Of a stretch of DNA of 64,000 nt, positions 1 to 64,000 are shown piece after piece. The DNA comes from Candidatus Peribacteria bacterium (lineage in GTDB: Bacteria > Patescibacteriota > Gracilibacteria > Peribacterales > Peribacteraceae): positions 5,189 to 69,188 of the forward strand of contig SICN01000002.1 of the NCBI GenBank assembly GCA_009691405.1. Direction: 5' to 3'. The notes under the pieces were generated by a model. That model did not search any database. It worked only from the letters and a program-made list of their open reading frames with translations, and was not told the origin of the DNA. How positions within the stretch are numbered: the first letter of the stretch is position 1; the number at the start of each line of letters is the position of its first letter. The translations under genes were made by a program, and so were the position numbers.

Positions 1-337
1 TTGCTTCGCATTGCACGCCGCGCCAACCTGCATGGATGAGACAGAGCACTTTTTTGATCGGATCAAACACGATGAAATTCTGGCAATCGGCGAAACGAAT
101 CGTGAGCGTGAGACCTGGTCGGTCGGTCGCCGCCGCATCAGCTTTCTCGGTGCGACTTGACGGTGTCGAAACGACGATGCAACGATGCCCGTGCTCCTGA
201 TCGAGCACGACGATCTCCTCCATCCCAAGCACCCGCTGCGTCTCTTCATCCGACGCGACATCATCCTCACGCTTGAGCATGCGAACATCGAGCATATCCC
301 GGTACGGCTCGAAGATTGTGAAAGGGTTCTTGATCAT
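1..337 (-). CDS. pgeF: PgeF/YfiH-family (DUF152) purine nucleoside phosphorylase / laccase-domain protein, 5' part only (C-terminus lies beyond the left edge)
   Basis: Absent from the ORF track because it is truncated. My reverse-strand translation from ATG 337-335 gives MIKNPFTIFEPYRDML...KADAAATDRPGLTLTIRFADCQNFIVFDPIKKVLCLIHAGWRGVQ, which carries the family ADC...HAGWRG signature. The start is 4 nt after the stop of the upstream nnr-like gene. Confidence 0.6.
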   Translation of the reverse strand, partial: MIKNPFTIFEPYRDMLDVRMLKREDDVASDEETQRVLGMEEIVVLDQEHGHRCIVVSTPSSRTEKADAAATDRPGLTLTIRFADCQNFIVFDPIKKVLCLIHAGWRGVQCEA

Positions 338-340
338 CGT

Positions 341-1204
341 TTATGAAACCAAATCTCGAAGAATCGCCGGAATCAGCGCAATTACTTCGCGCGTCGTGTA
401 TGCATATCCCTGCTTCTCATACAGCATATCTCCCGCTCTCTTGATGGTGGTGCTCGCGAGAATACAAGCATCGGTTTGCGGATGACCCTGTACGAGAAGC
501 CCTGCCGTCAGCCCCGCAAGGGCATCGCCCGTACCTCCGACGGTAAGACCCGCATTGCCGCCGAGGACAGTCTTCGGTACGCCTTTTTCATCGACGATCG
601 TATCGTTTTTGCTTTTGATCAGAAACGTGCAGGAATGTTTTTTCGCAGTCGCAAATACTTCTTCCATAGCCAGTCCCATGCGCTCGAGTTCTCCAAGATG
701 AGGAGTCACGACCGCATGTTTCCCTTGCAACACTGCAAGCGTTGCCTCCTGCAATGCGGACGCATCGGCGACAAGAGGACACGGGCATTCTTCAAGAAGC
801 ACCAAAATCGACGCGAGATTTTCGGATGTCCGAGAGAGTCCCGGACCGATGACGACACTGTCCATCGTCGCGAGCTTCTCGATCATTCGTGCGCGATCTC
901 TCGAAGAAATTTCATCATTCGAGTCGGATCCGAACGGATGCACCTGGAAATTGAGCGACGTGTTTTTTGCAACTTCGACGTGACAAGAGGGAACGAAAAG
1001 GAAGACGAGGTCAACACCCGATGCTTCCGCCGCAAGCGCTGAAAAAAGCGGCGCACCGTGCTGAAACTTCGATCCGCCGATGATCGCAACAGAACCGTTT
1101 TCGCCTTTGTGAGAAGCAGGGGAACGCATGAGATCATTGTACACCGCGGGCGGAACCTGCTGAACCGCAGGCGGGAACGCCTGCTCTGTATTTGCGTCCT
1201 GCAC
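341..1204 (-). CDS. nnrD: NAD(P)H-hydrate dehydratase (YjeF C-terminal carbohydrate-kinase-like domain only)
   Basis: 287-aa ORF. RSPASHKGENGSVAIIGGS near the N-terminus and GGTGDALAG near the C-terminus are YjeF_C signatures. The track start (GTG 1204) overlaps the upstream GT gene by 71 nt. An ATG at 1129 would remove the overlap, so the start is uncertain. Confidence 0.8.
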   Translation of the reverse strand: MQDANTEQAFPPAVQQVPPAVYNDLMRSPASHKGENGSVAIIGGSKFQHGAPLFSALAAEASGVDLVFLFVPSCHVEVAKNTSLNFQVHPFGSDSNDEISSRDRARMIEKLATMDSVVIGPGLSRTSENLASILVLLEECPCPLVADASALQEATLAVLQGKHAVVTPHLGELERMGLAMEEVFATAKKHSCTFLIKSKNDTIVDEKGVPKTVLGGNAGLTVGGTGDALAGLTAGLLVQGHPQTDACILASTTIKRAGDMLYEKQGYAYTTREVIALIPAILRDLVS

Positions 1205-2327
1205 TCTCCACTTCTTTTTTCATCTTTTCTTTAAAGACATCGATGTGAAATTTTTTCGCATGCGTGCGAATTGTTTCCGGGTCCCATCTCTGTCGTTGAA
1301 ATTTCTGAATACCATCGGCGAATGCAGAAACAGACTGCTCTGAAACGAGCACCCCTGTGACATCGTCGACCAGCACATCACGCACTCCTCCTTTGTCGTA
1401 CGCAATCACCGGAATGCCGCATGCCTGAGCCTCGAGCGGCACGATGCCTGCATCCTCAACCTGCGGGAAGAGCAGGCAATTCGCACCCGCATACAGCGAA
1501 GGCAAATCGGCATCGGGCACGTGACCCAAAAACTCGACCGTCCCTCCCGCCAGTCTCCGAAGGCGCGCAAGATCGCTCCCTGTTCCGACGATCTTTAAGG
1601 GAAGCGAACTCTTGTTGCAGAGTTCGATCAGGAGATCGAACCTCTTGTACGGCACGAGACGACCGATCGCGAGAAAATAGGGACGGGGGCTAGGCTTGCC
1701 CACCATATCCTTGGCGAAGGTGGGGGTGAGCGGAAAGTCGAAGAAACGGGCATCGACCGGTGGATGAACGACAACACTGTCTCGCCCGTAAATGCGCTTG
1801 ATGCGTTCCTGTGTTTCACCGGAGTTGGCGATGAAGTGATCCACGCGCTTGGCAGTCGTTTGGTCCCATCGCCGAAGTCTCTTGAGTTCACTGCGCACAA
1901 ACCATTTGAGAATCCCACGAATGCGAAAATCCGAGAGGTACTCATCTTCCATTTCCCATGCATACCGCATCGGGGTATGGCAGTAACACACGTGTACTGA
2001 GTGGCTGCTTGGGATTACCCCTTTTGCGACCGCATGAGATGAGCTCAGAATGACATCGAACCCCGAACAATCGATCGATTCAAAACTCCTCGGCATCCAT
2101 GGCAGAAGATACTGATGACGTCCGATCAACCGAAAAATGCGCTGCAGAAACGCGTCGGTGCGAATATCTGCGCGCTCGAGTGGTCCAAGGGCACCGGGTC
2201 TTGCAACACTCGTGAAAATCGGGGAATCCGACCAAACACTTTGGAGTGCTGCGATGACATGTTCAGCGCCTCCGTAGGTAGGAAGCCAGTCGGCAATCAT
2301 TGCGAGTTTGCAGGAGCTTTGAGTCAT
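1134..2327 (-). CDS. Glycosyltransferase, GT4 (group 1) family
   Basis: ORF 1134-2366. It has the GT-B C-terminal block LLFPQVEDAGIVPLEAQACGIPVIAYDKGGVRDVL and the N-terminal KLAMIADWLPTYGGAEHV. The track start 2366 is TTG; the first ATG (MTQSSCKLAMI) is at 2327. Confidence 0.8.
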   Translation of the reverse strand: MTQSSCKLAMIADWLPTYGGAEHVIAALQSVWSDSPIFTSVARPGALGPLERADIRTDAFLQRIFRLIGRHQYLLPWMPRSFESIDCSGFDVILSSSHAVAKGVIPSSHSVHVCYCHTPMRYAWEMEDEYLSDFRIRGILKWFVRSELKRLRRWDQTTAKRVDHFIANSGETQERIKRIYGRDSVVVHPPVDARFFDFPLTPTFAKDMVGKPSPRPYFLAIGRLVPYKRFDLLIELCNKSSLPLKIVGTGSDLARLRRLAGGTVEFLGHVPDADLPSLYAGANCLLFPQVEDAGIVPLEAQACGIPVIAYDKGGVRDVLVDDVTGVLVSEQSVSAFADGIQKFQRQRWDPETIRTHAKKFHIDVFKEKMKKEVESAGRKYRAGVPACGSAGSARGVQ

Positions 2328-2397
2328 GAGCTGTGAGCTGTGAGGATTGTGTTTCTCATCGCTCAAAGCTTACAGCTCAAAGCTAGCCAAGGCGATA

Positions 2398-3375
2398 ATG
2401 ACCATGAAGAAATCTATCGAATCATCTAAGATTGTGATCATGGCGCTGCGTTCACCCCGCCGGCTTCCGAAATCTTTCAACAGACAGACAAGTCTCTTCT
2501 CGCGATCCATCGCACGCACGCGATACCACACGGTTGATCGCCGTGCACGAAGGAAGCACGAACGCTGGGTACGCTTCAGTAAAAAATGTTCGAAACTCCT
2601 CTCGCTGCTTGCGTCCGAGTTCCGCACATGGATCCTCATCGGCATCGGCACGATCGCCGTGAGCGTCCTCCTTGCTCTCCTATTCTCTCCGTTTTTCGAC
2701 GTTCGACAAATCACGATCCAGAGGCAGGATCCCCGCATCGACCCCTCGGATGTGCAGCAGATTCTCGCACCTCTTTTTCGTCAGCGCCTCATCCTCATCA
2801 CCAAAGCGCACATCGCTTCTCTCCTCGAAACGCAGTATCCGGATATCGAACGCATCGAGATCGAGAAACAATATCCGTCGACGCTCTCGGTCTTCGTCGC
2901 TCTCGAGCCGGTTGTTGCACGGGTCATCGTCGACAGCGAAGATGCCTCAGAGGATTCACAGAGCGGAGCAATCATCGGATCAGGTTCCTACGCATACATC
3001 ACGAAGAGCGGGTACTTTGTGAGCTCCCCGATCAAGCTCTCCGGAAAAACTCCCGTGCCCATTTTGCGTTTCACGGATTGGGGCCTCCGACCGCAGAATC
3101 GCACGCGTGTGATCCTTCCCGATTTCATCGAACGCATCTTCACAGCACGCGACATCCTTCGCACGGAGTTCGGTCTCTCGACCCTCGACATCGTCGTCTA
3201 TGTTCGAGCGCAAGAATTTCACATCCGCACGAACAAACTCTCGATCTGGTTTGATCTGAGAAGCCCCCTGCAACTTCAATTCCAGCGATTCAGACAATTT
3301 CTCAAGACCCTCTCCCTCGATCAGGTAAAGCTCTATATTGATCTTCGCATCGCAGATAAAATCATCTTCCAGTGA
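2398..3375 (+). CDS. ftsQ: FtsQ-like cell-division protein (basic cytoplasmic tail, one TM helix, POTRA domain)
   Basis: ORF 2347-3375 starts at TTG; the first ATGs are at 2398 and 2404. The TM segment WILIGIGTIAVSVLLALLFSPFF is followed by POTRA-like VRQITIQRQDPRIDPSDVQQILAPLF...YPDIERIEIEKQYPSTLSVFVALEPVVARV. Confidence 0.65.
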   Translation: MTMKKSIESSKIVIMALRSPRRLPKSFNRQTSLFSRSIARTRYHTVDRRARRKHERWVRFSKKCSKLLSLLASEFRTWILIGIGTIAVSVLLALLFSPFFDVRQITIQRQDPRIDPSDVQQILAPLFRQRLILITKAHIASLLETQYPDIERIEIEKQYPSTLSVFVALEPVVARVIVDSEDASEDSQSGAIIGSGSYAYITKSGYFVSSPIKLSGKTPVPILRFTDWGLRPQNRTRVILPDFIERIFTARDILRTEFGLSTLDIVVYVRAQEFHIRTNKLSIWFDLRSPLQLQFQRFRQFLKTLSLDQVKLYIDLRIADKIIFQ

Positions 3376-3384
3376 ACCTTCCGT

Positions 3385-4272
3385 ATGTTCTCGACCCTCG
3401 CATCACTCTTACTCCTCGGCGCGATCTCTCCTCCGGCGGCGAGCCCTGTCATCAGGCCGCTCCCGGGGATCGAAGTCCTGTCGATCGTCGCTCCCGCGGA
3501 GAAGCGAAAAGCGGTCTCGATGCCGGGTCGCCTCTCGGCTTCCGGAATGCTGCTTTTGGATCTTGAGAGCGGGGAAACGCTGCTCTCGCGGAATGAACAC
3601 CAGAGACGAAAAGTCGCGAGCCTCACGAAAATCATGACCGCACTCCTGATCCTGGAGAACCATAATCTCAGTGAAATTGTTCCGGTTCCGACAATCGCCG
3701 ATGGCATCCGAGGCAGTGCCGTCGGTTTGAAGGCGGGAGAATTTTTCAGGATCGGCGACCTCTTAAAAGCTCTGCTGATTCCCTCGGCAAACGATGCTGC
3801 GTACGCTCTCGCAATCGATGATGCTGGAAGCGTCTCTCGGTTCGTGGAACGCATGAACAAGCGTGCAAGCAGTCTGGGGCTCAAAAACACACACTTCACG
3901 AATCCCGCGGGTCTGGATAGCCAGGAACAGTACAGTAGCGCGCGCGATCTCTCGTGGCTCACGATTGCAGCATTGAAGCACCCCACATTCCGAAAGATCG
4001 TGAGCACCAAATCTTCATCGATCGAAACCACGACCGGAGAATCGTTCGACCTCCGGAATACGAATGAATTGCTGCATGAAAATCCGCAAGTCTTCGGTGT
4101 GAAAACCGGGACCACAGATCTGGCAGGCGAATGTCTGATCGTCCTCTTCGAGGAGCAGAATCGTCCGTACTTGCTGGTCCTCATCGGGTCGAATGACCGC
4201 TACACTGACAGCCTCTATCTTCTGGGGGCGCTGCGCAAATCGCTCTCCGAGAATGTCGCCTTGGAGCGCTAA
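3385..4272 (+). CDS. D-alanyl-D-alanine carboxypeptidase (peptidase S11, PBP5-like)
   Basis: 295-aa ORF with a signal-like N-terminus. The SxxK (ASLTK), SxN (SAND) and KTG (KTGTT) motifs occur in canonical order. Confidence 0.85.
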   Translation: MFSTLASLLLLGAISPPAASPVIRPLPGIEVLSIVAPAEKRKAVSMPGRLSASGMLLLDLESGETLLSRNEHQRRKVASLTKIMTALLILENHNLSEIVPVPTIADGIRGSAVGLKAGEFFRIGDLLKALLIPSANDAAYALAIDDAGSVSRFVERMNKRASSLGLKNTHFTNPAGLDSQEQYSSARDLSWLTIAALKHPTFRKIVSTKSSSIETTTGESFDLRNTNELLHENPQVFGVKTGTTDLAGECLIVLFEEQNRPYLLVLIGSNDRYTDSLYLLGALRKSLSENVALER

Positions 4273-4284
4273 AAGAAGCCACGT

Positions 4285-5304
4285 ATGCGAACCACCCGTT
4301 CCCCCGCCCATTCCTGGCTCTCGACGCGCATCCGCATCTTCTGCATCGGAGCCTTTGTCGTGTCACTGTTCCTGCCGACATACTCCCCCGAGACGAGCAT
4401 CGCGGCACCCGAAGAGTTGCGGGAGGAAACCTACGGATTTCTGCTCGCCGAGGACGGATTCCTGATGAAAACCTCCGCACTCACGGAGCAAGGGGCGAGA
4501 AGTGCGTACAGCCAAGGCATTCTGCATACCGTTGAACCGAATGAGAGTATCTCAAGCATCGCGAAGCGAAATTTCTTAAAGCCCGAGACCATCCGCTACG
4601 TCAACGGTCTCCGTGAGAAAGACCAGGTGAAACCGGGACAGCAGCTGCTGATCCTCCCCGTCGACGGTGTTTTGCATACGGTGAAACGAGGACAGAATCT
4701 CCAGATGATCGCGGATCTCTATGGCATCGATGCCAGCAGAATATCCGCGCAGAACAAAATCCGCGGGGGCTATCTGCTTGCGGGACAAGAATTGATCATC
4801 CCCGACGGCAAGCCGATTGTTTCTGTCGCTGCCAAACCGATACCGACGCAAAAACCGCCGATCAAAGCTCCGGTCGGCAGCGGTCCCATATCATTCCCAG
4901 AGCTCAAAAATTACTCGATCCAACCGAGTGGCGGCATCTTCCAAATCCCCTGCGACTGTTTCTACACGCAGTACTTCGGTCGCGCTCACTTCGGTGTCGA
5001 TATGCAGCATCGGGGCGGCAGCCCGATCTTCGCTACCGAAGCCGGCACGGTGATCCGCGCGGACTACGGCTGGAACGGAGGATACGGCAACGTCATCGAG
5101 ATCGATCACGGCAACGGTCTTGTGACACTCTATGCGCACAATAAGACGATCTACGTGCAGAAAGGCGAACGGGTGTCTCGGGGACAGCCGATCTCCTTCA
5201 TGGGCAACACCGGGCGCGTCCACGGACCCACCGGCATCCACCTCCATCTCGAAGTGCACGTGAACGGCGTGAAGAAGAATCCGATGATGTACCTTCAACA
5301 ATAA
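4285..5304 (+). CDS. LysM-domain M23 metallopeptidase (peptidoglycan endopeptidase)
   Basis: N-terminal TM/signal segment IFCIGAFVVSLFLP. Two LysM-like repeats (HTVEPNESISSIAKRNFL..., HTVKRGQNLQMIADLYGID...). M23 motifs HFGVDM and GNTGRVHGPTGIHLHLEVH. Confidence 0.85.
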   Translation: MRTTRSPAHSWLSTRIRIFCIGAFVVSLFLPTYSPETSIAAPEELREETYGFLLAEDGFLMKTSALTEQGARSAYSQGILHTVEPNESISSIAKRNFLKPETIRYVNGLREKDQVKPGQQLLILPVDGVLHTVKRGQNLQMIADLYGIDASRISAQNKIRGGYLLAGQELIIPDGKPIVSVAAKPIPTQKPPIKAPVGSGPISFPELKNYSIQPSGGIFQIPCDCFYTQYFGRAHFGVDMQHRGGSPIFATEAGTVIRADYGWNGGYGNVIEIDHGNGLVTLYAHNKTIYVQKGERVSRGQPISFMGNTGRVHGPTGIHLHLEVHVNGVKKNPMMYLQQ

Positions 5305-5306
5305 GA

Positions 5307-5324
5307 GCGGGCATTCCTGCCCGC
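5307..5324. terminator. Hairpin in the 32-nt gap between the convergent M23 peptidase and pgl genes (candidate bidirectional terminator)
   Basis: gcgggca-ttcc-tgcccgc is a 7-bp perfect GC-rich stem. No clear U-tract on either side. Confidence 0.4.
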
Positions 5325-5336
5325 GGTGCATGGCTA

Positions 5337-6002
5337 TCATCCGACAATCCACGTCGTCCTCTCGTCCATGAGCACTGATGCAGGAAATAAGCTCGCGTCC
5401 TGATTGCCGTCCTGCACTTTTTCAAGCAATGCGATTTTCTCGACTCCCGTAATCAAGAACAGGCGACTTGAAGCATTCTCAAGAACCGGAAATGTCACAC
5501 TGATTCTGTCTCTGACTGCAAAACTTTCTGTCGTTGTATGAATCACACTCGCAGGTCCAAATGCTTCAGGGAGAACAGGAGGAAACAGTGATGCAATGTG
5601 ACCATCTTGACCCATGCCGAGAACAACGAGATCGGGCTTCAGTGCGGCGATTTTTTTGTCGTAGTCAGCGATGCACTCCGGAAGTGGAAGAGATGTATCC
5701 GGAGCAAGAAGTGCCGCATCAGCTCCAGGGTGACATAGGAGAGCTTCCCTAATCATCCGCGTATTACTATCGGCGTGATCCGTAGGCACGTACCTCTCGT
5801 CGATCAGGAAGAACTGTACGCGCTTCCAGTTGATTGTTTTCTCCTCAGAAAGTTTTTGGTATACGGGTTTCGGCGTTGACCCGCCGGAGAGACCGATGAC
5901 TGCTGTCTTCCCTCCTTGCTGTGCTTCAAGAATCGCATCGGTGAGATACGAAACAGAAGTGGCAATGAATTCTTCAGGGGTGGAAGTTTTGAGGAGGTCC
6001 AT
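5337..6002 (-). CDS. pgl: 6-phosphogluconolactonase
   Basis: 221 aa. GLSGGSTPKPVY and FFLIDERYVP motifs of the Pgl/NagB fold. Sits directly downstream of zwf. Confidence 0.85.
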   Translation of the reverse strand: MDLLKTSTPEEFIATSVSYLTDAILEAQQGGKTAVIGLSGGSTPKPVYQKLSEEKTINWKRVQFFLIDERYVPTDHADSNTRMIREALLCHPGADAALLAPDTSLPLPECIADYDKKIAALKPDLVVLGMGQDGHIASLFPPVLPEAFGPASVIHTTTESFAVRDRISVTFPVLENASSRLFLITGVEKIALLEKVQDGNQDASLFPASVLMDERTTWIVG

Positions 6003-6031
6003 GGAGAGAGCATAGCAGCTTCATCCGCTTA

Positions 6032-6164
6032 CGGTCCTCACCCCCAGCCCCTCTCCCAGCACTGATGTGCTTGGGGAGAGGGGTGACTTCTGTCTCTCTG
6101 ATTACAAACATCCTCTCTCCAGCCGATGGGGAGAGGTGGCGCATCAGCGCCAGAATGAGGACCG
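6032..6164. repeat. 133-bp palindromic mosaic element (REP/BIME- or MITE-like) filling the zwf-pgl spacer
   Basis: 9-bp terminal inverted repeats: CGGTCCTCA at 6032-6040 and TGAGGACCG at 6156-6164. Internal hairpins: cccctctccc-agcac-tgat-gtgct-tg-gggagagggg (6048-6083), ctctcc...ggagag (6115-6135) and tggcgc-atca-gcgcca (6137-6152). Confidence 0.7.
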
Positions 6165-6165
6165 C

Positions 6166-7611
6166 TCATAACCACCTCTCCCCAAACCTCCCAATGAAGT
6201 CATCCGCCTCTTTCGGTCCCGTTGAACCCGATTCGTAAGTCGCAAGCAGTGACTTCGGATCGTCAAGATATTTCTGGAGCGGATCGATGATCCTCCAGCA
6301 TGCACGCACTTCTTCGCTGTCTAAGTACCACTGCTGATTGCCTGCGATCGCCTCGAGCAGAAGCAAGCTGTGTTCCACAAGGCAATCGCCCATGCACACA
6401 AGAGGATCTTCCATCACGAGAGGACGAAACTTCGGCTCGCTGCCACCGAGCTTCGTCTGCAGATACAGCTTCATACCGGCTTCTCCTTGGAGAATGATAT
6501 CGAGTCTGTTCTTGGTTTCGTTCTTCCCGACGAGCGTTGCCGATTCCTGAAACTCAATCGCGATTCTGGTCTCTTTCGTTTTCAATCGCTTTCCCGAGCG
6601 AAGAAAAATCGGCACGCCTTCCCACCGCGATGACCTCGTCATCAGACGCACCGCGGCGTACGTTGCCGTTCTGGATTTCTTCGACACTCCTTCCTCCTCG
6701 CGGTATGCAGGAAGTTTCTTCCCTGAAACGAGGCCTGTTCCATACTGTCCCTGCACGATGATCTCCGAGAGATCGCCCGCGGGAGGAAGATAGAATTTCT
6801 TCACCGCATCGAGACGCGCAGCCTTGATGTCCTTGGGATCATTAACGAGGCGCATCATGAGGAGCGCCGCGATCTGGATCAGATGGCTCTGGAACATGTC
6901 CCGAAGCGTTCCGACGGCATCGAAGTATCCCGCTCTGCCCTCAAGCCCCGAAGATTCCGCCGCGGTGATCTGCACGGAATTGATGAGCGTGTTCTTGAGA
7001 AGCCTCTCGATCACCGGATTCGCGTGACGCAAATAATAAATATTGCGAACGGCTTCTTTGCCAAGGTAATGATCGAGAATATAAATTTCTTCGGGCTTGA
7101 AACAGGATGAAAGTTTGGCATTCACTTCTTCAAAAGACTTTTGGTCCGCTCCGACGGGCTTCTCGACGATACAGCGGAAACCGATCTTTTTATCATGAAT
7201 GTTGCCCGCACACAGATTGTCGAGCGTCGCTCCGGCGACGGACGGGGGAATGGAAAGATAGACGAGACGAACAAGATTTTTCTCGGATCCTTCGAGTTTC
7301 CTAAGCTTCACGGCAAGAGCCTTGAAATCGGCAATGCTGTCGTACTGACCCGCATGATACGAAACATGGATGAGAAGCTCTGCTAAGACGATCTCATTCA
7401 CTTCAAGCACATGCTCACGCACGGCCGAAGCGAAGTGCTCCCGAAATTCGGCGTCCGTCATCTTCGTCCGCGCAAAACCGACGATGTTGTAGTGTTCGGG
7501 CAAACGCTTCTTGAGTGCGAGAAAATAGAGCGCTGGAAAAATCTTGATGCGGGCAAGGTGACCGGAAGCACCGAAGAGGATGAACGAGAAGGGGTGATTG
7601 GCACTGAGCAT
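6166..7611 (-). CDS. zwf: Glucose-6-phosphate 1-dehydrogenase
   Basis: 481 aa. N-terminal dinucleotide fold FILFGASGHLARIKIFPALY, the active-site block DHYLGKE, and RAGYFD. Confidence 0.95.
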   Translation of the reverse strand: MLSANHPFSFILFGASGHLARIKIFPALYFLALKKRLPEHYNIVGFARTKMTDAEFREHFASAVREHVLEVNEIVLAELLIHVSYHAGQYDSIADFKALAVKLRKLEGSEKNLVRLVYLSIPPSVAGATLDNLCAGNIHDKKIGFRCIVEKPVGADQKSFEEVNAKLSSCFKPEEIYILDHYLGKEAVRNIYYLRHANPVIERLLKNTLINSVQITAAESSGLEGRAGYFDAVGTLRDMFQSHLIQIAALLMMRLVNDPKDIKAARLDAVKKFYLPPAGDLSEIIVQGQYGTGLVSGKKLPAYREEEGVSKKSRTATYAAVRLMTRSSRWEGVPIFLRSGKRLKTKETRIAIEFQESATLVGKNETKNRLDIILQGEAGMKLYLQTKLGGSEPKFRPLVMEDPLVCMGDCLVEHSLLLLEAIAGNQQWYLDSEEVRACWRIIDPLQKYLDDPKSLLATYESGSTGPKEADDFIGRFGERWL

Positions 7612-7618
7612 GCGTAGG

Positions 7619-7624
7619 ATTATA
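7619..7624 (-). promoter_or_regulatory. -10 box TATAAT located 7 nt upstream of the zwf ATG (leaderless-type promoter)
   Basis: The minus strand reads gcTATAATcctacgcATG. Confidence 0.4.
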
Positions 7625-7636
7625 GCGAAAGAAGTG

Positions 7637-7713
7637 GAATCAAGAATGAGGAATCAAAGGTTACTCGTAGAGCACTTTGAAGAATATGTTTCTTGATTCC
7701 TGATTCTTGATTC
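7637..7713. promoter_or_regulatory. 21-bp inverted repeat pair in the divergent zwf / ybaK-like promoter region
   Basis: gaatcaagaatgaggaatcaa (7637-7657) versus ttgattcctgattcttgattc (7693-7713). 20 of 21 positions are complementary. Each arm supplies the -35-like TTCTTG of one of the two divergent promoters. Confidence 0.5.
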
Positions 7714-7718
7714 ATAAT
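7713..7718 (+). promoter_or_regulatory. -10 box CATAAT located 6 nt upstream of the ybaK-like ATG (leaderless-type promoter)
   Basis: Reads ttgattCATAATtcttctATG. Confidence 0.35.
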
Positions 7719-7724
7719 TCTTCT

Positions 7725-8210
7725 ATGGACGACCTTCTCCAGCTTCTAAGTACACTCGGTATCTCCTACAGCCGTTACGATCATCCCGCAGTCTTCAGCT
7801 GCGCGGAATCGGAAAAGCTGTGCCCGAAGATGGAGGGAGCACACACAAAGCAACTGCTGATGAAAGCGAAAGGGAAGGAAATCTACGTGCTGGCAATCGT
7901 CATGCACGACAAGCGTGTTGATACGAAAACGCTTGCGAAAGACTTCGGTGCGCAGAGCTTCAGTTTCGTATCACCCGAGAAACTGAAAGAGATGCTCGGA
8001 GTGACACCGGGCTCTGTGACGCCATTCGGACTGAGCTTTGATACGGAAAAGAAGATCAATGTGATCGTCGATGAAGACGCATGGTCAGTCGGGAAGTTCT
8101 GTTTTCACCCGCTCGTGAATACGGCAACGCTTGAGATTGATCACGCAGGGTTTGAGAGCTTCCTGAAACACACAAGACATGGTTTTACAATAAGGAAAAT
8201 TCCTGTATGA
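7725..8210 (+). CDS. YbaK/ProX-family aminoacyl-tRNA deacylase (prolyl-tRNA synthetase-associated editing domain)
   Basis: ORF 7707-8210 starts at TTG; the first ATG is 7725. Family-typical YDHPAVFSCAES...HTKQLLMKAKG...YVLAIV...VSPEKLKEMLGVTPGSVTPFGL. Confidence 0.75.
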   Translation: MDDLLQLLSTLGISYSRYDHPAVFSCAESEKLCPKMEGAHTKQLLMKAKGKEIYVLAIVMHDKRVDTKTLAKDFGAQSFSFVSPEKLKEMLGVTPGSVTPFGLSFDTEKKINVIVDEDAWSVGKFCFHPLVNTATLEIDHAGFESFLKHTRHGFTIRKIPV

Positions 8211-8212
8211 CT

Positions 8213-8330
8213 TCTCGATACACCCTGCTCACATTTGAGAATGATCGCAGGGCTACTCGAAGTGACACAGGCACCTAGCCACAACTTTGTCAGTTCGAGT
8301 AGCACGAGCATTCGCGAATGCGTATCGAGA
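8213..8330. repeat. Nested hairpin cluster bounded by 9-bp inverted repeats (REP/BIME-like)
   Basis: Terminal repeats TCTCGATAC (8213-8221) and GTATCGAGA (8322-8330). Inside are ccctgc...gcaggg (8223-8252), ctactcgaagtgaca...tgtcagttcgagtag (8253-8302, 14 of 15 bp) and the perfect palindrome gcattcgcgaatgc (8308-8321). Confidence 0.65.
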
Positions 8331-8378
8331 ACTTGATTTCATCGATCCATCTTCGCTAGAATCTCGGTACATCATCGC

Positions 8379-8478
8379 CTATCAAGAGTGACGCGAATGA
8401 GTACTGGCTCGACTGACGCGTCCGCCAACCCTCCCCGACGGGAACGGTGGTACATCCAGCCCCATCAGGGGAAGATAG
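8379..8478 (+). promoter_or_regulatory. SAM-I (S-box) riboswitch aptamer in the metK leader
   Basis: By-eye fit to the S-box consensus. P1 is CUAUC...GAUAG with the conserved AAGAG. P2 is GACGCG...CGCGUC enclosing CUGGCUCGACUGA. CGCCAACC follows. P3 is CCC-cgac-GGG. GGUGGUACAUCCAGC corresponds to GGUGCUAAxxCCxGC. P4 is CCCC-auca-GGGG. Confidence 0.75.
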
Positions 8479-8527
8479 CAACCATGTAATGCTTTCCCTG
8501 ACGGAGAGCCCTTTATTCATGCCAACC

Positions 8528-8560
8528 GCGGGAAGCATCCCGCTCCCCGTTTATTCTTTT
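8528..8560 (+). terminator. Riboswitch expression-platform terminator
   Basis: gcggga-agca-tcccgc followed by the T-rich tccccgtttattctttt, about 12 nt before the metK ATG. Confidence 0.5.
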
Positions 8561-8572
8561 ACTCCCCAATCT

Positions 8573-9730
8573 ATGTCCAGCCTCTTCACATCCGAATCCG
8601 TTACCGAAGGTCACCCCGATAAACTCTGCGACCAGATCTCCGACGCCGTACTCGACTACGCACTCAGCAAAGACCCGAAATCCCACGTCGCGTGCGAATG
8701 TCTCGCAACGACCGGACTCGTCGTCGTTGCCGGCGAGATCACAACGAACACCTACATCCCGATGGCACAGGTTGCGAGGAACGTCATCAAGGAGATCGGC
8801 TACGACGACGGGATCTTCGGCTTCGACCACAAGGCTTGTGCCGTCATGGTATGCGTTGGCGAGCAGAGTAGCGATATCGACCAAGGCGTGACGGCAGAAA
8901 AAACCGCAACAAAAGAGCAGGGAGCAGGAGATCAAGGACTCATGTTCGGATTCGCCTGCGATGAGACCCCTGAGCTCATGCCGCTACCTATTTCGCTTGC
9001 ACACAAGCTCACGCGAAAATTGTCGGAAGTACGCAAAGCCAAAGGCTTGGACTACCTGCGTCCGGACGGCAAGAGCCAAGTGACAATCGAGTACGATGAT
9101 GACGGCACGCCGAAGAGAGTACAGACGGTCGTCATCTCGACACAACATAGCGATCACGTCACTCATGAACAAATTATAAAAGATATCAAGAAACACATCA
9201 TCGAACCAGTGTGTGGACCATACCTCGATGCAGCCACAAAGTACTTCATCAACCCGACAGGACGCTTCGTCATCGGCGGGCCTCCCGGCGACTGCGGCCT
9301 GACCGGCAGAAAAATAATCGTCGACACGTACGGTGGATACAGCCGTCACGGCGGGGGTGCATTCTCAGGCAAAGACCCAAGCAAGGTCGACCGCAGTGCA
9401 GCCTATGCCGCTCGCTGGGTGGCAAAGCACATCGTGAAGGCGGGCCTCGCGAAGAAATGCGAGGTACAGGTCGCGTACGCCATCGGCGTCGCTGCTCCAG
9501 TCTCGCTACGAGTGGATACATTCGGTACTGGCAAAGTAACTGACCGAGCCCTGGAGAAAGCCATCTCAGGCGTCTTCGACCTCCGTCCGGCTGCCATCAT
9601 CCATGACCTCGATCTGCTGAAGCCTCAGTACCGTCAGGTAGCGTCGTACGGTCATATGGGTAGAGAGGATCTAGATGTGAAGTGGGAGAAGTGTAACAGA
9701 CTCGATGCACTTCTCCATGCGGCGAAGTGA
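8573..9730 (+). CDS. metK: S-adenosylmethionine synthetase
   Basis: The track ORF 8447-9730 runs through the riboswitch. The conserved N-terminus [25 protein letters not shown] starts at ATG 8573. Motifs [12 protein letters not shown] and [19 protein letters not shown] are present. Confidence 0.95.
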
Positions 9731-9749
9731 TGTGATTTTTCGTCTTCCA

Positions 9750-9780
9750 GAAGGGCTCCAAGGAGCGGAGCTCTTCTTTC
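9750..9780 (+). terminator. Candidate metK terminator hairpin
   Basis: gaagggctcc-aaggagc-ggagctcttc (9 of 10 bp) followed by tttc, 20 nt after the metK stop. Confidence 0.4.
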
Positions 9781-9819
9781 GATTGCAATGCAAAAAAATG
9801 AGCGTATCGTTTCGTGTTA

Positions 9820-10338
9820 ATGAATAAGCCTTCCGCTTTAAGCGTTCGTGATACGATTTCTTTTGAAGCGAATGTTGAGCAAGAGAAGCAAGCGCTGGAA
9901 CAAAGAAGAAAAAGAAGAGGCATCGACATGAGCGGAATGCTCAGCAAAGCCCCGATCGAACGGGAGCCGGATGCAGCATCGGCTCTGCTGATGCAGCAAG
10001 ATGCAAAATCTTTAGGAGAAACAACGCTGCACGATACGGAAGTTTTTGACGGGATTGTTCGTACGTTCACCGAAGAATCCACACCAAATGTTACGGCGGA
10101 AGATATCTTGCGGCAGGCTCATGCATTATTTCAAGAACAATGCGGAAGGCCGCCAATACTCGCCGAAACAACCGAACGCGATACGATTCTGTTCGGAACG
10201 ATGTTTCATGAGCTTCTCTCTCAATCGACCCCTGCCGTCACCGTTGAAGAAAATCGTCGAATTGCTATGCAAAATTTCCACGAAGTCTTCGGTCGACCGC
10301 CGATGCTTCGGGAAATCCCTGAAACTCATCAGGGGTAA
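9820..10338 (+). CDS. Hypothetical protein with an internal duplicated ~25-aa motif
   Basis: ORF 9814-10338 starts at GTG; the first ATG is 9820. The motif is repeated: TAEDILRQAHALFQEQCGRPPILAE and TVEENRRIAMQNFHEVFGRPPMLRE. No family recognised and coding status is uncertain. Confidence 0.4.
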   Translation: MNKPSALSVRDTISFEANVEQEKQALEQRRKRRGIDMSGMLSKAPIEREPDAASALLMQQDAKSLGETTLHDTEVFDGIVRTFTEESTPNVTAEDILRQAHALFQEQCGRPPILAETTERDTILFGTMFHELLSQSTPAVTVEENRRIAMQNFHEVFGRPPMLREIPETHQG

Positions 10339-10370
10339 GAAAATGACTTTTCAGCATCTTTTTGCGATGA

Positions 10371-10517
10371 AAATATCGCAAACGAGTAATTGATGGCGAG
10401 AAAAAAAATGAGGCAGAACATCTGGGCATACCAATCGGAACGGTTCGATCGCAACTCTTCAGAGCCAAAGTACTGCTGAGGCAAAGTTTGGAATCTTACA
10501 TGCAGCAAGCGTCATGA
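10371..10517 (+). pseudogene. Relic of a sigma-70/ECF sigma factor (region 4 HTH only), with no start codon
   Basis: The open frame between TGA 10368-10370 and TGA 10515-10517 reads KYRKRVIDGEKKNEAEHLGIPIGTVRSQLFRAKVLLRQSLESYMQQAS. This is the classic region 4.2 pattern (lgis.gTVksrl.rAr..L). There is no ATG/GTG/TTG before the HTH and no region 2 upstream in any frame. Confidence 0.55.
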
Positions 10518-10864
10518 ACTATTTTCTTGGCATTTGCTGAAAAAGTTTTAGAGTGAATGCATGGGAAATATCTATGAAGTGTCGGATGAATTTTTACAGC
10601 GCTACAGCTTTTTCCAGCCGGCATTTCTTGATTCATTTGGCAGCTTTTTCAACATCGAGGTTTGGCAAGAAGAAGATCTCATCGCCGCAGACATCGAATT
10701 GAAATTGAAACTGGCTCTCGAGCTTCGGGAGGAAGCCTACATCCATGACAAACACAATCATCAGCGAGCGCTCTGGCAACACTGGTGCAGAGAAGCGAAC
10801 AGTTCACGGCATGCTTGCTGGGCACTCGTCTACGGAAGTGTCTACGACTGTTGCCGCCATAAAT

Positions 10865-13423
10865 TCAAATACGTGCTCCAGGATAGTAGTACTGCAGAAT
10901 CTGTTCCGCGCTGCGACCCTGCAGCGCTTGTCCTCGAGCGCCACATCCCGACATACCGACGCCATGACCTCGTAACACCTGGCCTTTGCACCACGGATCT
11001 TGCTTCGATGAGAAGATGTCGGCGAACGGGAAATTCTTCCATCCCGCCTCAAGAGGACTTCTTGTTCGACCGTCATCCGAGCTGAAGTACGGCGGTTTGA
11101 TGAGTTCTCCGTTGAACCGAAGAACACTGCCTGCAGTACTCGCGACAGCTCTCTGCCAATTGGGATTACTTCCTGTGAATTCGACTCCTGCATATGCCTG
11201 GAACTCCGAAGGATCGTCAGAGCCGTCATACGGAAGCCCGGGGAACTTCCTGTTCTCGCTCTCCATGTAGTACGCCGCGTACGTGCGAGCTGCGATCGCG
11301 AAGGCACGCTGCTTCTCGTAGGGCTCGCTATCGGGTTCTTCTGCAAGCCCTGCCATGTACTCTTCGATCGGCAGTTCGTTGATCACTGTTAACACGCCTA
11401 CGATGACGCGACACTCGAGTGTACCTTTATACGAGCGATTTTTGCCTGCAATACTATTCACATTGATCACTCCCGTATTAGTGGAAGAAAATCTGAGAAT
11501 GCTGTTGGCTGCAAAAAGTTCACCGTTCTTCATCGCAACGCATTCATTGTTCTTGCTTAGAAGTGTCAGCGCGGTTCCGGCAGGAACATTCGTGCCCTCT
11601 ACGATTCCTCTCTGGGGAAAGGTCAGCACAGGGCTTACAGAAGCACTCAAGCGAATGCGAATGCGACGAGAACTCTCGCGAGATGTTTCCCCTCCCCCCG
11701 CCTGCCCTGAGCTCGTCGAATGGGCGGAGGAGGAGTCAGGCCTGCCTGCCGACAAGGCAGGGGTGGGGGCACGCGACTGCGGTCGAATGCGCGGAATGAT
11801 TTTCGTCTCCCGCGGCTCCGGCTTCGGACGGACGATCCGTGCTGGGTCACCTCCGAATTGGTTGATGTACTCGCCCGTACGCGCTCTTCTGCCCTCCACT
11901 TTGATGTCGAAGCGTTGACCGCCGATCTCCATCCAGAATGAACCGGTGTCGGTCGGCGCAACGACGATCAGCTGGATATTCGATGTCTCGTGTGCCGGGA
12001 GATCGCTCTGGAGAAGAATACCTTTCGTCACGGGAATCCAGTTGATGCCATCATCTACGAGAAGCTGAATCTTTGGAGAAGAGAGACGAACCTCTGCAAT
12101 CTTCTTTCCTTCGTATGCCCCCGACGCACCTGCCGTATAGCCGAAACTGATGCGCTGCTTCCCGCCGGGATTGATCGCAATAGACGTCCGACCGACGAAC
12201 GACAGTCCTTCCGCAAGTTTCCCAGCGGCGACGGGCATTGTCCCCGCAGAGGATGAAGATGAGGAATCTTTGCGCGGAGCGGCAAATGCAACGGAGCCCG
12301 TAAGCTTGCCGCTTCTCACATTCGAAACGATCTGAGAAAGCCCTGAGGAGAGCGAATATCCGGGACACAAGGTTGAGAGAAGGTCTCCGTGACCGACAAT
12401 CGGAGAGGGGAATGTTTTCCCGTGAAACTGCGCGCTCTGATCGAGGCTCAAGCCGTACTGCAACGCAAGATTCTTCAAAAGTTTCTGGAGACCTTGCGCC
12501 TGTCTCTGCGACGGTGATTCGATTTCAAAATTTCCAAGAAGCACGATCCCGATTGTTCCGATGTTATTGCAGTAGGCATGCCCCCCTACGACCGCTGCTC
12601 CGCCCATGCGACCCTCGTACACAACGCCGTCTTCATCGACGATGAAGTGATAGCCGATATCCCCCCAACCTTTGTTCACGGCATGATATTTATAGAGAGC
12701 GCGCACACGCTCTGCCGCAGGACGGGGATCGCCACTGACCACCAAAGCAGAGTGATGCACGACGAGGAGCTTCACCGAAGAACTGTACTGCGGAGACCAA
12801 CGATACGTGCGTCCGCTTGGGTCTTTCGTAATTGTGGATTTGATCCTGAATTCACTCGCATAGTTTTTGACAGCCGTATTGCAATCGCTGATGCGCCTAT
12901 CTGGCTGCCCTGGAGTAGCTGTCACAATGCCGTTATCGCCCTTCGATGCATCGACCTCTGTTTTCGTTTCTGCCTCGGCTCTGGGTGTCTCAAACAAGTA
13001 TGTCTCGTCCGCTCCCCACTCACGCCTGGAGAGCGTCATGGGTGCGATGTCCGTCATCGACGCAACCCGCACTCGCACCGGATCTTTCGAGACGACGATC
13101 TCGTGAATATCTTTTTTTGAAGCAACGCCATCGATTCGAATGGCTGTCGTCCCAAGCGGCACCATCAGTAATTCCGATTCCTCCCCCGAACCACTGTCTC
13201 CGTCGCTCTCGTAATTCTCCCACGAAGACCAGGTGCCTGAGAGCAAATATTGGTACTGAAACGACGATGACTCCAGAGGCAAACGAATACTGAACGCATC
13301 GATCGGCTCGGTGAAGTTTTTCTGGATGAACGGTACGGGTGCGGCAAAAGACGGCACTGCAGGAAGCAGTGAGAAGCACAGGAAAATATTCAGTGCGGTA
13401 GACGTGAAGCGGAGCCTGTTCAT
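10865..13423 (-). CDS. Secreted peptidoglycan hydrolase: N-acetylmuramoyl-L-alanine amidase (amidase_2/PGRP) fused to a C-terminal SpoIID/LytB domain
   Basis: ORF 10865-13453. A second ATG at 13423 gives the signal peptide MNRLRFTSTALNIFLCFSLLPAVPSFA and avoids overlap with the upstream gene. Amidase_2 block: LVVHHSA...WGDIGYHFIVDEDGVVYEGR...GGHAYCNNIGTIGIVLLGNFE. SpoIID block: EEYMAGLAEEP...AFAIAARTYAAYY...YFSSDDGRTRS...GHGVGMSGCGARGQA. Confidence 0.85.
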   Translation of the reverse strand: MNRLRFTSTALNIFLCFSLLPAVPSFAAPVPFIQKNFTEPIDAFSIRLPLESSSFQYQYLLSGTWSSWENYESDGDSGSGEESELLMVPLGTTAIRIDGVASKKDIHEIVVSKDPVRVRVASMTDIAPMTLSRREWGADETYLFETPRAEAETKTEVDASKGDNGIVTATPGQPDRRISDCNTAVKNYASEFRIKSTITKDPSGRTYRWSPQYSSSVKLLVVHHSALVVSGDPRPAAERVRALYKYHAVNKGWGDIGYHFIVDEDGVVYEGRMGGAAVVGGHAYCNNIGTIGIVLLGNFEIESPSQRQAQGLQKLLKNLALQYGLSLDQSAQFHGKTFPSPIVGHGDLLSTLCPGYSLSSGLSQIVSNVRSGKLTGSVAFAAPRKDSSSSSSAGTMPVAAGKLAEGLSFVGRTSIAINPGGKQRISFGYTAGASGAYEGKKIAEVRLSSPKIQLLVDDGINWIPVTKGILLQSDLPAHETSNIQLIVVAPTDTGSFWMEIGGQRFDIKVEGRRARTGEYINQFGGDPARIVRPKPEPRETKIIPRIRPQSRAPTPALSAGRPDSSSAHSTSSGQAGGGETSRESSRRIRIRLSASVSPVLTFPQRGIVEGTNVPAGTALTLLSKNNECVAMKNGELFAANSILRFSSTNTGVINVNSIAGKNRSYKGTLECRVIVGVLTVINELPIEEYMAGLAEEPDSEPYEKQRAFAIAARTYAAYYMESENRKFPGLPYDGSDDPSEFQAYAGVEFTGSNPNWQRAVASTAGSVLRFNGELIKPPYFSSDDGRTRSPLEAGWKNFPFADIFSSKQDPWCKGQVLRGHGVGMSGCGARGQALQGRSAEQILQYYYPGARI

Positions 13424-13433
13424 GAGAGGAAAA

Positions 13434-14534
13434 TTATAGCAGGATTTGCTCATACTTTTCGACCATCTCTACAACTGTCAATCGTGTTCGTACTGCTTCT
13501 TTGCCCGCTTTCGCAAGCTCTCTCCGTCTGTCCGGATCAAAAAGACTCCTGATAGCAGCCGCGAGCTCACTTGGGGCACCCGCAGGCACAACAAGTGTTT
13601 CTTCATTTGCTGCAATCGATCCAGAGATACCACACGCATCCGTCACGATTGTTGCAGTACCACAGCTCATTGCTTCTGCAGCAACCAAGCCGAATGGATC
13701 GTGATCCGAAGAGGGAAGCACGAAGATATCGAGAGAACGGTAGAATGCAGAGAGATCATCGACATGCGACAGGAGATGAATTCGCTGCTGCCCCATCCTC
13801 TCTGTGTCTTCGGTGATCAGCGTACGAATGTACGACTCCTGACTGCCCTTCCCGACGATGCTGAGTGTGATCTCGGGAAGCTCTGCAATCGCATGGATGA
13901 GGACATCGACGCCTTTCTCGGGGTCGAGACGGGCGACAGTACCGACGTGGATGCCGGAGGGATGGGGGAAGGGGTCGGGGGATGGGGGAAGGGCTACGGG
14001 CACTCCATTCGGTATCGATACAACTTTCCCGGGATCAAACCCCATCTCCACGTATAATTTCCTGCTGACTTCCGACACACAGATGATCGTCGCATGCAGA
14101 GAAGATTTCTTGAAGGATGAAAGCCACGGATTCCACCGAAGCCAAGGCCCGATGCGGTCATGCTCGATCCAGAAGACCTTGATTCCTTGTTTCACGACCC
14201 ACTCAGTCAGGAGTAATTTTTCACTCAAACTCAACATAAAAATAACATCTGGTTTTTCAGGAAGAGATTCGATTGCGTGCATCAGTGCTTTTTTCATCGT
14301 ATTTTTTCTCCATAGAAAACTAATCGCACCGAACTTTGTGACAGGCGGTGGTCCAATATTCAATTTTTCATTTTCAATTTTCAATTCGTGCGCACGCTCC
14401 AAGAGAACCGGACAACTCCCAACATAGTGAATTGTGTGGCCGCGCGCGCGTAGCCCTTCCATCAGCCACTGCGTCTGATTTTCAGCACCTCCGTCGGCGC
14501 TCTCGAGCGGAAATCTGGTGAAGAGGATCTTCAT
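13434..14534 (-). CDS. Glycosyltransferase, GT4 (group 1) family
   Basis: 366 aa. N-terminal MKILFTRFPLESADGGAENQTQWL and C-terminal IFVLPSSDHDPFGLVAAEAMSCGTATIVTDACG block. ATGA overlap with the serS stop. Confidence 0.8.
   Translation of the reverse strand: MKILFTRFPLESADGGAENQTQWLMEGLRARGHTIHYVGSCPVLLERAHELKIENEKLNIGPPPVTKFGAISFLWRKNTMKKALMHAIESLPEKPDVIFMLSLSEKLLLTEWVVKQGIKVFWIEHDRIGPWLRWNPWLSSFKKSSLHATIICVSEVSRKLYVEMGFDPGKVVSIPNGVPVALPPSPDPFPHPSGIHVGTVARLDPEKGVDVLIHAIAELPEITLSIVGKGSQESYIRTLITEDTERMGQQRIHLLSHVDDLSAFYRSLDIFVLPSSDHDPFGLVAAEAMSCGTATIVTDACGISGSIAANEETLVVPAGAPSELAAAIRSLFDPDRRRELAKAGKEAVRTRLTVVEMVEKYEQILL
13961..14000. repeat. 2 x 20-bp G-rich tandem repeat inside the GT4 coding sequence
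   Basis: gatgggggaaggggtcgggg (13961-13980) and gatgggggaagggctacggg (13981-14000), 17 of 20 identical. Translated on the coding strand as the Pro-rich LPPSPDPFPHPSG. Confidence 0.7.
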
Positions 14535-15877
14535 GAAGGCTTGCTAATCTTCTCCTGTCCTCCCATGTACGGCCTCAGCACTTCTGGAATCGTTACTGTG
14601 CCATCCGCATTCTGATACATCTCGAGAACCGGAATCAAAATTCTCGGCGAAGCGATACACGTGTTATTGAGCGTATGAACAAATTTCTTCGTGCCGTCTT
14701 TTGCCGTGTACTTAATATTGAGTCTGCGTGACTGGAAGTCGTGAAACGTCGAACAGCTGTGTGTTTCACCGTAACGTTTGCGACTCGGCATCCAGGTTTC
14801 GATGTCGTTCTTATACATCTGTCCCTGTCCCATGTCGCCTGTGCACACATCGACAACGCGATAGGGGAGCTTGAGTGCTTGCAGAACTTCTTCGGCATTC
14901 TGCAAAATTTCTTTGTGCATTTTTGCACTCACCTCGGGGTCGTTCTCGCATAAGATCACCTGCTCGACTTTCTGAAACTGATGGATGCGATACAGGCCGT
15001 GCGTGTCCTTGCCGTAGGTTCCCGCTTCGCGACGAAAACAGTTGCTGATGCCGCAGTACCGCTTCGGAAGATCCGCAAGGGCGAGCGTTTCGCCGCCGTG
15101 GTAACTCGTAACGGACACTTCGGATGTGCCGATCAAGTACACGTCGTCAGATTCGATCGGCTGACTCTGGCTTTTACGCACACCAACGGCATACGCCATT
15201 TCTTCTCCGCCCGGAAAGTAACTCGTGCCGACCATCGCATCGTAATTGACGAGGAGTGGAGGAATGAATGCCGTGAAACCCTTCCTCTTCAAGTGATCAA
15301 GCGTGAACATCAGAAGCGCAAATTCAAGACGAGCTCCGTCGCCCTTTAAAAAATAACTGCGCGCTCCCGCAATTTTCACTCCGCGTGGGATATCGATGAT
15401 GTCTAAAGACTCGCCAAGTGCGACATGGTCTTTGAGCTCAAAATCGAATGTCGGAATGGTGCCTTGCCCTGAACCGGAGCCATCAGGCGACTGGTGCGGG
15501 GCCCATTTTCTGATTTCAACGTTCTCACTGTCATCTTTCCCCTTCGGAACATTGGCGAGAGGAATACCGGGAAGACGCAGCTGCATCGCCAACCACTCGG
15601 CGTCGAGAGCGGTGAGTGCCGCTTCGTGCTCCTTGAGTTTCTCGCCGAGTGCTTTCATCTCTTTCACGATTTTCTCTTTTTCGGCTTTGTCCTTGAGTGT
15701 TGGCATCTTCTTGCTCACGGCATTGCGCTCCGCCTGCATTTTCTGGGTTTCCGCCATAGCGGTGCGACGCTTCTCGTCCACGACCAGAAACGCACTCACA
15801 TCGAGTTTGATGTTCTTCTCCTTGCAGGCTGCTTGGAAGAGTTCTGGGCTGCTGCGGACGAGATCGAGGTCAACCAT
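14531..15877 (-). CDS. serS: Seryl-tRNA synthetase
   Basis: 448 aa. N-terminal coiled-coil arm (MVDLDLVRSSPELFQAACKEKN...) and class II motifs including CFRREAGTYGKDTHGLYRIHQFQKVE. Confidence 0.95.
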   Translation of the reverse strand: MVDLDLVRSSPELFQAACKEKNIKLDVSAFLVVDEKRRTAMAETQKMQAERNAVSKKMPTLKDKAEKEKIVKEMKALGEKLKEHEAALTALDAEWLAMQLRLPGIPLANVPKGKDDSENVEIRKWAPHQSPDGSGSGQGTIPTFDFELKDHVALGESLDIIDIPRGVKIAGARSYFLKGDGARLEFALLMFTLDHLKRKGFTAFIPPLLVNYDAMVGTSYFPGGEEMAYAVGVRKSQSQPIESDDVYLIGTSEVSVTSYHGGETLALADLPKRYCGISNCFRREAGTYGKDTHGLYRIHQFQKVEQVILCENDPEVSAKMHKEILQNAEEVLQALKLPYRVVDVCTGDMGQGQMYKNDIETWMPSRKRYGETHSCSTFHDFQSRRLNIKYTAKDGTKKFVHTLNNTCIASPRILIPVLEMYQNADGTVTIPEVLRPYMGGQEKISKPS

Positions 15878-15926
15878 GGCATGGATAATAACACATATTC
15901 TCCTCTTTCGAAGACTTTGATTTTCT

Positions 15927-15934
15927 GGTATAAT
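15927..15934 (+). promoter_or_regulatory. Extended -10 promoter (TGgTATAAT) 8 nt upstream of the ATG at 15943 (leaderless-type)
   Basis: Reads ttctGGTATAATgatgagaaATG in the 65-nt divergent spacer after serS. Confidence 0.5.
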
Positions 15935-15942
15935 GATGAGAA

Positions 15943-16269
15943 ATGCAAAAAAATATCGCCCTCAACTTCGATGTCCTCGCTCTCTTCGATGCCGTGATGG
16001 CAGAAGTCGAGCCGGATCTGATGCGCAAAAATATCGACACTCTTTCGATGAAATACAAAGGTGAAACACCAGAGCAGAAAACATCACGTTCTTCGCGGTA
16101 CGCAGCGGCGTATGCCGAGTGGAAGAAACGGCTCAAACAGATCGTGGCGCTTTGGAAGAAAGAAGTGCTCAAGTACCGGGACGATGTGATCGCGAAAGCG
16201 AAAATACAGTCGGAAAAGGATGATGAAACAGAACTCCAAAACCTCGATTCCGCGATCCAAGCATTATGA
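15943..16269 (+). CDS. Hypothetical small charged protein (108 aa)
   Basis: Good promoter context and an ATGA overlap with the downstream 1178-aa ORF. No recognisable motif. Confidence 0.55.
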   Translation: MQKNIALNFDVLALFDAVMAEVEPDLMRKNIDTLSMKYKGETPEQKTSRSSRYAAAYAEWKKRLKQIVALWKKEVLKYRDDVIAKAKIQSEKDDETELQNLDSAIQAL

Positions 16270-19200
16270 AAGAACAGCGCCTGCTCACGATCGGCACGGA
16301 TGCACACTCGATCTCCGAACGGGAGGCGAGACTGATTTTTGCTGACGCCGAACCTGTGAAAACGGAAGCGCAAAAGAATGAGGAAATTCAAAAATTTTCT
16401 CTCGCGATCCACGATGCCTTGGATGACAATACCAAAAAAATATTCGAAAAGCGCATTACGGATGAGGTGCTGAAAGATGGAAAAGCATCAAAGGAAGAAA
16501 TGAAGGAATTCATCAATGATGTATCGGCAACCGTTGTGAAGATTACGGGCGCACCTCTGGTTATTCCGAGCGACTTGAGTGATGCGAATGCGCTCAAGAC
16601 AATTGCTCACGTTTCAGGAATACTCGATTTGCATGTATTCAGAAGTGTAGAAATGGAAGGCCAGAAGAAAGCCGCGGAGGAAGAAGAAAAAAAGGTAGCA
16701 GAAAAGGCCGAGCAGGAGAAACAGAAAAGCACGGAAAATGTCCGGATACCGTTCAATGAGCGCGGAGGAAATGAATTCAAGAAGGAAGCGATGAATGCGT
16801 ACGAGTCGGATACCACTGACGATAAACATGAATTCATCGCACAGCTTTCGGACCTTGAAGACGAAGCGTCGTCCATTGGTGCGCGAATCGTCTCGCTTAC
16901 GTCGTCGAGTGCCAAACTCACGCGAGCACAGAGACAAGAGCAAAAACAGACGTTATCGGGATTGAGACAGGAATTCAAGGCTGTGAATCCGAGATTCCAC
17001 GCCTACCGAAGAATTTTTGACAAAGAAATCGGCTCTGGGATGCCGTCGATTGCGGCAAACAATCGCCAAAAACGAGTGAAGGAAGGAACCGCTACGAAAG
17101 GCGAAGCTGCGTTCGATACCTGGAAAGAGAAAAGAGATCCCAACTACGGCCATGAAACGATGCGTTGGGGCGAGTGGAGAAGGCTCAACGATGAAGAATT
17201 CGGCCAAAAAATGGCGGCAGAAAATCGAAACGCGCAACGCATGGCGGAAGGCTTAGATCTCAACGACTCTCCGATACCACGCACTGATCCGAAAGCGGAT
17301 GCAATGCTTGCAGCATACAAAAAGAATCCCAAGCTCTTCAATATGAATGCCGAAAGACAGGCAAAAGCCGAACGCGGCTTTGCCTCCATCGGTGACGCAG
17401 GCGGACAATTCTCTGTTTCCGGCGGTGCGATGAACAGCCTTCCGCGTTATCAGGTGCGCGGAGCACCAAAAAAGAAGGATGGCAGCTACGATCGAAACGG
17501 CATGATGGATAAGGTTCTCGGTCGCATGAAGGAAGGAATGCGAGATGAGCATGAGACTGGACTCGAACGCACTGCCCCCCGTGACATTCAGCGCTTGTTC
17601 AATTCGCTTCCGGGGACAGTGCAGTACTATTTCAGGCAACCCAAAGGAACAGCGCTCGAGAGCAAGAATGGTCGCATTCGCGTCTCGGCAAACTCTAATA
17701 ATGATCCGATGAGGATCTATGAGGTTTATGTTGCGGGCGGACTTGGAAAATACGTGGATACGACAAAATTGGATTTTAAAAAGACAAAGGACGGCAATCA
17801 CTCACTCGTGCTTGCAAAGTCGTATGAAGTAGCCGCAACACTTGAAAAGCTGGTCTCGCTCTACGCGATCGGGATCAGGCCCGCTCCCGAGAAAAAAATC
17901 ATACTGCCGGATAAACCCATTACTCTATTCAACGTAGAAGGGGGTGTTGCCGATCTCATCCCACTGTCCACCTCTGCAACCGCACGAACGGCCGTTCTGT
18001 TCCTGGGCAGCGACAACAGTGAATATGTCACGTTTACGAAAGACGCAACGACTCACAAGTGGAAAATTCAGGATGGAATGAAATTCCTTCGAAAGTACGG
18101 TGTTCGTGTCGTTCAAAAACGTGAGGAACTTTCGATTGAGCCAACCAAAGAAGGGGTCAAGCTTGAGCTACTGGAAAAGACTCCTGAAGGAGAGAAGAAG
18201 ACAACGAGTGGAGGTGACTACGAACCTGCCGTGCCCGCTCCGCGGGATGAAGGAGCACCTGCGGCACGCGAAGATGTAGGGACGCCAAGCGAAAGACAAG
18301 AGAGAGATGCACTCAGGATTGTTTTCAAGGCCGAGGCCGGAAGACTCCGGACAATGACGGAAGAGCTGGATAAGGCTAATCCTGAACGCGATACCAATGC
18401 ATGGAGAGAAGCAAAGGCAGCAAATGTAGAGGAGCAGGAATATCTTGAGAAAGTCGATTATAAAACCATCTTTGGAGAAAGAAGCAGGGAAGTGGAACTG
18501 TACGATGCACGATTGAAAGAATTGAAAACAAAATACAATGACAAATACCGGAGTGCGATCGATGACGTCGGGGATCTGGAAGATGCTGCGAGACAGAAAC
18601 GATTGGATTTCAAAATAGGCTCCGATACGTCCAGAGAGGAAACAGAGGAAGCTGAGAGAAAAGCGACCGATGAAGGCGGAAAAATCGAAGATGTGCTTGC
18701 AGCAATTAAAATTGAGAAAATATTCCTGACCGAAAATAAGCCGCGACCCGTTGGACCGGAAGATCTTCTCCCTGGTTTGGTCGAAAGTCGTTTGAGGGAA
18801 TTGGACAAAAAAATGAGAGAGTGGAAGAAAAAGCTTGATACAAAGAAGCCTGACGCCAAAGATGCTGAACCCGCTCCTCCGCCACCGCCAGCGGAAGACA
18901 AGAATCCTAGGGCTGGTGAAGAAGCAAAGCCTGTAAAGAGAGAGGTGGCTTCACCGCCGAAGGTGGATGATAAGGCTGAGGATGATACTGATGCAAAATT
19001 GAAAGCATTGGTTCCGCAAAGAGAGCTCAACAATGATTTTCTCGAACTCAAAATACCCGGCGTAAATAAGGTGTTTTCTCGCAATCAAAAAGAATTTGCA
19101 GAAACAAAAACGAAGATTCCGGAATTACTGAAAAAAGCGATAAACTTGCTTGGGAAAGATGAGCAAGAATCTTTAAAATCCAAATATATTTTGACTCTCG

Positions 19201-19802
19201 ACAAAGGGGAAAAAACAGGTTTGCAATCGCTATTCTTGGGCTGGGGAATCGGCGTGACTCATGCACAGTCTCCCGAAGAGATGCGCGATACGATCCGCAA
19301 AGCCATTCTTGAGAGTAAAAAAGAAGAAGAGGACAAAAAGAAAGAACAGGAAGCCAAGAAAGGATCTGAAAAAGACGATCCCGATCATGCGCGCATCATA
19401 AAAATGAATGCGGAAGAATACGATCGGCTCAATAAAAAAGCGGTGGCACTTCCTGAAGGAAAACTTGAAAAGGCAGGTGTTTATGTAGCCGCAGATTGCG
19501 TTCTGCTCGATTTCCCGGGATCACTCAACAAAGAAGGTGGCAAGGTCAGTCACGACGGCATTCCTGTCGGATCCCTGCTCATCGATACGCGAATATGGAA
19601 AACGGATGCCGTTGATAATCCCTATGCTGGAATACAGGTTGATGGACCCGTCGAAGTGAAGCGCGAAGCCGATGGAGGCATCCATCTTATCGGTTCGAAT
19701 GACAGTGAAATGAAAGTAAAAGTATCTGGAAAGATCCTAGAAATTTCACAAAAGATCTTCCCGATGAAGGATTTCCTGAAAGTGACCTATCAAAAGCGCT
19801 AA
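16266..19802 (+). CDS. Large orphan protein (1178 aa), Lys/Glu-rich, no TM or signal segment
   Basis: Uninterrupted 3.5-kb ORF with only short spurious ORFs opposite it. Contains coiled-coil-like K/E tracts and a Pro-rich spacer (KDAEPAPPPPPAEDKNPRAGEE). I recognise no catalytic motif. Confidence 0.7.
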   Translation: MKEQRLLTIGTDAHSISEREARLIFADAEPVKTEAQKNEEIQKFSLAIHDALDDNTKKIFEKRITDEVLKDGKASKEEMKEFINDVSATVVKITGAPLVIPSDLSDANALKTIAHVSGILDLHVFRSVEMEGQKKAAEEEEKKVAEKAEQEKQKSTENVRIPFNERGGNEFKKEAMNAYESDTTDDKHEFIAQLSDLEDEASSIGARIVSLTSSSAKLTRAQRQEQKQTLSGLRQEFKAVNPRFHAYRRIFDKEIGSGMPSIAANNRQKRVKEGTATKGEAAFDTWKEKRDPNYGHETMRWGEWRRLNDEEFGQKMAAENRNAQRMAEGLDLNDSPIPRTDPKADAMLAAYKKNPKLFNMNAERQAKAERGFASIGDAGGQFSVSGGAMNSLPRYQVRGAPKKKDGSYDRNGMMDKVLGRMKEGMRDEHETGLERTAPRDIQRLFNSLPGTVQYYFRQPKGTALESKNGRIRVSANSNNDPMRIYEVYVAGGLGKYVDTTKLDFKKTKDGNHSLVLAKSYEVAATLEKLVSLYAIGIRPAPEKKIILPDKPITLFNVEGGVADLIPLSTSATARTAVLFLGSDNSEYVTFTKDATTHKWKIQDGMKFLRKYGVRVVQKREELSIEPTKEGVKLELLEKTPEGEKKTTSGGDYEPAVPAPRDEGAPAAREDVGTPSERQERDALRIVFKAEAGRLRTMTEELDKANPERDTNAWREAKAANVEEQEYLEKVDYKTIFGERSREVELYDARLKELKTKYNDKYRSAIDDVGDLEDAARQKRLDFKIGSDTSREETEEAERKATDEGGKIEDVLAAIKIEKIFLTENKPRPVGPEDLLPGLVESRLRELDKKMREWKKKLDTKKPDAKDAEPAPPPPPAEDKNPRAGEEAKPVKREVASPPKVDDKAEDDTDAKLKALVPQRELNNDFLELKIPGVNKVFSRNQKEFAETKTKIPELLKKAINLLGKDEQESLKSKYILTLDKGEKTGLQSLFLGWGIGVTHAQSPEEMRDTIRKAILESKKEEEDKKKEQEAKKGSEKDDPDHARIIKMNAEEYDRLNKKAVALPEGKLEKAGVYVAADCVLLDFPGSLNKEGGKVSHDGIPVGSLLIDTRIWKTDAVDNPYAGIQVDGPVEVKREADGGIHLIGSNDSEMKVKVSGKILEISQKIFPMKDFLKVTYQKR

Positions 19803-19883
19803 ATATTGAAGTGAATGAGCTCGCAGCCGTGTCTCGGGCGTTTTGAGCTTGTCTCTTTGCCATGCTTTGACGAAACTGAACGC

Positions 19884-20483
19884 ATGCGCACCCTCCTCAT
19901 CGACAACAACGATTCGTTCACCGAGAATCTCGCGCAACTGATCCGCTCGCTCGGAGCCAAGTGCGAGGTCATCTCTTCTGCAAAGCTCACCGTACAAAAA
20001 GTGAAGAAGATACGACCGGACCATATCGTACTGTCGGCCGGGCCAGGACATCCAAAGGATGCGAGGCTATCGAATGAGATTCTTCACAATTTTCAACTTT
20101 CCACTTTCAACTTTCCACTTCGCATTCTCGGTGTCTGTCTGGGTCACCAGTGCATCGCCCATGTCTTCGGTGGACGATCGTTCGTGGGTCACGCGCCTGC
20201 CATACACCACGGGAAAACGAGTGAAATTTTTCATGACGGCACAAGCATCTTGAAAGGTCTGCCATCGCCATTTCTTGCAGCCAGATATCATTCGCTGATC
20301 GTGAAGAAACTGCCGAAGGACTTCGAGCTTCTGTGTTGGACAGGATCACAGAAAACTCCAGAGCTCATCATGGGTATGAAACACAAGACGCTCCCGATCG
20401 TCGGTGTGCAATTCCATCCAGAATCGTTTCTGACAGAACACGGAGAACGATTGATGAAGAATTTTCTGTTCAAAGCATTATGA
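19884..20483 (+). CDS. pabA: Aminodeoxychorismate/anthranilate synthase component II (class I glutamine amidotransferase)
   Basis: The track ORF starts at 19815. The conserved N-terminus MRTLLIDNNDSFTENL starts at ATG 19884. Catalytic GVCLGHQ and VQFHPES are present. Confidence 0.9.
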   Translation: MRTLLIDNNDSFTENLAQLIRSLGAKCEVISSAKLTVQKVKKIRPDHIVLSAGPGHPKDARLSNEILHNFQLSTFNFPLRILGVCLGHQCIAHVFGGRSFVGHAPAIHHGKTSEIFHDGTSILKGLPSPFLAARYHSLIVKKLPKDFELLCWTGSQKTPELIMGMKHKTLPIVGVQFHPESFLTEHGERLMKNFLFKAL

Positions 20484-22477
20484 AAATCTCAACGCTCTCG
20501 TTCCCCGGCTTCGACCCTCTCGACTTCTTCTCGAAACTCGACGCACGCGAAAAGAAGTCTGCGTACTTCACGAGCGGCGAGTGGACGATCGTCACGTGGA
20601 ACCCGACGAGAAGCATCCGAGTAAAAGACGAAAAGATTTTTGAGGCGTTGCGAAGAGCAAACGAAAGACGACGGAGCACGTACAAAGGAGATTTGCCGTT
20701 CATCGGGGGGATGATCGGCACTCTCGATTACGACGTACAGGAGAGGGGAGGTGTATTTCATGAGTATGATCAAGCGCTGCTGTGGAACGGTACAAAAGCC
20801 GTCGTTGTTGGAGAGAGGAAATTTGTGGAAGAAGTTCGGAACATTGATAGCAGAGCTCCCTTCTCCCCAAGCGCATCGGCGCTAGGAGAAGGGTCGGGGA
20901 TGAGGCGGGGGGAAACGCTCTGGCATCCCTCCATCACCCATTCCGACTACGCCCGTTCATTTCGTGCCATCCAGCGAGACCTCCGAAACGGCGAGTACTA
21001 CCAGCTCAATCTCACGTACACGCTCGAAGCGGATTTCAACGGTGATCGACGCAGGCTCTTCTGCGATCTCCTGCGAGCGAATCCCGCATCGTGCGCTTCG
21101 TACTTCGAGGATGGTGACATTGCGATTCTGTCTCTGTCCCCCGAACGCTTCGTCACGATCGACAACGGCACGATCGTCACCTGCCCGATCAAAGGCACGC
21201 GACCGAGAGGGAAAACGGCTGCGGAAGACGTGAAATTCCGAAATGAACTTCTTAGCAGCAAAAAAGAAGAAGCTGAGTTGAATATGATCACGGATCTGCT
21301 TCGGAACGACATCGGAAAAGTGTCGCAAGTCGGATCGGTGAAAGTACGTGAGCATCGGGCATTCCAGAAAAATCCGACGGTTTGGCATACGTACTCCGTG
21401 ATCGAAGGGAAACTTCTTCCAAGCGTTCACCCCGTTCAGGCAATCCGGTCGATGTTTCCGGGAGGTTCCGTCACGGGCTGCCCAAAAGCCGTCGCGATGA
21501 AGCGCATCGCCGAGCTCGAGAAACGCCCGCGCGGTTCGTACTGCGGATCGATGGTGATGCTCAGCGACGCCGGGCTTCTCGACAGCACTATTCTCATCCG
21601 CACGATCGTCGCGAAAGGCAACCGACTGTCACTCGGCATCGGCGGAGGCATCGTCGCGGATTCGACGCTTGAGGACGAATGGCAGGAGACGAAACAGAAG
21701 GCGAAGGCGTTCGTTGCATTGTCGACACGACGTTCCTTGTTCGATCCTTCAAACCCCGATGCGTACGGCGTGTTTGAAACAATGCGCGTGGAGCACGGTC
21801 GTGTCTGCGATCTTGAAGCGCATTGCAAACGACTAAGGAAATCCGCAGCAGTACTGAAAATGAAACTCCCGAAGAGCATGCAGGAGATACGAATGTTGGT
21901 CATCCATTCGGCCGCATCATGCCGCGGCCGACCGTCCCGTCTCAAACTCGTCTGTACACCCGACGATGTTCTGGTCGACATGCGACCGCTCACCATCAAC
22001 CCGAACGAAAAAGCGGGCATTTCCGCAACATTCGTACAATGCATTCGAGCCCTGCCCGAAGGGAAAATCCTGCCCTATCACCGCGAGTGGGCGGCGCACG
22101 AAAAGGCACGGGCACAAGGGTATGGAGAGGCGCTCTTGGTCGATGCAACAGGACGTGTTCCGGAAGCCGCGTACGCGAATATTTTTTGGGTGGACGACGG
22201 TATTCTGAACACCACAGACAAAAAAATGCTTGCAGGCATTACGCGGGGAAAAATTTTACAGTGTGCGAAACATTTGAATATTCCCGTTCGATTTTCACTA
22301 CCGACGAAAGCCGATTTGCTCCATGCAGACGAAGTTTTCCTAACAAAAAGTACAACAGGCATGACACCGGTGATCAGTATCGATAAAACAGTTATAGGAA
22401 GAGGTAAAACAGGCGTTCTCACGGGACGATTGATGCGTGCGTTCGAGTCTTCTGGGCACGTCTCTGCTACACTGTGA
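20480..22477 (+). CDS. pabB: Fused aminodeoxychorismate synthase component I (PabB) and aminodeoxychorismate lyase (PabC, class IV aminotransferase fold)
   Basis: ATG 20480 overlaps the pabA stop (ATGA). Chorismate-binding motifs: SPERFV, PIKGTRPRG, FPGGSVTGCPK, RGSYCGSM, GGGIVADS. The C-terminal ~230 aa (GVFETMRV...EALLVDATGRVPEAAYANIFWV...GITRGKIL) are class IV aminotransferase-like. Confidence 0.85.
   Translation: MKISTLSFPGFDPLDFFSKLDAREKKSAYFTSGEWTIVTWNPTRSIRVKDEKIFEALRRANERRRSTYKGDLPFIGGMIGTLDYDVQERGGVFHEYDQALLWNGTKAVVVGERKFVEEVRNIDSRAPFSPSASALGEGSGMRRGETLWHPSITHSDYARSFRAIQRDLRNGEYYQLNLTYTLEADFNGDRRRLFCDLLRANPASCASYFEDGDIAILSLSPERFVTIDNGTIVTCPIKGTRPRGKTAAEDVKFRNELLSSKKEEAELNMITDLLRNDIGKVSQVGSVKVREHRAFQKNPTVWHTYSVIEGKLLPSVHPVQAIRSMFPGGSVTGCPKAVAMKRIAELEKRPRGSYCGSMVMLSDAGLLDSTILIRTIVAKGNRLSLGIGGGIVADSTLEDEWQETKQKAKAFVALSTRRSLFDPSNPDAYGVFETMRVEHGRVCDLEAHCKRLRKSAAVLKMKLPKSMQEIRMLVIHSAASCRGRPSRLKLVCTPDDVLVDMRPLTINPNEKAGISATFVQCIRALPEGKILPYHREWAAHEKARAQGYGEALLVDATGRVPEAAYANIFWVDDGILNTTDKKMLAGITRGKILQCAKHLNIPVRFSLPTKADLLHADEVFLTKSTTGMTPVISIDKTVIGRGKTGVLTGRLMRAFESSGHVSATL
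20854..20905. repeat. In-frame copy (inverted orientation) of the ~52-bp hairpin unit seen at 6036-6087
   Basis: The reverse complement cctcatccccgacccttctcctagcgccgatgcgcttggggagaagggagct aligns with 6036-6087 at about 40 of 52 positions by eye. It encodes APFSPSASALGEGSGMR within pabB. Confidence 0.65.
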
Positions 22478-22481
22478 GCGC

Positions 22482-23306
22482 ATGAAGCTCACTCAAGCCA
22501 TTCTCCCCGTCGCGGGGTTCGGCACGCGGTTCCTTCCGTGGACGAAAGTCGTCCCCAAAGAGCTCCTACCGATCGGGAATCGGCCAATCATCGCGCTCCT
22601 CGTGGATGAATGCATGAGTGTGGGGATCCATGACATCTGCTTCGTCATCAGCAAAGGAAAAGAAGCGATTCCACAATTCTTCTACAAGATGCCCGAGCTC
22701 GAACACCAACTCGAGAAGCGTGGGAAGCTGCACATGCTTGAAGAGCTGATGAAATATGACAACGTAAGACTGAAGGTCGCGTATCAGGAAGAAATGAAAG
22801 GCGACGGGCATGCGATTTTACAAGCGAAGAACTGGGTCGATTCCGATCGCATTGCGATTCTCTACGGCGACGATCTGATCGCGGGAGACCAAAACGGGCT
22901 GCAGCAACTCGTTGCCGCGTGCGATGAGGTGAAAGAAAAGAAAGACGTCGCGATGCTCTGTCTGCAGGATGTTGAAAAGAAATTGGTGCACAAATATGGC
23001 ATCGTCGAGATCGCACCAGACAAACATCAGAAAAGGACGAAGAAGATCATCGGTTTGGTCGAGAAGCCGAAGCCGGAAGACGCACCGTCGACGCTTGCGA
23101 TCGTCGGCAAGTACATCATCCCGCGTTCGACGATTGACGAGCTCGCCAAGGTCGAATCGGGACATCATGACAAAGAGATCCGCCTGATTGATGCGCTCAA
23201 ATCACAGATGAAGAATATCGCGATCTACGGCTACGAATTCGAGGGAGAAAGGTTCGATACGGGTACCCCCGAAGGGTACAAAGAGGCGGTGCGGGTGCTG
23301 GGGTAG
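22482..23306 (+). CDS. galU: UTP--glucose-1-phosphate uridylyltransferase
   Basis: The conserved N-terminus MKLTQAILPVAGFGTRFLPWTKVVPKELLPI starts at ATG 22482 (the track ORF starts at 22437 inside pabB). VEKPKPEDAPS is present. Confidence 0.9.
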   Translation: MKLTQAILPVAGFGTRFLPWTKVVPKELLPIGNRPIIALLVDECMSVGIHDICFVISKGKEAIPQFFYKMPELEHQLEKRGKLHMLEELMKYDNVRLKVAYQEEMKGDGHAILQAKNWVDSDRIAILYGDDLIAGDQNGLQQLVAACDEVKEKKDVAMLCLQDVEKKLVHKYGIVEIAPDKHQKRTKKIIGLVEKPKPEDAPSTLAIVGKYIIPRSTIDELAKVESGHHDKEIRLIDALKSQMKNIAIYGYEFEGERFDTGTPEGYKEAVRVLG

Positions 23307-23308
23307 TC

Positions 23309-24853
23309 CTACTTCACCACCTCCGGACTCGCTACCTTTGGCTTCTGCGTCAAAAGTTTGTTTAATTGTCCCAGACTCATGAGGGAGAGCTTCTTTTCGT
23401 CTTTCCATTGCTTCGCAAGCATTTCCAGGGCTTGCAGGCTTGTTGCAGTCAATAGTTGCTTCGGAGACATCTGGTCGGCAAGCAAACGAAATTCCAAAGC
23501 CCACCACGCAAGCATTTTCTGGTTCGGCTTGCCGTCGGGCGTGATCAATCCCAATTTTTTCATCACGACTTGTTCCTCGGCTGCGGATCCGATGTTCTTC
23601 AGGAGCGAACCGAGAATGCCTTCCGTGTAATCGGCCTTCTCACCCGTTATGAACGAAGACTCCGCCGTTCCCATGGTCAATCCCTCCAGAAGTTTTTTGC
23701 GCGACTCGGATGGATTTTGGAGCGAAGCGGCATGGATATCTTCCGCAATGACCGTGACACGCGCCTCGTTGAAACTTTCCACCGCCGACGTCGTGTCAAT
23801 GCGGATGCGCTTGCCGGCGTGCACCATGGAACAATCGATGTTCTTGCCGTCTTGCACCGCGGTTACCTGCACGCCTTCGATTTTCCCCGTCACGCCGATC
23901 CCCTCCGCTGACGGACCGAGATTGAAGGATTGAAGGAGGGCCCGCGCAAGATCTTTCGCTCCGCTCTCCATGAGAGTCACGAGAATGCCGAATTGTTCGT
24001 CATTCAAACGGCCGGTGAGATCCTTCATGCGTGCGACGGTCAGGGTATTCGCAATTTTCTCGACCGCTGCGGCTTTCGCCTGTTTTTGCTCCACGGTTTC
24101 GATGACGAGCGTTTTCCGCCTCACTTCCCTCTGCTCCCTGCGGAGAATCCTAAAACGATCGAGACCGAGGCTATGGACGAGATTTTCATTGAACTTCTCC
24201 CACTCAGCGTCGGCCTCTTCATCGGTAAGGCCTCCCATCTTCCACATCAGACTCGAGGCCTCGAAGAGTGCTTTTCCGTCTTTGTCCGACTCTGCAATCA
24301 TCTGCAAATTTTTCACCGCCAAATAATCGACGTAAACGCTTCGATCCTTCATCACCAAAACTACTGTTTCGTCGATCTCCTCTTCGCTCACATTTTCCCC
24401 CCAATACCGAAGAGAGACTGCTTTTTTAATCTGCTTCTCGGCCTCTGCATCATCGTTTGTATTCGCTGTTTCAGCAGCAAGAATGGCACGGAAGCCGGCT
24501 TCGCTGTTCTTTCGAACGTCGCCTTTCAGGAATGCCTTTGCATTTGCCGCGCGCTCTTTTCTCTTCTCCGGATTCGGCTCGTCTTGCAAATCGGCAATAT
24601 GAACATCCACCGCCTGCAACCTCTGGATTTGGCTTTCGTATTTCTCCACGATGCCGTCTAGCGCAACCAGCCGTAACATATGTGCTTTCTCAGCCGCTTC
24701 CTGCTGCTTCCCCTGATTCTGAAGCTCCCCCAATTGCAAGAATTCACCGACAAGCCTTCTCGTGCGGAATATGTCGAAACGACCCCCTTCGAGCCGCATA
24801 TCCATGGCGTCATTATTCTCAACCCCGCCTGCTTGTTTTCCGAATTCGGGCAT
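23309..24853 (-). CDS. Orphan cytoplasmic protein (514 aa)
   Basis: Long clean ORF with no TM or signal segment and no recognisable motif. Preceded by an extended -10 promoter. Confidence 0.65.
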   Translation of the reverse strand: MPEFGKQAGGVENNDAMDMRLEGGRFDIFRTRRLVGEFLQLGELQNQGKQQEAAEKAHMLRLVALDGIVEKYESQIQRLQAVDVHIADLQDEPNPEKRKERAANAKAFLKGDVRKNSEAGFRAILAAETANTNDDAEAEKQIKKAVSLRYWGENVSEEEIDETVVLVMKDRSVYVDYLAVKNLQMIAESDKDGKALFEASSLMWKMGGLTDEEADAEWEKFNENLVHSLGLDRFRILRREQREVRRKTLVIETVEQKQAKAAAVEKIANTLTVARMKDLTGRLNDEQFGILVTLMESGAKDLARALLQSFNLGPSAEGIGVTGKIEGVQVTAVQDGKNIDCSMVHAGKRIRIDTTSAVESFNEARVTVIAEDIHAASLQNPSESRKKLLEGLTMGTAESSFITGEKADYTEGILGSLLKNIGSAAEEQVVMKKLGLITPDGKPNQKMLAWWALEFRLLADQMSPKQLLTATSLQALEMLAKQWKDEKKLSLMSLGQLNKLLTQKPKVASPEVVK

Positions 24854-24877
24854 GGATATGTGTTTGTAACTGTATAT

Positions 24878-24886
24878 ATTATAACA
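24878..24886 (-). promoter_or_regulatory. Extended -10 promoter TGTTATAAT upstream of the 23309-24853 ORF
   Basis: The minus strand reads ATGTTATAATATAT, 24 nt upstream of the ATG. The 14-mer ATATATTATAACAT (24874-24887) is repeated exactly at 36592-36605. Confidence 0.45.
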
Positions 24887-24900
24887 TATTTAATGTTTTT

Positions 24901-26877
24901 TTACAACTCCCTTCTGAGCAATTCTATTTCGTCACGCAAATCTGCTGCCTTCTCAAATTCCTCATTTTCGGCGCAAATTTCCATCTGCGCATTCAGCTCT
25001 TCGATGAGGCGCTTCTTCTCGTCCTTCGGGATCTTCGCGTGATCGTACTTCTTGCGCGTGAGCTTGAGCTTACTGTGTTCTTCGGCGATATCTTTGATCG
25101 CCTTGATGATCGTCTTCGGCGTAATATTGTGCTTCACGTTATATGCTTCCTGGATCGCCCTCCTGCGATTCGTCTCCTCGATTGCTCCCTTCATCGCATC
25201 GGTCATCCTGTCCGCGTACAGGATCACATGGCCATTGATATTGCGTGCCGCGCGACCGATCGTTTGGATCAACGCATCGCGTGACCGAAGGAATCCCTGT
25301 TGATCGGCATCGAGGATCGCGATGAAGCTGACTTCCGGAAGGTCGAGGCCTTCACGAAGCAAGTTGATACCGACAAGAATATCGATTTCGCCAGAACGAA
25401 GTTGACGGAGAATTTCGACGCGTTCCATCGTCTCGATGTCGCTGTGGAGATAGCGCACGTTGTAGTCGGCGTTCTGGTAGTACGTCGCGAGATCTTCGGC
25501 GCTCTTCTTCGTGAGTGCGGTGACAAGTACGCGCTCTCCGCGCTTGATCGTCGCGTTGATCTCGCGCGTGAGGTGATCGATCTGATTTTTCTTCGGCTGA
25601 ATCGTCACGATCGGATCGAGAAGCCCCGTCGGTCGAATGATCTGCTCGACGATGTTCTCTTTTTTCGTGTTTCTGTACTCGTACGGCCCTGGAGTCGCCG
25701 AGACGTACATCGCCTGTCCGATGCGCTGCTCGAATTCTGTGAATTTCAAAGGTCGGTTGTCCGATGCGCTCGGAAGTCGGAAGCCATAATCGATCAGCGT
25801 CTTCTTACGCTGCAAATTCCCTTCGTGCATGCCGCCGATCTGGGGAATCGAGATGTGCGATTCGTCGATGAACATCAGAAAATCATCGGGGAAGTAATCG
25901 AGTAGCGTTTCAGGAGGAGAACCCGGTTCACGGTTGCCGAGATAGCGGACGTAGTTTTCAATGCCCGTGCAGTAGCCTGTTTCTTTCAGCATTTCGATGT
26001 CATATTCCGTTCGTTGACGGATGCGTTCGGCTTTCGCGAATTCCTGATTCTTGAGGAGTTCCTGTTCACGGGCATCGAGATCGATCTTGATGCGTTCAAT
26101 CGCGCCGTCGATCTTCTCCTTCGTCGTCACGTTGTGAGCGGCTGGGAAGATCGTCACGTCATTCATATCGCCGATCAGTTCGCCCGTGAAGCTGTCGACC
26201 TCCTGAATCGATTCGATTTCGTCGTAGGGCATTTCGATGCGGATTACGGTGTCGCCGCTCGGCGGGAAAATCTCGACCGTGTCCCCGAGCACATGAAACA
26301 TACCTTGTTTGAACGTGAGCGAGCTTCGCTTGTACTGAATATCCGTCAGAAGCCGCAGAAATCTCTGGCGTTGGAACGGCATGCCACGACTGATTTTGAG
26401 TGCGAGCGCCTCGTAATCCGACACATCGCCGAGCCCGTAGATGCAGGAGACGGACGACACGATGAGGACATCTCTGCGTGTGAGTAAATTATGCGTTGCA
26501 GCGTGACGGAACTTCGCGATCTCTTCGTTGATGCTGGCATCTTTCTCGATGTAGGTATCGGTCGTCGGAAGATACGCTTCTGGCTGATAGTAATCGTAGT
26601 ACGAGACGAAATAGCTGACTGCATTGTCCGGAAAGAATTGCTGGAACTCGCTGCAGAGCTGGGCTGCCAACGTCTTATTATGCGCGAGCACGAGTGTCGG
26701 ACGCTGAAGTTCCTGAACGATATTCGCCATCGTGAACGTCTTGCCTGTCCCTGTCGCGCCAAGAAGCGTCTGGTGTTTTTCGCCTCTCCCGAACCCCTTC
26801 AATAATTTCTCAATCGCCGCAGGCTGATCGCCTTTCGGTGTGTAGGGCGCAACAAGCTTGAAAGGTTTAGAATCCAT
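24901..26877 (-). CDS. uvrB: Excinuclease ABC subunit B
   Basis: 658 aa. PKGDQPAAI, Walker A GATGTGKTFTMAN, helicase motifs, and the C-terminal UVR domain (FEKAADLRDEI). Confidence 0.97.
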   Translation of the reverse strand: MDSKPFKLVAPYTPKGDQPAAIEKLLKGFGRGEKHQTLLGATGTGKTFTMANIVQELQRPTLVLAHNKTLAAQLCSEFQQFFPDNAVSYFVSYYDYYQPEAYLPTTDTYIEKDASINEEIAKFRHAATHNLLTRRDVLIVSSVSCIYGLGDVSDYEALALKISRGMPFQRQRFLRLLTDIQYKRSSLTFKQGMFHVLGDTVEIFPPSGDTVIRIEMPYDEIESIQEVDSFTGELIGDMNDVTIFPAAHNVTTKEKIDGAIERIKIDLDAREQELLKNQEFAKAERIRQRTEYDIEMLKETGYCTGIENYVRYLGNREPGSPPETLLDYFPDDFLMFIDESHISIPQIGGMHEGNLQRKKTLIDYGFRLPSASDNRPLKFTEFEQRIGQAMYVSATPGPYEYRNTKKENIVEQIIRPTGLLDPIVTIQPKKNQIDHLTREINATIKRGERVLVTALTKKSAEDLATYYQNADYNVRYLHSDIETMERVEILRQLRSGEIDILVGINLLREGLDLPEVSFIAILDADQQGFLRSRDALIQTIGRAARNINGHVILYADRMTDAMKGAIEETNRRRAIQEAYNVKHNITPKTIIKAIKDIAEEHSKLKLTRKKYDHAKIPKDEKKRLIEELNAQMEICAENEEFEKAADLRDEIELLRREL

Positions 26878-26887
26878 AAGACGAGCG

Positions 26888-26915
26888 AGTATACGCCAAA
26901 GAGACGGCTCATCAA
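26888..26915 (-). promoter_or_regulatory. Candidate uvrB promoter (TTGATG-16 nt-TATACT), with the -10 box 10 nt from the ATG
   Basis: The minus strand reads TTGATGagccgtctctttggcgTATACTcgctcgtcttATG. Confidence 0.4.
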
Positions 26916-26930
26916 AGGGTTCTTCGCTCT

Positions 26931-27584
26931 TTAGAGGGGTTGATCTCCCTCCCCGGTTCCGACAGAAAGATCTATGGACGGTTGTCTGACAATGCTACGA
27001 CTAACCTTCGTCATCGTACGATCGAGCTCCGTCAGCTGTGTTTCATCGAGTGATCTGCGCACGGTATCCATTGCATCTTTTGCACCTTCGTACTGCTTGC
27101 TGTCGGCCTCTGCAAACCATGCGTATGCGAGGAGCAAATCTTTGGTGACGCCTTCGCCGTTCATGTACATCACTCCGATGTTGTACTGCGAACCGACATC
27201 ATCTTGGAGCGCCGCTTTCCGAAACCACCTGAATGCCTCCTCCAAATCTACATTCGTGCCGATCCCACGGATGTAAGAAAGCCCCGCATTGTACTGGCCG
27301 TCACGATTCCCTTGCTTCGCCGCACGCTCAAAGAGGGTGAATGCCTTAACCTCATCCTTCAGAACACCCGTACCCTGAAGGTAGAAGTACCCAAGCGTCA
27401 CCATTGCTTCGCCATTCCCTGCTTCACTTGCGAGTGTCAGGTGTCGTATGCCTTCGACTTCGTTCTTCGGGGCACCAATACCTTTGATGAGTTTCATGCC
27501 CATGTTGTAGTCGATACGACCGACATCGGGATCCTGAGAGCAGGCAGCGAGGAGAAAGATGAGAAGGACGAGAAAAGCGCGCAT
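26931..27584 (-). CDS. Sel1-repeat (TPR-like) lipoprotein
   Basis: Lipobox MRAFLVLLIFLLAAC. At least four Sel1-like repeats (e.g. GNGEAMVTLGYFYLQGTGVLKDEVKAFTLFERAAKQG). Confidence 0.8.
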   Translation of the reverse strand: MRAFLVLLIFLLAACSQDPDVGRIDYNMGMKLIKGIGAPKNEVEGIRHLTLASEAGNGEAMVTLGYFYLQGTGVLKDEVKAFTLFERAAKQGNRDGQYNAGLSYIRGIGTNVDLEEAFRWFRKAALQDDVGSQYNIGVMYMNGEGVTKDLLLAYAWFAEADSKQYEGAKDAMDTVRRSLDETQLTELDRTMTKVSRSIVRQPSIDLSVGTGEGDQPL

Positions 27585-27694
27585 GAGAAAAGCATATCAT
27601 AGGAGTGCAGCAGTAGAATGATGAAAATTACACCGTAGCGGAGGTTTCTCACCTCCGCGGCTCCGAACGTGACTGCGGAATCATTTTCGTGACC

Positions 27695-27716
27695 GCGGAA
27701 GATAGGGATCTTCCGC
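27695..27716 (-). terminator. Hairpin just after the hsp20 stop (weak terminator candidate)
   Basis: gcggaaga-taggga-tcttccgc, an 8-bp stem. A second hairpin, gcggaggt-ttctc-acctccgc, lies at 27638-27658. No clear U-tract. Confidence 0.3.
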
Positions 27717-27722
27717 TGCGAG

Positions 27723-28226
27723 CTACTCACTGATCCTGATGATCTTCACCTTCTCCTCTTTGGGTACAAGAACCTTGAGGACGCAGTCTTTATTAAACGT
27801 CGCCTTGATCTTCCGAGGGTCGATCGAGCACGGAAGTGTCACCGAACGCTGGAACTCTCCCCAAAAACATTCCTTCAAGTAATACTGTTCGTCCGGGATT
27901 GCGTCCGCCTGACGGCGATTGCCACGGATCGTGAGCACATTGTCATTCACTTCGATGTCGAGATCGCTGAGACGAACCCCCGCCATCGGAGCCTTTAAGA
28001 TGTAGTAATCGTCGTACTCGAAAATATCGAGAGCCACCTGCCCGACCCGTCCGACCGAGTCTTCCGGGCGGGTCCCGGTGGAACGACCGACGCTGCTTGT
28101 TATTTTGGGAGAAACGGAAGCCGCACGCACCGGTGCGGGAGAAACTTTCTCCTGCATCACCGGACCATCGTGAATGGCTCCGTCTTTGATCGAGGAAAAA
28201 ATACCGTGAAATGGAGAGGGAATCAT
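27723..28226 (-). CDS. Hsp20/alpha-crystallin family small heat-shock protein
   Basis: Alpha-crystallin domain: LDIFEYDDYYILKAPMAGVRLSDLDIEVNDNVLTIRGNRR...FQRSVTLPCSIDPRKIKATFNKDCVLKVLVPK. Confidence 0.85.
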   Translation of the reverse strand: MIPSPFHGIFSSIKDGAIHDGPVMQEKVSPAPVRAASVSPKITSSVGRSTGTRPEDSVGRVGQVALDIFEYDDYYILKAPMAGVRLSDLDIEVNDNVLTIRGNRRQADAIPDEQYYLKECFWGEFQRSVTLPCSIDPRKIKATFNKDCVLKVLVPKEEKVKIIRISE

Positions 28227-28345
28227 TTCACGCTATCGTACTACTTTCTCTTCATGACGGGCAAAAAGACTCTGTGGCAAAAAATGGAGTTTATGATACG
28301 GCTTCGCGATGAAAACCATTAAAACGTTTAAGCGAGGCAACATTG

Positions 28346-28377
28346 ATATCGGCGTAGCGATATCGCTTCGCCGATAT
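28346..28377. promoter_or_regulatory. 32-bp near-perfect palindrome in the hsp20 / XRE divergent spacer (candidate operator)
   Basis: atatcggcg-t-agcgat|atcgct-t-cgccgatat. 30 of 32 positions are self-complementary. Confidence 0.55.
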
Positions 28378-28520
28378 AAAGAAATTATGAGCACATAGAT
28401 CGTATGATGTTTATCGCGTAGCCGTATGAGATGGTGAAGAACGAAATTCCATTTGCCTCTCTCCGTCATCCCGCTACAATCGCCTCCGCACATTCGAAAG
28501 TTTTCCTCTACTCTCATCTC

Positions 28521-28742
28521 ATGCCCCCCAGCCTCAGCAACAATATCCGCCGCCTTCGCTTTGACCGAGGCATGACACAGGAAGAACTGGCACTGAGAGT
28601 CGGAGTCAGCCGTCAGACCATCATGTCGATCGAACGTGGCGCAACGAATCCATCCGTTCTCCTCGCCTACAAAGTATCCATGGCATTACAAGCACCGATC
28701 TCCGAGGTTTTCCAGATGGAGGGAGGACTGATGCCCGTCTAA
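28521..28742 (+). CDS. XRE-family helix-turn-helix transcriptional regulator (73 aa)
   Basis: ATG 28521 gives MPPSLSNNIRRLRFDRGMTQEELALRVGVSRQTIMSIERGATNPSVLLAYKVSMAL, a Cro/C1-type HTH. The track ORF starts earlier, at 28431. Confidence 0.8.
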   Translation: MPPSLSNNIRRLRFDRGMTQEELALRVGVSRQTIMSIERGATNPSVLLAYKVSMALQAPISEVFQMEGGLMPV

Positions 28743-30376
28743 GTCTTTCGGATATCCTCGATGATCAGTTGTACTGTTTCTTTGCCATTCCACGCATTCA
28801 CGCCGACTCTGCATGCAATGTCGTATCGCTGATCTACATGAAGATGCTCCAGCAGATTCCCCAGACGAAAACCAATCGCCTTCACGCCACCGACACGCAG
28901 TTGAAGATGCGATCCCTCAGTCCCGACCAATCTGAAATCGGAAAGTGTCTGAGCCGAGAGAAGAAAAACCGGTTCGTCGTTTCCCTGTCCGAACGGAGAC
29001 AGAGACTCGATCGTCTCTGCACATGCGAGAGTGACGGAGGAGGGGTGAAGAACCGCATCGATCTCAAGTGTGGGCTTCATCGTTTCGATGTTGAAGCCAC
29101 GTGCAATGAGTACTGCATTCAGGGCTTCCTGAAGGGCTCCGACATGCCTTGGCTCGAACGTGCATCCGGCTGCTTGGCTGTGCCCGCCGAAACTCGTCAG
29201 AAGCATCGAAACGGACGGGTGGCCCAAGCATTCCATCGCATCGACTTCGGGGATACTTCGGATCGATGCCACGGCTTTCTCATCAAGCACTGCAGCGATG
29301 AGACTGGGGCGTGAAAAACGTTCGGTGAATCTGCTTGCGAGAAGCCCCGCGGTTCCGGGTGTGATGTTTTTGTGAGCGAGAACAATGAACGAATGTTTTG
29401 AATCAACAAGAACGCCGATCTCTTCATCGAGAGCATCGACGAATGTCTGGCGCTCGCTGTTCAGGCGGTGCAGCTGCTCCAGTGCCTCTCCGCCTTTCAG
29501 CAGCGCATCAAGAGCGATGGTCGGATGCGCCATGCGTCCAGCTGCATTCAGTCGGGGTACGATTTTGAATGCAACGTCCGTCGAAGACATCTTTGTGTTG
29601 CCTCGCACACTGTCGACAAAATCTTTGAGAGGACATGGAGGAAGATTCTCAAGACATTTGAGTCCGTGTCGCACAAGCAAACGGTTCTCGCCGACAAGCG
29701 GCACGAGATCGCCGATCGTTCCAATACTCGCAAGCGCAATATCGATCTCGATACCGTTCCACGGTTTGCCGTGCTCCAGTGCGCGGACGAGCATGAATGC
29801 AACCCCCGCACCACACAGATGGGGATTAGGGATAGGGGAAGGGACGAGGGGGTGAATAACTGCATAGGGAAGGGACTTGCCGGCCATAGCCCCGTCGCCA
29901 CGGGGCGACGGCCGGTGGTGATCGGTGACGATGACATCGATAGAAAGACTCTTTGCATGTGCGATTTCGTCGTGAGCAGAAATTCCCGTATCAACCGTGA
30001 TGATCAAACTTACGCCTTTTTCCCGAAGAAGATCGATGCTTTCTTTCCGCATGCCGTAGCCTTCTTTGACGCGGTCAGGTAGGTGCACCAGCGGCGTGAT
30101 CCCATGTCGCTCGAAGAACCGCACGAGCTGCGCCGTTGCCGTGATCCCATCGGCATCGTAGTCACCAAAGATCGCAATCGTTTCTTTTTTCTTCATCGCA
30201 TGTTCGATGCGATCCACGGCTTTTTGCATCTCCGGAAACAGGAACGGATCAAAAAGTTTCCCCGCCGGGTCATCGGCAATGCCTCGTTCTTTTCGAAGCA
30301 GATCGACAATGCCGTGATCTTGGGGTTCCGGACGGTGAATCTTCCAGAGTTTGCCGGTGAGAGAGAGGAGGGACAT
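28739..30376 (-). CDS. recJ: Single-stranded-DNA-specific exonuclease RecJ
   Basis: DHH motifs IAIFGDYDADGITA and DVIVTDHH, a DHHA1 region with GGHSQAAG, and a C-terminal OB-like domain. Confidence 0.9.
   Translation of the reverse strand: MSLLSLTGKLWKIHRPEPQDHGIVDLLRKERGIADDPAGKLFDPFLFPEMQKAVDRIEHAMKKKETIAIFGDYDADGITATAQLVRFFERHGITPLVHLPDRVKEGYGMRKESIDLLREKGVSLIITVDTGISAHDEIAHAKSLSIDVIVTDHHRPSPRGDGAMAGKSLPYAVIHPLVPSPIPNPHLCGAGVAFMLVRALEHGKPWNGIEIDIALASIGTIGDLVPLVGENRLLVRHGLKCLENLPPCPLKDFVDSVRGNTKMSSTDVAFKIVPRLNAAGRMAHPTIALDALLKGGEALEQLHRLNSERQTFVDALDEEIGVLVDSKHSFIVLAHKNITPGTAGLLASRFTERFSRPSLIAAVLDEKAVASIRSIPEVDAMECLGHPSVSMLLTSFGGHSQAAGCTFEPRHVGALQEALNAVLIARGFNIETMKPTLEIDAVLHPSSVTLACAETIESLSPFGQGNDEPVFLLSAQTLSDFRLVGTEGSHLQLRVGGVKAIGFRLGNLLEHLHVDQRYDIACRVGVNAWNGKETVQLIIEDIRKT
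29818..29876. repeat. G-rich repeat tract inside recJ
   Basis: gatggggattagggataggggaagggacgagggggtga, plus a second atagggaagggac at 29864-29876. The direct repeat is ataggggaagggac versus atagggaagggac. Coding strand reads SLPYAVIHPLVPSPIPNPH. Confidence 0.6.
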
Positions 30377-30383
30377 GAGGGAT

Positions 30384-31799
30384 CTACTTTACCTCAACAT
30401 ACTTCCTCACCTCTTCCAAAACTTCTTCTTCGACTTCCTTCAGCTTCTTCTCGCTCCTCGCCTCGATGCAGATACTGAGGCACGGACTCGTGTTGCTGGA
30501 GCGAATACCCGCCCATGCGCCATCCCCGAAATCAATGCGTGCACCGTCAAGCGTGGTCGTCGGATACATTTTTTGAAAATGTTCTGTCGCAAGCCCTACC
30601 ACTTCGGCTTTCTTGTCATCGGGACAATGCGGGCGACGTTCGGGGGATTGGAAGACGATTGGAAAGTTTGCAATCCAATCATGAAGCGCATGTCTACTGA
30701 CATGCGAACCGGCCGACGGCTTTGCAAGAATCGCCAGAATCCGCAGCCCCGCGACCATTGCATCATCAAAACCAAAATAGTCTTCACCGCAGAAGAAATG
30801 ACCGGATTGTTCTCCTCCAAGAAGTGCTTTGTGCTCGCGCATCGCATGCTCGACATACGAGTGTCCGACTTTGCACATCACGGGTTTGCCTCCCCACTTC
30901 GTCACTTCGGTTTCGAGTAAGCTCGAATTGCTAACGGTGAAAATCACTGGAGCATTGTTGTGACGCGAAAGATGATCTTGCGCGAGAAGCAAAAGCGTCT
31001 GATCCGCCGTCACGATCTGACCCTTCTCATCGACAAGCCCCATACGATCTCCGTCGCCATCAAATGCGAAGCCGCAGTCGGCATTTTCATCCAGCACTTT
31101 CGCCTGCAATTCTTTGAGTGTCGCGTGCTTGCTTGGGTCTGCTGCGTGATTCGGGAATGTCCCGTCGGGCTCGGTATAGAGCTCGATCACTTCACACCCC
31201 ACTTTCCGGAGTACCTCACAGTAGCAAGGACCAGCAACACCGTTGCCACCATCGACGACGATTTTTTTGCCTTTGCCGACATTTGCAAAGAGCTTGGTGA
31301 GGTGTGTGATGTAGGGAGTGAGTGTATCGAGACGACCTCCGCCACTAGCCCCGCCCCCAAGGAGGGAGGGGAACACAGATGTTTTTTCAATTCGAGAACG
31401 CAAATCCTGCAAATCCGGTCCCGAGAATGCATCCGCATCACGCGTACAAAGCTTGATCCCATTATCTTCCTTCGGATTATGACTCGCCGTGATCTGCATC
31501 CCCGCGTCGAACTTCTTCGTGCAGATCGTAAAATAATTCACGGGGCTTGGCGTCTGCCCGATATCGAAGACCTCGCATCCTGCTGCGATCAGTCCTTTCA
31601 TTACCTCGGCTTGTAAGCCCGGGCTATGCGTGCGCGCATCTCGACCGACGACGACTGTCGGCTTTGGATGCTCTTTACCGTATTTTTCGAGAAGCACCTG
31701 ACCAAATGCAAAACCGATCTGCAGACATGCTTCCTCCGTCAGTTGTGTTCCGGCAACACCCCGAATGTCGTAAGCCCTGAAGATTCGCGGATCGATCAC
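30384..31799 (-). CDS. Phosphomannomutase/phosphoglucomutase (alpha-D-phosphohexomutase)
   Basis: FRAYDIRG, the active-site TASHNPKEDNGIK, the metal loop FAFDGDGDR and GGEQSGH. Confidence 0.9.
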   Translation of the reverse strand: MIDPRIFRAYDIRGVAGTQLTEEACLQIGFAFGQVLLEKYGKEHPKPTVVVGRDARTHSPGLQAEVMKGLIAAGCEVFDIGQTPSPVNYFTICTKKFDAGMQITASHNPKEDNGIKLCTRDADAFSGPDLQDLRSRIEKTSVFPSLLGGGASGGGRLDTLTPYITHLTKLFANVGKGKKIVVDGGNGVAGPCYCEVLRKVGCEVIELYTEPDGTFPNHAADPSKHATLKELQAKVLDENADCGFAFDGDGDRMGLVDEKGQIVTADQTLLLLAQDHLSRHNNAPVIFTVSNSSLLETEVTKWGGKPVMCKVGHSYVEHAMREHKALLGGEQSGHFFCGEDYFGFDDAMVAGLRILAILAKPSAGSHVSRHALHDWIANFPIVFQSPERRPHCPDDKKAEVVGLATEHFQKMYPTTTLDGARIDFGDGAWAGIRSSNTSPCLSICIEARSEKKLKEVEEEVLEEVRKYVEVK

Positions 31800-32068
31800 G
31801 AGAGAAGTATATAGAACAAAACCGCCTCGAGTATTGCTACCGGGACGGTGTTTGTTTTGATCACCGAGTGAGTAAAGGGTGAACTCTATTCACCTGATGA
31901 CAACACCAGTATAGCAAACTTTACCTATGAATGCAAATCGATTTAAGGCGCTGCCGCAGGCGATCTATCCTCCGCGAGATTGTTATTCCCTCTATCCTTT
32001 GGTAGCCTAAGTGAGCTGCGGTTCGTCTGCAGCTAGGTATTGATCCTTTGTGACACAGTTTTGAAGAT

Positions 32069-32145
32069 GGAGCCATAGCTCAGCTGGTTAGAGCGCTTCC
32101 CTGTCACGGAAGAGGTCGCGGGTTCGAATCCCGTTGGCTCCGCCA
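32069..32145 (+). tRNA. tRNA-Asp (anticodon GUC), CCA encoded
   Basis: GGAGCCA-TA-GCTC-AGCTGGTTA-GAGC-G-CTTCC-CTGTCAC-GGAAG-AGGTC-GCGGG-TTCGAAT-CCCGT-TGGCTCC-G-CCA folds by hand into a canonical cloverleaf. Confidence 0.9.
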
Positions 32146-32178
32146 TCATCCACACGAACAGCTCATCTGTTTTTCGAT

Positions 32179-32261
32179 GAAGCCATATCGGCCTGAGGCC
32201 GATGGTTAGAGCGCCCCGCGCAGCGGGGAGGTCGCGGGTTCGAATCCCGTTGGCTCCGCCA
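32179..32261 (+). pseudogene. tRNA-Asp-derived tRNA-like element (aberrant D and anticodon arms)
   Basis: Shares agccata, tggttagagcg and the whole 3' 34 nt (gaggtcgcgggttcgaatcccgttggctccgcca) with tRNA-Asp. The D stem-loop is replaced by the palindrome tcggcc-tga-ggccga. The anticodon arm is replaced by ccccgc-gca-gcgggg, so there is no 7-nt loop and no U33. There is an A2:C71 mismatch. Confidence 0.6.
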
Positions 32262-32336
32262 CTCTCGAAACAACTGCAAATCACACTACTCTTTTAGCGA
32301 CTGAGGAAACCCCGAGCGAACGTCGTGAATCGCGGG

Positions 32337-32349
32337 GTTGGCTCCGCCA
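32337..32349 (+). repeat. Third copy of the tRNA-Asp 3' end (gttggctccgcca)
   Basis: 13-nt exact match to the 3' acceptor end plus CCA, preceded by a scrambled T-arm-like gtcgtgaatcgcgggg. Confidence 0.55.
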
Positions 32350-32358
32350 CATCCATAT

Positions 32359-33354
32359 CTACCCCCGCCATGCCAAAAAACCGATATATGCTGCGTACGC
32401 AAGAAGCATAACCACACCGTCGATGCGTTCGATGACGTGATTCTCTTTCTGTTTCCAAAAGAGGAGACGCTTGTGAACGAAGCCCGTATGCACGGCAAAG
32501 AAAAGAAGAGCCGTGGCAGCGATCGTCACGAGTAGATCGACATTCATCGCCGGACGGAACGGTAACGGCGCGATGAGGGCACTCACGCCGAGGATCCAAA
32601 AAATGTTGAAGATATTGCTGCCGACGATGTTGCCCACTGCAATGTCGGCTCTCCCTTTCCTGGCAGCGACCACGGACGTTGCGAATTCTGGCAGTGATGT
32701 ACCAACGGCGACGATGGTAAGACCGATGAGTGACTGCGACACACCCAGCGCCTGTGCGATCGTCACCGCACCGTCGACCGTGAGCTTTCCTCCTCCAATG
32801 AGAAGTGTGAGACCTGCAAGTACGAACCCACAGGAAGGCCAGACGTTCCGCACCCGAATATCATCATCGGCTGCGACCGGATCGTTCCTGCGCATGCCTG
32901 CGATGTACCAGAGGAAGATCAGGAAGAAAGCGATGAGGACGAATCCCTCGGATTGCGTGAGCTCCGAAACATTCGCAGCATCAAACAGAATGTCATTTGC
33001 CATGAAATACAACACAACGGATGCGAGCAAGGCGAAAGGAATTTCCTTCCATACCGTCGAAGTCTGCACGGAGATGTTTGTGATCACACTCGACACGCCG
33101 AGAATAAGTAGGATATTCGCGGTGTTGCTGCCGACGATGTTGCCGATGGCGATATCGGTCGCACCCGAGTAACTACTCACGACATTCACCACGAGCTCCG
33201 GCATGGAAGTGCCGAAAGCGACCACGGTGAGCCCGATGCTGAGATCTGAAACACCGATCCGCTTCGCAAGTGAAGAGGCGCCGTCCACAAGCCAATCGGC
33301 TCCTTTGACGAGGAGGCCGAGACCGAGAAGGAGAAACGTAGTGGCGATGAACAT
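32359..33354 (-). CDS. Ca2+/Na+ antiporter (CaCA family, YrbG-like)
   Basis: ATG 33354 gives MFIATTFLLLGLGLLVKGADWLV. Both alpha-repeats are present (AFGTSMPELVVN...GNIVGSN and AVGTSLPEFATS...GNIVGSN). The track ORF extends to 33423. Confidence 0.9.
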   Translation of the reverse strand: MFIATTFLLLGLGLLVKGADWLVDGASSLAKRIGVSDLSIGLTVVAFGTSMPELVVNVVSSYSGATDIAIGNIVGSNTANILLILGVSSVITNISVQTSTVWKEIPFALLASVVLYFMANDILFDAANVSELTQSEGFVLIAFFLIFLWYIAGMRRNDPVAADDDIRVRNVWPSCGFVLAGLTLLIGGGKLTVDGAVTIAQALGVSQSLIGLTIVAVGTSLPEFATSVVAARKGRADIAVGNIVGSNIFNIFWILGVSALIAPLPFRPAMNVDLLVTIAATALLFFAVHTGFVHKRLLFWKQKENHVIERIDGVVMLLAYAAYIGFLAWRG

Positions 33355-33710
33355 TGCATTGCAGGATAACCGTTTTTGCTTTCCCAAGCGAGGTCGATGC
33401 GCTCGCCAGCGGAATTTCGGCAACCTCGGCTCTCGTGATCGGTTGATTGAGACGTCGAATGCTCATCGGAATCGCATTGGCAGAAGAGAACGTCTGGACA
33501 TAAAGCGCATACCAGCGCGGGTCCTGCGTATCGCCCTGTTCCATGCTGATCCGGAGAACGCGAGTGATCATCTTGGCTGCCTCGACGAAATTGACGGCGC
33601 GTGTCTTCCATGAAGGGAATGGGGAAGGGATAGAGACAAAAGAGAAGACGGGTAGGAACGGAAACTCTTACGAAGAAAGCGTCTTCTTCCGCCGCACACA
33701 AAGCAGCGCG

Positions 33711-33739
33711 TTGACACAATGATGTTTTTTGGACAAAAT
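33711..33739 (+). promoter_or_regulatory. Sigma-70-type promoter TTGACA-17 nt-CAAAAT, 8 nt upstream of ATG 33748 (leaderless-type)
   Basis: Reads TTGACAcaatgatgttttttggaCAAAATccttcactATG. Confidence 0.5.
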
Positions 33740-33747
33740 CCTTCACT

Positions 33748-34878
33748 ATGTCAATAATCGATGAACCGGCGGCGGATGAGGTTGTTGAAAATAATCGCAC
33801 GACAAATTCCGTGAAGGTTCTTGTAATGGGAGTCGATGAAGCTGCCGATGTACTCCAAAAATTCCACGCACAACGCATCCTTCCTGTCCATTGGTCTCTC
33901 GTCGCGGGAGACATTGAAGGTTCGCACTATCTCACGATCAACTACCCGCAACATCCAACCTCGGCGATCAATGCAAAAAGTGCGAGCCCCGAGAATTTCC
34001 TTGCACAGTCACCATCCGTTCTACGGGTTTCCCATGTCGAAACCTCTGTGCGAAATCACATACGACTCGTGACGGATATGCGGCATCCTAATGCTGCTTT
34101 TTTACGAGAATCAATTGAGGCTCTCGGAGGAGATCTCAAAAAAGAAAGAATTCTGCGTCTCACAACCGATGCGGAAACTACAGAGCAAGTCCTTTCCTAT
34201 GTACGAGGCACTCCCGGTATTGTCGATCGTGCCAAGATAAACGCGCCGTTCACAAGTGTGGCGATCGACGTACCGCAAGAAAACAGGAAAGATGTGAACG
34301 GCAGCCCGGAGTTTGCGCCGGCAGCGACTCGTTCGGTCAAGAAAATCTTCTGCTGGCCGGAAATGGAGCGCGATGCCGAGATCATCAGGCGGCTCAAACG
34401 ACACGGTTTGGATATCACTTCCATCGGCAGCCGCGTCTTTGATTCGCCGGAGGACGAAATGCAGGAATTGACGATCATGATGCATGGAGGCACTGCTGCT
34501 TCTCTGCAAAAGGCGCGAGCGGATATCATGACGCTCGGTGTTCGACATATCGATAACGTTCCGGAGGAGGATGCAGCGCAGTACTTTCAGATAGCGTTCC
34601 CTTTCGATACGAGAGGAGAAATGACATCTGATCTAAAAATCATTTCACGCGGCACTGTTTTCTCGCTCAGCGAAGCAGCGAGTGTCAGACGTGAACTGAC
34701 AGACGGTGGTATCCCTTTCCAGCAGCACCCCGTCATTGAACGCCGGAGTAACGGACAACCGCTGCGACCAGCGGAATACCATTGGGACAAGGAGGATAGT
34801 GCTGTTCTTCGGTCAGTGCAGCAACTTTTACAGCAAGGTTTGAAGGCACACGTCGAACGCAGGCATAAGGATTTGTAA
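33748..34878 (+). CDS. Orphan cytoplasmic protein (376 aa)
   Basis: Clean ORF with a consensus promoter. No TM or signal segment and no motif recognised. Confidence 0.6.
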   Translation: MSIIDEPAADEVVENNRTTNSVKVLVMGVDEAADVLQKFHAQRILPVHWSLVAGDIEGSHYLTINYPQHPTSAINAKSASPENFLAQSPSVLRVSHVETSVRNHIRLVTDMRHPNAAFLRESIEALGGDLKKERILRLTTDAETTEQVLSYVRGTPGIVDRAKINAPFTSVAIDVPQENRKDVNGSPEFAPAATRSVKKIFCWPEMERDAEIIRRLKRHGLDITSIGSRVFDSPEDEMQELTIMMHGGTAASLQKARADIMTLGVRHIDNVPEEDAAQYFQIAFPFDTRGEMTSDLKIISRGTVFSLSEAASVRRELTDGGIPFQQHPVIERRSNGQPLRPAEYHWDKEDSAVLRSVQQLLQQGLKAHVERRHKDL

Positions 34879-34918
34879 TGGGTCTGTAAATATTGCAGAG
34901 ATCGACCATGCTGACGAT

Positions 34919-36589
34919 TCACGTAAGCACGGGCACTCTCGATGAAGGCGGAGCTACGGGGGACTTTCTCGATCGTTTATCGTGATCCTGCTTCAAAAAC
35001 ACCAAGACGCCGTCCCACGCTTCTCCGTACGTGATGGCGCACTCCTGTTCGAACTGCTTGTCCTTGAGCACCGTTTGCCCAGGACGAATCCCGAAGGAAT
35101 GGATGATCGAGTGATCGGCACAGAACTGACCGACTTCGCCAAAGCCGCCTACTCCATAGGTGAATCGGCTGTTCTGATTCATGGTAATCACCGAAGCCAC
35201 GCCTGTGTCCCCGAATTCCTCGATCAATCTCGGCGCGACGGAAAAATGTGTTCCGTCATCGCTCTTTTGATGAGCTCTACTGCAAGCAAATGCTGAAGGG
35301 AGGAACGGAATGAAAAGCCTCAGTACTTTTGCATGCGGCTGTTGCTTTAGAAGATGAATGAGATGCCTCGTCAGCTCATCAAGTTGCAGTTCCCCCGAAA
35401 GTTCGGTTCCGACCAAAGCGAATTCTGCATCGGAATGATGGCTCAGCTTCGTCAGTACATCACGAAGTAAAATATATTCATCCTTCGCCATCATCGACGT
35501 GATTTCAGGCGGATTTTCCCCTTGGAGGAATCTCTCAAAAGCATCCTGCTTGCTCGGCGGAATATCAATGGCGACATGCGACACAGCCGCAGGATCGTCC
35601 ATATCTTCAAAAAAATCGGGCAAGCGCTTCAGCGCATTATCCGAGCCACATTCAAGAAGTACGATGGACGCCCCTTCGTCAAAAAGGTCTTGTAGAAGGG
35701 CTCCCGGAGCAATCCCTTGCTGCTTAATTTCCTCCGACAGTATATTCGCCTCATCCGCATCGAGCGATTCTCCCGCTCCCCCAAAACTCAAAATGGTGTT
35801 TAAAAAAAACTCACCCATTGCGAGGGAAGAAGGCTCTGCTTCAGCCCCATCGCTCTTCTGCATAATCCGGATTGCCTGATGTACCTGTAGTGCCAACCGA
35901 GGATCGGAGAATTGATCCGCATGCACGGCAAGTGAGTTCAGCTTCCCGAGCCACAGCTGGTAGTCTTCGGTGCCGAGATACTCACGAAAACGTTTTCTGA
36001 AGGCGGCACCGCGAGGTGTCGTACTCCGTTCGGCAAGCCGAGGAATCGTGCGGAAATCGTAGGTCAGTCCGGTCTTCTTCCGACCTCGCTGATACGCATG
36101 GAAAGCTGATATGACCTGCTGGAGAAGGTGTACCGCTCTGAATTCGATTTTGTGTTGTTCCTCTGTTTCCTGCCGCGATAGAAACGCATGCGAATCCTGA
36201 ATGAAACTTTTGATGCCAGGATCGAAAATTAATTGCACATCCTGTCCAATGCAATTCCCCAATGAGAAAATGGATGAAGTGATCATTCCATCCGATAGAT
36301 CCTGTGATGCAAACATCGAACGAAGAAGTGCATGAACCTCCCCCCGCGTCGCCCATTGATGTACGATGACGCACACAAGTCTCTCCTTGAGTCGCTCGTC
36401 ATCGGCTTCTTGATATGCTGTCAGAAAATCTGCGAAAAGCAGATCAAGCCTCCCTGTTGTTTGCCTCGTCATCATGAGAATCGTTTCTGCTGCAAGATAC
36501 CGCGCAGCGCTGTCTGCTTCTTTACTCTTCAAGAGCACGTGTGCGTGATACGCCAATTCTCCATCATTGCCGGAAGACTGCTTGTCCAT
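34919..36589 (-). CDS. Orphan cytoplasmic protein (556 aa)
   Basis: Clean ORF convergent with 33748-34878. An extended -10 box lies 6 nt upstream of the ATG. No motif recognised. Confidence 0.6.
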   Translation of the reverse strand: MDKQSSGNDGELAYHAHVLLKSKEADSAARYLAAETILMMTRQTTGRLDLLFADFLTAYQEADDERLKERLVCVIVHQWATRGEVHALLRSMFASQDLSDGMITSSIFSLGNCIGQDVQLIFDPGIKSFIQDSHAFLSRQETEEQHKIEFRAVHLLQQVISAFHAYQRGRKKTGLTYDFRTIPRLAERSTTPRGAAFRKRFREYLGTEDYQLWLGKLNSLAVHADQFSDPRLALQVHQAIRIMQKSDGAEAEPSSLAMGEFFLNTILSFGGAGESLDADEANILSEEIKQQGIAPGALLQDLFDEGASIVLLECGSDNALKRLPDFFEDMDDPAAVSHVAIDIPPSKQDAFERFLQGENPPEITSMMAKDEYILLRDVLTKLSHHSDAEFALVGTELSGELQLDELTRHLIHLLKQQPHAKVLRLFIPFLPSAFACSRAHQKSDDGTHFSVAPRLIEEFGDTGVASVITMNQNSRFTYGVGGFGEVGQFCADHSIIHSFGIRPGQTVLKDKQFEQECAITYGEAWDGVLVFLKQDHDKRSRKSPVAPPSSRVPVLT

Positions 36590-36595
36590 AGATAT

Positions 36596-36604
36596 ATTAT
36601 AACA
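36596..36604 (-). promoter_or_regulatory. Extended -10 promoter TGTTATAAT 6 nt upstream of ATG 36589 (leaderless-type)
   Basis: The minus strand reads aatgTTATAATatatctATG. It lies within the 14-mer shared with 24874-24887. Confidence 0.5.
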
Positions 36605-36715
36605 TTTATTAGTAATATGTAAAGCATCTTCTTTCTTAACCCTCTCTTAACCTTCACCCTATACGCTCAACTCTCATCAGAGTACATTCAGTCCGATTTT
36701 CATCCCCCATTTTTC

Positions 36716-37213
36716 ATGAAATTCTCCCGCTCCGCCTCACTCCCTCCTGTGATCATCACGGCGCTCTTCACGCTACTTCTTTCGGCATGTACTACGGAAG
36801 AAATACAGATACCATCTGACGACGAAGGTATGATGCAATCGTCTCAGCAATCGGAAGCAAGTTCATCGGCGATAATGCAATCATCGGAAGCGGCAATCGT
36901 CCCGAAGCAAAAATACGAGGACGGAACGTTCGCTGCGGCAGGCGTCTACAAATCTCCCGCAGGAATGGAGGAAATTGAGGTGTCGCTAATACTGAAGAAT
37001 GGTGTCGTTTCCGCTGCATCGTATGAAGGGAAAACAACGAATGCGAAGAGTGTGAAATTTCAAGGACTCTTCGAACAGGGCTTCACGGAAGCGGTCGTCG
37101 GGGCATCAATCGACAACTTGAATCTCACGGTCGTGAACGGCTCGTCTCTGACTCCAGCAGGATTCATGGATGCCCTCGTGAAGATCAAGATCGAGGCGGC
37201 AATGAAAGCTTGA
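36716..37213 (+). CDS. FMN-binding-domain lipoprotein (candidate ApbE substrate)
   Basis: Lipobox FTLLLSAC. The C-terminal ~100 aa match the FMN_bind pattern (YEDGTFAAAGVYKSPAGMEEIEVSLILKNGVVSAASYEG...TVVNGSSLTPAGFMDAL). GSSLT sits where the flavinylated (S/T)GA(T/S) motif normally lies. Confidence 0.65.
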   Translation: MKFSRSASLPPVIITALFTLLLSACTTEEIQIPSDDEGMMQSSQQSEASSSAIMQSSEAAIVPKQKYEDGTFAAAGVYKSPAGMEEIEVSLILKNGVVSAASYEGKTTNAKSVKFQGLFEQGFTEAVVGASIDNLNLTVVNGSSLTPAGFMDALVKIKIEAAMKA

Positions 37214-37304
37214 TTTTTTGATCAACGAGCGCAGGCAGAAAGCCTGCTCCCCTTACAATATATGAATGTAGAATGGGAGCGCCCTTTCTGGGCGCGTTGA
37301 TAGA

Positions 37305-38186
37305 TCAAAACAACTCAACCCGAAACCCAGCCGACCTCTTCACCCTCCGGTGCTTATTTATGATGCAGTATTCGAACTCAAAATCTTTCTGCATGCTTTC
37401 GGGGTCAACGAAAAACAGGCACGTCGCAAGCCCATCAGCAACGACAGCACTGTCCGCAAGTACCCATACAGCTGCGATCTCCTGCGGAGACGTGAGCGAC
37501 TGCGGATCAAGCACGTGATGAAACTTTCCCCACTTCCTCCTGTTGATACCCGAAGCGCATATCGAGCCTTGTCTCATATTCACGACACCAATCGCCTTCG
37601 TCTCATCATCAGGATCTTCCAATCCTGCGCGAATCGGCTCTCCGTTACCTTGATAGTAGATGTCCCCGCTGCCATCAACCAAGAATCGTTTTACTCTTTT
37701 TCCTCGAAGGAATGAGGAAATCGTATCGACGAAGTATCCTTTGCCGAGAGCACCGAGATCGATAAGAATCGATTCTCGGAGTTCTATATGCGTATCATCA
37801 ATAATTCTCAGTGCGTCATGAAAGTCTGGAACGGGTCTTACGTTTTGTTTCGGCTGCAATGAATACTCTGCGTCGTATCCGAGATCACCCAGTGCAAAGC
37901 CGACAAGCGGATTGACTTTGCCATTCGTACAATCGAAGAATTGCTCATACAAACCCAACATGATGACGAGATCGATGGGCACCGTGACGATGCCTCGCTT
38001 CTCCGAAAGCGACCAGATGAGCGAAGATTTGATGAATCGTGAATACGTCTCGTCAAACGCTTTCGATTGGTCGAGAATCGACTTCTTGAGATCTGCGAAA
38101 ACACCCGAATCAATCTCGTCCCAAATCGAAATCGTCCAGTGTGTTCCCATCGACTCGTAGCCGAAACTCTTCGGAGAGTGCGTCAT
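37305..38186 (-). CDS. apbE: FAD:protein FMN transferase (ApbE family)
   Basis: ESMGTHWTISIW, LGALGKGYFVD, FLVDGSGDIYYQG and ICASGINRRKWGKFHHVLDPQS are ApbE-typical blocks. Confidence 0.85.
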   Translation of the reverse strand: MTHSPKSFGYESMGTHWTISIWDEIDSGVFADLKKSILDQSKAFDETYSRFIKSSLIWSLSEKRGIVTVPIDLVIMLGLYEQFFDCTNGKVNPLVGFALGDLGYDAEYSLQPKQNVRPVPDFHDALRIIDDTHIELRESILIDLGALGKGYFVDTISSFLRGKRVKRFLVDGSGDIYYQGNGEPIRAGLEDPDDETKAIGVVNMRQGSICASGINRRKWGKFHHVLDPQSLTSPQEIAAVWVLADSAVVADGLATCLFFVDPESMQKDFEFEYCIINKHRRVKRSAGFRVELF

Positions 38187-38201
38187 GCGTTCTCCCTCAG
38201 C

Positions 38202-39296
38202 CTACAGCAGATCCAAGGCTCTCTGCATCCACGCCATCATCGGTCTGATGATTGCATCCTCGAATGCTGTGTCGGCACGCTTCAAAAGTTTCAAGAGACG
38301 ATTGACGTCCGCTTCCCGCTCCTGCTGACTCTTGAGTGCATCGAGCGCGGATGCGAGACCGAGTGCGGTGAGATCGCGGGAAACGCCGTACGCGGCGATA
38401 CGCTGAGTCTCCTCAAACGTCGCGCTCACAGCCTTCTTGGCATCAAGCAGTTCCATCTCGCGCCTCAGGAGCACCGCATCGAGCGATGCCACTTCCGTGC
38501 GCGTACCGCGAAGCGAGGTGGGTGGCGCCACCACCACCGTGAATGCAAGAACGCTCGCGACGATCACGTTGCTGAGGACAGCAAAGATTCCACCGATCAT
38601 CACCCACTGGTATTTCCGCATACGAAGCGCGTTGTATTTCTCGACGAGTGCCATACGGAGCGCCGTCTCGGCTGCAAGATCGAACCCCGGCTCGAAGACG
38701 AGCGATTGCAATTTATCTTTGAGAGTAACGATCGGCTGCCAGCGCGAGAGCAGAAGTTCTCTCGCCGCCTGAAGGTCCGATGTGACACGACTCACCACCA
38801 TGCCGGTGAGCTCTGCGATACGCTCATCCGAGAGACCGACGAGCATCGAGAGAATCAGCAAGCGCTGAGGCTCTTCGGGGAGTGTCCAGAGTGATTCGTG
38901 GAGTGTGCCGACGGATGCACGTTCCGCATCGGTGAGCCATACGAGACTCGGGAGGTAGACGGCATCGATATCGGCGTCAGCCGTACTGTGCTCATGGATC
39001 GCAAGCTCAGCACGCTTGAGGAGCGTCATCAGATTCAGAGATCCGAAATGCCAAACCGATAGAGCCCCAGAGAGAATATCGAGGTAGATCTCGGAGAGGA
39101 GGGTCCTTGCGAGAGTAGCGGATCCGGTACGGTGGTAGAGGTACGTATAGAAAATTTCCTTCGTCTCGTCGGCAAAATCCAGGTAGTCTTTCGCACCCTT
39201 CTTGAGGGTCGGAAGATCGATCGCCTTCGGCTGAGGTACGGAAGCGGGGAGCGCTCCGGGAACGATGCCGGTGACGGATGGAAGAACAGTACTCAT
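38202..39296 (-). CDS. ECF-like sigma-70 factor fused to a TM helix and a ~125-aa extracytoplasmic helical domain
   Basis: ATG 39296 overlaps the upstream stop (ATGA). Region 2-like: FADETKEIFYTYLYHRTGSATLARTLLSEIYLDIL. Region 4: LPEEPQRLLILSMLVGLSDERIAELTGMVVSRVTSDLQAARELLL. TM helix: YQWVMIGGIFAVLSNVIVASVLAFTVVVA. Confidence 0.7.
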   Translation of the reverse strand: MSTVLPSVTGIVPGALPASVPQPKAIDLPTLKKGAKDYLDFADETKEIFYTYLYHRTGSATLARTLLSEIYLDILSGALSVWHFGSLNLMTLLKRAELAIHEHSTADADIDAVYLPSLVWLTDAERASVGTLHESLWTLPEEPQRLLILSMLVGLSDERIAELTGMVVSRVTSDLQAARELLLSRWQPIVTLKDKLQSLVFEPGFDLAAETALRMALVEKYNALRMRKYQWVMIGGIFAVLSNVIVASVLAFTVVVAPPTSLRGTRTEVASLDAVLLRREMELLDAKKAVSATFEETQRIAAYGVSRDLTALGLASALDALKSQQEREADVNRLLKLLKRADTAFEDAIIRPMMAWMQRALDLL

Positions 39297-40933
39297 TGAC
39301 CGATGCCGAAATAATCTTGAAGTTTTCCGATGATCTCGAGAAAGAGATTCGCGCTGCGCGCCGCTTCCTGCGTGTCGCTCAAAAATTCCGCACTGCATGC
39401 AAGGGCATCCGACATCGAATCATCGCACACGCTCTCCGCATCGCCCTCCGTTCCAACGGCGGCAATCTGCTGTCTGAGAACGGCGAAACGAGCGGCAAAC
39501 TCTTGCTTAGTGCCCTCCGGAAGGGAAACGAGGATCCTCTGCAGACGCTCGTTCGTATCGAGGAAGCGAAGGAGCGATGCTTTCTGCGCTTCGATGTCAC
39601 CCTCCTCAAAAGCATCCTTGTAGAGAGGCGGAGCACTCTCCGCGAGGGCGTCGACATTCGATTCCAAAGGAATAAGCGATGAGTGAGCGGCGGCAGGATG
39701 CGACTCCCCGAGTTCCAGAGAGAGGTCTCCCTCGGCAATGACATTCCTGCGCTCGAGAATGGTGAGCAATCGATGCACTGCTGCAATCACTCGATCGGTC
39801 TCCTGCTTTGTCGTGTCCTGCGTTGCCGCTTGGATTTGATCGAGGAGCTCGAACAGCACCACGGGATCCAAACCATACTCGCGTTCGAAGAGGGGGAGTG
39901 CGTCCCGAAGAATTTCCATCTGTATGCGAATGATTTCAAGAGATGCCGTCAGGTCGGTCGTAGCGTGCTTCTCGGTTGCTTCTTTGATCGTCTTGAGCAT
40001 TTCGAAAACATTCACCGATCGAGCATCTTCGCCGAGAACGGAAGCGTAGTCGGTCGGAAGATCCAATTCGATATCTATGCCCTGACGACGGAGTTTTTCG
40101 ATATCGAGGAGAACGCGGCTCCGGAGTTCCCCGCGTTCGATGATCGAAATCGCCTGCTTCAATTCGTCCATGGCGACGGGGATTGTGACATCGATCAAGC
40201 GATCCTCGGTGAGCTCTTTCTCCATCACGACATCGGCGCTGATAGGTGTCGTGATGAACTGTCTGAGGAGATCCGTGTATCGCGTGCGCTCCGCCGCTCT
40301 CGCCGCGGTGAGAATCGCAAGGAGCTCCGTCGCCCAGACTCTCTCTTGCTCTGTAAGCGGTGTGCCGGATTCGATCTTGTGCATGATCTGCAGCAGTTGA
40401 TCCTGCTGACCTTCCGTCATGTACGCCTGATAGTCTTCGCTGTCAGGACTCAGGATGAATGTCACTGCCTGAGTCGCCTGCGGAGCGATCGGCAATGCCA
40501 GGAATTCATTCGTGAGTTCAGGCGTCTCATCCGGAGCCGCCTGGTGAGACTCGCTTGCAGAACTTGAAGTACTTTCACTCGACGTCGATGCTTCGCTCGA
40601 TACCGAAGAGGATGAGGAAGCCGCTTGGTTCTCGCTCTTACAGAGGGAAGAGCAACCATCGCCGCTGAGTCGATTGCCATCATCACACTGCTCTCCAATC
40701 TGCGACTCTATGACGCTGTCTCCGCAGAACTCGATACGACAGATGTCACTGCAGCCGTCACCGGCGAGTGCATTTCCATCATCACACTGTTCCTCCGCAT
40801 CGACTGTGGCGTTACCGCAGCGTTCGAGCGTGCAGACGTTACTGCAGCTGTCGCCGTTGCTCAGGTTCCCGTCATCGCACTGTTCGCCGTCATCTCTCGC
40901 AAGATCGCCGCAGACGCCATCTGCATGACTCAT
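39293..40933 (-). CDS. Secreted protein with three N-terminal cysteine-rich repeats (Myxococcus cysteine-rich repeat / DUF4215 type), a Ser-rich linker and a ~400-aa helical domain
   Basis: Three C..D....GEQCDDGN...GDGCS..C units. An in-frame signal-peptide-like segment (KKRHAQFLAFGLAVLIVTLSALFGRMSHA) lies upstream of the first ATG, so the true 5' end is probably near 41020-41026 at a non-canonical start. Confidence 0.75.
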   Translation of the reverse strand: MSHADGVCGDLARDDGEQCDDGNLSNGDSCSNVCTLERCGNATVDAEEQCDDGNALAGDGCSDICRIEFCGDSVIESQIGEQCDDGNRLSGDGCSSLCKSENQAASSSSSVSSEASTSSESTSSSASESHQAAPDETPELTNEFLALPIAPQATQAVTFILSPDSEDYQAYMTEGQQDQLLQIMHKIESGTPLTEQERVWATELLAILTAARAAERTRYTDLLRQFITTPISADVVMEKELTEDRLIDVTIPVAMDELKQAISIIERGELRSRVLLDIEKLRRQGIDIELDLPTDYASVLGEDARSVNVFEMLKTIKEATEKHATTDLTASLEIIRIQMEILRDALPLFEREYGLDPVVLFELLDQIQAATQDTTKQETDRVIAAVHRLLTILERRNVIAEGDLSLELGESHPAAAHSSLIPLESNVDALAESAPPLYKDAFEEGDIEAQKASLLRFLDTNERLQRILVSLPEGTKQEFAARFAVLRQQIAAVGTEGDAESVCDDSMSDALACSAEFLSDTQEAARSANLFLEIIGKLQDYFGIGQ

Positions 40934-41119
40934 GCGACCGAAGAGTGCACTGAGAGTGACGATGAGAACTGCAAGTCCGAATGCGAGGAACTGCGCATGC
41001 CGTTTCTTAAAATTTTGTATGAGTATTGAGAGTGTGTAAAATCATCTAATGATAGCAGAAATATGCGATTTTTGCATGTCACAGAAGATGACAGATATTA
41101 TAAATATGTTTTTATGATA

Positions 41120-41479
41120 TCAGTAGAAATCTGAGCCCAAATCCTTGATGTGCTCAACAACTTTTCCATGACAGACTGAAAGAACATCGATCCTCCCACA
41201 GCCTTCGTACCGGTGCAAGTTCACCCAGCGGGTAACAGCCTTTCGCATGTTTTTCTTCTTACGAGCATCGACGGCCGAGTGGATCGGATACGCAGCAGAA
41301 TGCGTGCCTCTGGTCTTGACTTCGACGAAGACCATCATTGAAAGAGCCCTGTCGTACGCGACAATATCGATCTCAAGCTTCCTGAAATGCACATTGCATT
41401 CGCGAATGTCATACCCGTGAGAAGAAAGGTACAGTGCGGCAATTTTCTCTCCGGCAGCGCCTGTCTCCTGTGTCGTCAT
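41120..41479 (-). CDS. yraN: YraN-family endonuclease (UPF0102)
   Basis: GAAGEKIAALYLSSHGYDIRECNVHFRKLEIDIVAYD...MVFVEVKTR matches the family pattern. Confidence 0.85.
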   Translation of the reverse strand: MTTQETGAAGEKIAALYLSSHGYDIRECNVHFRKLEIDIVAYDRALSMMVFVEVKTRGTHSAAYPIHSAVDARKKKNMRKAVTRWVNLHRYEGCGRIDVLSVCHGKVVEHIKDLGSDFY

Positions 41480-41583
41480 CGTACATAGGGAAATGAATAA
41501 AACATACTTTCTTCTTCTGTCTCCCCCTTAGTATTGCAGAAAGGTGTACGAGAGTACACCATAGGAATCTCCTCTCCATCCCC

Positions 41584-43080
41584 ATGCTCACAAAATTCAC
41601 ATCGTTCACCACCCTTGGCATCAACGCCTATCCGGTTGACGTCGAAGTCGGAGTCACCCCATCCAGCGAAGGGAGGTTTTTTATTGTCGGGCTCGGTGAC
41701 GCCGCGATCCAAGAGAGCAAGCAGCGCGTCATCATGGCGATGAAATCCTCCGGCTACAAAACACCGATGGGGCGCACCATGACCGTGAACCTCGCACCCG
41801 CGCACATTCGGAAAACCGGTTCGAGATTCGATCTGCCTATTGCACTCGGGATTCTCCTGAGCAGCGGCACGATCGACCTGCCTCCCGAGGGTCTCGAAAA
41901 AACGGCACTGCTCGGGGAGCTCGCTTTCGACGGATCATTACGGCACATCACAGGAGTTCTCTCATGCGTTCTCGCGGCACGAGAGATGGGGATGAAGACC
42001 GTTGTCGTTCCCGAACTCAACGGACCGGAAGCGGCACTGGTTCCGGGGATGAGAATCCTCGCACTGAAAAGCCTTCGAGACACGATTGCGTGCTTACGCG
42101 GAGAAATGGAAGCACCTACCATCAAGCCTCCGGCATGCGCCGCACCGACAATCTCGCACGTTGATTTCGCGGACGTCCGCGGACAGACGCAAGCGAAACG
42201 CGCGCTCGAGATCGCCGCAGCCGGCGGACACAATGTCTTGCTCTCCGGCACCCCAGGCTCCGGGAAAACACTCCTCGCCAATGCCCTCCGTGGGATTCTC
42301 CCGCCACTCACGCGCGATGAGTCACTCGAGGTCACAGGCATTTACTCGGTCGCAAACCTACTGCCCGGCTCCACCCCGCTTATTCAAGAAAGACCCCTTC
42401 GCACCGTGCACCACACCGCAAGCGGCATCGCGATCGTCGGCGGGGGACAGCATCCCGCACCCGGTGAAATCTCACTCGCACACCGCGGCGTACTCTTCCT
42501 CGATGAACTCGCGGAATTCCCGCCACAAGTCCTGGAAGTCCTCAGACAACCGATGGAAGATCGGCGCATCACGATCAACAGAGCACAAGGAACCGTCACA
42601 TTCCCCGCCGATTTCATTCTGGTCGCCGCCATGAACCCGCCGAAGTTCAGCGCCGCATCGACGGAACGCATCAAAAGAAGAATCTCGGCACCGCTCCTCG
42701 ACAGAATCGACCTCACCATCGACGTGCAGCCGGTGGAGATCGCCGATCTCCAAAAGAAAGGCAATGTCGGTGCAGAAACGAGCGCGGTGATTCGGGCGCG
42801 TGTTGCCGGTGCGAGAGCGAAGCAAGTAAAACGGTTTCTTGGCAGGTCGATTCAGACAAACAAGGAAATGAGTGTCAAAGACCTCGAGGAACTCTGTCCG
42901 CTCGACAGCAAGAGTGCGGCACTTCTGCGGCAAGCTGCTGAGAGACTCTCTTTCTCTGCACGCACCTACCATCGCACGATCAAGGTGGCACGCACGATCG
43001 CGGATTTGGCGGGATGCGAAGACATCGGGATCACGCACGTGGCGGAAGCGTTGCAGTATCGGCAATCGGTGGGTGTATGA
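41584..43080 (+). CDS. comM: Mg-chelatase-like AAA+ protein YifB/ComM
   Basis: N-terminal Lon-like domain, Walker A LLSGTPGSGKT, GVLFLDELAEF, and the C-terminal ARTYHRTIKVARTIADLAG. Confidence 0.9.
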   Translation: MLTKFTSFTTLGINAYPVDVEVGVTPSSEGRFFIVGLGDAAIQESKQRVIMAMKSSGYKTPMGRTMTVNLAPAHIRKTGSRFDLPIALGILLSSGTIDLPPEGLEKTALLGELAFDGSLRHITGVLSCVLAAREMGMKTVVVPELNGPEAALVPGMRILALKSLRDTIACLRGEMEAPTIKPPACAAPTISHVDFADVRGQTQAKRALEIAAAGGHNVLLSGTPGSGKTLLANALRGILPPLTRDESLEVTGIYSVANLLPGSTPLIQERPLRTVHHTASGIAIVGGGQHPAPGEISLAHRGVLFLDELAEFPPQVLEVLRQPMEDRRITINRAQGTVTFPADFILVAAMNPPKFSAASTERIKRRISAPLLDRIDLTIDVQPVEIADLQKKGNVGAETSAVIRARVAGARAKQVKRFLGRSIQTNKEMSVKDLEELCPLDSKSAALLRQAAERLSFSARTYHRTIKVARTIADLAGCEDIGITHVAEALQYRQSVGV

Positions 43081-43087
43081 TGGATGC

Positions 43088-43930
43088 ATGCACTATGCCG
43101 ACCGCCTCGCTCTGCGCATCAAGAAAACTTCCCCCGTCTGCGTCGGGCTCGATCCAATGCTTGCATCACTGCCCGAAGGAATCGAGAAGAGCCCTGCCGG
43201 TGTTGAGAAATTCTGCAAAGGGATCATCAATGCGGTGAAAGACACTGCCTGTTCGGTAAAGCCGCAGCTTGCGTACTTCGAGCTTCTCGGATGGGAAGGG
43301 ATGAAGGTGTTTTTCGAAATCTGCGCGTACGCGCAGAAGCATGATCTGATCGTGATCGCGGATGGAAAGAGAAACGATATCGGATCAACCTGCGAAGCGT
43401 ACGCAGAAGCATATCTCGGAAAAGAGAAACCGATCGATGCGCTCACGATCTCTCCGTACCTCGGCTCGGACGGCATCACGCCATTTGTGAAGGCATGCAT
43501 GAAGAATGACCGCGGAATCTACGTGCTGGTGAAGACAAGTAATCCAAGTGCCGGGGAACTGCAGGATCTTCCAACCGGCGATGAAGCCGTGCACGAGCAT
43601 CTCGCACAACTTGTTGAGAGCTGGGCGTCGGTGAGGATTAGCGAAAAGAGTTCTCTCTCGTGCATCGGTGCCGTGGTCGGTGCGACGTATCTGGAGGAAC
43701 TTAAGTATCTTCGCACACTCATGCCACACGTTCCGTTCCTGATCCCAGGTTACGGAGCGCAGGGCGGAACGGCTCTCGATTGCAAAGCAGGATTCCTACC
43801 CAACGGCACGGGTGCGATCGTAAACGCGGCGCGCTCGATCATTTACGCTTCCAAAGAAAAAGATTGGCAGAAAGCGGCTGCAAAGACTGCAGAATCGATG
43901 GCAGAGGAACTGCAGAAAACGCTCACCTGA
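43088..43930 (+). CDS. pyrF: Orotidine 5'-phosphate decarboxylase (type 2)
   Basis: ATG 43088 gives MHYADRLALRIKKTSPVCVGLDP. DGKRNDIGST and PGYGAQGG are present. The track ORF start at 42872 lies inside comM. Confidence 0.85.
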   Translation: MHYADRLALRIKKTSPVCVGLDPMLASLPEGIEKSPAGVEKFCKGIINAVKDTACSVKPQLAYFELLGWEGMKVFFEICAYAQKHDLIVIADGKRNDIGSTCEAYAEAYLGKEKPIDALTISPYLGSDGITPFVKACMKNDRGIYVLVKTSNPSAGELQDLPTGDEAVHEHLAQLVESWASVRISEKSSLSCIGAVVGATYLEELKYLRTLMPHVPFLIPGYGAQGGTALDCKAGFLPNGTGAIVNAARSIIYASKEKDWQKAAAKTAESMAEELQKTLT

Positions 43931-45581
43931 ACTTCGTTCCGGGTGCGAGCGGAGAGCTCCCCTCCACCCACTTGAAATTGCCGGCCTGATCCGTCCACTG
44001 AACGCTGCCGAACTCCGACGGTGAACCGGCCTGATCCAGATTGATTTCAAGCGTGTTTCCCGTTGATCCGCTGCGCACTGCGATGTCCCCGCGCACTTCC
44101 AGCATCAGAGGTTTGTCTGCAGGCAGAACAGCAATCGAGTCGAGATTCGGACAACTGAGGATGTCCGATCCCTCATTGAAGCTGCAGGAAACGGAGACAG
44201 CGGAACCGGAAGTTTGGACATGCCAATTTCTGACGGACACAGTGCCCGCGGAGAGAACGGCAAATGTCAGCTGCTTGAGGGACAGTGTTTTCCCTGGGAG
44301 CGCGCTGCCGCTGAAACTGAAAGCACTGACGAGTGTGCTGGTACCGGAAACGAGAGGAGCGGAGACCGGTGATACGCGGGCCACGGCTGTGATGCGTCCG
44401 AATGACGTCTGATGCTTGGGAAACGGTGCGGGAACGGGCACATTGATCGTTTCCTTGGTCGACTCTCCATAGTACGTCACCGAGAATGTCCGGACTTCGA
44501 GGAGCTGCTCGGAGGAACCACCGGTGTCGGTGCCGCGAATATTCGCACGCAGGACAAGCTGTTGCCGGCGACCGGCGGGAATCTGATACCGGTCGGCACC
44601 CGTGAGTTGGACTTCGTAGGTCTGGAGGTAGTCGGTCGTATCGCTCGTGGCTCTGCGTCGGAGAGTCGCAACGAGCTTCCCCGAATCCGCAGTGACGAGC
44701 TCCAGTGTGTCGAGGGAGGCAACGGCAGTCACCAGTTTGACTTGAGCGGAGAGGATCGAAACGTTTTCGGCCGTGTTTTGAATCGTGAGATCAGCAATCG
44801 CATCCGAGGTCCGGCCGACAATGAGAAAATGACTGACCGGAGGCAATGTGAAGAGTGCTGCCTGTGAAACGGAAGAGGAAGAGCTGCTCATCTCCAACGA
44901 CGAAGACGACGATACCGGACTGCTGCTGACACTGGATGAGAATGATGGAGAAGAGACAGGAGACGCATACTGACCGGCCTCCGCGAAACGGAACTCGGAA
45001 AGTTGCCCTTCTGATTCTGCGAAAAACGCAGCTGTGAGGCGGGCTGTAAGACCACGGGTCAGTGGTGTATCCAAATCAATCGTTACGGGGAGATCCACAC
45101 CTTTTTTTGCCGCAGCCTGATAGTAAGATTCTGCCCAATGACCGGAAGCCGGCGTCACCTCATACCCAAACAGCAGTGAGAGTATTTTGAGTGCTTCGCC
45201 GTAGCTCACGATATCTTCGGGATGGAAGCGGCCATCGGTGTATCCGGCCACGATGCCATCGGCGTACGCCGTGCAGATGAATAGAGCGAACCACTGATGC
45301 TGCACGTCCGGAAAACAATCAGCAAGCGTCGCCAGTACTGCTCCGTCGACTGTCATCATCGCCATCTTCAGAAATTCTGCGCGGTTGATCTGGCGCGAGA
45401 GCCCGAAGAATCCGTTGCCGTATCCTTGCACAATTCCTTCGCGGCTCAGCATATTGATGCCAGCTGCCTCGGGACTGCTCGGACGAACGTCTTTGTAGAG
45501 CGTCCCCGGCTCGATTGTCAGGGCAAAAACAACAGTCGGAGCAAGAACGAGTAAGAGAAAAGCGAGTGTGAGTTTGTGCAT
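43923..45581 (-). CDS. Secreted SLH-domain surface (S-layer-associated) protein
   Basis: Signal peptide MHKLTLAFLLLVLAPTVVFA. Three SLH-like repeats (e.g. FPDVQHQWFALFICTAYADGIVAGYTDGRFHPEDIVSYGEALKIL). A Ser-rich linker and then a beta-rich C-terminal region. Confidence 0.75.
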   Translation of the reverse strand: MHKLTLAFLLLVLAPTVVFALTIEPGTLYKDVRPSSPEAAGINMLSREGIVQGYGNGFFGLSRQINRAEFLKMAMMTVDGAVLATLADCFPDVQHQWFALFICTAYADGIVAGYTDGRFHPEDIVSYGEALKILSLLFGYEVTPASGHWAESYYQAAAKKGVDLPVTIDLDTPLTRGLTARLTAAFFAESEGQLSEFRFAEAGQYASPVSSPSFSSSVSSSPVSSSSSLEMSSSSSSVSQAALFTLPPVSHFLIVGRTSDAIADLTIQNTAENVSILSAQVKLVTAVASLDTLELVTADSGKLVATLRRRATSDTTDYLQTYEVQLTGADRYQIPAGRRQQLVLRANIRGTDTGGSSEQLLEVRTFSVTYYGESTKETINVPVPAPFPKHQTSFGRITAVARVSPVSAPLVSGTSTLVSAFSFSGSALPGKTLSLKQLTFAVLSAGTVSVRNWHVQTSGSAVSVSCSFNEGSDILSCPNLDSIAVLPADKPLMLEVRGDIAVRSGSTGNTLEINLDQAGSPSEFGSVQWTDQAGNFKWVEGSSPLAPGTKFR

Positions 45582-45611
45582 AACCGGAAGTATACAGTGA
45601 ATGATTCGGTG

Positions 45612-47244
45612 CTAGCTATGAGGAACGAGTGGAGAGTTTTCCATAAAGCGCGGAGCTATTTTCATGACCACTGCATAATCACCGAATGCATAAATGACAA
45701 ATTGTTTGGGATCGAGAAAACTCATGAGTTCGTATCGGTTCAACACATACGCCTCCGTCCTCTGCCTGTCGCAACGCGAGAGTCCGAAGGTATAGCGATC
45801 GAAGCTCATGACATTCTGGAGTTCGCTTCCAGGATTACCGTACTTCACGGTACTCGAGAATCTTGGCGTAGGAAATCCGGTACCAAAGAGCACATAGATA
45901 TATGGCATATTGCCATTGCTCGTCACGCAAATCGGACCAGATGTCTGTCTTGCTGCGAATGCGGCGGCGGCATCGAGCCCACTCGGGAAACTCTGGGCAC
46001 TTGTGAAGTAGGCATGACTGAACGAAAAAAAGGAGAGCAGTACGCCTGCGAGAATCGGGACCAACACCTTCATGCGTCTTCCGACCCAGGAGATGCCGAT
46101 TGCAGCGAACCCGATGAGGGGAAAGAAAAAAGATATTTGCCCGATTAATATTCAAATTGTTGATGAGCATTGCCATCGTCAATGCTGCAACGAGCCAGAA
46201 CCACAAGATCCTACAGTGATCATCGCGATGCGAATGAAGACGAATCATCATCCAAGCCATGCCGAAGAAGACAAAGGGAAGCACCCAAACATAGAACACC
46301 CCAAAATCCGGCAATGCATTAAAGTTGTGACCGTCGGTTCCGAGTATAAGGACTTGAAACACATTGCGCAGTCGAGCAAGGATCTCTGTAAAAAAATTAA
46401 ATGAGAACAAATCTTTGTTGATTGCTGTCTCCAATCGCGAGATTCCCGTCATCCGGGGAATGGTGAAAAAAGAAGTGGCGAATGTCTGCCAATGAAACAT
46501 ATTCACCATCACAAACAACACGACTGGAATAAACAATGCTGCAAAGAGGGAGAATGCCGAGAGAGTCCATGTGAGGGGATGGAGATGTTTACGCCATGCC
46601 CACAGAGCGTAGAGAAAAAGAAATACAGGCACAGTCACATACGATGTGCCGTACGCATACAAACTGAAGCTGAAGAACAACGATGATACGATCAAGAGCC
46701 ATGGTTGCCGTCTACTCATAACAAGAAAGAAAACAGCGGAGAGAAAAACCGGCGGGAAGAAATTCGCTTCAAGTCCCCAACGCGATGCCATAATGTGCCA
46801 TGGATTTGTCGCGAGGAGAAAGAGTGCGATCAAGGCCACTCTCTTGCCGCAGAGCTCACGCATGAGAGCAAAGAATATCCAAAGTGAAACGATCCCCGCC
46901 AGAAGATAGGGAAGGCGAACGGCAAGAGTGTTGAGACCAAGGAAGGCAATGAAAGGAATGGAGAAATAGGGACCGGCGACATTCATCCCTGAGCCCCATG
47001 CAATGAATGCCATCGGATACCGAAGGCCGCTCCGATCAATGCCATAACGAAACACCGAGTAGGCATCATATCCGGCGGAGATCTCATCCTGGTTCAGACC
47101 CAATGGTATTTCCCCAAATCGGTACGCACGAATGAACGCCCCCAAGATGATACAGAGGGTAAAAATAAGCAGCTCGAACCTCTGTGGAGCGAATGTCCAT
47201 CGCATCCAAAGCGGGGGAAAGGCAATACCCTTTTTATGCTTCAT
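45612..47244 (-). pseudogene. GT-C fold (ArnT/PMT-like, GT39/83-type) membrane glycosyltransferase split by a frameshift
   Basis: ORF 45835-47244 is polytopic and family-like up to ...LINNLNINRANIFF, then becomes Arg/Cys-rich nonsense. The sensible continuation (FFFPLIGFAAIGISWVGRRMKVLVPILAGVLLSFFSF...) is in the frame of ORF 45612-46073. The junction is at the A6 run 46126-46131. Confidence 0.7.
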
Positions 47245-47278
47245 AAAAGTATTCTACAGACCAATCCGCACTTTCCCT

Positions 47279-47364
47279 TGGTGCCCAGGAGAGGACTTGA
47301 ACCTCCATACCCTTGCGGGTACCAGCTCCTAAGGCTGGCGCGTCTGCCATTTCGCCACCTGGGC
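47279..47364 (-). tRNA. tRNA-Leu (anticodon UAG), long variable arm, CCA encoded
   Basis: The reverse complement GCCCAGG-TG-GCGAAATGGCAGACGCG-CCAGC-CTTAGGA-GCTGG-TACCCGCAAGGGTAT-GGAGG-TTCAAGT-CCTCT-CCTGGGC-A-CCA folds by hand as a class II tRNA. Confidence 0.9.
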
Positions 47365-47383
47365 ACGGCAGCATTGTACTGTG

Positions 47384-48337
47384 CTACACCTTCCGATCGT
47401 AGTGCTTCGTCACGTACTCACGGGCAATGTCATTGAGGTGATCGCCGTAGTGTTGTTCCGCTAGGCGAATGACATGTTGCCTGTCCCTGGCCGATTCCCT
47501 CCGTCTCTCCTGCGCCTCGGTGTCAACGGATGCTCGTTTGCGACGATCTTCCGCTTCGATTGCCTGTTTCTTCCCGGTCATCTCGCTCTCGACGTGCCGA
47601 TGCTTCGAACGCATCATGAGTTCGAGAGACGCCTTCTTCCGCTGCTGCTCGTAGGCGGTCTTCTCCTGCTCCTGAATCTCGGAAAGCCTCCGATGCATCT
47701 CGCTCTCCAGTTCTTGCGTCTTCATGCGCTCTTCGGCTTCCCACTTGTAGAGGGCGGCACGCGTGTCGATATCGATGAGAGATTTCCTGGCTCTCACTTC
47801 CTGTTCGATGTCCTGTCCTGCAAGGCGCTCCTTCTCCGTTGCCACGGCGACGGCTGCATCCAGCTCTCTTGTCGCTTTCTTCCTCTCCGACTCGATCAGT
47901 TTCTTGAGCTCGTTCTCCTTATGTTCGCGTGCGATCCTTGATCCTGCAGCGAGCCTGAGATCATGGAAGTATTCATTCTGCTTCTTGAGCTCCTTTTCAT
48001 GTTTCTTCCTGCGCTCCGCTTCCCGCTCCTCCAGCTTCTTCTGACGTTCCTTATCCGCTGCAATCTCCTTTTCACTCATCAATCTGACCGTGCGAAATTT
48101 CTTTGTGTGCTCATGCTTCTCCTCCCTGTCTATCTCAAGTTTTTGTGCCGCTTGCTTCGCTTTCCCCTCCTCATCGAGACGTTTCTGCTCCAGAACCATC
48201 TGCAAAGCCGCCTCCCTCTCAAGCTGGTCTTTCCCCGATTCCATCACCTGTCGAAGCTCCTCTTCACGCATACTCCGAAGATCTTTCTCGGGAGGATTGT
48301 TCGGGGCAACCGGCACTGGCTGAGAATCGGAGATCAT
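47384..48337 (-). CDS. Orphan Glu/Lys/Arg-rich coiled-coil protein (317 aa)
   Basis: Long charged heptad-like sequence (EKELKKQNE..., ERKKATRELD...). An extended -10 box lies 6 nt upstream of the ATG. No motif recognised. Confidence 0.55.
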   Translation of the reverse strand: MISDSQPVPVAPNNPPEKDLRSMREEELRQVMESGKDQLEREAALQMVLEQKRLDEEGKAKQAAQKLEIDREEKHEHTKKFRTVRLMSEKEIAADKERQKKLEEREAERRKKHEKELKKQNEYFHDLRLAAGSRIAREHKENELKKLIESERKKATRELDAAVAVATEKERLAGQDIEQEVRARKSLIDIDTRAALYKWEAEERMKTQELESEMHRRLSEIQEQEKTAYEQQRKKASLELMMRSKHRHVESEMTGKKQAIEAEDRRKRASVDTEAQERRRESARDRQHVIRLAEQHYGDHLNDIAREYVTKHYDRKV

Positions 48338-48343
48338 CCTCTT

Positions 48344-48352
48344 AGTATAGCA
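48344..48352 (-). promoter_or_regulatory. Extended -10 promoter TGCTATACT 6 nt upstream of ATG 48337 (leaderless-type)
   Basis: The minus strand reads ttctGCTATACTaagaggATG. Confidence 0.45.
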
Positions 48353-48421
48353 GAAAAACTACTTTTTCTCCACACCGCGAGCGAGAATGCCCGCTCTCCG
48401 CAGCCACGGAGGTCTGCTGCT

Positions 48422-50176
48422 TTAGAGATGTAACCCGAGCTCTTTCAGCTGCTCGTTTGATACCGGTGCCGGAGCGCCAAGCATCAGATCCTTCGCCTTC
48501 TGATCCTTCGGGAACGGCGTCACTTCGCGGATATTGGGTTCGCCTGCCAGGATCATCACGACTCGGTCGATGCCATACGCAAACCCGCCATGCGGAGGCG
48601 CGCCGTACTCGAATGCATGAAGCAAGTGACCGAATCTCTTCTGCTGATCTTCTTTGGTGATGCCGAGCATCTCAAACACCTCAGACTGCAGAACAGGATC
48701 ATGAATACGGATCGATCCCGAACCGAGTTCATACCCGTCGAGCACGAGGTCGTAGCAAACGGAATGCACCTTCATCGGTTCTTCTTTTCTCTTTTTCCAC
48801 TGCTCGAGATTGGGGCTCGTGAACGGATGGTGACTGAAGGTGAGAGAACCGTCATCATTTTCCTCAAACATCGGAAAATCCGTCACCCAGAAGAGCGCGT
48901 GCGTCGTCTGATCGATCAGATTGAATCTCCTTGCCGCCTCGTTTCTGATGCGCCCGAGACTTGCGCACACAATCTTGAACGTGTCGGCTCCGAAGAACAG
49001 CGCATCGCCCGTTTTCGCACCTGTTTTTTCGATCAGTTTTTCAAGGAATCCTTCTTTGAAGAACTTGAGAAGAGGCGACTGCGGACCTTCGGACTTGAAA
49101 AGAATGTAGGCCAAACCTTTGGCTTTCAGTTCTTTGCTGAGCTCGGTCCATGTGTCGATTTCGCTTCTGGAAAGCTCGGCACCCCCCGGGACTCTGAGCG
49201 TGCGAACCGTGCCCCGCTTCAACTTCAGCGCTTCCTCGAAGACTTTGAATCCGCAACCGGGCACGAGATCTGAGATATCGACAATCGGAAAATCGAACCG
49301 AAGATCGGGTTTGTCGGAACCGTAGGTATCCATCACATGCTGCCAGGTGAACGACTCGACTTTGCTCCACTTGAGTTTCTTGGTGCTGCACTCTGCAATG
49401 ATCTCCTCGATCGATCCCTGAATGATGTTCTGGACGTCCTTCTGCTCGCAAAAGCTCATCTCAAAGTCGAGCTGCAGAAACTCGGGCTGACGGTCGCCGC
49501 GCAAGTCTTCGTCCCGGAAACAACGCGCAATCTGGAAATAGCGGTCGAGTCCCCCGACCATGCACAGCTGCTTGAGTTGCTGGGGACTCTGGGGGAGCAC
49601 GAAGAAGCTTCCAGGATACACGCGAGACGGAACGACATACTCTCTCGCACCCTCAGGCGTGCCTTTGATGAGACAGGGAGTGTCGATTTCGAGGCACTGC
49701 ATGCCGGTGAAATATGCACGAATGATCTGGAAAACTTTTGACCGGAGCGCGAGGTTTTTCTGCATCTGCGCACGCCGCATATCGAGGTAGCGGTACTCGA
49801 GACGAAGCTCTTCATTCACCGGTTTATCGGAGTCAATCTCGAACGGCGGCGTCTTCGCTCGGCTCAATACCTCAAGACCCGTCGCGACAATTTCAATCTG
49901 CCCTGTCGGCATTTTTGGGTTCACTGTTCCCTCCACACGCTTTGAAACCTTCCCCGTAATTTTGAGCACCCATTCGGGGCGTACCGTCTCTGCAAGCTTA
50001 AAAACAGCCTTATCGGTCTCCGGATGAAACACAATCTGTGTGAGCCCGTAGCGATCGCGGAGATCGAAGAAGATCAGTCCGCCATGGTCTCTGCGTGTAT
50101 TCACCCAACCGCAGAGGATGACCTCTGCCTCGGCATTCTTTGCAGTCAGTTCGCCGCAGGTGTGAGATCGGAGCAT
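48422..50176 (-). CDS. aspS: Aspartyl-tRNA synthetase
   Basis: 584 aa. OB anticodon-binding domain (GWVNTRRDHGGLIFFDLRDRYG), the bacterial insertion domain, and class II motifs (FRDEDLRGDRQPEFLQLDFEMSF, GGFAYGIDR). Confidence 0.97.
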   Translation of the reverse strand: MLRSHTCGELTAKNAEAEVILCGWVNTRRDHGGLIFFDLRDRYGLTQIVFHPETDKAVFKLAETVRPEWVLKITGKVSKRVEGTVNPKMPTGQIEIVATGLEVLSRAKTPPFEIDSDKPVNEELRLEYRYLDMRRAQMQKNLALRSKVFQIIRAYFTGMQCLEIDTPCLIKGTPEGAREYVVPSRVYPGSFFVLPQSPQQLKQLCMVGGLDRYFQIARCFRDEDLRGDRQPEFLQLDFEMSFCEQKDVQNIIQGSIEEIIAECSTKKLKWSKVESFTWQHVMDTYGSDKPDLRFDFPIVDISDLVPGCGFKVFEEALKLKRGTVRTLRVPGGAELSRSEIDTWTELSKELKAKGLAYILFKSEGPQSPLLKFFKEGFLEKLIEKTGAKTGDALFFGADTFKIVCASLGRIRNEAARRFNLIDQTTHALFWVTDFPMFEENDDGSLTFSHHPFTSPNLEQWKKRKEEPMKVHSVCYDLVLDGYELGSGSIRIHDPVLQSEVFEMLGITKEDQQKRFGHLLHAFEYGAPPHGGFAYGIDRVVMILAGEPNIREVTPFPKDQKAKDLMLGAPAPVSNEQLKELGLHL

Positions 50177-50211
50177 AGACAGAGAATAGCGGATTCTTTC
50201 TCTTGCCGCAG

Positions 50212-50271
50212 CTGAGGCGCCGCGCCTCAGAATCAGGGGCTAATGCCCCTGTCTGCGATACGGTATCGCAG
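50212..50271. repeat. Three back-to-back perfect palindromic hairpins between nrdR and aspS
   Basis: ctgaggcgc-c-gcgcctcag (50212-50230), caggggc-taat-gcccctg (50234-50251) and ctgcgatac-g-gtatcgcag (50253-50271). No stem contains a mismatch. Confidence 0.75.
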
Positions 50272-50279
50272 CTACGACA

Positions 50280-50726
50280 TTATTTAAATAATCGTCCCAG
50301 CTCCGCCTTAAACTCCTGCACATCCTTGAATTCTCGATGCACGGAGGCAAAGCGAATGTAGGCGACTTTGTCGAGTTTGCTAAGGGCATTCATGACGTCA
50401 CTTCCGATCGTCTTTGTCTCGACTTCCTCTTTGTTCTTGCCCCACTTCTCTTCGAGGTCACTGAGCATCTTGTCGATATTTTTCTGAGTAACAGGTCGCT
50501 TCGTGCAGGCGATCCAGATGCCACGTTCGAGTTTTGTTCGGCTATAGGGTTCTCTCGTGCCATCTCGCTTCACGACAATCAGGGAAGCAAGTTCTTGGCG
50601 CTCAAAAGTCGTAAAACGATGCTCGCATTTGCCACACTCACGCCGACGCCTGATCGCACGCCCTTCTTCGGTGAGACGGGAATCGATGACAGCCGTATCT
50701 TCGTGTTTGCAGCGAGGGCAACGCAT
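50280..50726 (-). CDS. nrdR: Transcriptional repressor NrdR (zinc ribbon + ATP-cone)
   Basis: MRCPRCKHEDTAVIDSR...RRRRECGKCEHRFTTFE zinc ribbon followed by an ATP-cone. Confidence 0.95.
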   Translation of the reverse strand: MRCPRCKHEDTAVIDSRLTEEGRAIRRRRECGKCEHRFTTFERQELASLIVVKRDGTREPYSRTKLERGIWIACTKRPVTQKNIDKMLSDLEEKWGKNKEEVETKTIGSDVMNALSKLDKVAYIRFASVHREFKDVQEFKAELGRLFK

Positions 50727-50736
50727 AGGCGTAAAA

Positions 50737-50765
50737 TTGACAAAATCATTTTAGCAGCCATAATA
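50737..50765 (+). promoter_or_regulatory. Sigma-70-type promoter TTGACA-17 nt-ATAATA, 5 nt upstream of ATG 50771 (leaderless-type)
   Basis: Reads TTGACAaaatcattttagcagccATAATAttcttATG, in the nrdR-divergent spacer. Confidence 0.5.
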
Positions 50766-50770
50766 TTCTT

Positions 50771-51184
50771 ATGGAAGCAAGTATAACTCACTTGATTCAC
50801 GCAAGTTGGGACAGACCGGAAAAGCCGGAAGATTCTTCTGGAGCAATGACGATGCCGGTCGGAGCACTCCTGGATAAAATCGATGAACTAGCATCGACAA
50901 ATGCCTCGCTAGGGGATTTGGTAATCCAAGCCAATAAAGTGTTACCGCAACTTCAGGAAGACCTGAATCTTTCTCGAGAACAAGCGCATTCATTATGTAT
51001 TGGCATGAACCATTGGATGGAAAAATTCCATGAGATGAATGCGTCGAAGAGAAAGTGGATCGCAGCGACCATCGTGCTGGCAATCTATGCGGTTCTCTCG
51101 GGGCTGGAATTCGGATCGTCCGTCGTGGAGAAGTTGAAGCAAGACAGTATTCGCCAAACGGCAAAACCGGATGCTCTGCCATGA
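50771..51184 (+). CDS. Hypothetical small protein with a C-terminal TM helix (137 aa)
   Basis: Good promoter. TM segment WIAATIVLAIYAVLSGLEFG. No motif recognised. Confidence 0.5.
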   Translation: MEASITHLIHASWDRPEKPEDSSGAMTMPVGALLDKIDELASTNASLGDLVIQANKVLPQLQEDLNLSREQAHSLCIGMNHWMEKFHEMNASKRKWIAATIVLAIYAVLSGLEFGSSVVEKLKQDSIRQTAKPDALP

Positions 51185-51187
51185 CCT

Positions 51188-51829
51188 TCAGCAATGCACG
51201 TCTCCCTGTCTGAGTACGTTGACGCGCTCACCGATCACCTCAACCACCGTTGATGCGGGGTGGATGGGAATCGGACCAGAATCGAGAAGGAGATCGGGCT
51301 GCAGTTCTTCCGATGCATATTGGCCGATGATGTCCTGTGCACTATAGGTATTCGGCTGTCCGTGAAGATTTGCGGATGTCGTCGCGATCGGGCTGCCGAA
51401 GGAGGCGGCAAGCTGCTCTGCAAGGGGAGAGGAAGATATCCGTATTCCAATCGTAGGGTTTGGGATGGGGGTTTGGCCTGCCTGCCGGACAGGCAGGGAT
51501 GGGGGACAGACGTACATGGAAAATGGAGCATCGCTTCGAAGCGGCAACACAAGCGTGAGCGGTCCGGGTAGATGTTTCTTCGCAAGTTCAAACGCCTTCT
51601 TTGAGAACACGACAAACTGTTCAGCCTCTTTGAGAGAAGAAAAAAGCACACTGACCGGCTGATGCACAGGTCTCTTCTTCACCCGAAACAGTTGTTCCAC
51701 TGCTTTCGGATTTTTCAGGTCACAGGTAAGCCCATAGCACGTCTCCGTTGCATGAGCGACAACTCCGCCATCGTGCAACACACGGATGGCACGATTGATT
51801 GCGTTCTCCGATACGAGAAGGATATCCAT
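51188..51829 (-). CDS. tsaC: L-threonylcarbamoyladenylate synthase (YrdC/TsaC-type, single domain)
   Basis: VVAHATETCYGLTCD, FRVKKRPVHQPVSVLF, PGPLTLVLP and TSANLHGQP blocks. Confidence 0.85.
   Translation of the reverse strand: MDILLVSENAINRAIRVLHDGGVVAHATETCYGLTCDLKNPKAVEQLFRVKKRPVHQPVSVLFSSLKEAEQFVVFSKKAFELAKKHLPGPLTLVLPLRSDAPFSMYVCPPSLPVRQAGQTPIPNPTIGIRISSSPLAEQLAASFGSPIATTSANLHGQPNTYSAQDIIGQYASEELQPDLLLDSGPIPIHPASTVVEVIGERVNVLRQGDVHC
51462..51505. repeat. Perfect hairpin flanked by 10-bp direct repeats, in-frame inside tsaC
   Basis: gggatggggg (51462-51471), tttgg, cctgcctg-ccgga-caggcagg (51477-51497), then gggatggggg (51496-51505). Encodes CPPSLPVRQAGQTPIPNP. Confidence 0.7.
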
Positions 51830-51863
51830 AGAATAAAAATGAATGCGTACAAATTATCAATTT

Positions 51864-54800
51864 TCAATTATCAATTTTCAATTCGTACTTTTTGATCGCC
51901 TCCTCCACTCGCCTCTCGAGGAGAGGGGACATTGTGATCGTCAGCCCGACCGGCAACACGTTCTCACCAATCTTCAGTTGCACTTTTTCATTTCCGGAAA
52001 ATGTCTCAAAAATTTCTTTGATATCCAAAAGCAATTGTCGTGGTGCGCGTGCTGGCAGATGAATGGTATGAATGGAAATCGAAGGATGTGTAGATGGAAC
52101 AGGTGTCGGATTTTCGCCCGCCGTGTATGCGTCCAACCCGACTGCAGCCAGAGGCTCTTTTGTCTGCATCCCGTTTTGTATCCACTGCGTCAGCGGGCCT
52201 GCCAGAGCGTCTTCCGGTAAGGAGCTTTGGACCTCTTTCGTCGGGGTTTCCGACAATTCGACATCATCGGTTGCCGTCTCACTCACACCCTCACGACTGC
52301 GTCTCCTGCCTGCCGCACTCCAGTGGGTCGCTTCTTCCTCATTGAACATTCCTTCCTGCTTGGCTTTGGCAACCATCATCTCAATCGAGACTCTTTTCAA
52401 CGCCTCGGCTTTGAGCTGAGGTTGTCCCATGCGCATGTCGAGAGTCCCTGCGATCACCAGAATGGAATCCGGCTTTTCGAGAATGTCTTTGCACTGTGCA
52501 TGCACGCGCGGGAACAATGTCACTTCCATGCGACCGGTCGGATCTTCGATGGTGAGGATCGCCATCGTGTCACCCTTCTTTGTGTGGATGATCTTCGTCT
52601 GCTCGACGATGCCGGCAACCATGATCTTTCGATTCATATCATCTCCCGTAAGACTGTCGATGAGACGCGCCTTCTTGCTGATGTACTTCTTGAGACCCGC
52701 AAGCGGATGACTGGAAACGTAGAGCCCAAGCGTTTCTTTTTCCCAGATCAATTTCTTGTACGCGCTTGCCGGTTCTGTGTGATCGAATTCGATCCCGGCT
52801 CCCGTGCTGGCGCTTCCCAAAGACTCGAACATGTCGCTTTGGGATGCGCTCTTGTCTCCTGCCGACTTGCTGAACTCCGCGATTTTCTCATACTGGGCGA
52901 CAAGCATCGCACGTTCGCCGAGCGAATCGAACGCTCCTGATTTTGCGAGTGATTCCAGCAATTTCTTGTTGAGCAGTTTGCTTGGAACTCTGAGCGCAAG
53001 ATCCTCGATGCTCCCAAACGGTGTGCGATCTTTGCCGTCCGCGCCATCGCGAATCGACAGAATCTGACGAATGGAACTTTCCCCGACTCCTTTGATGCCA
53101 AGCAGTCCGAAACGGATCTTCCCGTTCGGGAGAGACGTGAAATGCGCAAGCGACTCGTTGATATCCGGCGGCAACACGTCGATTCCCATCGCTCGCGATT
53201 CTTCGATCTCGATGGCGATTCTGTCGGTATCTCCATCTTCGCTGCTTAAGAGTGCCGCCATGAAATCCGTCGGATAGTGAGCTTTGAGGTACGCGGTTTC
53301 GTACGCGATGCGCGCGTAGCAGGCTCCGTGTGATTTGTTGAATCCGTAGTTCGCAAACGGTGTGATGACGTCATCGAAGAGGGTCATCGCAAGCTTTTCC
53401 GTGTACTTTCTTGCGACCGTTCCTCGGATGAATTTTTCGCGCTGGCTGTCGAGTTCTTTCTTGATCTTCTTGCCGATGGCACGGCGGAGAAGATCCGCTT
53501 CCCCGAGCGAGAATCCAGCAAATACCTTCGCCATCTCGAGGATCTGCTCTTGGTAGATACCAACGCCGTACGTCGGCTTCAAGATCGGTTCCAAGTCCTT
53601 GTGAAGATATGTCACCTCTTTCTCCCCGTGTTTGCATTTGATATAATCGGGGATCTTATCCATCGGACCCGGTCTGTAGAGAGACACCATGGCCGTGATG
53701 TCGTCGACGGTTGTCGGTTTCAGTTGCTTCAAGTACCTGCGCATGCCGCCGGATTCGAGCTGGAAGACGCCCGTCGTCTCTCCCCTGGAGAGAAGCTCAA
53801 ATGTTTTTTTGTCATCCGTCGGAATCAAAGCAATATCAATCTTCGTTCCATGCATGCGCTCGATGATCAGGAGTGCCGTCTGAATGATCGTAAGATTTTT
53901 GAGTCCGAGGAAATCCATTTTGAGAAGCCCAAGGGATTCGAGGGGCTTGGCATCGTACTGCGTGATGACGATATTCTCGTCCTTCGGGGCTCGCTGAAGA
54001 GCGGTGTAACGAACGGCAGGCTCCGGCGTGATGACGACGCCGCAAGCATGCACGGACACGTGACGCGCTTTGCCTTCAAGCTTGAGGGCAATATCTAAAA
54101 TTTTTCTGTAGGTATCGTTCCCTTTGATGCCATCCAAAAGCTCGTCCGTGAGAAGTGCGTCTTTCAGTTCCGTCCCCGGTCTGTCGGAGATGAGTTTTGC
54201 AAGCGCGTTCATTTCCGCAAACGACACACCAAACGCTCTGCCGACATCTTTCACCGCGGCGCGAGCAGCGAGCGTTCCGAATGTGCAAATCTGAATTACG
54301 CGATCGGCACCGTACTTCTGGCGTACGTACTCCAGCACTTCATCGCGACGCGTGTCGGCGAAATCGATGTCGATATCGGGCATGCTGATGCGTTCGGGAT
54401 TCAAGAACCTCTCGAAAAGGAGCCCATGCTCGAGCGGATCGAGTGTCGTGATGTCGAGCACGTAACTCACGATTGATCCCGCTGCAGACCCTCGTCCCGG
54501 TCCCACGGTGATCCCGCGACGCTTCGCTTCGGCGATGAAGTCGGCAACGATTAGGAAGTAGCCCGAGAATCCCATATCTTTAATGACACCGATCTCGTAC
54601 GTGAGGCGTGACCGGATTTCTTTCTCGCGCTCGGGATGTTTTGCGATGATGTGGGCGTATCGTTTTTGGAGTCCTGCTTCGCACTGCAGATTGAGGAGTG
54701 ATTCTTCCGTTTCGCCTTTCTTCACGGGGAAACTTGGAATCTTGTACTGCCCGAAAGGAATCGTGACATTGCAACGCTCCGCAATGACACGAGTATTTTC

Positions 54801-55595
54801 AAGTGCCTCCGGCACATGCGAAAATGCCGCCTTCATCTCCTCGAAAGGCCGCATCGAGAAATCACTGTCACGCATGGTGAAGCGTCCGGTATCCGACACG
54901 TTCGAGTTCTTCTGGATGCAGAGGAGAACATCGTGCGCCTCGGCGTCCTCCGGCCTGCAGTAATGACTGTTGCAGGTTGCGACGAGGGGAACGCCATACT
55001 CTTTTGAAGCACGTATCAGTTGTTGGTTTACTTCGGACTGACCGGGAACGTTCGGCAAATCCATCAATTCAAAGTAGAAATTTTCTTTCCCAAAAAACGA
55101 TTGATACTGCGTAACCAAAAGTTTCATCCTCTCCGCATCGTCCGCCATCGCCGCCTGAGGGATCGCCCCGCTGATCGGACCCGAAAGCGCAATAAGTCCT
55201 TTGCCGTACTGCTTTAGGAGCTCGGCATCGACACGCGGTTTGTAGTACATGCCCTCGAGCGCCGCCTTCGTCGCAAGCTCGAGAAGGTTGTGGTATCCCT
55301 CTTCGGTGGAGGCGAGAAGAACGAGAGGGTACCTGCGAGTATCGACTCCGCTCTCCTTATCGAAACGCGTTCGGGAGGCAACGTAGGTTTCGAGCCCGAG
55401 AATCGCCTTCAACCCATGGGCTTTGCAGGCTTTGTAGAATTCGATGAGTCCATACGTATACCCTTTGTCTGCAAGACCGACTGCAGAAGACCCAAGTTCT
55501 TTGGCTCGAAGCACGATCTCCTCGGGGGTCGGAACCGCCTCGAGAAGGGAGAATGTACTGTGGCAATGCAGGTGAACAAAATCAGATGGTTTCAT
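51864..55595 (-). CDS. dnaE: DNA polymerase III alpha subunit
   Basis: 1243 aa. PHP domain FVHLHCHSTFSLLEA, palm/fingers blocks (PDIDIDF, GLLKMDFLGL), an OB fold and an extended C-terminal tail. Confidence 0.97.
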   Translation of the reverse strand: MKPSDFVHLHCHSTFSLLEAVPTPEEIVLRAKELGSSAVGLADKGYTYGLIEFYKACKAHGLKAILGLETYVASRTRFDKESGVDTRRYPLVLLASTEEGYHNLLELATKAALEGMYYKPRVDAELLKQYGKGLIALSGPISGAIPQAAMADDAERMKLLVTQYQSFFGKENFYFELMDLPNVPGQSEVNQQLIRASKEYGVPLVATCNSHYCRPEDAEAHDVLLCIQKNSNVSDTGRFTMRDSDFSMRPFEEMKAAFSHVPEALENTRVIAERCNVTIPFGQYKIPSFPVKKGETEESLLNLQCEAGLQKRYAHIIAKHPEREKEIRSRLTYEIGVIKDMGFSGYFLIVADFIAEAKRRGITVGPGRGSAAGSIVSYVLDITTLDPLEHGLLFERFLNPERISMPDIDIDFADTRRDEVLEYVRQKYGADRVIQICTFGTLAARAAVKDVGRAFGVSFAEMNALAKLISDRPGTELKDALLTDELLDGIKGNDTYRKILDIALKLEGKARHVSVHACGVVITPEPAVRYTALQRAPKDENIVITQYDAKPLESLGLLKMDFLGLKNLTIIQTALLIIERMHGTKIDIALIPTDDKKTFELLSRGETTGVFQLESGGMRRYLKQLKPTTVDDITAMVSLYRPGPMDKIPDYIKCKHGEKEVTYLHKDLEPILKPTYGVGIYQEQILEMAKVFAGFSLGEADLLRRAIGKKIKKELDSQREKFIRGTVARKYTEKLAMTLFDDVITPFANYGFNKSHGACYARIAYETAYLKAHYPTDFMAALLSSEDGDTDRIAIEIEESRAMGIDVLPPDINESLAHFTSLPNGKIRFGLLGIKGVGESSIRQILSIRDGADGKDRTPFGSIEDLALRVPSKLLNKKLLESLAKSGAFDSLGERAMLVAQYEKIAEFSKSAGDKSASQSDMFESLGSASTGAGIEFDHTEPASAYKKLIWEKETLGLYVSSHPLAGLKKYISKKARLIDSLTGDDMNRKIMVAGIVEQTKIIHTKKGDTMAILTIEDPTGRMEVTLFPRVHAQCKDILEKPDSILVIAGTLDMRMGQPQLKAEALKRVSIEMMVAKAKQEGMFNEEEATHWSAAGRRRSREGVSETATDDVELSETPTKEVQSSLPEDALAGPLTQWIQNGMQTKEPLAAVGLDAYTAGENPTPVPSTHPSISIHTIHLPARAPRQLLLDIKEIFETFSGNEKVQLKIGENVLPVGLTITMSPLLERRVEEAIKKYELKIDN

Positions 55596-55685
55596 ACATG
55601 GCGATGGAGACTTGCCCCGCGAAGCTCTTCGAGAGCGAAGTGGGGTGAACGAATTCCGAGGACTTCATGGGCGTAGCTTACACCT

Positions 55686-57359
55686 TTAGAAACTCGGTGC
55701 GCTGGAGGAAGGAGGCGGAGGCGGCAAAGGTACGCCGCAACGAATTTCCTCGGGATCACCCAGAGGACTTTGGGTGCCACTACAAAAATCTGCACTTTCG
55801 AACCCGTTTCTGCAAAAGCATTTGTCTGCCAATTGTTCGTCCGTGTACCTGCCGGAAACGTACGGGTGGCAGTACGGATTGAAGGACCTCTTGGCGATGG
55901 AATCGAGCAGATCGTTGCAATGACCGTCGACGCAGGAGCGGCGGAGGAAGTAGGCGACACTCGGAATGTACTCATTCGGGAGGAATCCTTCCGTGACATC
56001 CGAGAGTGCTTTCACCGCATCTTCAAGAGGCTTTACCGCCTCGAGAGTCCTTTCGTAGGAATCTCGAAAGATCGCATCGGTGGTTCCGATATGCCTGTCG
56101 CTGTCTTTCATAATTTCTTGAAGAGCTGCGGTCGCATTGAGCTTATACAGAAAGTGGGATTGCTGCTCCTCTTCATCTGGAGCAAGTTCCCTGGGGAGCG
56201 GACGTCCCGCACCGATGATCCCTTTCCGTTCATCGAATGTTCTCATCAAGACGAGCGGATTCGGGAACGTGAAGAAAAAGTCGTACGATGGACGGAACAG
56301 CGCGCCGATCGGCAGGACTCTCCCGAGAGGGGGAGTATACGTAAAATCTCCGCTGTCCAACTCTCGAAGATTCGGAGTCCGGAAATAGTCCGGGAATGCA
56401 CTCAAAACAGCATGGAATGAGGAAGCATCGGGGGGTGCTTGACCTTGCGGTTCGGGTGACGGCGGGAGGAGGCAACCGACTTCCGTCGCATGTGGAGGAG
56501 ACACCGCAGAACCTTCCAGTGGCTCTGGTGGCAGTGCGCCCGTAATCGCTGCGATTGCCGCTTCGATATTCCAGAGCGCCTGCCTGACGAGGGTATAGAT
56601 TTCGGATGCAAGCGCATCCGACTGATTTAAGAAATCTTTCAAATCATCATTCTCAATTTTCAGTGCGGGAGGAAGAGTATCTCTGATTCGGGAAAGAACA
56701 CTGGCATCACAGCCGTATGTCTTGATGTCCGGCTCAGCATCTTCATCCTGCGGCGGATCATCCGGCTGCGGCGGGAGGTATCCGATGAAGTGAGGACTAT
56801 AGTCTGTGGTATACGCGCACATCGGATCGTCTTGATGCACCTCATCGAGGAGCGGTTCCGCCATCGAATCGAAATCCGATGCGCTCTCGAATGGATAATG
56901 ATATCGAAGAAGGTTGCCGGAGAACGAAGAATCGACAGAACCTCGGAGGAAGATCTCATACGCATCGAGTGTGAAAGCGTACACGGTGCGAAGCACCATC
57001 GACGCTTTGATGTTGCACGCCTGCGTTGCCACCTCCATTGCATTTTGAATGGCATTCAACTTGTACTGAAACTGGAGTCGATCGCTCTCGATGCACAGTG
57101 TCCTTTCGCGCAAGGACTGGGATTCAAATCCGAGATCGAGCGCAATCCTGCGCTCCTGTCGAACCATCGAAAGATTGTTGGCGACTTCCTGGATATTCGC
57201 CTCGGTGTCACAGGAACGAGGGGGAAGTGGCAACCCATTGGCTGTTACAACACCACTATCGGCGCGCTCCAACGCATTCTGCACCCATGGAGACAATGCA
57301 GTGGCGAGAACCGTTTGCGGGAGGAGAAGGAAGCCGATCAGGATGAAAAAATTCTTCAT
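55686..57359 (-). CDS. Orphan secreted Cys-rich protein (557 aa), last gene of the five-gene operon
   Basis: Signal peptide MKNFFILIGFLLLPQTVLA, about a dozen Cys by eye, Pro-rich spacers and a PPPPPSSS tail. No motif recognised. Confidence 0.65.
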   Translation of the reverse strand: MKNFFILIGFLLLPQTVLATALSPWVQNALERADSGVVTANGLPLPPRSCDTEANIQEVANNLSMVRQERRIALDLGFESQSLRERTLCIESDRLQFQYKLNAIQNAMEVATQACNIKASMVLRTVYAFTLDAYEIFLRGSVDSSFSGNLLRYHYPFESASDFDSMAEPLLDEVHQDDPMCAYTTDYSPHFIGYLPPQPDDPPQDEDAEPDIKTYGCDASVLSRIRDTLPPALKIENDDLKDFLNQSDALASEIYTLVRQALWNIEAAIAAITGALPPEPLEGSAVSPPHATEVGCLLPPSPEPQGQAPPDASSFHAVLSAFPDYFRTPNLRELDSGDFTYTPPLGRVLPIGALFRPSYDFFFTFPNPLVLMRTFDERKGIIGAGRPLPRELAPDEEEQQSHFLYKLNATAALQEIMKDSDRHIGTTDAIFRDSYERTLEAVKPLEDAVKALSDVTEGFLPNEYIPSVAYFLRRSCVDGHCNDLLDSIAKRSFNPYCHPYVSGRYTDEQLADKCFCRNGFESADFCSGTQSPLGDPEEIRCGVPLPPPPPSSSAPSF

Positions 57360-57362
57360 GGG

Positions 57363-59213
57363 CTAGAGTCCGAACGTTTTGAAGGGTCCTGTCCATGGAC
57401 AGGCGGTCTGTGTCACCGGAGCGCGCTTCAGTTCCAGGAGCAAATTCGCCATCTGCCGAATGAACGTCGCCATGATCGCGAAAAGTTTCTGATCAACGGT
57501 GATCGTCTGGTCGAGCGCCGCTCTCTGTCCGATCTCGAGTGCGCGTGAGAGGAAATCGTTCTGATTCGCCGTCACTTCCGATGCGTTGTCGAGAAGCAGC
57601 TTCATCGTCCCCGCGGCGTCTTGCGTGGGTGATTTCACCAATGTCTCAGCACGAAAAATGCAATCGCCAAACATGGGTCTCGGTGCATCGCCATTTTTGA
57701 GACAGTACTCGCGTTCAAAATCCTGCACGAGCAGGTGCCCCATGTACGCGGGCACTGTAAATGACGAGTCGTGTGCGGCCTCGGTATAGAGACCGAGTTG
57801 GGGATCGGCTCGAATGCATGAAAGATAGGGTGATGTCGCTTCGTTCGTGACGACCGTATTGCGATTCGGAACCAACGTATGACCTTTCATTGACTGCGCA
57901 AGGCAGTGACTCACATAACAAGCATGTGTGGTGATGTCATCTTTGTACTGCACCAATGCCTCCGGTGTGCAGACTTTTGTGGTATCGATGGGGATAAGAT
58001 CCGGATTCAGGCGATTTTGGTCTTCTGGATCGAGAAGGGGAGTGCCATCATCCTCATACAAATTGATGATGTCTGCACAAAGATCGGGGTCCGTCGTCGC
58101 TCTCGTGTCATCAAATGAGCATTCGACGAGAGAAATAGTGTCGGGATTCGTATTGTTGCACAGTGCCACAGGCACCGGCACTGTTCGGCAGAGGTACCCA
58201 CGCCTTCCGACCGTGCGACTGCAGAGAGGAGACCGAATAGGATGGTCGTCATCGACAGTGATTCCTGGGCCTGTATATTCGAAAGGATAGGCGAGCGCGT
58301 TCCCTCCCACATCTGGTTCAGCCATCACGGGATAGTTCTCCGCCCTCTTGATGTCAAAACGGATGAAGTGCGGGGGATAGATCAACTGCAGCCCAAGGTC
58401 GTCTCTCCTCGCCCAGAACGCAACGTTTGGGATCTTTTTGAGAGACGGAGTTGAAAACTCTCCAACCTGTGTCGGATCACCGGTAATCTCTAAGGCTTCT
58501 GCAATTTCAGCCAAGGTATTCCCGACGCTTGTTCCAATCGTCGTAAATCTTGGATCTTGTTCATTATCATCTCGGAAATATCCGAAATGAAAACGGAGAA
58601 TGACTTTTTCCAGATCCTCAGGACTGAACAATGCTAGTTGTGAAGCAAGTACATCGATTTTACTGTCGAGTGTGCTGCCTGCAGTGACGACCGTCCCATC
58701 CCACGGGATGAGCCCCTCTTCACCGGACCATACACGCTTGAGAAGCAAGCTCAGTGTCCCGAGCGCCACCGGACGGTGAGGTTCATCCGCGATGGAAAGT
58801 TCCGCACCGTTTGCCGCCATCAAAAGATCGTCCCCGAGACTTTCGGCATCTTTCTCCGCCGTGACGAGAGAGAGAATGGAACTCCGAAGATCAAGACACC
58901 CGGTATCCGAAGCACCCACGACAAATTCTATCTCCTGACCGGAGGTGTCCAGTTTCCCTTGACAAAGACCGTCGTCGTCTCCCGTCCAGAGAATGCCGAG
59001 CACCGCGTTCTTGATATCGGCATACGAGAGATCGATGCCGTTCTCGCCCCATGTCCGCATTTCATTGATTACGAAATCCATGAGCTTATTGCGGGGGTTC
59101 GCACTCTCGCCTGTTTGCTGTAGATCATCGAAATACAGGTCGAACACGGACGCCAAGCCCGCCTCCGGGAGAAGGACGAGGCACGCCAAGAAGAGGGAAA
59201 GGAAGCGCTTCAT
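57363..59213 (-). CDS. Orphan secreted Cys-rich protein (616 aa)
   Basis: ATG 59213 (ATGA overlap with the upstream stop) gives the signal peptide MKRFLSLFLACLVLLPEAGLA. The track ORF extends to 59513 inside the upstream gene. Confidence 0.65.
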   Translation of the reverse strand: MKRFLSLFLACLVLLPEAGLASVFDLYFDDLQQTGESANPRNKLMDFVINEMRTWGENGIDLSYADIKNAVLGILWTGDDDGLCQGKLDTSGQEIEFVVGASDTGCLDLRSSILSLVTAEKDAESLGDDLLMAANGAELSIADEPHRPVALGTLSLLLKRVWSGEEGLIPWDGTVVTAGSTLDSKIDVLASQLALFSPEDLEKVILRFHFGYFRDDNEQDPRFTTIGTSVGNTLAEIAEALEITGDPTQVGEFSTPSLKKIPNVAFWARRDDLGLQLIYPPHFIRFDIKRAENYPVMAEPDVGGNALAYPFEYTGPGITVDDDHPIRSPLCSRTVGRRGYLCRTVPVPVALCNNTNPDTISLVECSFDDTRATTDPDLCADIINLYEDDGTPLLDPEDQNRLNPDLIPIDTTKVCTPEALVQYKDDITTHACYVSHCLAQSMKGHTLVPNRNTVVTNEATSPYLSCIRADPQLGLYTEAAHDSSFTVPAYMGHLLVQDFEREYCLKNGDAPRPMFGDCIFRAETLVKSPTQDAAGTMKLLLDNASEVTANQNDFLSRALEIGQRAALDQTITVDQKLFAIMATFIRQMANLLLELKRAPVTQTACPWTGPFKTFGL

Positions 59214-60214
59214 TCGGGTCGAAGGGAATCGTCGGGGTCGTGAAGGGAAGTCACCGCATCCCAGATTTTCGGCATGCAACTGATCGTATCGGCGAGCAAG
59301 CCGAGCTCGTTTCGAAGATCGAGCGACGCACGCTGGAAACACACGAGTGATTTCGCATACGCATAGTTCAGTTCGAGCGATCGTAATGTATGAAATGTGC
59401 GGAGCACCGCGAGCCTCGCGCGCTGCTTCTCGCTCTCGATGCGCGCATAAAATGCCGTCAATCGAGTCGTAAACACTTCCTGCACATTCTCCGTGGGGCA
59501 TTCCTCCGCGCACATGGAGTCATCCGACGGTGTTGTGGCGCACGCGAGAACCTGCGTGATCTGCTTGCAGGTATTCGTCTCTTCATCGCAACAGAATGAA
59601 TTGGGGTTATCGACATCTCTGTTGATCGCCACCATCGAGTCGGCAGTCTGGCTGAACTCGGAAAGTTTGCATTCGTATTCGCGCACGAATTCCGCGACCA
59701 CCGAATTGAATGAGGCAAATGTGACGGGAAGCATTTTCGGGTCTCCTATCGCAGGTCGGTAGTACCAACCCGGCATTTCCTTCGCGAGTCCCGCCAGTGA
59801 GCCGATCCCTCCCTCCGTTCCGGGGACGCACGGCCAGGATGACGGAGCTTTCAGAAAGTCTTCACGCTCCCCGACAACACCCGAGATGCGCTTTCGGAAA
59901 AGGTCTGTCGTTTCTCGAAGCGTCTTCAAATTTGCAAACACGGTGCCTGTCGATGTGCATGCACGAGGGTCTGCACCTGACTCGAAGTACACGGAGGCCG
60001 CCGGAGGCAAGCCGACGATCGCTCCGCGGAGGAATCGTGACGAGCCTGCGATGATGCTTAAGATGAAGAGTAGAACAACAAGTGTCCGATGCTTATCCCA
60101 AAGCGAATGCCACTCACGCTTCATGCCGACAATGAAGGAAGATGTTTTCAAAATGGCACGAGAGGAGGAGTCATGTTGGATGTATCCGGTCGATCGCACT
60201 GACCGATAAAACAC
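59210..60214 (-). CDS. Orphan membrane-anchored Cys-rich protein (about 304-334 aa)
   Basis: N-terminal anchor TLVVLLFILSIIAGSS. The alternative ATG 60124 (MKREWHSLW) avoids a 66-nt overlap with the upstream gene. Confidence 0.6.
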   Translation of the reverse strand: MFYRSVRSTGYIQHDSSSRAILKTSSFIVGMKREWHSLWDKHRTLVVLLFILSIIAGSSRFLRGAIVGLPPAASVYFESGADPRACTSTGTVFANLKTLRETTDLFRKRISGVVGEREDFLKAPSSWPCVPGTEGGIGSLAGLAKEMPGWYYRPAIGDPKMLPVTFASFNSVVAEFVREYECKLSEFSQTADSMVAINRDVDNPNSFCCDEETNTCKQITQVLACATTPSDDSMCAEECPTENVQEVFTTRLTAFYARIESEKQRARLAVLRTFHTLRSLELNYAYAKSLVCFQRASLDLRNELGLLADTISCMPKIWDAVTSLHDPDDSLRPE

Positions 60215-60903
60215 GGGATCTCATGGAGCTTCCCGAGCATCGAGACCATATCGCGGATGGGTCTGATCACGAGATCGGGGAAATCTCCTTGAAGCCAATC
60301 GATGATCCCTGCCTTCTGAAGTGTGCTTCGGTAGCCGCTGTCGTAGGAAAATGCGAGCTTTAATACTGCTTTCTCGGCATAGAGACTCGTCTCCGACATC
60401 CCACTGCATTCGGTCTCCAAACCCAGTCGATCGGTCGGAAGGTATCCCGTATCGACGAAGCTGCAGGAAGGATAACTGTCGATTGTTTGTTCCACGCATC
60501 CCATCTGCTTGATCGTGAGTGATGTATTGGCATTCACGTCGAATGACTTCTTCATCGCAAGGCAGATCGCATTCGTTCTGCACCGAAGAACCCGATAGCT
60601 TTCGACGGCAGGCCACACGAGTTCCGAGGTAAGGCGCTGCTTCGTCCCAAGAATGCCTGTTCCGCTCTCGGGTGCCAGCCCACCGGTGAACACTTCGATG
60701 TCTTCTTCCCTGTTTTCCCGAGCACCGAAAACACGCGAACGGTACTCGTCGTGAATGACACTCATCCGATCAATGACATGTCGCCTGCAGCCATCAGGGG
60801 TCGCCGCATCGGCACTACGTGCGGATTCCGGACTCGACCACGGCAGGAAAACAAAAGCTGTAAGGAGAATGCCGGTGCCGAGAAAGAAAAGGCGAAGTCT
60901 CAT
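60148..60903 (-). CDS. Orphan exported Cys-rich protein (251 aa)
   Basis: Signal/anchor segment MRLRLFFLGTGILLTAFVFLP. ATGA overlap with the upstream stop. Confidence 0.6.
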   Translation of the reverse strand: MRLRLFFLGTGILLTAFVFLPWSSPESARSADAATPDGCRRHVIDRMSVIHDEYRSRVFGARENREEDIEVFTGGLAPESGTGILGTKQRLTSELVWPAVESYRVLRCRTNAICLAMKKSFDVNANTSLTIKQMGCVEQTIDSYPSCSFVDTGYLPTDRLGLETECSGMSETSLYAEKAVLKLAFSYDSGYRSTLQKAGIIDWLQGDFPDLVIRPIRDMVSMLGKLHEIPCFIGQCDRPDTSNMTPPLVPF

Positions 60904-63900
60904 AGGGAGGTCGTGGGACGGAGATCAATCTCGACGGGTGGAGTGAGCCAGGGGAAGAGGCGTTCCAACACGGGAAGCGTTGCATTTTCATATGGACTCT
61001 GCGAATCACTGCTTGGGAGCGTCGTGAATCTCAGTGTGTCTGCGATATCCGTAAAATCAGTATCAGCAGTTGGAAGGAATGTCGCCCATTTCGCAACGGT
61101 CGTTCTCTGGCCAGGGAGGAATGCGCAGATCACGTCTTCTTTACATTTGGGAACAGCGGGGAGCGGGAACTGGTTCCGTACACGGAGCGTTCTGCCTGCA
61201 AGATCCTCCGTTCTCTCGGGCAACCAGCGGGAATACAGTCTCGCAACACGTTCTTTCAAATCATTTTCGACATGAAGAATCCTTTCGGGGTCGCCTTTGT
61301 CGGGATTAGACGGAACGAGAACACTCTTGATGAAACGGCAGTACGAACCGCGCATATTGTTGCGATCGAGGCTGAAATTCGTTCCCTCATCCGCAACGAT
61401 TCCGTCATTCGATTCTTCTTCCCACTGCGACTCAAATTCCTGATCCCCGATCTGCGTACCGTCGATCATCACTCGGAACTTCATCAGCGTATCAATTGCT
61501 GCTGCGAGATCCATCGACGGAGGAATACCGAGCACTCTCTCGGCAGGAAGGTTCACCGTCGGTGCACTGAATTCATCAAAGACAGCGGCATCGGGGAGTG
61601 TTGGCAGCGACGGGAAATCTCCAGGGGCTTCCGGCTTCGTGCCGAGAAGTGGAGGGCGCGGCAATTTGATCTTCACCTGGATCGGCCAGAGTACTGGGAT
61701 TTTAAACTCCCCTCGTGCAGGAGCGAGGAACGAGAAATCGTAGAGCTGATCTTTCGGAGGATCGCCAATCAAATCTTGCAGGTCATCTGGAGGAACGTAA
61801 CCTGAATTTCTAGGTGAGCGGAGCGCAGCATCGCCCCACCATTTGTCGAGCAGTGAGTACACGGCGATCGAATATCGCATGTTGGAACACCACTGGAGCT
61901 GGCACTGATCCGCCTGCAACATCGAATTTTGAATATGCCTCCACACGCGTTTCAGTCTCAAGCGATCAGCATTCTTCATCGCAGCCTCCTTCAATTTCTG
62001 CGTGTTATCCTGATACCAATTCGCCATAAACCGGTCGATTTGTTTGAGAGGAGAAAGGAATCCGATCAGCTCTTTATCGAGTGCATTCCGAAGCTTGCGT
62101 TGGCTGAGGATGGCTCCGCTGTACTCTTGGAGTTTTGCAAGAATCGGATCAGCCTCCCCGGAAAAAGACGCTCGAGGAGGATTGGCGTTCTGTGCATCTG
62201 CGTCCTCAAGCTGCTTCCAGTGTTTCCACTCGAAAATCAATTTGTCGATCTCTCCCTTCGATGCCAAAGGCACGAGAATGGGGATGCGCACCTCGCTCAA
62301 AGGCATGATGTAACTCCGTTTGAATGTCGACAGCACATTCCCGATATCCTCGGGACCCGCTCGAAGTGTCAGCTCTACGGTGCCGTTTGGTTTTGAGACT
62401 TTCGCCTGCACGTATTGGAAAAGCGGATTGTCATCATCGAGTCCGGCGATAAAGCGCGCCGGCATGATGAGCCGAACGGTCGGTGCTCGCGTGAGCACGA
62501 GGAGTGCTTTCTCCTGTGCTTCCCAGTACGCACTCAAGCTCCGGTGATCGGCATCATCAAACATATCCGTACGGATGTTGTCGCGGACCGTCTTGCTCGC
62601 ACGTTGCTTCGCTTCAACAATCGAACCGATCACTCCCGTGATATCCCCGGGGTCGTCAAAATCCTTCTGCAATTCTTTGAGCTTCACGATATCGATGACG
62701 GAGAGATTCGTTTGATCATCGAGAACCCACGGATCCGCTGCGTTTCTAGAGGGACGCAGAGGATCGACCGGTGGGTCGGGGTCGGGGACATTCTCGAGCT
62801 GCTTATGCCCCACAAGATCAGGCCAGCCCTGCATCTCATTCGTGAGAACAAGTTCGCACTGCTCGTCGTTGTCTTTGCCTCCCCCGTCGCCTCTTCCGGC
62901 AGTCACCGTCGTCTGCGGATCAAAATCCGTAAGATCCTTGTTGGTCTCTTTGTAGTATTCATAACACTCTCCGCGAAGGGTCCCGAGTGCACCCGTTCCG
63001 AACCGCACATGCACTCCGGGTTGCATGAACCCCCCTGCATAGTGACGGTAAATCGAACTCGGGATGGACAGATGCTCTCCCGGCCTCTTCACATTCAGAA
63101 CCCCATACGGACCAAGAATGGTGATAACGGTCGTATACTCGCACTCGGTGATTTTGTTGTAGTGAAAGGGAAGCCAATCGGTACGACAAGTATCGTTTCT
63201 TGGGAATTCCACTGCGGCAGGAATTTCCGGTTTCCCTTCCTTGGTATCGATCATCGACGTCTCCATAATAGTATCGAAGATGCTGTATCGAGCACTCGTT
63301 CCGGTGCAGATGAACGTGTTGATGGGATCAAAACAGTACCGCTTTCTGGGGCGCGGAGGACATTTGTCATGCGGAATCGCCGAAACGGATTCGCAATCGC
63401 ACATCGATTGCACGGGGATATGGATGCCGGGAAGCTGCGACATCGCACGCCATGCGGAGGCGAGTTGTCTGCAATGCTTGGGCGTCGCGTTGTCCCAGCG
63501 GATGCACCAGTTGTACGGATTGATTTGTATTTTCCCATTTCCATCGACAAGCCTGACGGAACCGCCGTCGAAAGCAATGCAAGGGTCTGGGCCATCGCAC
63601 GGAGTGTTCTTGAAATCGATATTTTTATGGAGAATTTTATCGAGATCCTCGTCATACATCGTCTGAGCCTCCGTATGAGGTCCCGGAGGAACCGCAAGCA
63701 GATCTCCCGAGCTCGTGATGTACATATCGCACGCCGACGCGAAGCCAAAGGCGGTGTCGGGAAATTGAAACACTCCACGCGTGCCGATTCCCGTCGTCGG
63801 GGAGCCGAGAGGATTGACATTGTCGCGACCGGGAATAGCGATGGGATCCTCGGTACCGTCGGGATAATGAGCGTAAATCTCCGGAATCGGCACATCGCCT

Positions 63901-64000
63901 TGTACGGAATTGCCAATCACCTTTGCATCCGTGCCCCTTGCCCATCCTCCGCACTGCACCGTTTCTATATTGTCCTTCACTTCCTGCACCCCCGCTTGAA
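60900..64000 (-). CDS. Large orphan Cys-rich protein (>1030 aa), 5' end beyond the right edge
   Basis: The track ORF starts at GTG 63989, but the frame stays open to position 64000, so the gene is probably truncated by the window. No motif recognised. Confidence 0.65.
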   Translation of the reverse strand, partial: QAGVQEVKDNIETVQCGGWARGTDAKVIGNSVQGDVPIPEIYAHYPDGTEDPIAIPGRDNVNPLGSPTTGIGTRGVFQFPDTAFGFASACDMYITSSGDLLAVPPGPHTEAQTMYDEDLDKILHKNIDFKNTPCDGPDPCIAFDGGSVRLVDGNGKIQINPYNWCIRWDNATPKHCRQLASAWRAMSQLPGIHIPVQSMCDCESVSAIPHDKCPPRPRKRYCFDPINTFICTGTSARYSIFDTIMETSMIDTKEGKPEIPAAVEFPRNDTCRTDWLPFHYNKITECEYTTVITILGPYGVLNVKRPGEHLSIPSSIYRHYAGGFMQPGVHVRFGTGALGTLRGECYEYYKETNKDLTDFDPQTTVTAGRGDGGGKDNDEQCELVLTNEMQGWPDLVGHKQLENVPDPDPPVDPLRPSRNAADPWVLDDQTNLSVIDIVKLKELQKDFDDPGDITGVIGSIVEAKQRASKTVRDNIRTDMFDDADHRSLSAYWEAQEKALLVLTRAPTVRLIMPARFIAGLDDDNPLFQYVQAKVSKPNGTVELTLRAGPEDIGNVLSTFKRSYIMPLSEVRIPILVPLASKGEIDKLIFEWKHWKQLEDADAQNANPPRASFSGEADPILAKLQEYSGAILSQRKLRNALDKELIGFLSPLKQIDRFMANWYQDNTQKLKEAAMKNADRLRLKRVWRHIQNSMLQADQCQLQWCSNMRYSIAVYSLLDKWWGDAALRSPRNSGYVPPDDLQDLIGDPPKDQLYDFSFLAPARGEFKIPVLWPIQVKIKLPRPPLLGTKPEAPGDFPSLPTLPDAAVFDEFSAPTVNLPAERVLGIPPSMDLAAAIDTLMKFRVMIDGTQIGDQEFESQWEEESNDGIVADEGTNFSLDRNNMRGSYCRFIKSVLVPSNPDKGDPERILHVENDLKERVARLYSRWLPERTEDLAGRTLRVRNQFPLPAVPKCKEDVICAFLPGQRTTVAKWATFLPTADTDFTDIADTLRFTTLPSSDSQSPYENATLPVLERLFPWLTPPVEIDLRPTTSL

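What the first reader, a model, noticed from the sequence alone, without database searches (positions are those of the whole stretch)
55686..64000. Translationally coupled five-gene operon of orphan, exported, Cys-rich proteins immediately upstream of dnaE
Five consecutive minus-strand ORFs are packed tightly: 60900->64000 (partial, >1029 aa), 60148-60903, 59210-60214, 57363-59213 and 55686-57359. Two junctions are 4-nt ATGA start/stop overlaps (60900-60903, 59210-59213) and one is a 3-nt gap (57360-57362), so they look co-translated. The four complete products start with hydrophobic signal or anchor segments: MRLRLFFLGTGILLTAFVFLP, TLVVLLFILSIIAGSS, MKRFLSLFLACLVLLPEAGLA and MKNFFILIGFLLLPQTVLA. 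All are rich in Cys with Pro-rich spacers, which suggests disulfide-bonded extracytoplasmic proteins. Across roughly 2,800 codons I recognise no enzyme, pilus, secretion-system or adhesin motif. This is the largest block of unexplained, clearly organised coding capacity in the window, and it may form a lineage-specific cell-surface complex.
Basis: partly seen in the sequence, partly recalled or inferred. Interest (0 to 1): 0.75.

Follow-up and report, generated by a model that had tools for sequence, protein, structure and literature searches.

The report
Conserved exported five-protein module of Peregrinibacteria
Five tightly packed genes next to dnaE encode exported, disulfide-bonded proteins with no detectable relative of known function; the set is kept in the same order in every Peregrinibacteria (candidate phyla radiation) genome examined, so it is probably an undescribed core cell-envelope complex of this uncultured lineage.

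Summary
Five minus-strand genes (A >1032 aa in the window and 1071 aa in full, B 251, C about 304, D 616, E 557) are joined by two ATGA overlaps and a 3-nt gap. Each product has exactly one N-terminal hydrophobic segment.

The proteins are not strict orphans. The five genes occur in the same order, flanked by a divergent ssb, in all 26 Peribacteria/Peregrinibacteria species loci that span the region, with dnaE downstream in most. Six very distant relatives (22-41% identity) keep the same order. The A family alone has 209 clusters at 50% identity.

No protein matches Pfam, NCBIfam, PHROGs, PADLOC or PDB sequences. The AlphaFold models of A and D match no PDB fold, and A matches no BFVD fold. 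dN/dS is 0.05-0.11.

Cysteine counts carry a strong disulfide signature. A has an even count in 102 of 107 diverse homologues. C always has an odd count. The second odd subunit is E in Peribacteria and D in the other Peregrinibacteria, so the five-protein total is even in 15 of 15 complete loci. Substitution rates covary among the five proteins but not with the flanking genes.

Best reading: a membrane-tethered, disulfide-linked extracytoplasmic complex specific to this phylum. Its role is unknown and is most likely structural in the envelope. Interest is moderate to high.

The parts
60900..64000 (-). Gene A. It is cut by the window end; the full gene is 3216 nt (1071 aa) and its first 115 nt lie beyond position 64000. 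The product is a secreted protein of about 117 kDa. It has a cleavable signal peptide, a beta-rich N-terminal half carrying 13 of the 16 best-conserved cysteines, a conserved linker that is poorly modelled (441-525), an alpha/beta domain, very long helices (620-746) and a Pro-rich C-terminus.
   Evidence: full length from the identical contig L001; 18 full-length homologues; 15 invariant Cys; AlphaFold2 model; 209 representative homologues
60148..60903 (-). Gene B, 251 aa. It is a small secreted protein. All 8 cysteines are invariant in 28 orthologues. The conserved C-terminal motif is IPCFIGQCDxPDT. Its start overlaps the stop of A (ATGA).
59210..60124 (-). Gene C, 304 aa from ATG 60124 (or 313 aa from TTG 60151). 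It is the only subunit with a positively charged N-terminal tail followed by an uncleaved-looking signal anchor, so it is the proposed membrane tether. Five core cysteines are conserved across the phylum, and Peribacteria carry an insert with 6 more. The mature Cys count is always odd. The C-terminal motif is SCMPKIWDAVTS.
57363..59213 (-). Gene D, 616 aa. It is a secreted, mostly helical protein with long helices at 106-142 and 533-597 and a Cys-rich middle region. It has 14 conserved cysteines (even) in Peribacteria and an odd number (15-31) in other Peregrinibacteria. Its start overlaps the stop of C (ATGA).
55686..57359 (-). Gene E, 557 aa. It is a secreted protein with 13 conserved cysteines (odd) in Peribacteria and an even number (8-20) in other Peregrinibacteria. 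It has a Cys-dense C-terminal region (476-541) and starts 3 nt after the stop of D.
55596..55685 (-). The 90-nt spacer between E and dnaE. It contains no terminator-like hairpin. In relatives the spacer ranges from a 1-nt overlap to about 250 nt, so dnaE may be co-transcribed.
51864..55595 (-). dnaE, the DNA polymerase III alpha subunit. It is the conserved downstream neighbour on the same strand. It is part of the syntenic block, not of the exported module.

Best explanation
The five genes are one co-transcribed, translationally coupled unit, possibly transcribed on into dnaE. Its products are exported by the Sec pathway and oxidised to disulfide-bonded proteins outside the cytoplasmic membrane.

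A, B, D and E carry cleavable signal peptides. C keeps an N-terminal transmembrane anchor. I propose that the four soluble subunits assemble on C into one membrane-tethered hetero-oligomer of roughly 300 kDa per protomer set. The assembly would be held together partly by long helices and by conserved segments that do not fold confidently as monomers. It would also be locked by one intermolecular disulfide from the unpaired cysteine of C to an unpaired cysteine in E (class Peribacteria) or in D (other Peregrinibacteria).

The module is single-copy, universal in the phylum and under strong purifying selection. It sits in a collinear housekeeping block (lspA-ftsW-murG-...-murB-ssb | ABCDE | dnaE). 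I therefore read it as a core structural element of the cell envelope rather than a variable adhesin.

Shown:
- The genes are real.
- The packing is tight.
- The products carry export signals.
- Order is conserved.
- The disulfide-type Cys pattern and the parity rule hold.
- No known homologue was detected.

Inferred:
- Physical complex formation.
- C acts as the anchor.
- The C-E or C-D intermolecular disulfide.
- A structural role in the envelope.
For: 1. Packing. ATGA overlaps and a 3-nt gap are present here, and junctions are mostly -4 to +5 nt across about 30 loci. Internal promoters or terminators do not exceed chance.
2. Export. Each protein has a single N-terminal hydrophobic segment. 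Orthologues of A, B, D and E have AxA-type cleavage sites, and orthologues of C have a basic tail followed by a TM segment.
3. Conservation. ssb | A-B-C-D-E is found in all 26 genome loci that span the region, all from Peribacteria/Peregrinibacteria MAGs, with dnaE downstream in most; the other 2 of the 28 loci are cut by contig ends. The same holds in six distant lineages. dN/dS is 0.05-0.11.
4. Disulfides. Invariant cysteines: 8 of 8 in B, 14 of 14 mature in D, 11 of 11 in C and 13 of 13 in E at 85% or more of sequences, and 16 columns in A. A has an even Cys count in 102 of 107 diverse complete homologues, with counts from 14 to 82 (p = 1.4e-24). An even-number bias in exported proteins is the established signature of disulfide-forming bacteria (Dutton et al. 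2008 PNAS, from memory). PMC4736985 reports one disulfide-bond-formation protein in Peribacter genomes.
5. Coupling between subunits. C is odd in 28 of 28. E is odd in 24 of 25 and D is even in 52 of 54 (96%) in Peribacteria. In the distant clade D is odd in 6 of 6 (15, 19, 23, 27, 27, 31) and E is even in 5 of 5. The five-protein total is even in 15 of 15 complete loci.
6. Evolutionary rate covariation. Pairwise distances among A-E correlate at r = 0.83-0.94. The partial r controlling for DnaE is 0.57-0.84, against -0.06 to 0.36 with the flanking SSB and Sua5.
7. Segments modelled with pLDDT below 50 are at least as conserved as confident ones. A 441-525 has identity 0.56 against an average of 0.49, and D 444-483 has 0.73 against 0.47. 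This is expected for partner-binding regions.
8. The five families show no paralogy to each other, so they are five distinct parts rather than a duplicated family.
Against: - There is no direct evidence of expression, localisation or physical interaction.
- The odd cysteines could instead form homodimers (C-C, E-E or D-D), bind metal or stay reduced.
- Rate covariation can arise from a shared selective regime, since all five are exported and fast-evolving. It can also arise from a non-linear relation to the slow DnaE clock. Only 13 taxa were used, and pairwise distances are not independent.
- The parity patterns amount to two clades for the E/D switch, although parity is held across many independent changes in count.
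- AlphaFold models are of mediocre confidence (mean pLDDT 62 and 67), so the absence of fold matches is weak evidence of new folds.
- Signal-peptide cleavage and the anchor status of C were judged by eye and by hydropathy, not by a trained predictor.
- The whole 20-kb block is collinear across the phylum, so conserved adjacency alone says little about function.
Confidence: 0.55

Rival explanations
1. The module is a host- or partner-attachment device, such as an adhesin or fibre tip complex, used in an episymbiotic lifestyle. It would be analogous to the surface adhesion complexes of other reduced-genome bacteria.
For: The proteins are exported, acidic (pI 4.5-5.4) and disulfide-stabilised. 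Peribacteria are predicted symbionts, and PMC4736985 proposed that their Cys-rich extracellular proteins mediate attachment. A and D vary greatly in length between lineages (853-1836 aa and 548-986 aa), with acidic low-complexity inserts. This fits a surface-exposed location.
Against: Adhesins normally vary between strains and are not universal. This set is single-copy, keeps a fixed order across the phylum, and has dN/dS as low as dnaE between close relatives. It is absent from the list of strain-variable or very Cys-rich proteins in Ca. P. riflensis (Table S4). No adhesin, Ig-like or lectin domain was detected.
Confidence: 0.2
2. The five proteins are functionally related but act separately. 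They could be secreted or wall-associated enzymes or chaperones, for example novel cell-wall remodelling factors co-expressed with the neighbouring mur/fts genes, and not subunits of one assembly.
For: The upstream block encodes lspA, ftsW, murG, a PPIase and murB. The window is rich in peptidoglycan enzymes. Operon membership alone does not prove a complex.
Against: No catalytic motif or enzyme family was detected: no HExxH, no CxxC, no Pfam or NCBIfam hit. The parity rule that links C with E or D is hard to explain for independent proteins. So are the strong mutual rate covariation and the conserved segments that are not modelled as monomers.
Confidence: 0.15
3. The module is the extracellular part of a DNA-handling function, such as DNA uptake or competence, linked to its neighbours ssb and dnaE.
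For: Its position between ssb and dnaE is conserved throughout the phylum. In some lineages dnaE starts within 0-20 nt of the end of E. CPR bacteria depend on scavenged nucleic acids (general knowledge).
Against: No DNA-binding, nuclease, ComEA/ComEC or pilin features were found. The entire 20-kb region is collinear, including unrelated genes such as gltX, a PPIase and murB, so adjacency carries little information. dnaE is inverted or separated from the module in some loci (L023, L024, L019) while the module stays intact.
Confidence: 0.05

Closest known systems
Giant cysteine-rich repeat proteins of Ca. Peribacter riflensis (DUF4215 / 'Myxococcus cysteine-rich repeat', pappalysin-like; Anantharaman et al. 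2016, PMC4736985)
   Same: They occur in the same lineage. They are signal-peptide-bearing, presumably disulfide-bonded extracellular proteins of unknown function. One such protein lies in this window at 39293-40933.
   Different: Those proteins have 5-11% Cys, are repetitive, average about 1650 aa, vary between strains and lie in a 14-gene cluster. A-E have 1.9-3.6% Cys and are non-repetitive. The five window proteins have no DUF4215 hit. They are universally conserved, and they are not listed in that paper's Table S4.
Chlamydial cysteine-rich outer membrane complex (OmcA/OmcB/MOMP)
   Same: This is a functional analogy only. Several envelope proteins from adjacent genes are cross-linked by intermolecular disulfides into a structural layer (established knowledge).
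   Different: There is no sequence or fold similarity. Chlamydiae are diderm, whereas CPR cells are thought to lack an outer membrane. There are five unrelated subunits here, and one has a membrane anchor.
Mycoplasma pneumoniae/genitalium adhesion complex (P1 with P40/P90, 'Nap')
   Same: It is an operon-encoded, multi-subunit surface complex made of lineage-specific large proteins in a reduced-genome bacterium (established knowledge).
   Different: No homology was detected. The Nap subunits are anchored by C-terminal TM helices and are not disulfide-rich. The module here has one N-terminally anchored subunit and four soluble ones.
Sortase-assembled pili, type IV pili, and SLH-anchored S-layers of monoderm bacteria
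   Same: They are exported, operon-encoded surface structures. Peribacteria encode sortase, type IV pilus genes and S-layer genes elsewhere in the genome (PMC4736985), and this window carries an SLH protein at 43923-45581.
   Different: The defining signals are absent from A-E: no LPXTG sorting signal, no class III pilin leader, no SLH domain.

Membership tests
Type IV pilins / pseudopilins | Class III signal peptide (G|F/M-T-L-I-E, N-methylation motif) at the N-terminus | tested here: not met
   The regex scan of the first 45 residues of all five proteins found none. Pfam and NCBIfam gave no N_methyl or pilin hit.
Sortase-anchored surface proteins / Gram-positive pili | C-terminal LPXTG-type motif followed by a hydrophobic segment and a basic tail | tested here: not met
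   LPxT[GAN] occurs in the last 60 residues in 0-1 of 26-29 orthologues per family. No C-terminal hydrophobic segment is present.
SLH-anchored S-layer proteins | S-layer homology (SLH, PF00395) domains | tested here: not met
   A-E have no SLH hit at E<=1. A different protein in the window (43923-45581) has SLH at E = 1.4e-18.
Type IV / type VII secretion systems | Recognisable VirB/VirD, EssB/EssC or WXG100 family components, including an ATPase | tested here: not met
   Pfam and NCBIfam gave no hit. The best PDB profile hit to EsxB has E = 0.41 over a helical stretch, which is noise. The module contains no ATPase or polytopic membrane gene.
DUF4215 / Myxococcus cysteine-rich repeat proteins (the Cys-rich giants of Peribacteria) | Tandem DUF4215 repeats and very high Cys content (>=5%) | tested here: not met
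   The five window proteins have no DUF4215 hit and contain 1.9-3.6% Cys. A single distant E orthologue (L035) carries a 'weak' precomputed DUF4215 hit.
Bacterial lipoproteins | Lipobox [LVI][ASTVI][GAS]C at the end of the signal peptide | tested here: not met
   No lipobox occurs in the first 40 residues of any of the five.
Disulfide-bonded exported proteins (a class, not a homologous family) | Sec-type N-terminal signal, conserved cysteines, and a bias to even Cys numbers in the mature protein | tested here: met
   (102 of 107 even, p = 1.4e-24)
Phage structural proteins or anti-phage defence systems | A match to PHROGs or PADLOC models, or presence in phage or plasmid records | tested here: not met
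   PHROGs and PADLOC gave nothing significant. tblastn of A against 50,697 phage records and of D against 72,556 plasmid records found no match. Foldseek of the A model against BFVD found nothing with E<1.

The most novel reading that the evidence does not exclude
The five proteins build a previously unseen, phylum-specific envelope machine of Peregrinibacteria made of five new protein families. Its subunits are covalently linked by an inter-subunit disulfide whose partner cysteine has moved from D to E (or from E to D) during evolution. The machine would be essential. It might replace extracytoplasmic scaffolds of cell-wall growth or division that CPR bacteria lack, or form the layer seen around CPR cells by cryo-EM.
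Probability: 0.3. Interest if true: 0.8.

Novelty: categorically new. Interest (0 to 1): 0.58.

Why it matters
CPR (Patescibacteria) bacteria make up a large share of bacterial diversity. Almost nothing is known about how their unusual envelopes are built, because the relevant genes are 'hypothetical'.

This module is a defined, testable candidate. It is five co-translated exported proteins that are universal and syntenic in one CPR phylum and under purifying selection as strong as that on dnaE. Their cysteine-parity pattern predicts a specific covalent link between named subunits.

It gives structural biologists and metaproteomics groups a concrete target. It also gives five new families to seed in Pfam or NCBIfam, and a marker cluster for Peregrinibacteria. 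The parity-switch analysis is a cheap, general way to infer inter-subunit disulfides from sequence alone.

Tried and rejected
1. Pfam, NCBIfam, PHROGs and PADLOC scans of all five proteins at E<=1 gave nothing. Per-member Pfam scans of 54 D and 25 E homologues, and of six long distant A homologues, gave only scattered single-member noise.
2. Sequence and profile searches of all five families against PDB sequences gave nothing below E = 0.1. The weak hits were helical or coiled-coil noise (SNAP-25, EsxB, nucleoporins).
3. AlphaFold2 models of A (pLDDT 61.6) and D (66.6) were searched with Foldseek. A was searched against PDB and BFVD and D against PDB. No match had E<1. Weak F-BAR, CheZ and flagellar-rod hits for D reflect long helices only and were rejected.
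4. Paralogy among the five families was tested by hhalign. All probabilities were below 10%, and the only matches were between signal peptides.
5. Pilin, sortase, lipoprotein, zinc-protease and thioredoxin-type motifs were absent.
6. A mobile-element origin was rejected. There are no phage or plasmid matches, and the GC content is the same as the rest of the window.
7. The internal promoter and terminator scan found nothing above the shuffled expectation.
8. The metagenome scan with the C profile added only 14 mostly close loci.
9. The literature search failed repeatedly with time-outs. The first DOI look-up and two supplement searches also timed out. Only PMC4736985 and its Table S4 could be read. 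A later description of this cluster therefore cannot be excluded.
Full report
**Observation.** The ORF listing finds five consecutive minus-strand ORFs at the reported coordinates:
- A: 60900 to the window end
- B: 60148-60903
- C: 59210-60214 from the earliest GTG
- D: 57363-59213 from ATG
- E: 55686-57359

Reading the junctions directly gives ATGA overlaps at A/B and C/D. D/E is TAG, 3 nt, then ATG. A 90-nt spacer lies before dnaE, with no terminator-like hairpin. Internal promoter-like and terminator-like sites do not exceed the shuffled expectation.

An identical public contig (L001) extends gene A by 115 nt. The full protein is 1071 aa and begins with a typical signal peptide. A divergent ssb gene lies upstream. 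Gene callers on that contig start C at ATG 60124, giving 304 aa. An in-frame TTG at 60151 would make a TTGA overlap with the B stop, as is seen at B/C in many relatives.

Each protein has exactly one strongly hydrophobic segment, at the N-terminus. Cys content is 2.39%, against 1.43% in annotated housekeeping proteins of the window.

**Source organism and conservation.** A has 18 full-length homologues at 39-62% identity in the 5.8-billion-protein collection, and one is named Candidatus Peribacteraceae. D has 56 homologues and E has 34. No homologue carries a Pfam domain, and every source name seen is 'hypothetical protein'.

A scan of one genome per species (GTDB) with the A profile returned 28 loci, all from Peribacteria/Peregrinibacteria MAGs. 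tblastn with the five proteins and their neighbours shows ssb(divergent) | A B C D E in the same order in all 26 loci that span the region. The other two loci are cut by contig ends. dnaE and sua5 follow in most loci. dnaE is inverted in L023, separated by an insert in L024, and not adjacent in L019, and the module stays intact in all three.

An exhaustive profile search of 1.84 billion representative proteins found 209 A-family clusters (190 at E<=1e-10), 850-1836 aa long, sharing a conserved core at profile positions about 290-825. Every named member is from Peregrinibacteria.

I fetched six of the most distant members. All show the same block: lspA, ftsW, murG, PPIase, gltX, murB, ssb(-), then A, B, C, D, E with 4-nt overlaps, then dnaE. 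Their positional B-E genes are detectably homologous to the window's proteins at 22-41% identity.

dN/dS against the closest relative (L007) is 0.053, 0.091, 0.111, 0.100 and 0.071 for A to E, against 0.047 for dnaE. The genes are therefore real, single-copy, phylum-wide and under strong constraint.

**No known relative.**
- Pfam, NCBIfam, PHROGs and PADLOC gave no hit at E<=1 apart from noise.
- Per-member Pfam scans of 54 D and 25 E homologues and six distant A homologues gave only scattered noise.
- Profiles of all five families against all PDB sequences gave nothing better than E = 0.12, and the weak hits were coiled-coil proteins.
- AlphaFold2 with family alignments gave mediocre models: A has pLDDT 61.6 and pTM 0.46, and D has pLDDT 66.6 and pTM 0.47.
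  - A has a beta-rich N-terminal half (65-424) and a low-confidence linker (441-525). These are followed by an alpha/beta domain and helices up to 59 residues long (620-746).
  - D is mostly helical, with 37- and 65-residue helices and a Cys-rich, poorly modelled middle region.
- Foldseek against PDB (A and D) and BFVD (A only) found nothing with E<1.
- hhalign shows no paralogy among the five families.
- Pilin leaders, LPXTG, lipoboxes, HExxH and CxxC motifs are all absent.
- Phage and plasmid collections hold no relative.

**Disulfide signature and a parity rule.** The cysteines are almost all invariant:
- B: 8 of 8 in 28 sequences
- D: 14 in 54 sequences
- C: 11
- E: 13
- A: 16 columns at 85% or more

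Among 107 complete-looking A homologues that are at most 50% identical to one another, Cys counts range from 14 to 82 and 102 are even (binomial p = 1.4e-24). Cysteines are therefore gained and lost in pairs, which is the classical sign of structural disulfides in exported proteins. PMC4736985 reports a disulfide-bond-formation protein in Peribacter genomes.

| Subunit | Peribacteria | Six distant Peregrinibacteria loci |
|---|---|---|
| A | even | even |
| B | 8 (even) | 8 in most, 18 in L054 (even) |
| C | odd in 28 of 28 (11, 7 or 5) | 5 or 7 (odd) |
| D | 14 in 49 of 54; even in 52 of 54 | 15, 19, 23, 27, 27, 31 (all odd) |
| E | odd in 24 of 25 (13, 17, 11) | 8, 10, 10, 12, 20 (all even) |

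In all 15 loci where the five genes are complete and cleanly delimited, the summed mature Cys count is even. The parity patterns are e-e-o-e-o (12 loci) and e-e-o-o-e (3 loci).

Alignment shows that the five core cysteines of C are shared by both clades. The Peribacteria-specific extra cysteines of E are C50 and C115, which probably pair with each other, plus C516 and C526 in the C-terminal cluster.

The simplest reading is one unpaired cysteine in C that bonds a partner cysteine located in E in one clade and in D in the other. Homodimer disulfides or free or metal-binding thiols are alternatives.

**Further indications of a complex.**
- Pairwise evolutionary distances of A-E across 13 taxa correlate with one another at r = 0.83-0.94.
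- After regressing out DnaE distance, the partial correlations remain 0.57-0.84. Those with the flanking SSB and Sua5 are -0.06 to 0.36. A shared selective regime and saturation could contribute to this, so I treat it as supporting rather than decisive evidence.
- Segments that AlphaFold cannot place as monomers are at least as conserved as the confident parts. A 441-525 has identity 0.56 against 0.49 overall, and D 444-483 has 0.73 against 0.47. This is typical of regions that fold on a partner.
- C is the only subunit with a basic N-terminal tail, a TM segment and no AxA site. A, B, D and E have signal-peptidase-type sites. In a cell thought to lack an outer membrane, soluble subunits need such a tether.
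- The mature masses are 117, 24.5, 33.8, 65.4 and 59.6 kDa, and all five are acidic with pI 4.45-5.4.

**Interpretation.** I conclude that this is a co-translated set of five Sec-exported, disulfide-bonded proteins. They most likely assemble on the membrane-anchored subunit C into a lineage-specific extracytoplasmic complex.

Its universality, fixed gene order, single copy and dnaE-like constraint argue for a core envelope role rather than a variable adhesin. The window's other envelope proteins, an SLH protein at 43923-45581 and a DUF4215 Cys-repeat protein at 39293-40933, are better candidates for the S-layer and for the strain-variable Cys-rich giants described by Anantharaman et al. 2016. 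That paper's Table S4 does not list this module.

Adjacency to ssb and dnaE probably reflects a collinear housekeeping block and not a DNA-related function, although dnaE may be co-transcribed. In relatives the E-dnaE spacer ranges from a 1-nt overlap to about 250 nt.

**Comparison with known systems and novelty.** All defining features tested for pili, sortase substrates, S-layers, T4SS/T7SS, lipoproteins, DUF4215 proteins, phage proteins and defence systems were not met (see the membership table). The nearest analogies are functional only: the disulfide-cross-linked chlamydial outer membrane complex and the operon-encoded surface complexes of mycoplasmas.

I rate the module as categorically new at the level of protein families and system. 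Three caveats apply:
- Its function is inferred.
- The structural models are of moderate quality.

**Scores.** Interest is 0.58. The most novel reading not excluded is an essential, phylum-specific envelope machine with a migrating inter-subunit disulfide. I give it a probability of about 0.3 and an interest of 0.8 if true.

Noticed in passing
window 16266-19802 (+): A 1178-aa ORF with no Pfam hit and no N-terminal hydrophobic segment. It is very rich in Lys and Glu. It lies in the only stretch of the window with lower GC (0.47-0.49) and strong AT skew (+0.27). It may be a large charged cytoplasmic or coiled-coil protein of unknown function.
   Followed up: partly
window 43923-45581 (-): A 552-aa protein with a signal peptide, two SLH domains (E = 1.4e-18), a Ser-rich linker and a beta-rich C-terminal part. 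It is a candidate S-layer or cell-wall-anchored protein.
   Followed up: partly
window 39293-40933 (-): A 546-aa protein with DUF4215 (Myxococcus cysteine-rich repeat) domains at E = 1.6e-14. It belongs to the class of Cys-rich extracellular proteins highlighted for Ca. Peribacter riflensis in PMC4736985.
   Followed up: partly
window 33186-36589 and 23309-24853: Four further ORFs have no Pfam hit at E<=0.001: 242 aa, 376 aa (overlapping on the opposite strand, so one of these two may be spurious), 556 aa and 514 aa.
   Followed up: no
window 10865-13453 (-): An 862-aa protein combining an N-acetylmuramoyl-L-alanine amidase domain (Amidase_2) with a SpoIID domain. This is an unusual fusion of two peptidoglycan-remodelling activities.
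   Followed up: no
L002, L005, L035, L036, L052, L053 (upstream of the module): The block lspA - ftsW - murG - PPIase - gltX - (small ORF) - murB - ssb(-) is collinear across even the most distant Peregrinibacteria examined. Gene order in this phylum is therefore unusually stable around the module.
   Followed up: partly
L023, L024 and L019 (downstream of E): These are exceptions to the dnaE adjacency. dnaE and sua5 are inverted in L023, about 3.5 kb is inserted between E and dnaE in L024, and no dnaE lies within 4.5 kb in L019. The five-gene module itself is intact in all three.
   Followed up: no
L033 13312-15482; L054 10159-11124; L017 2427-5765: Three oddities in relatives:
- D in L033 appears split into two overlapping ORFs, which suggests a frameshift or an assembly error.
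- B in L054 has 18 cysteines instead of the otherwise universal 8.
- A in L017 carries 47 cysteines with an unclear start.
   Followed up: no
distant A, C and D orthologues (L033, L036, L051): These orthologues carry long acidic or Gly/Ser/Asp/Glu low-complexity inserts and tails. Examples are poly-Glu/Asp stretches in A of L033 and a 100-aa acidic C-terminal tail on C of L036. One distant A homologue (P0217) has a weak collagen-repeat hit.
   Followed up: no
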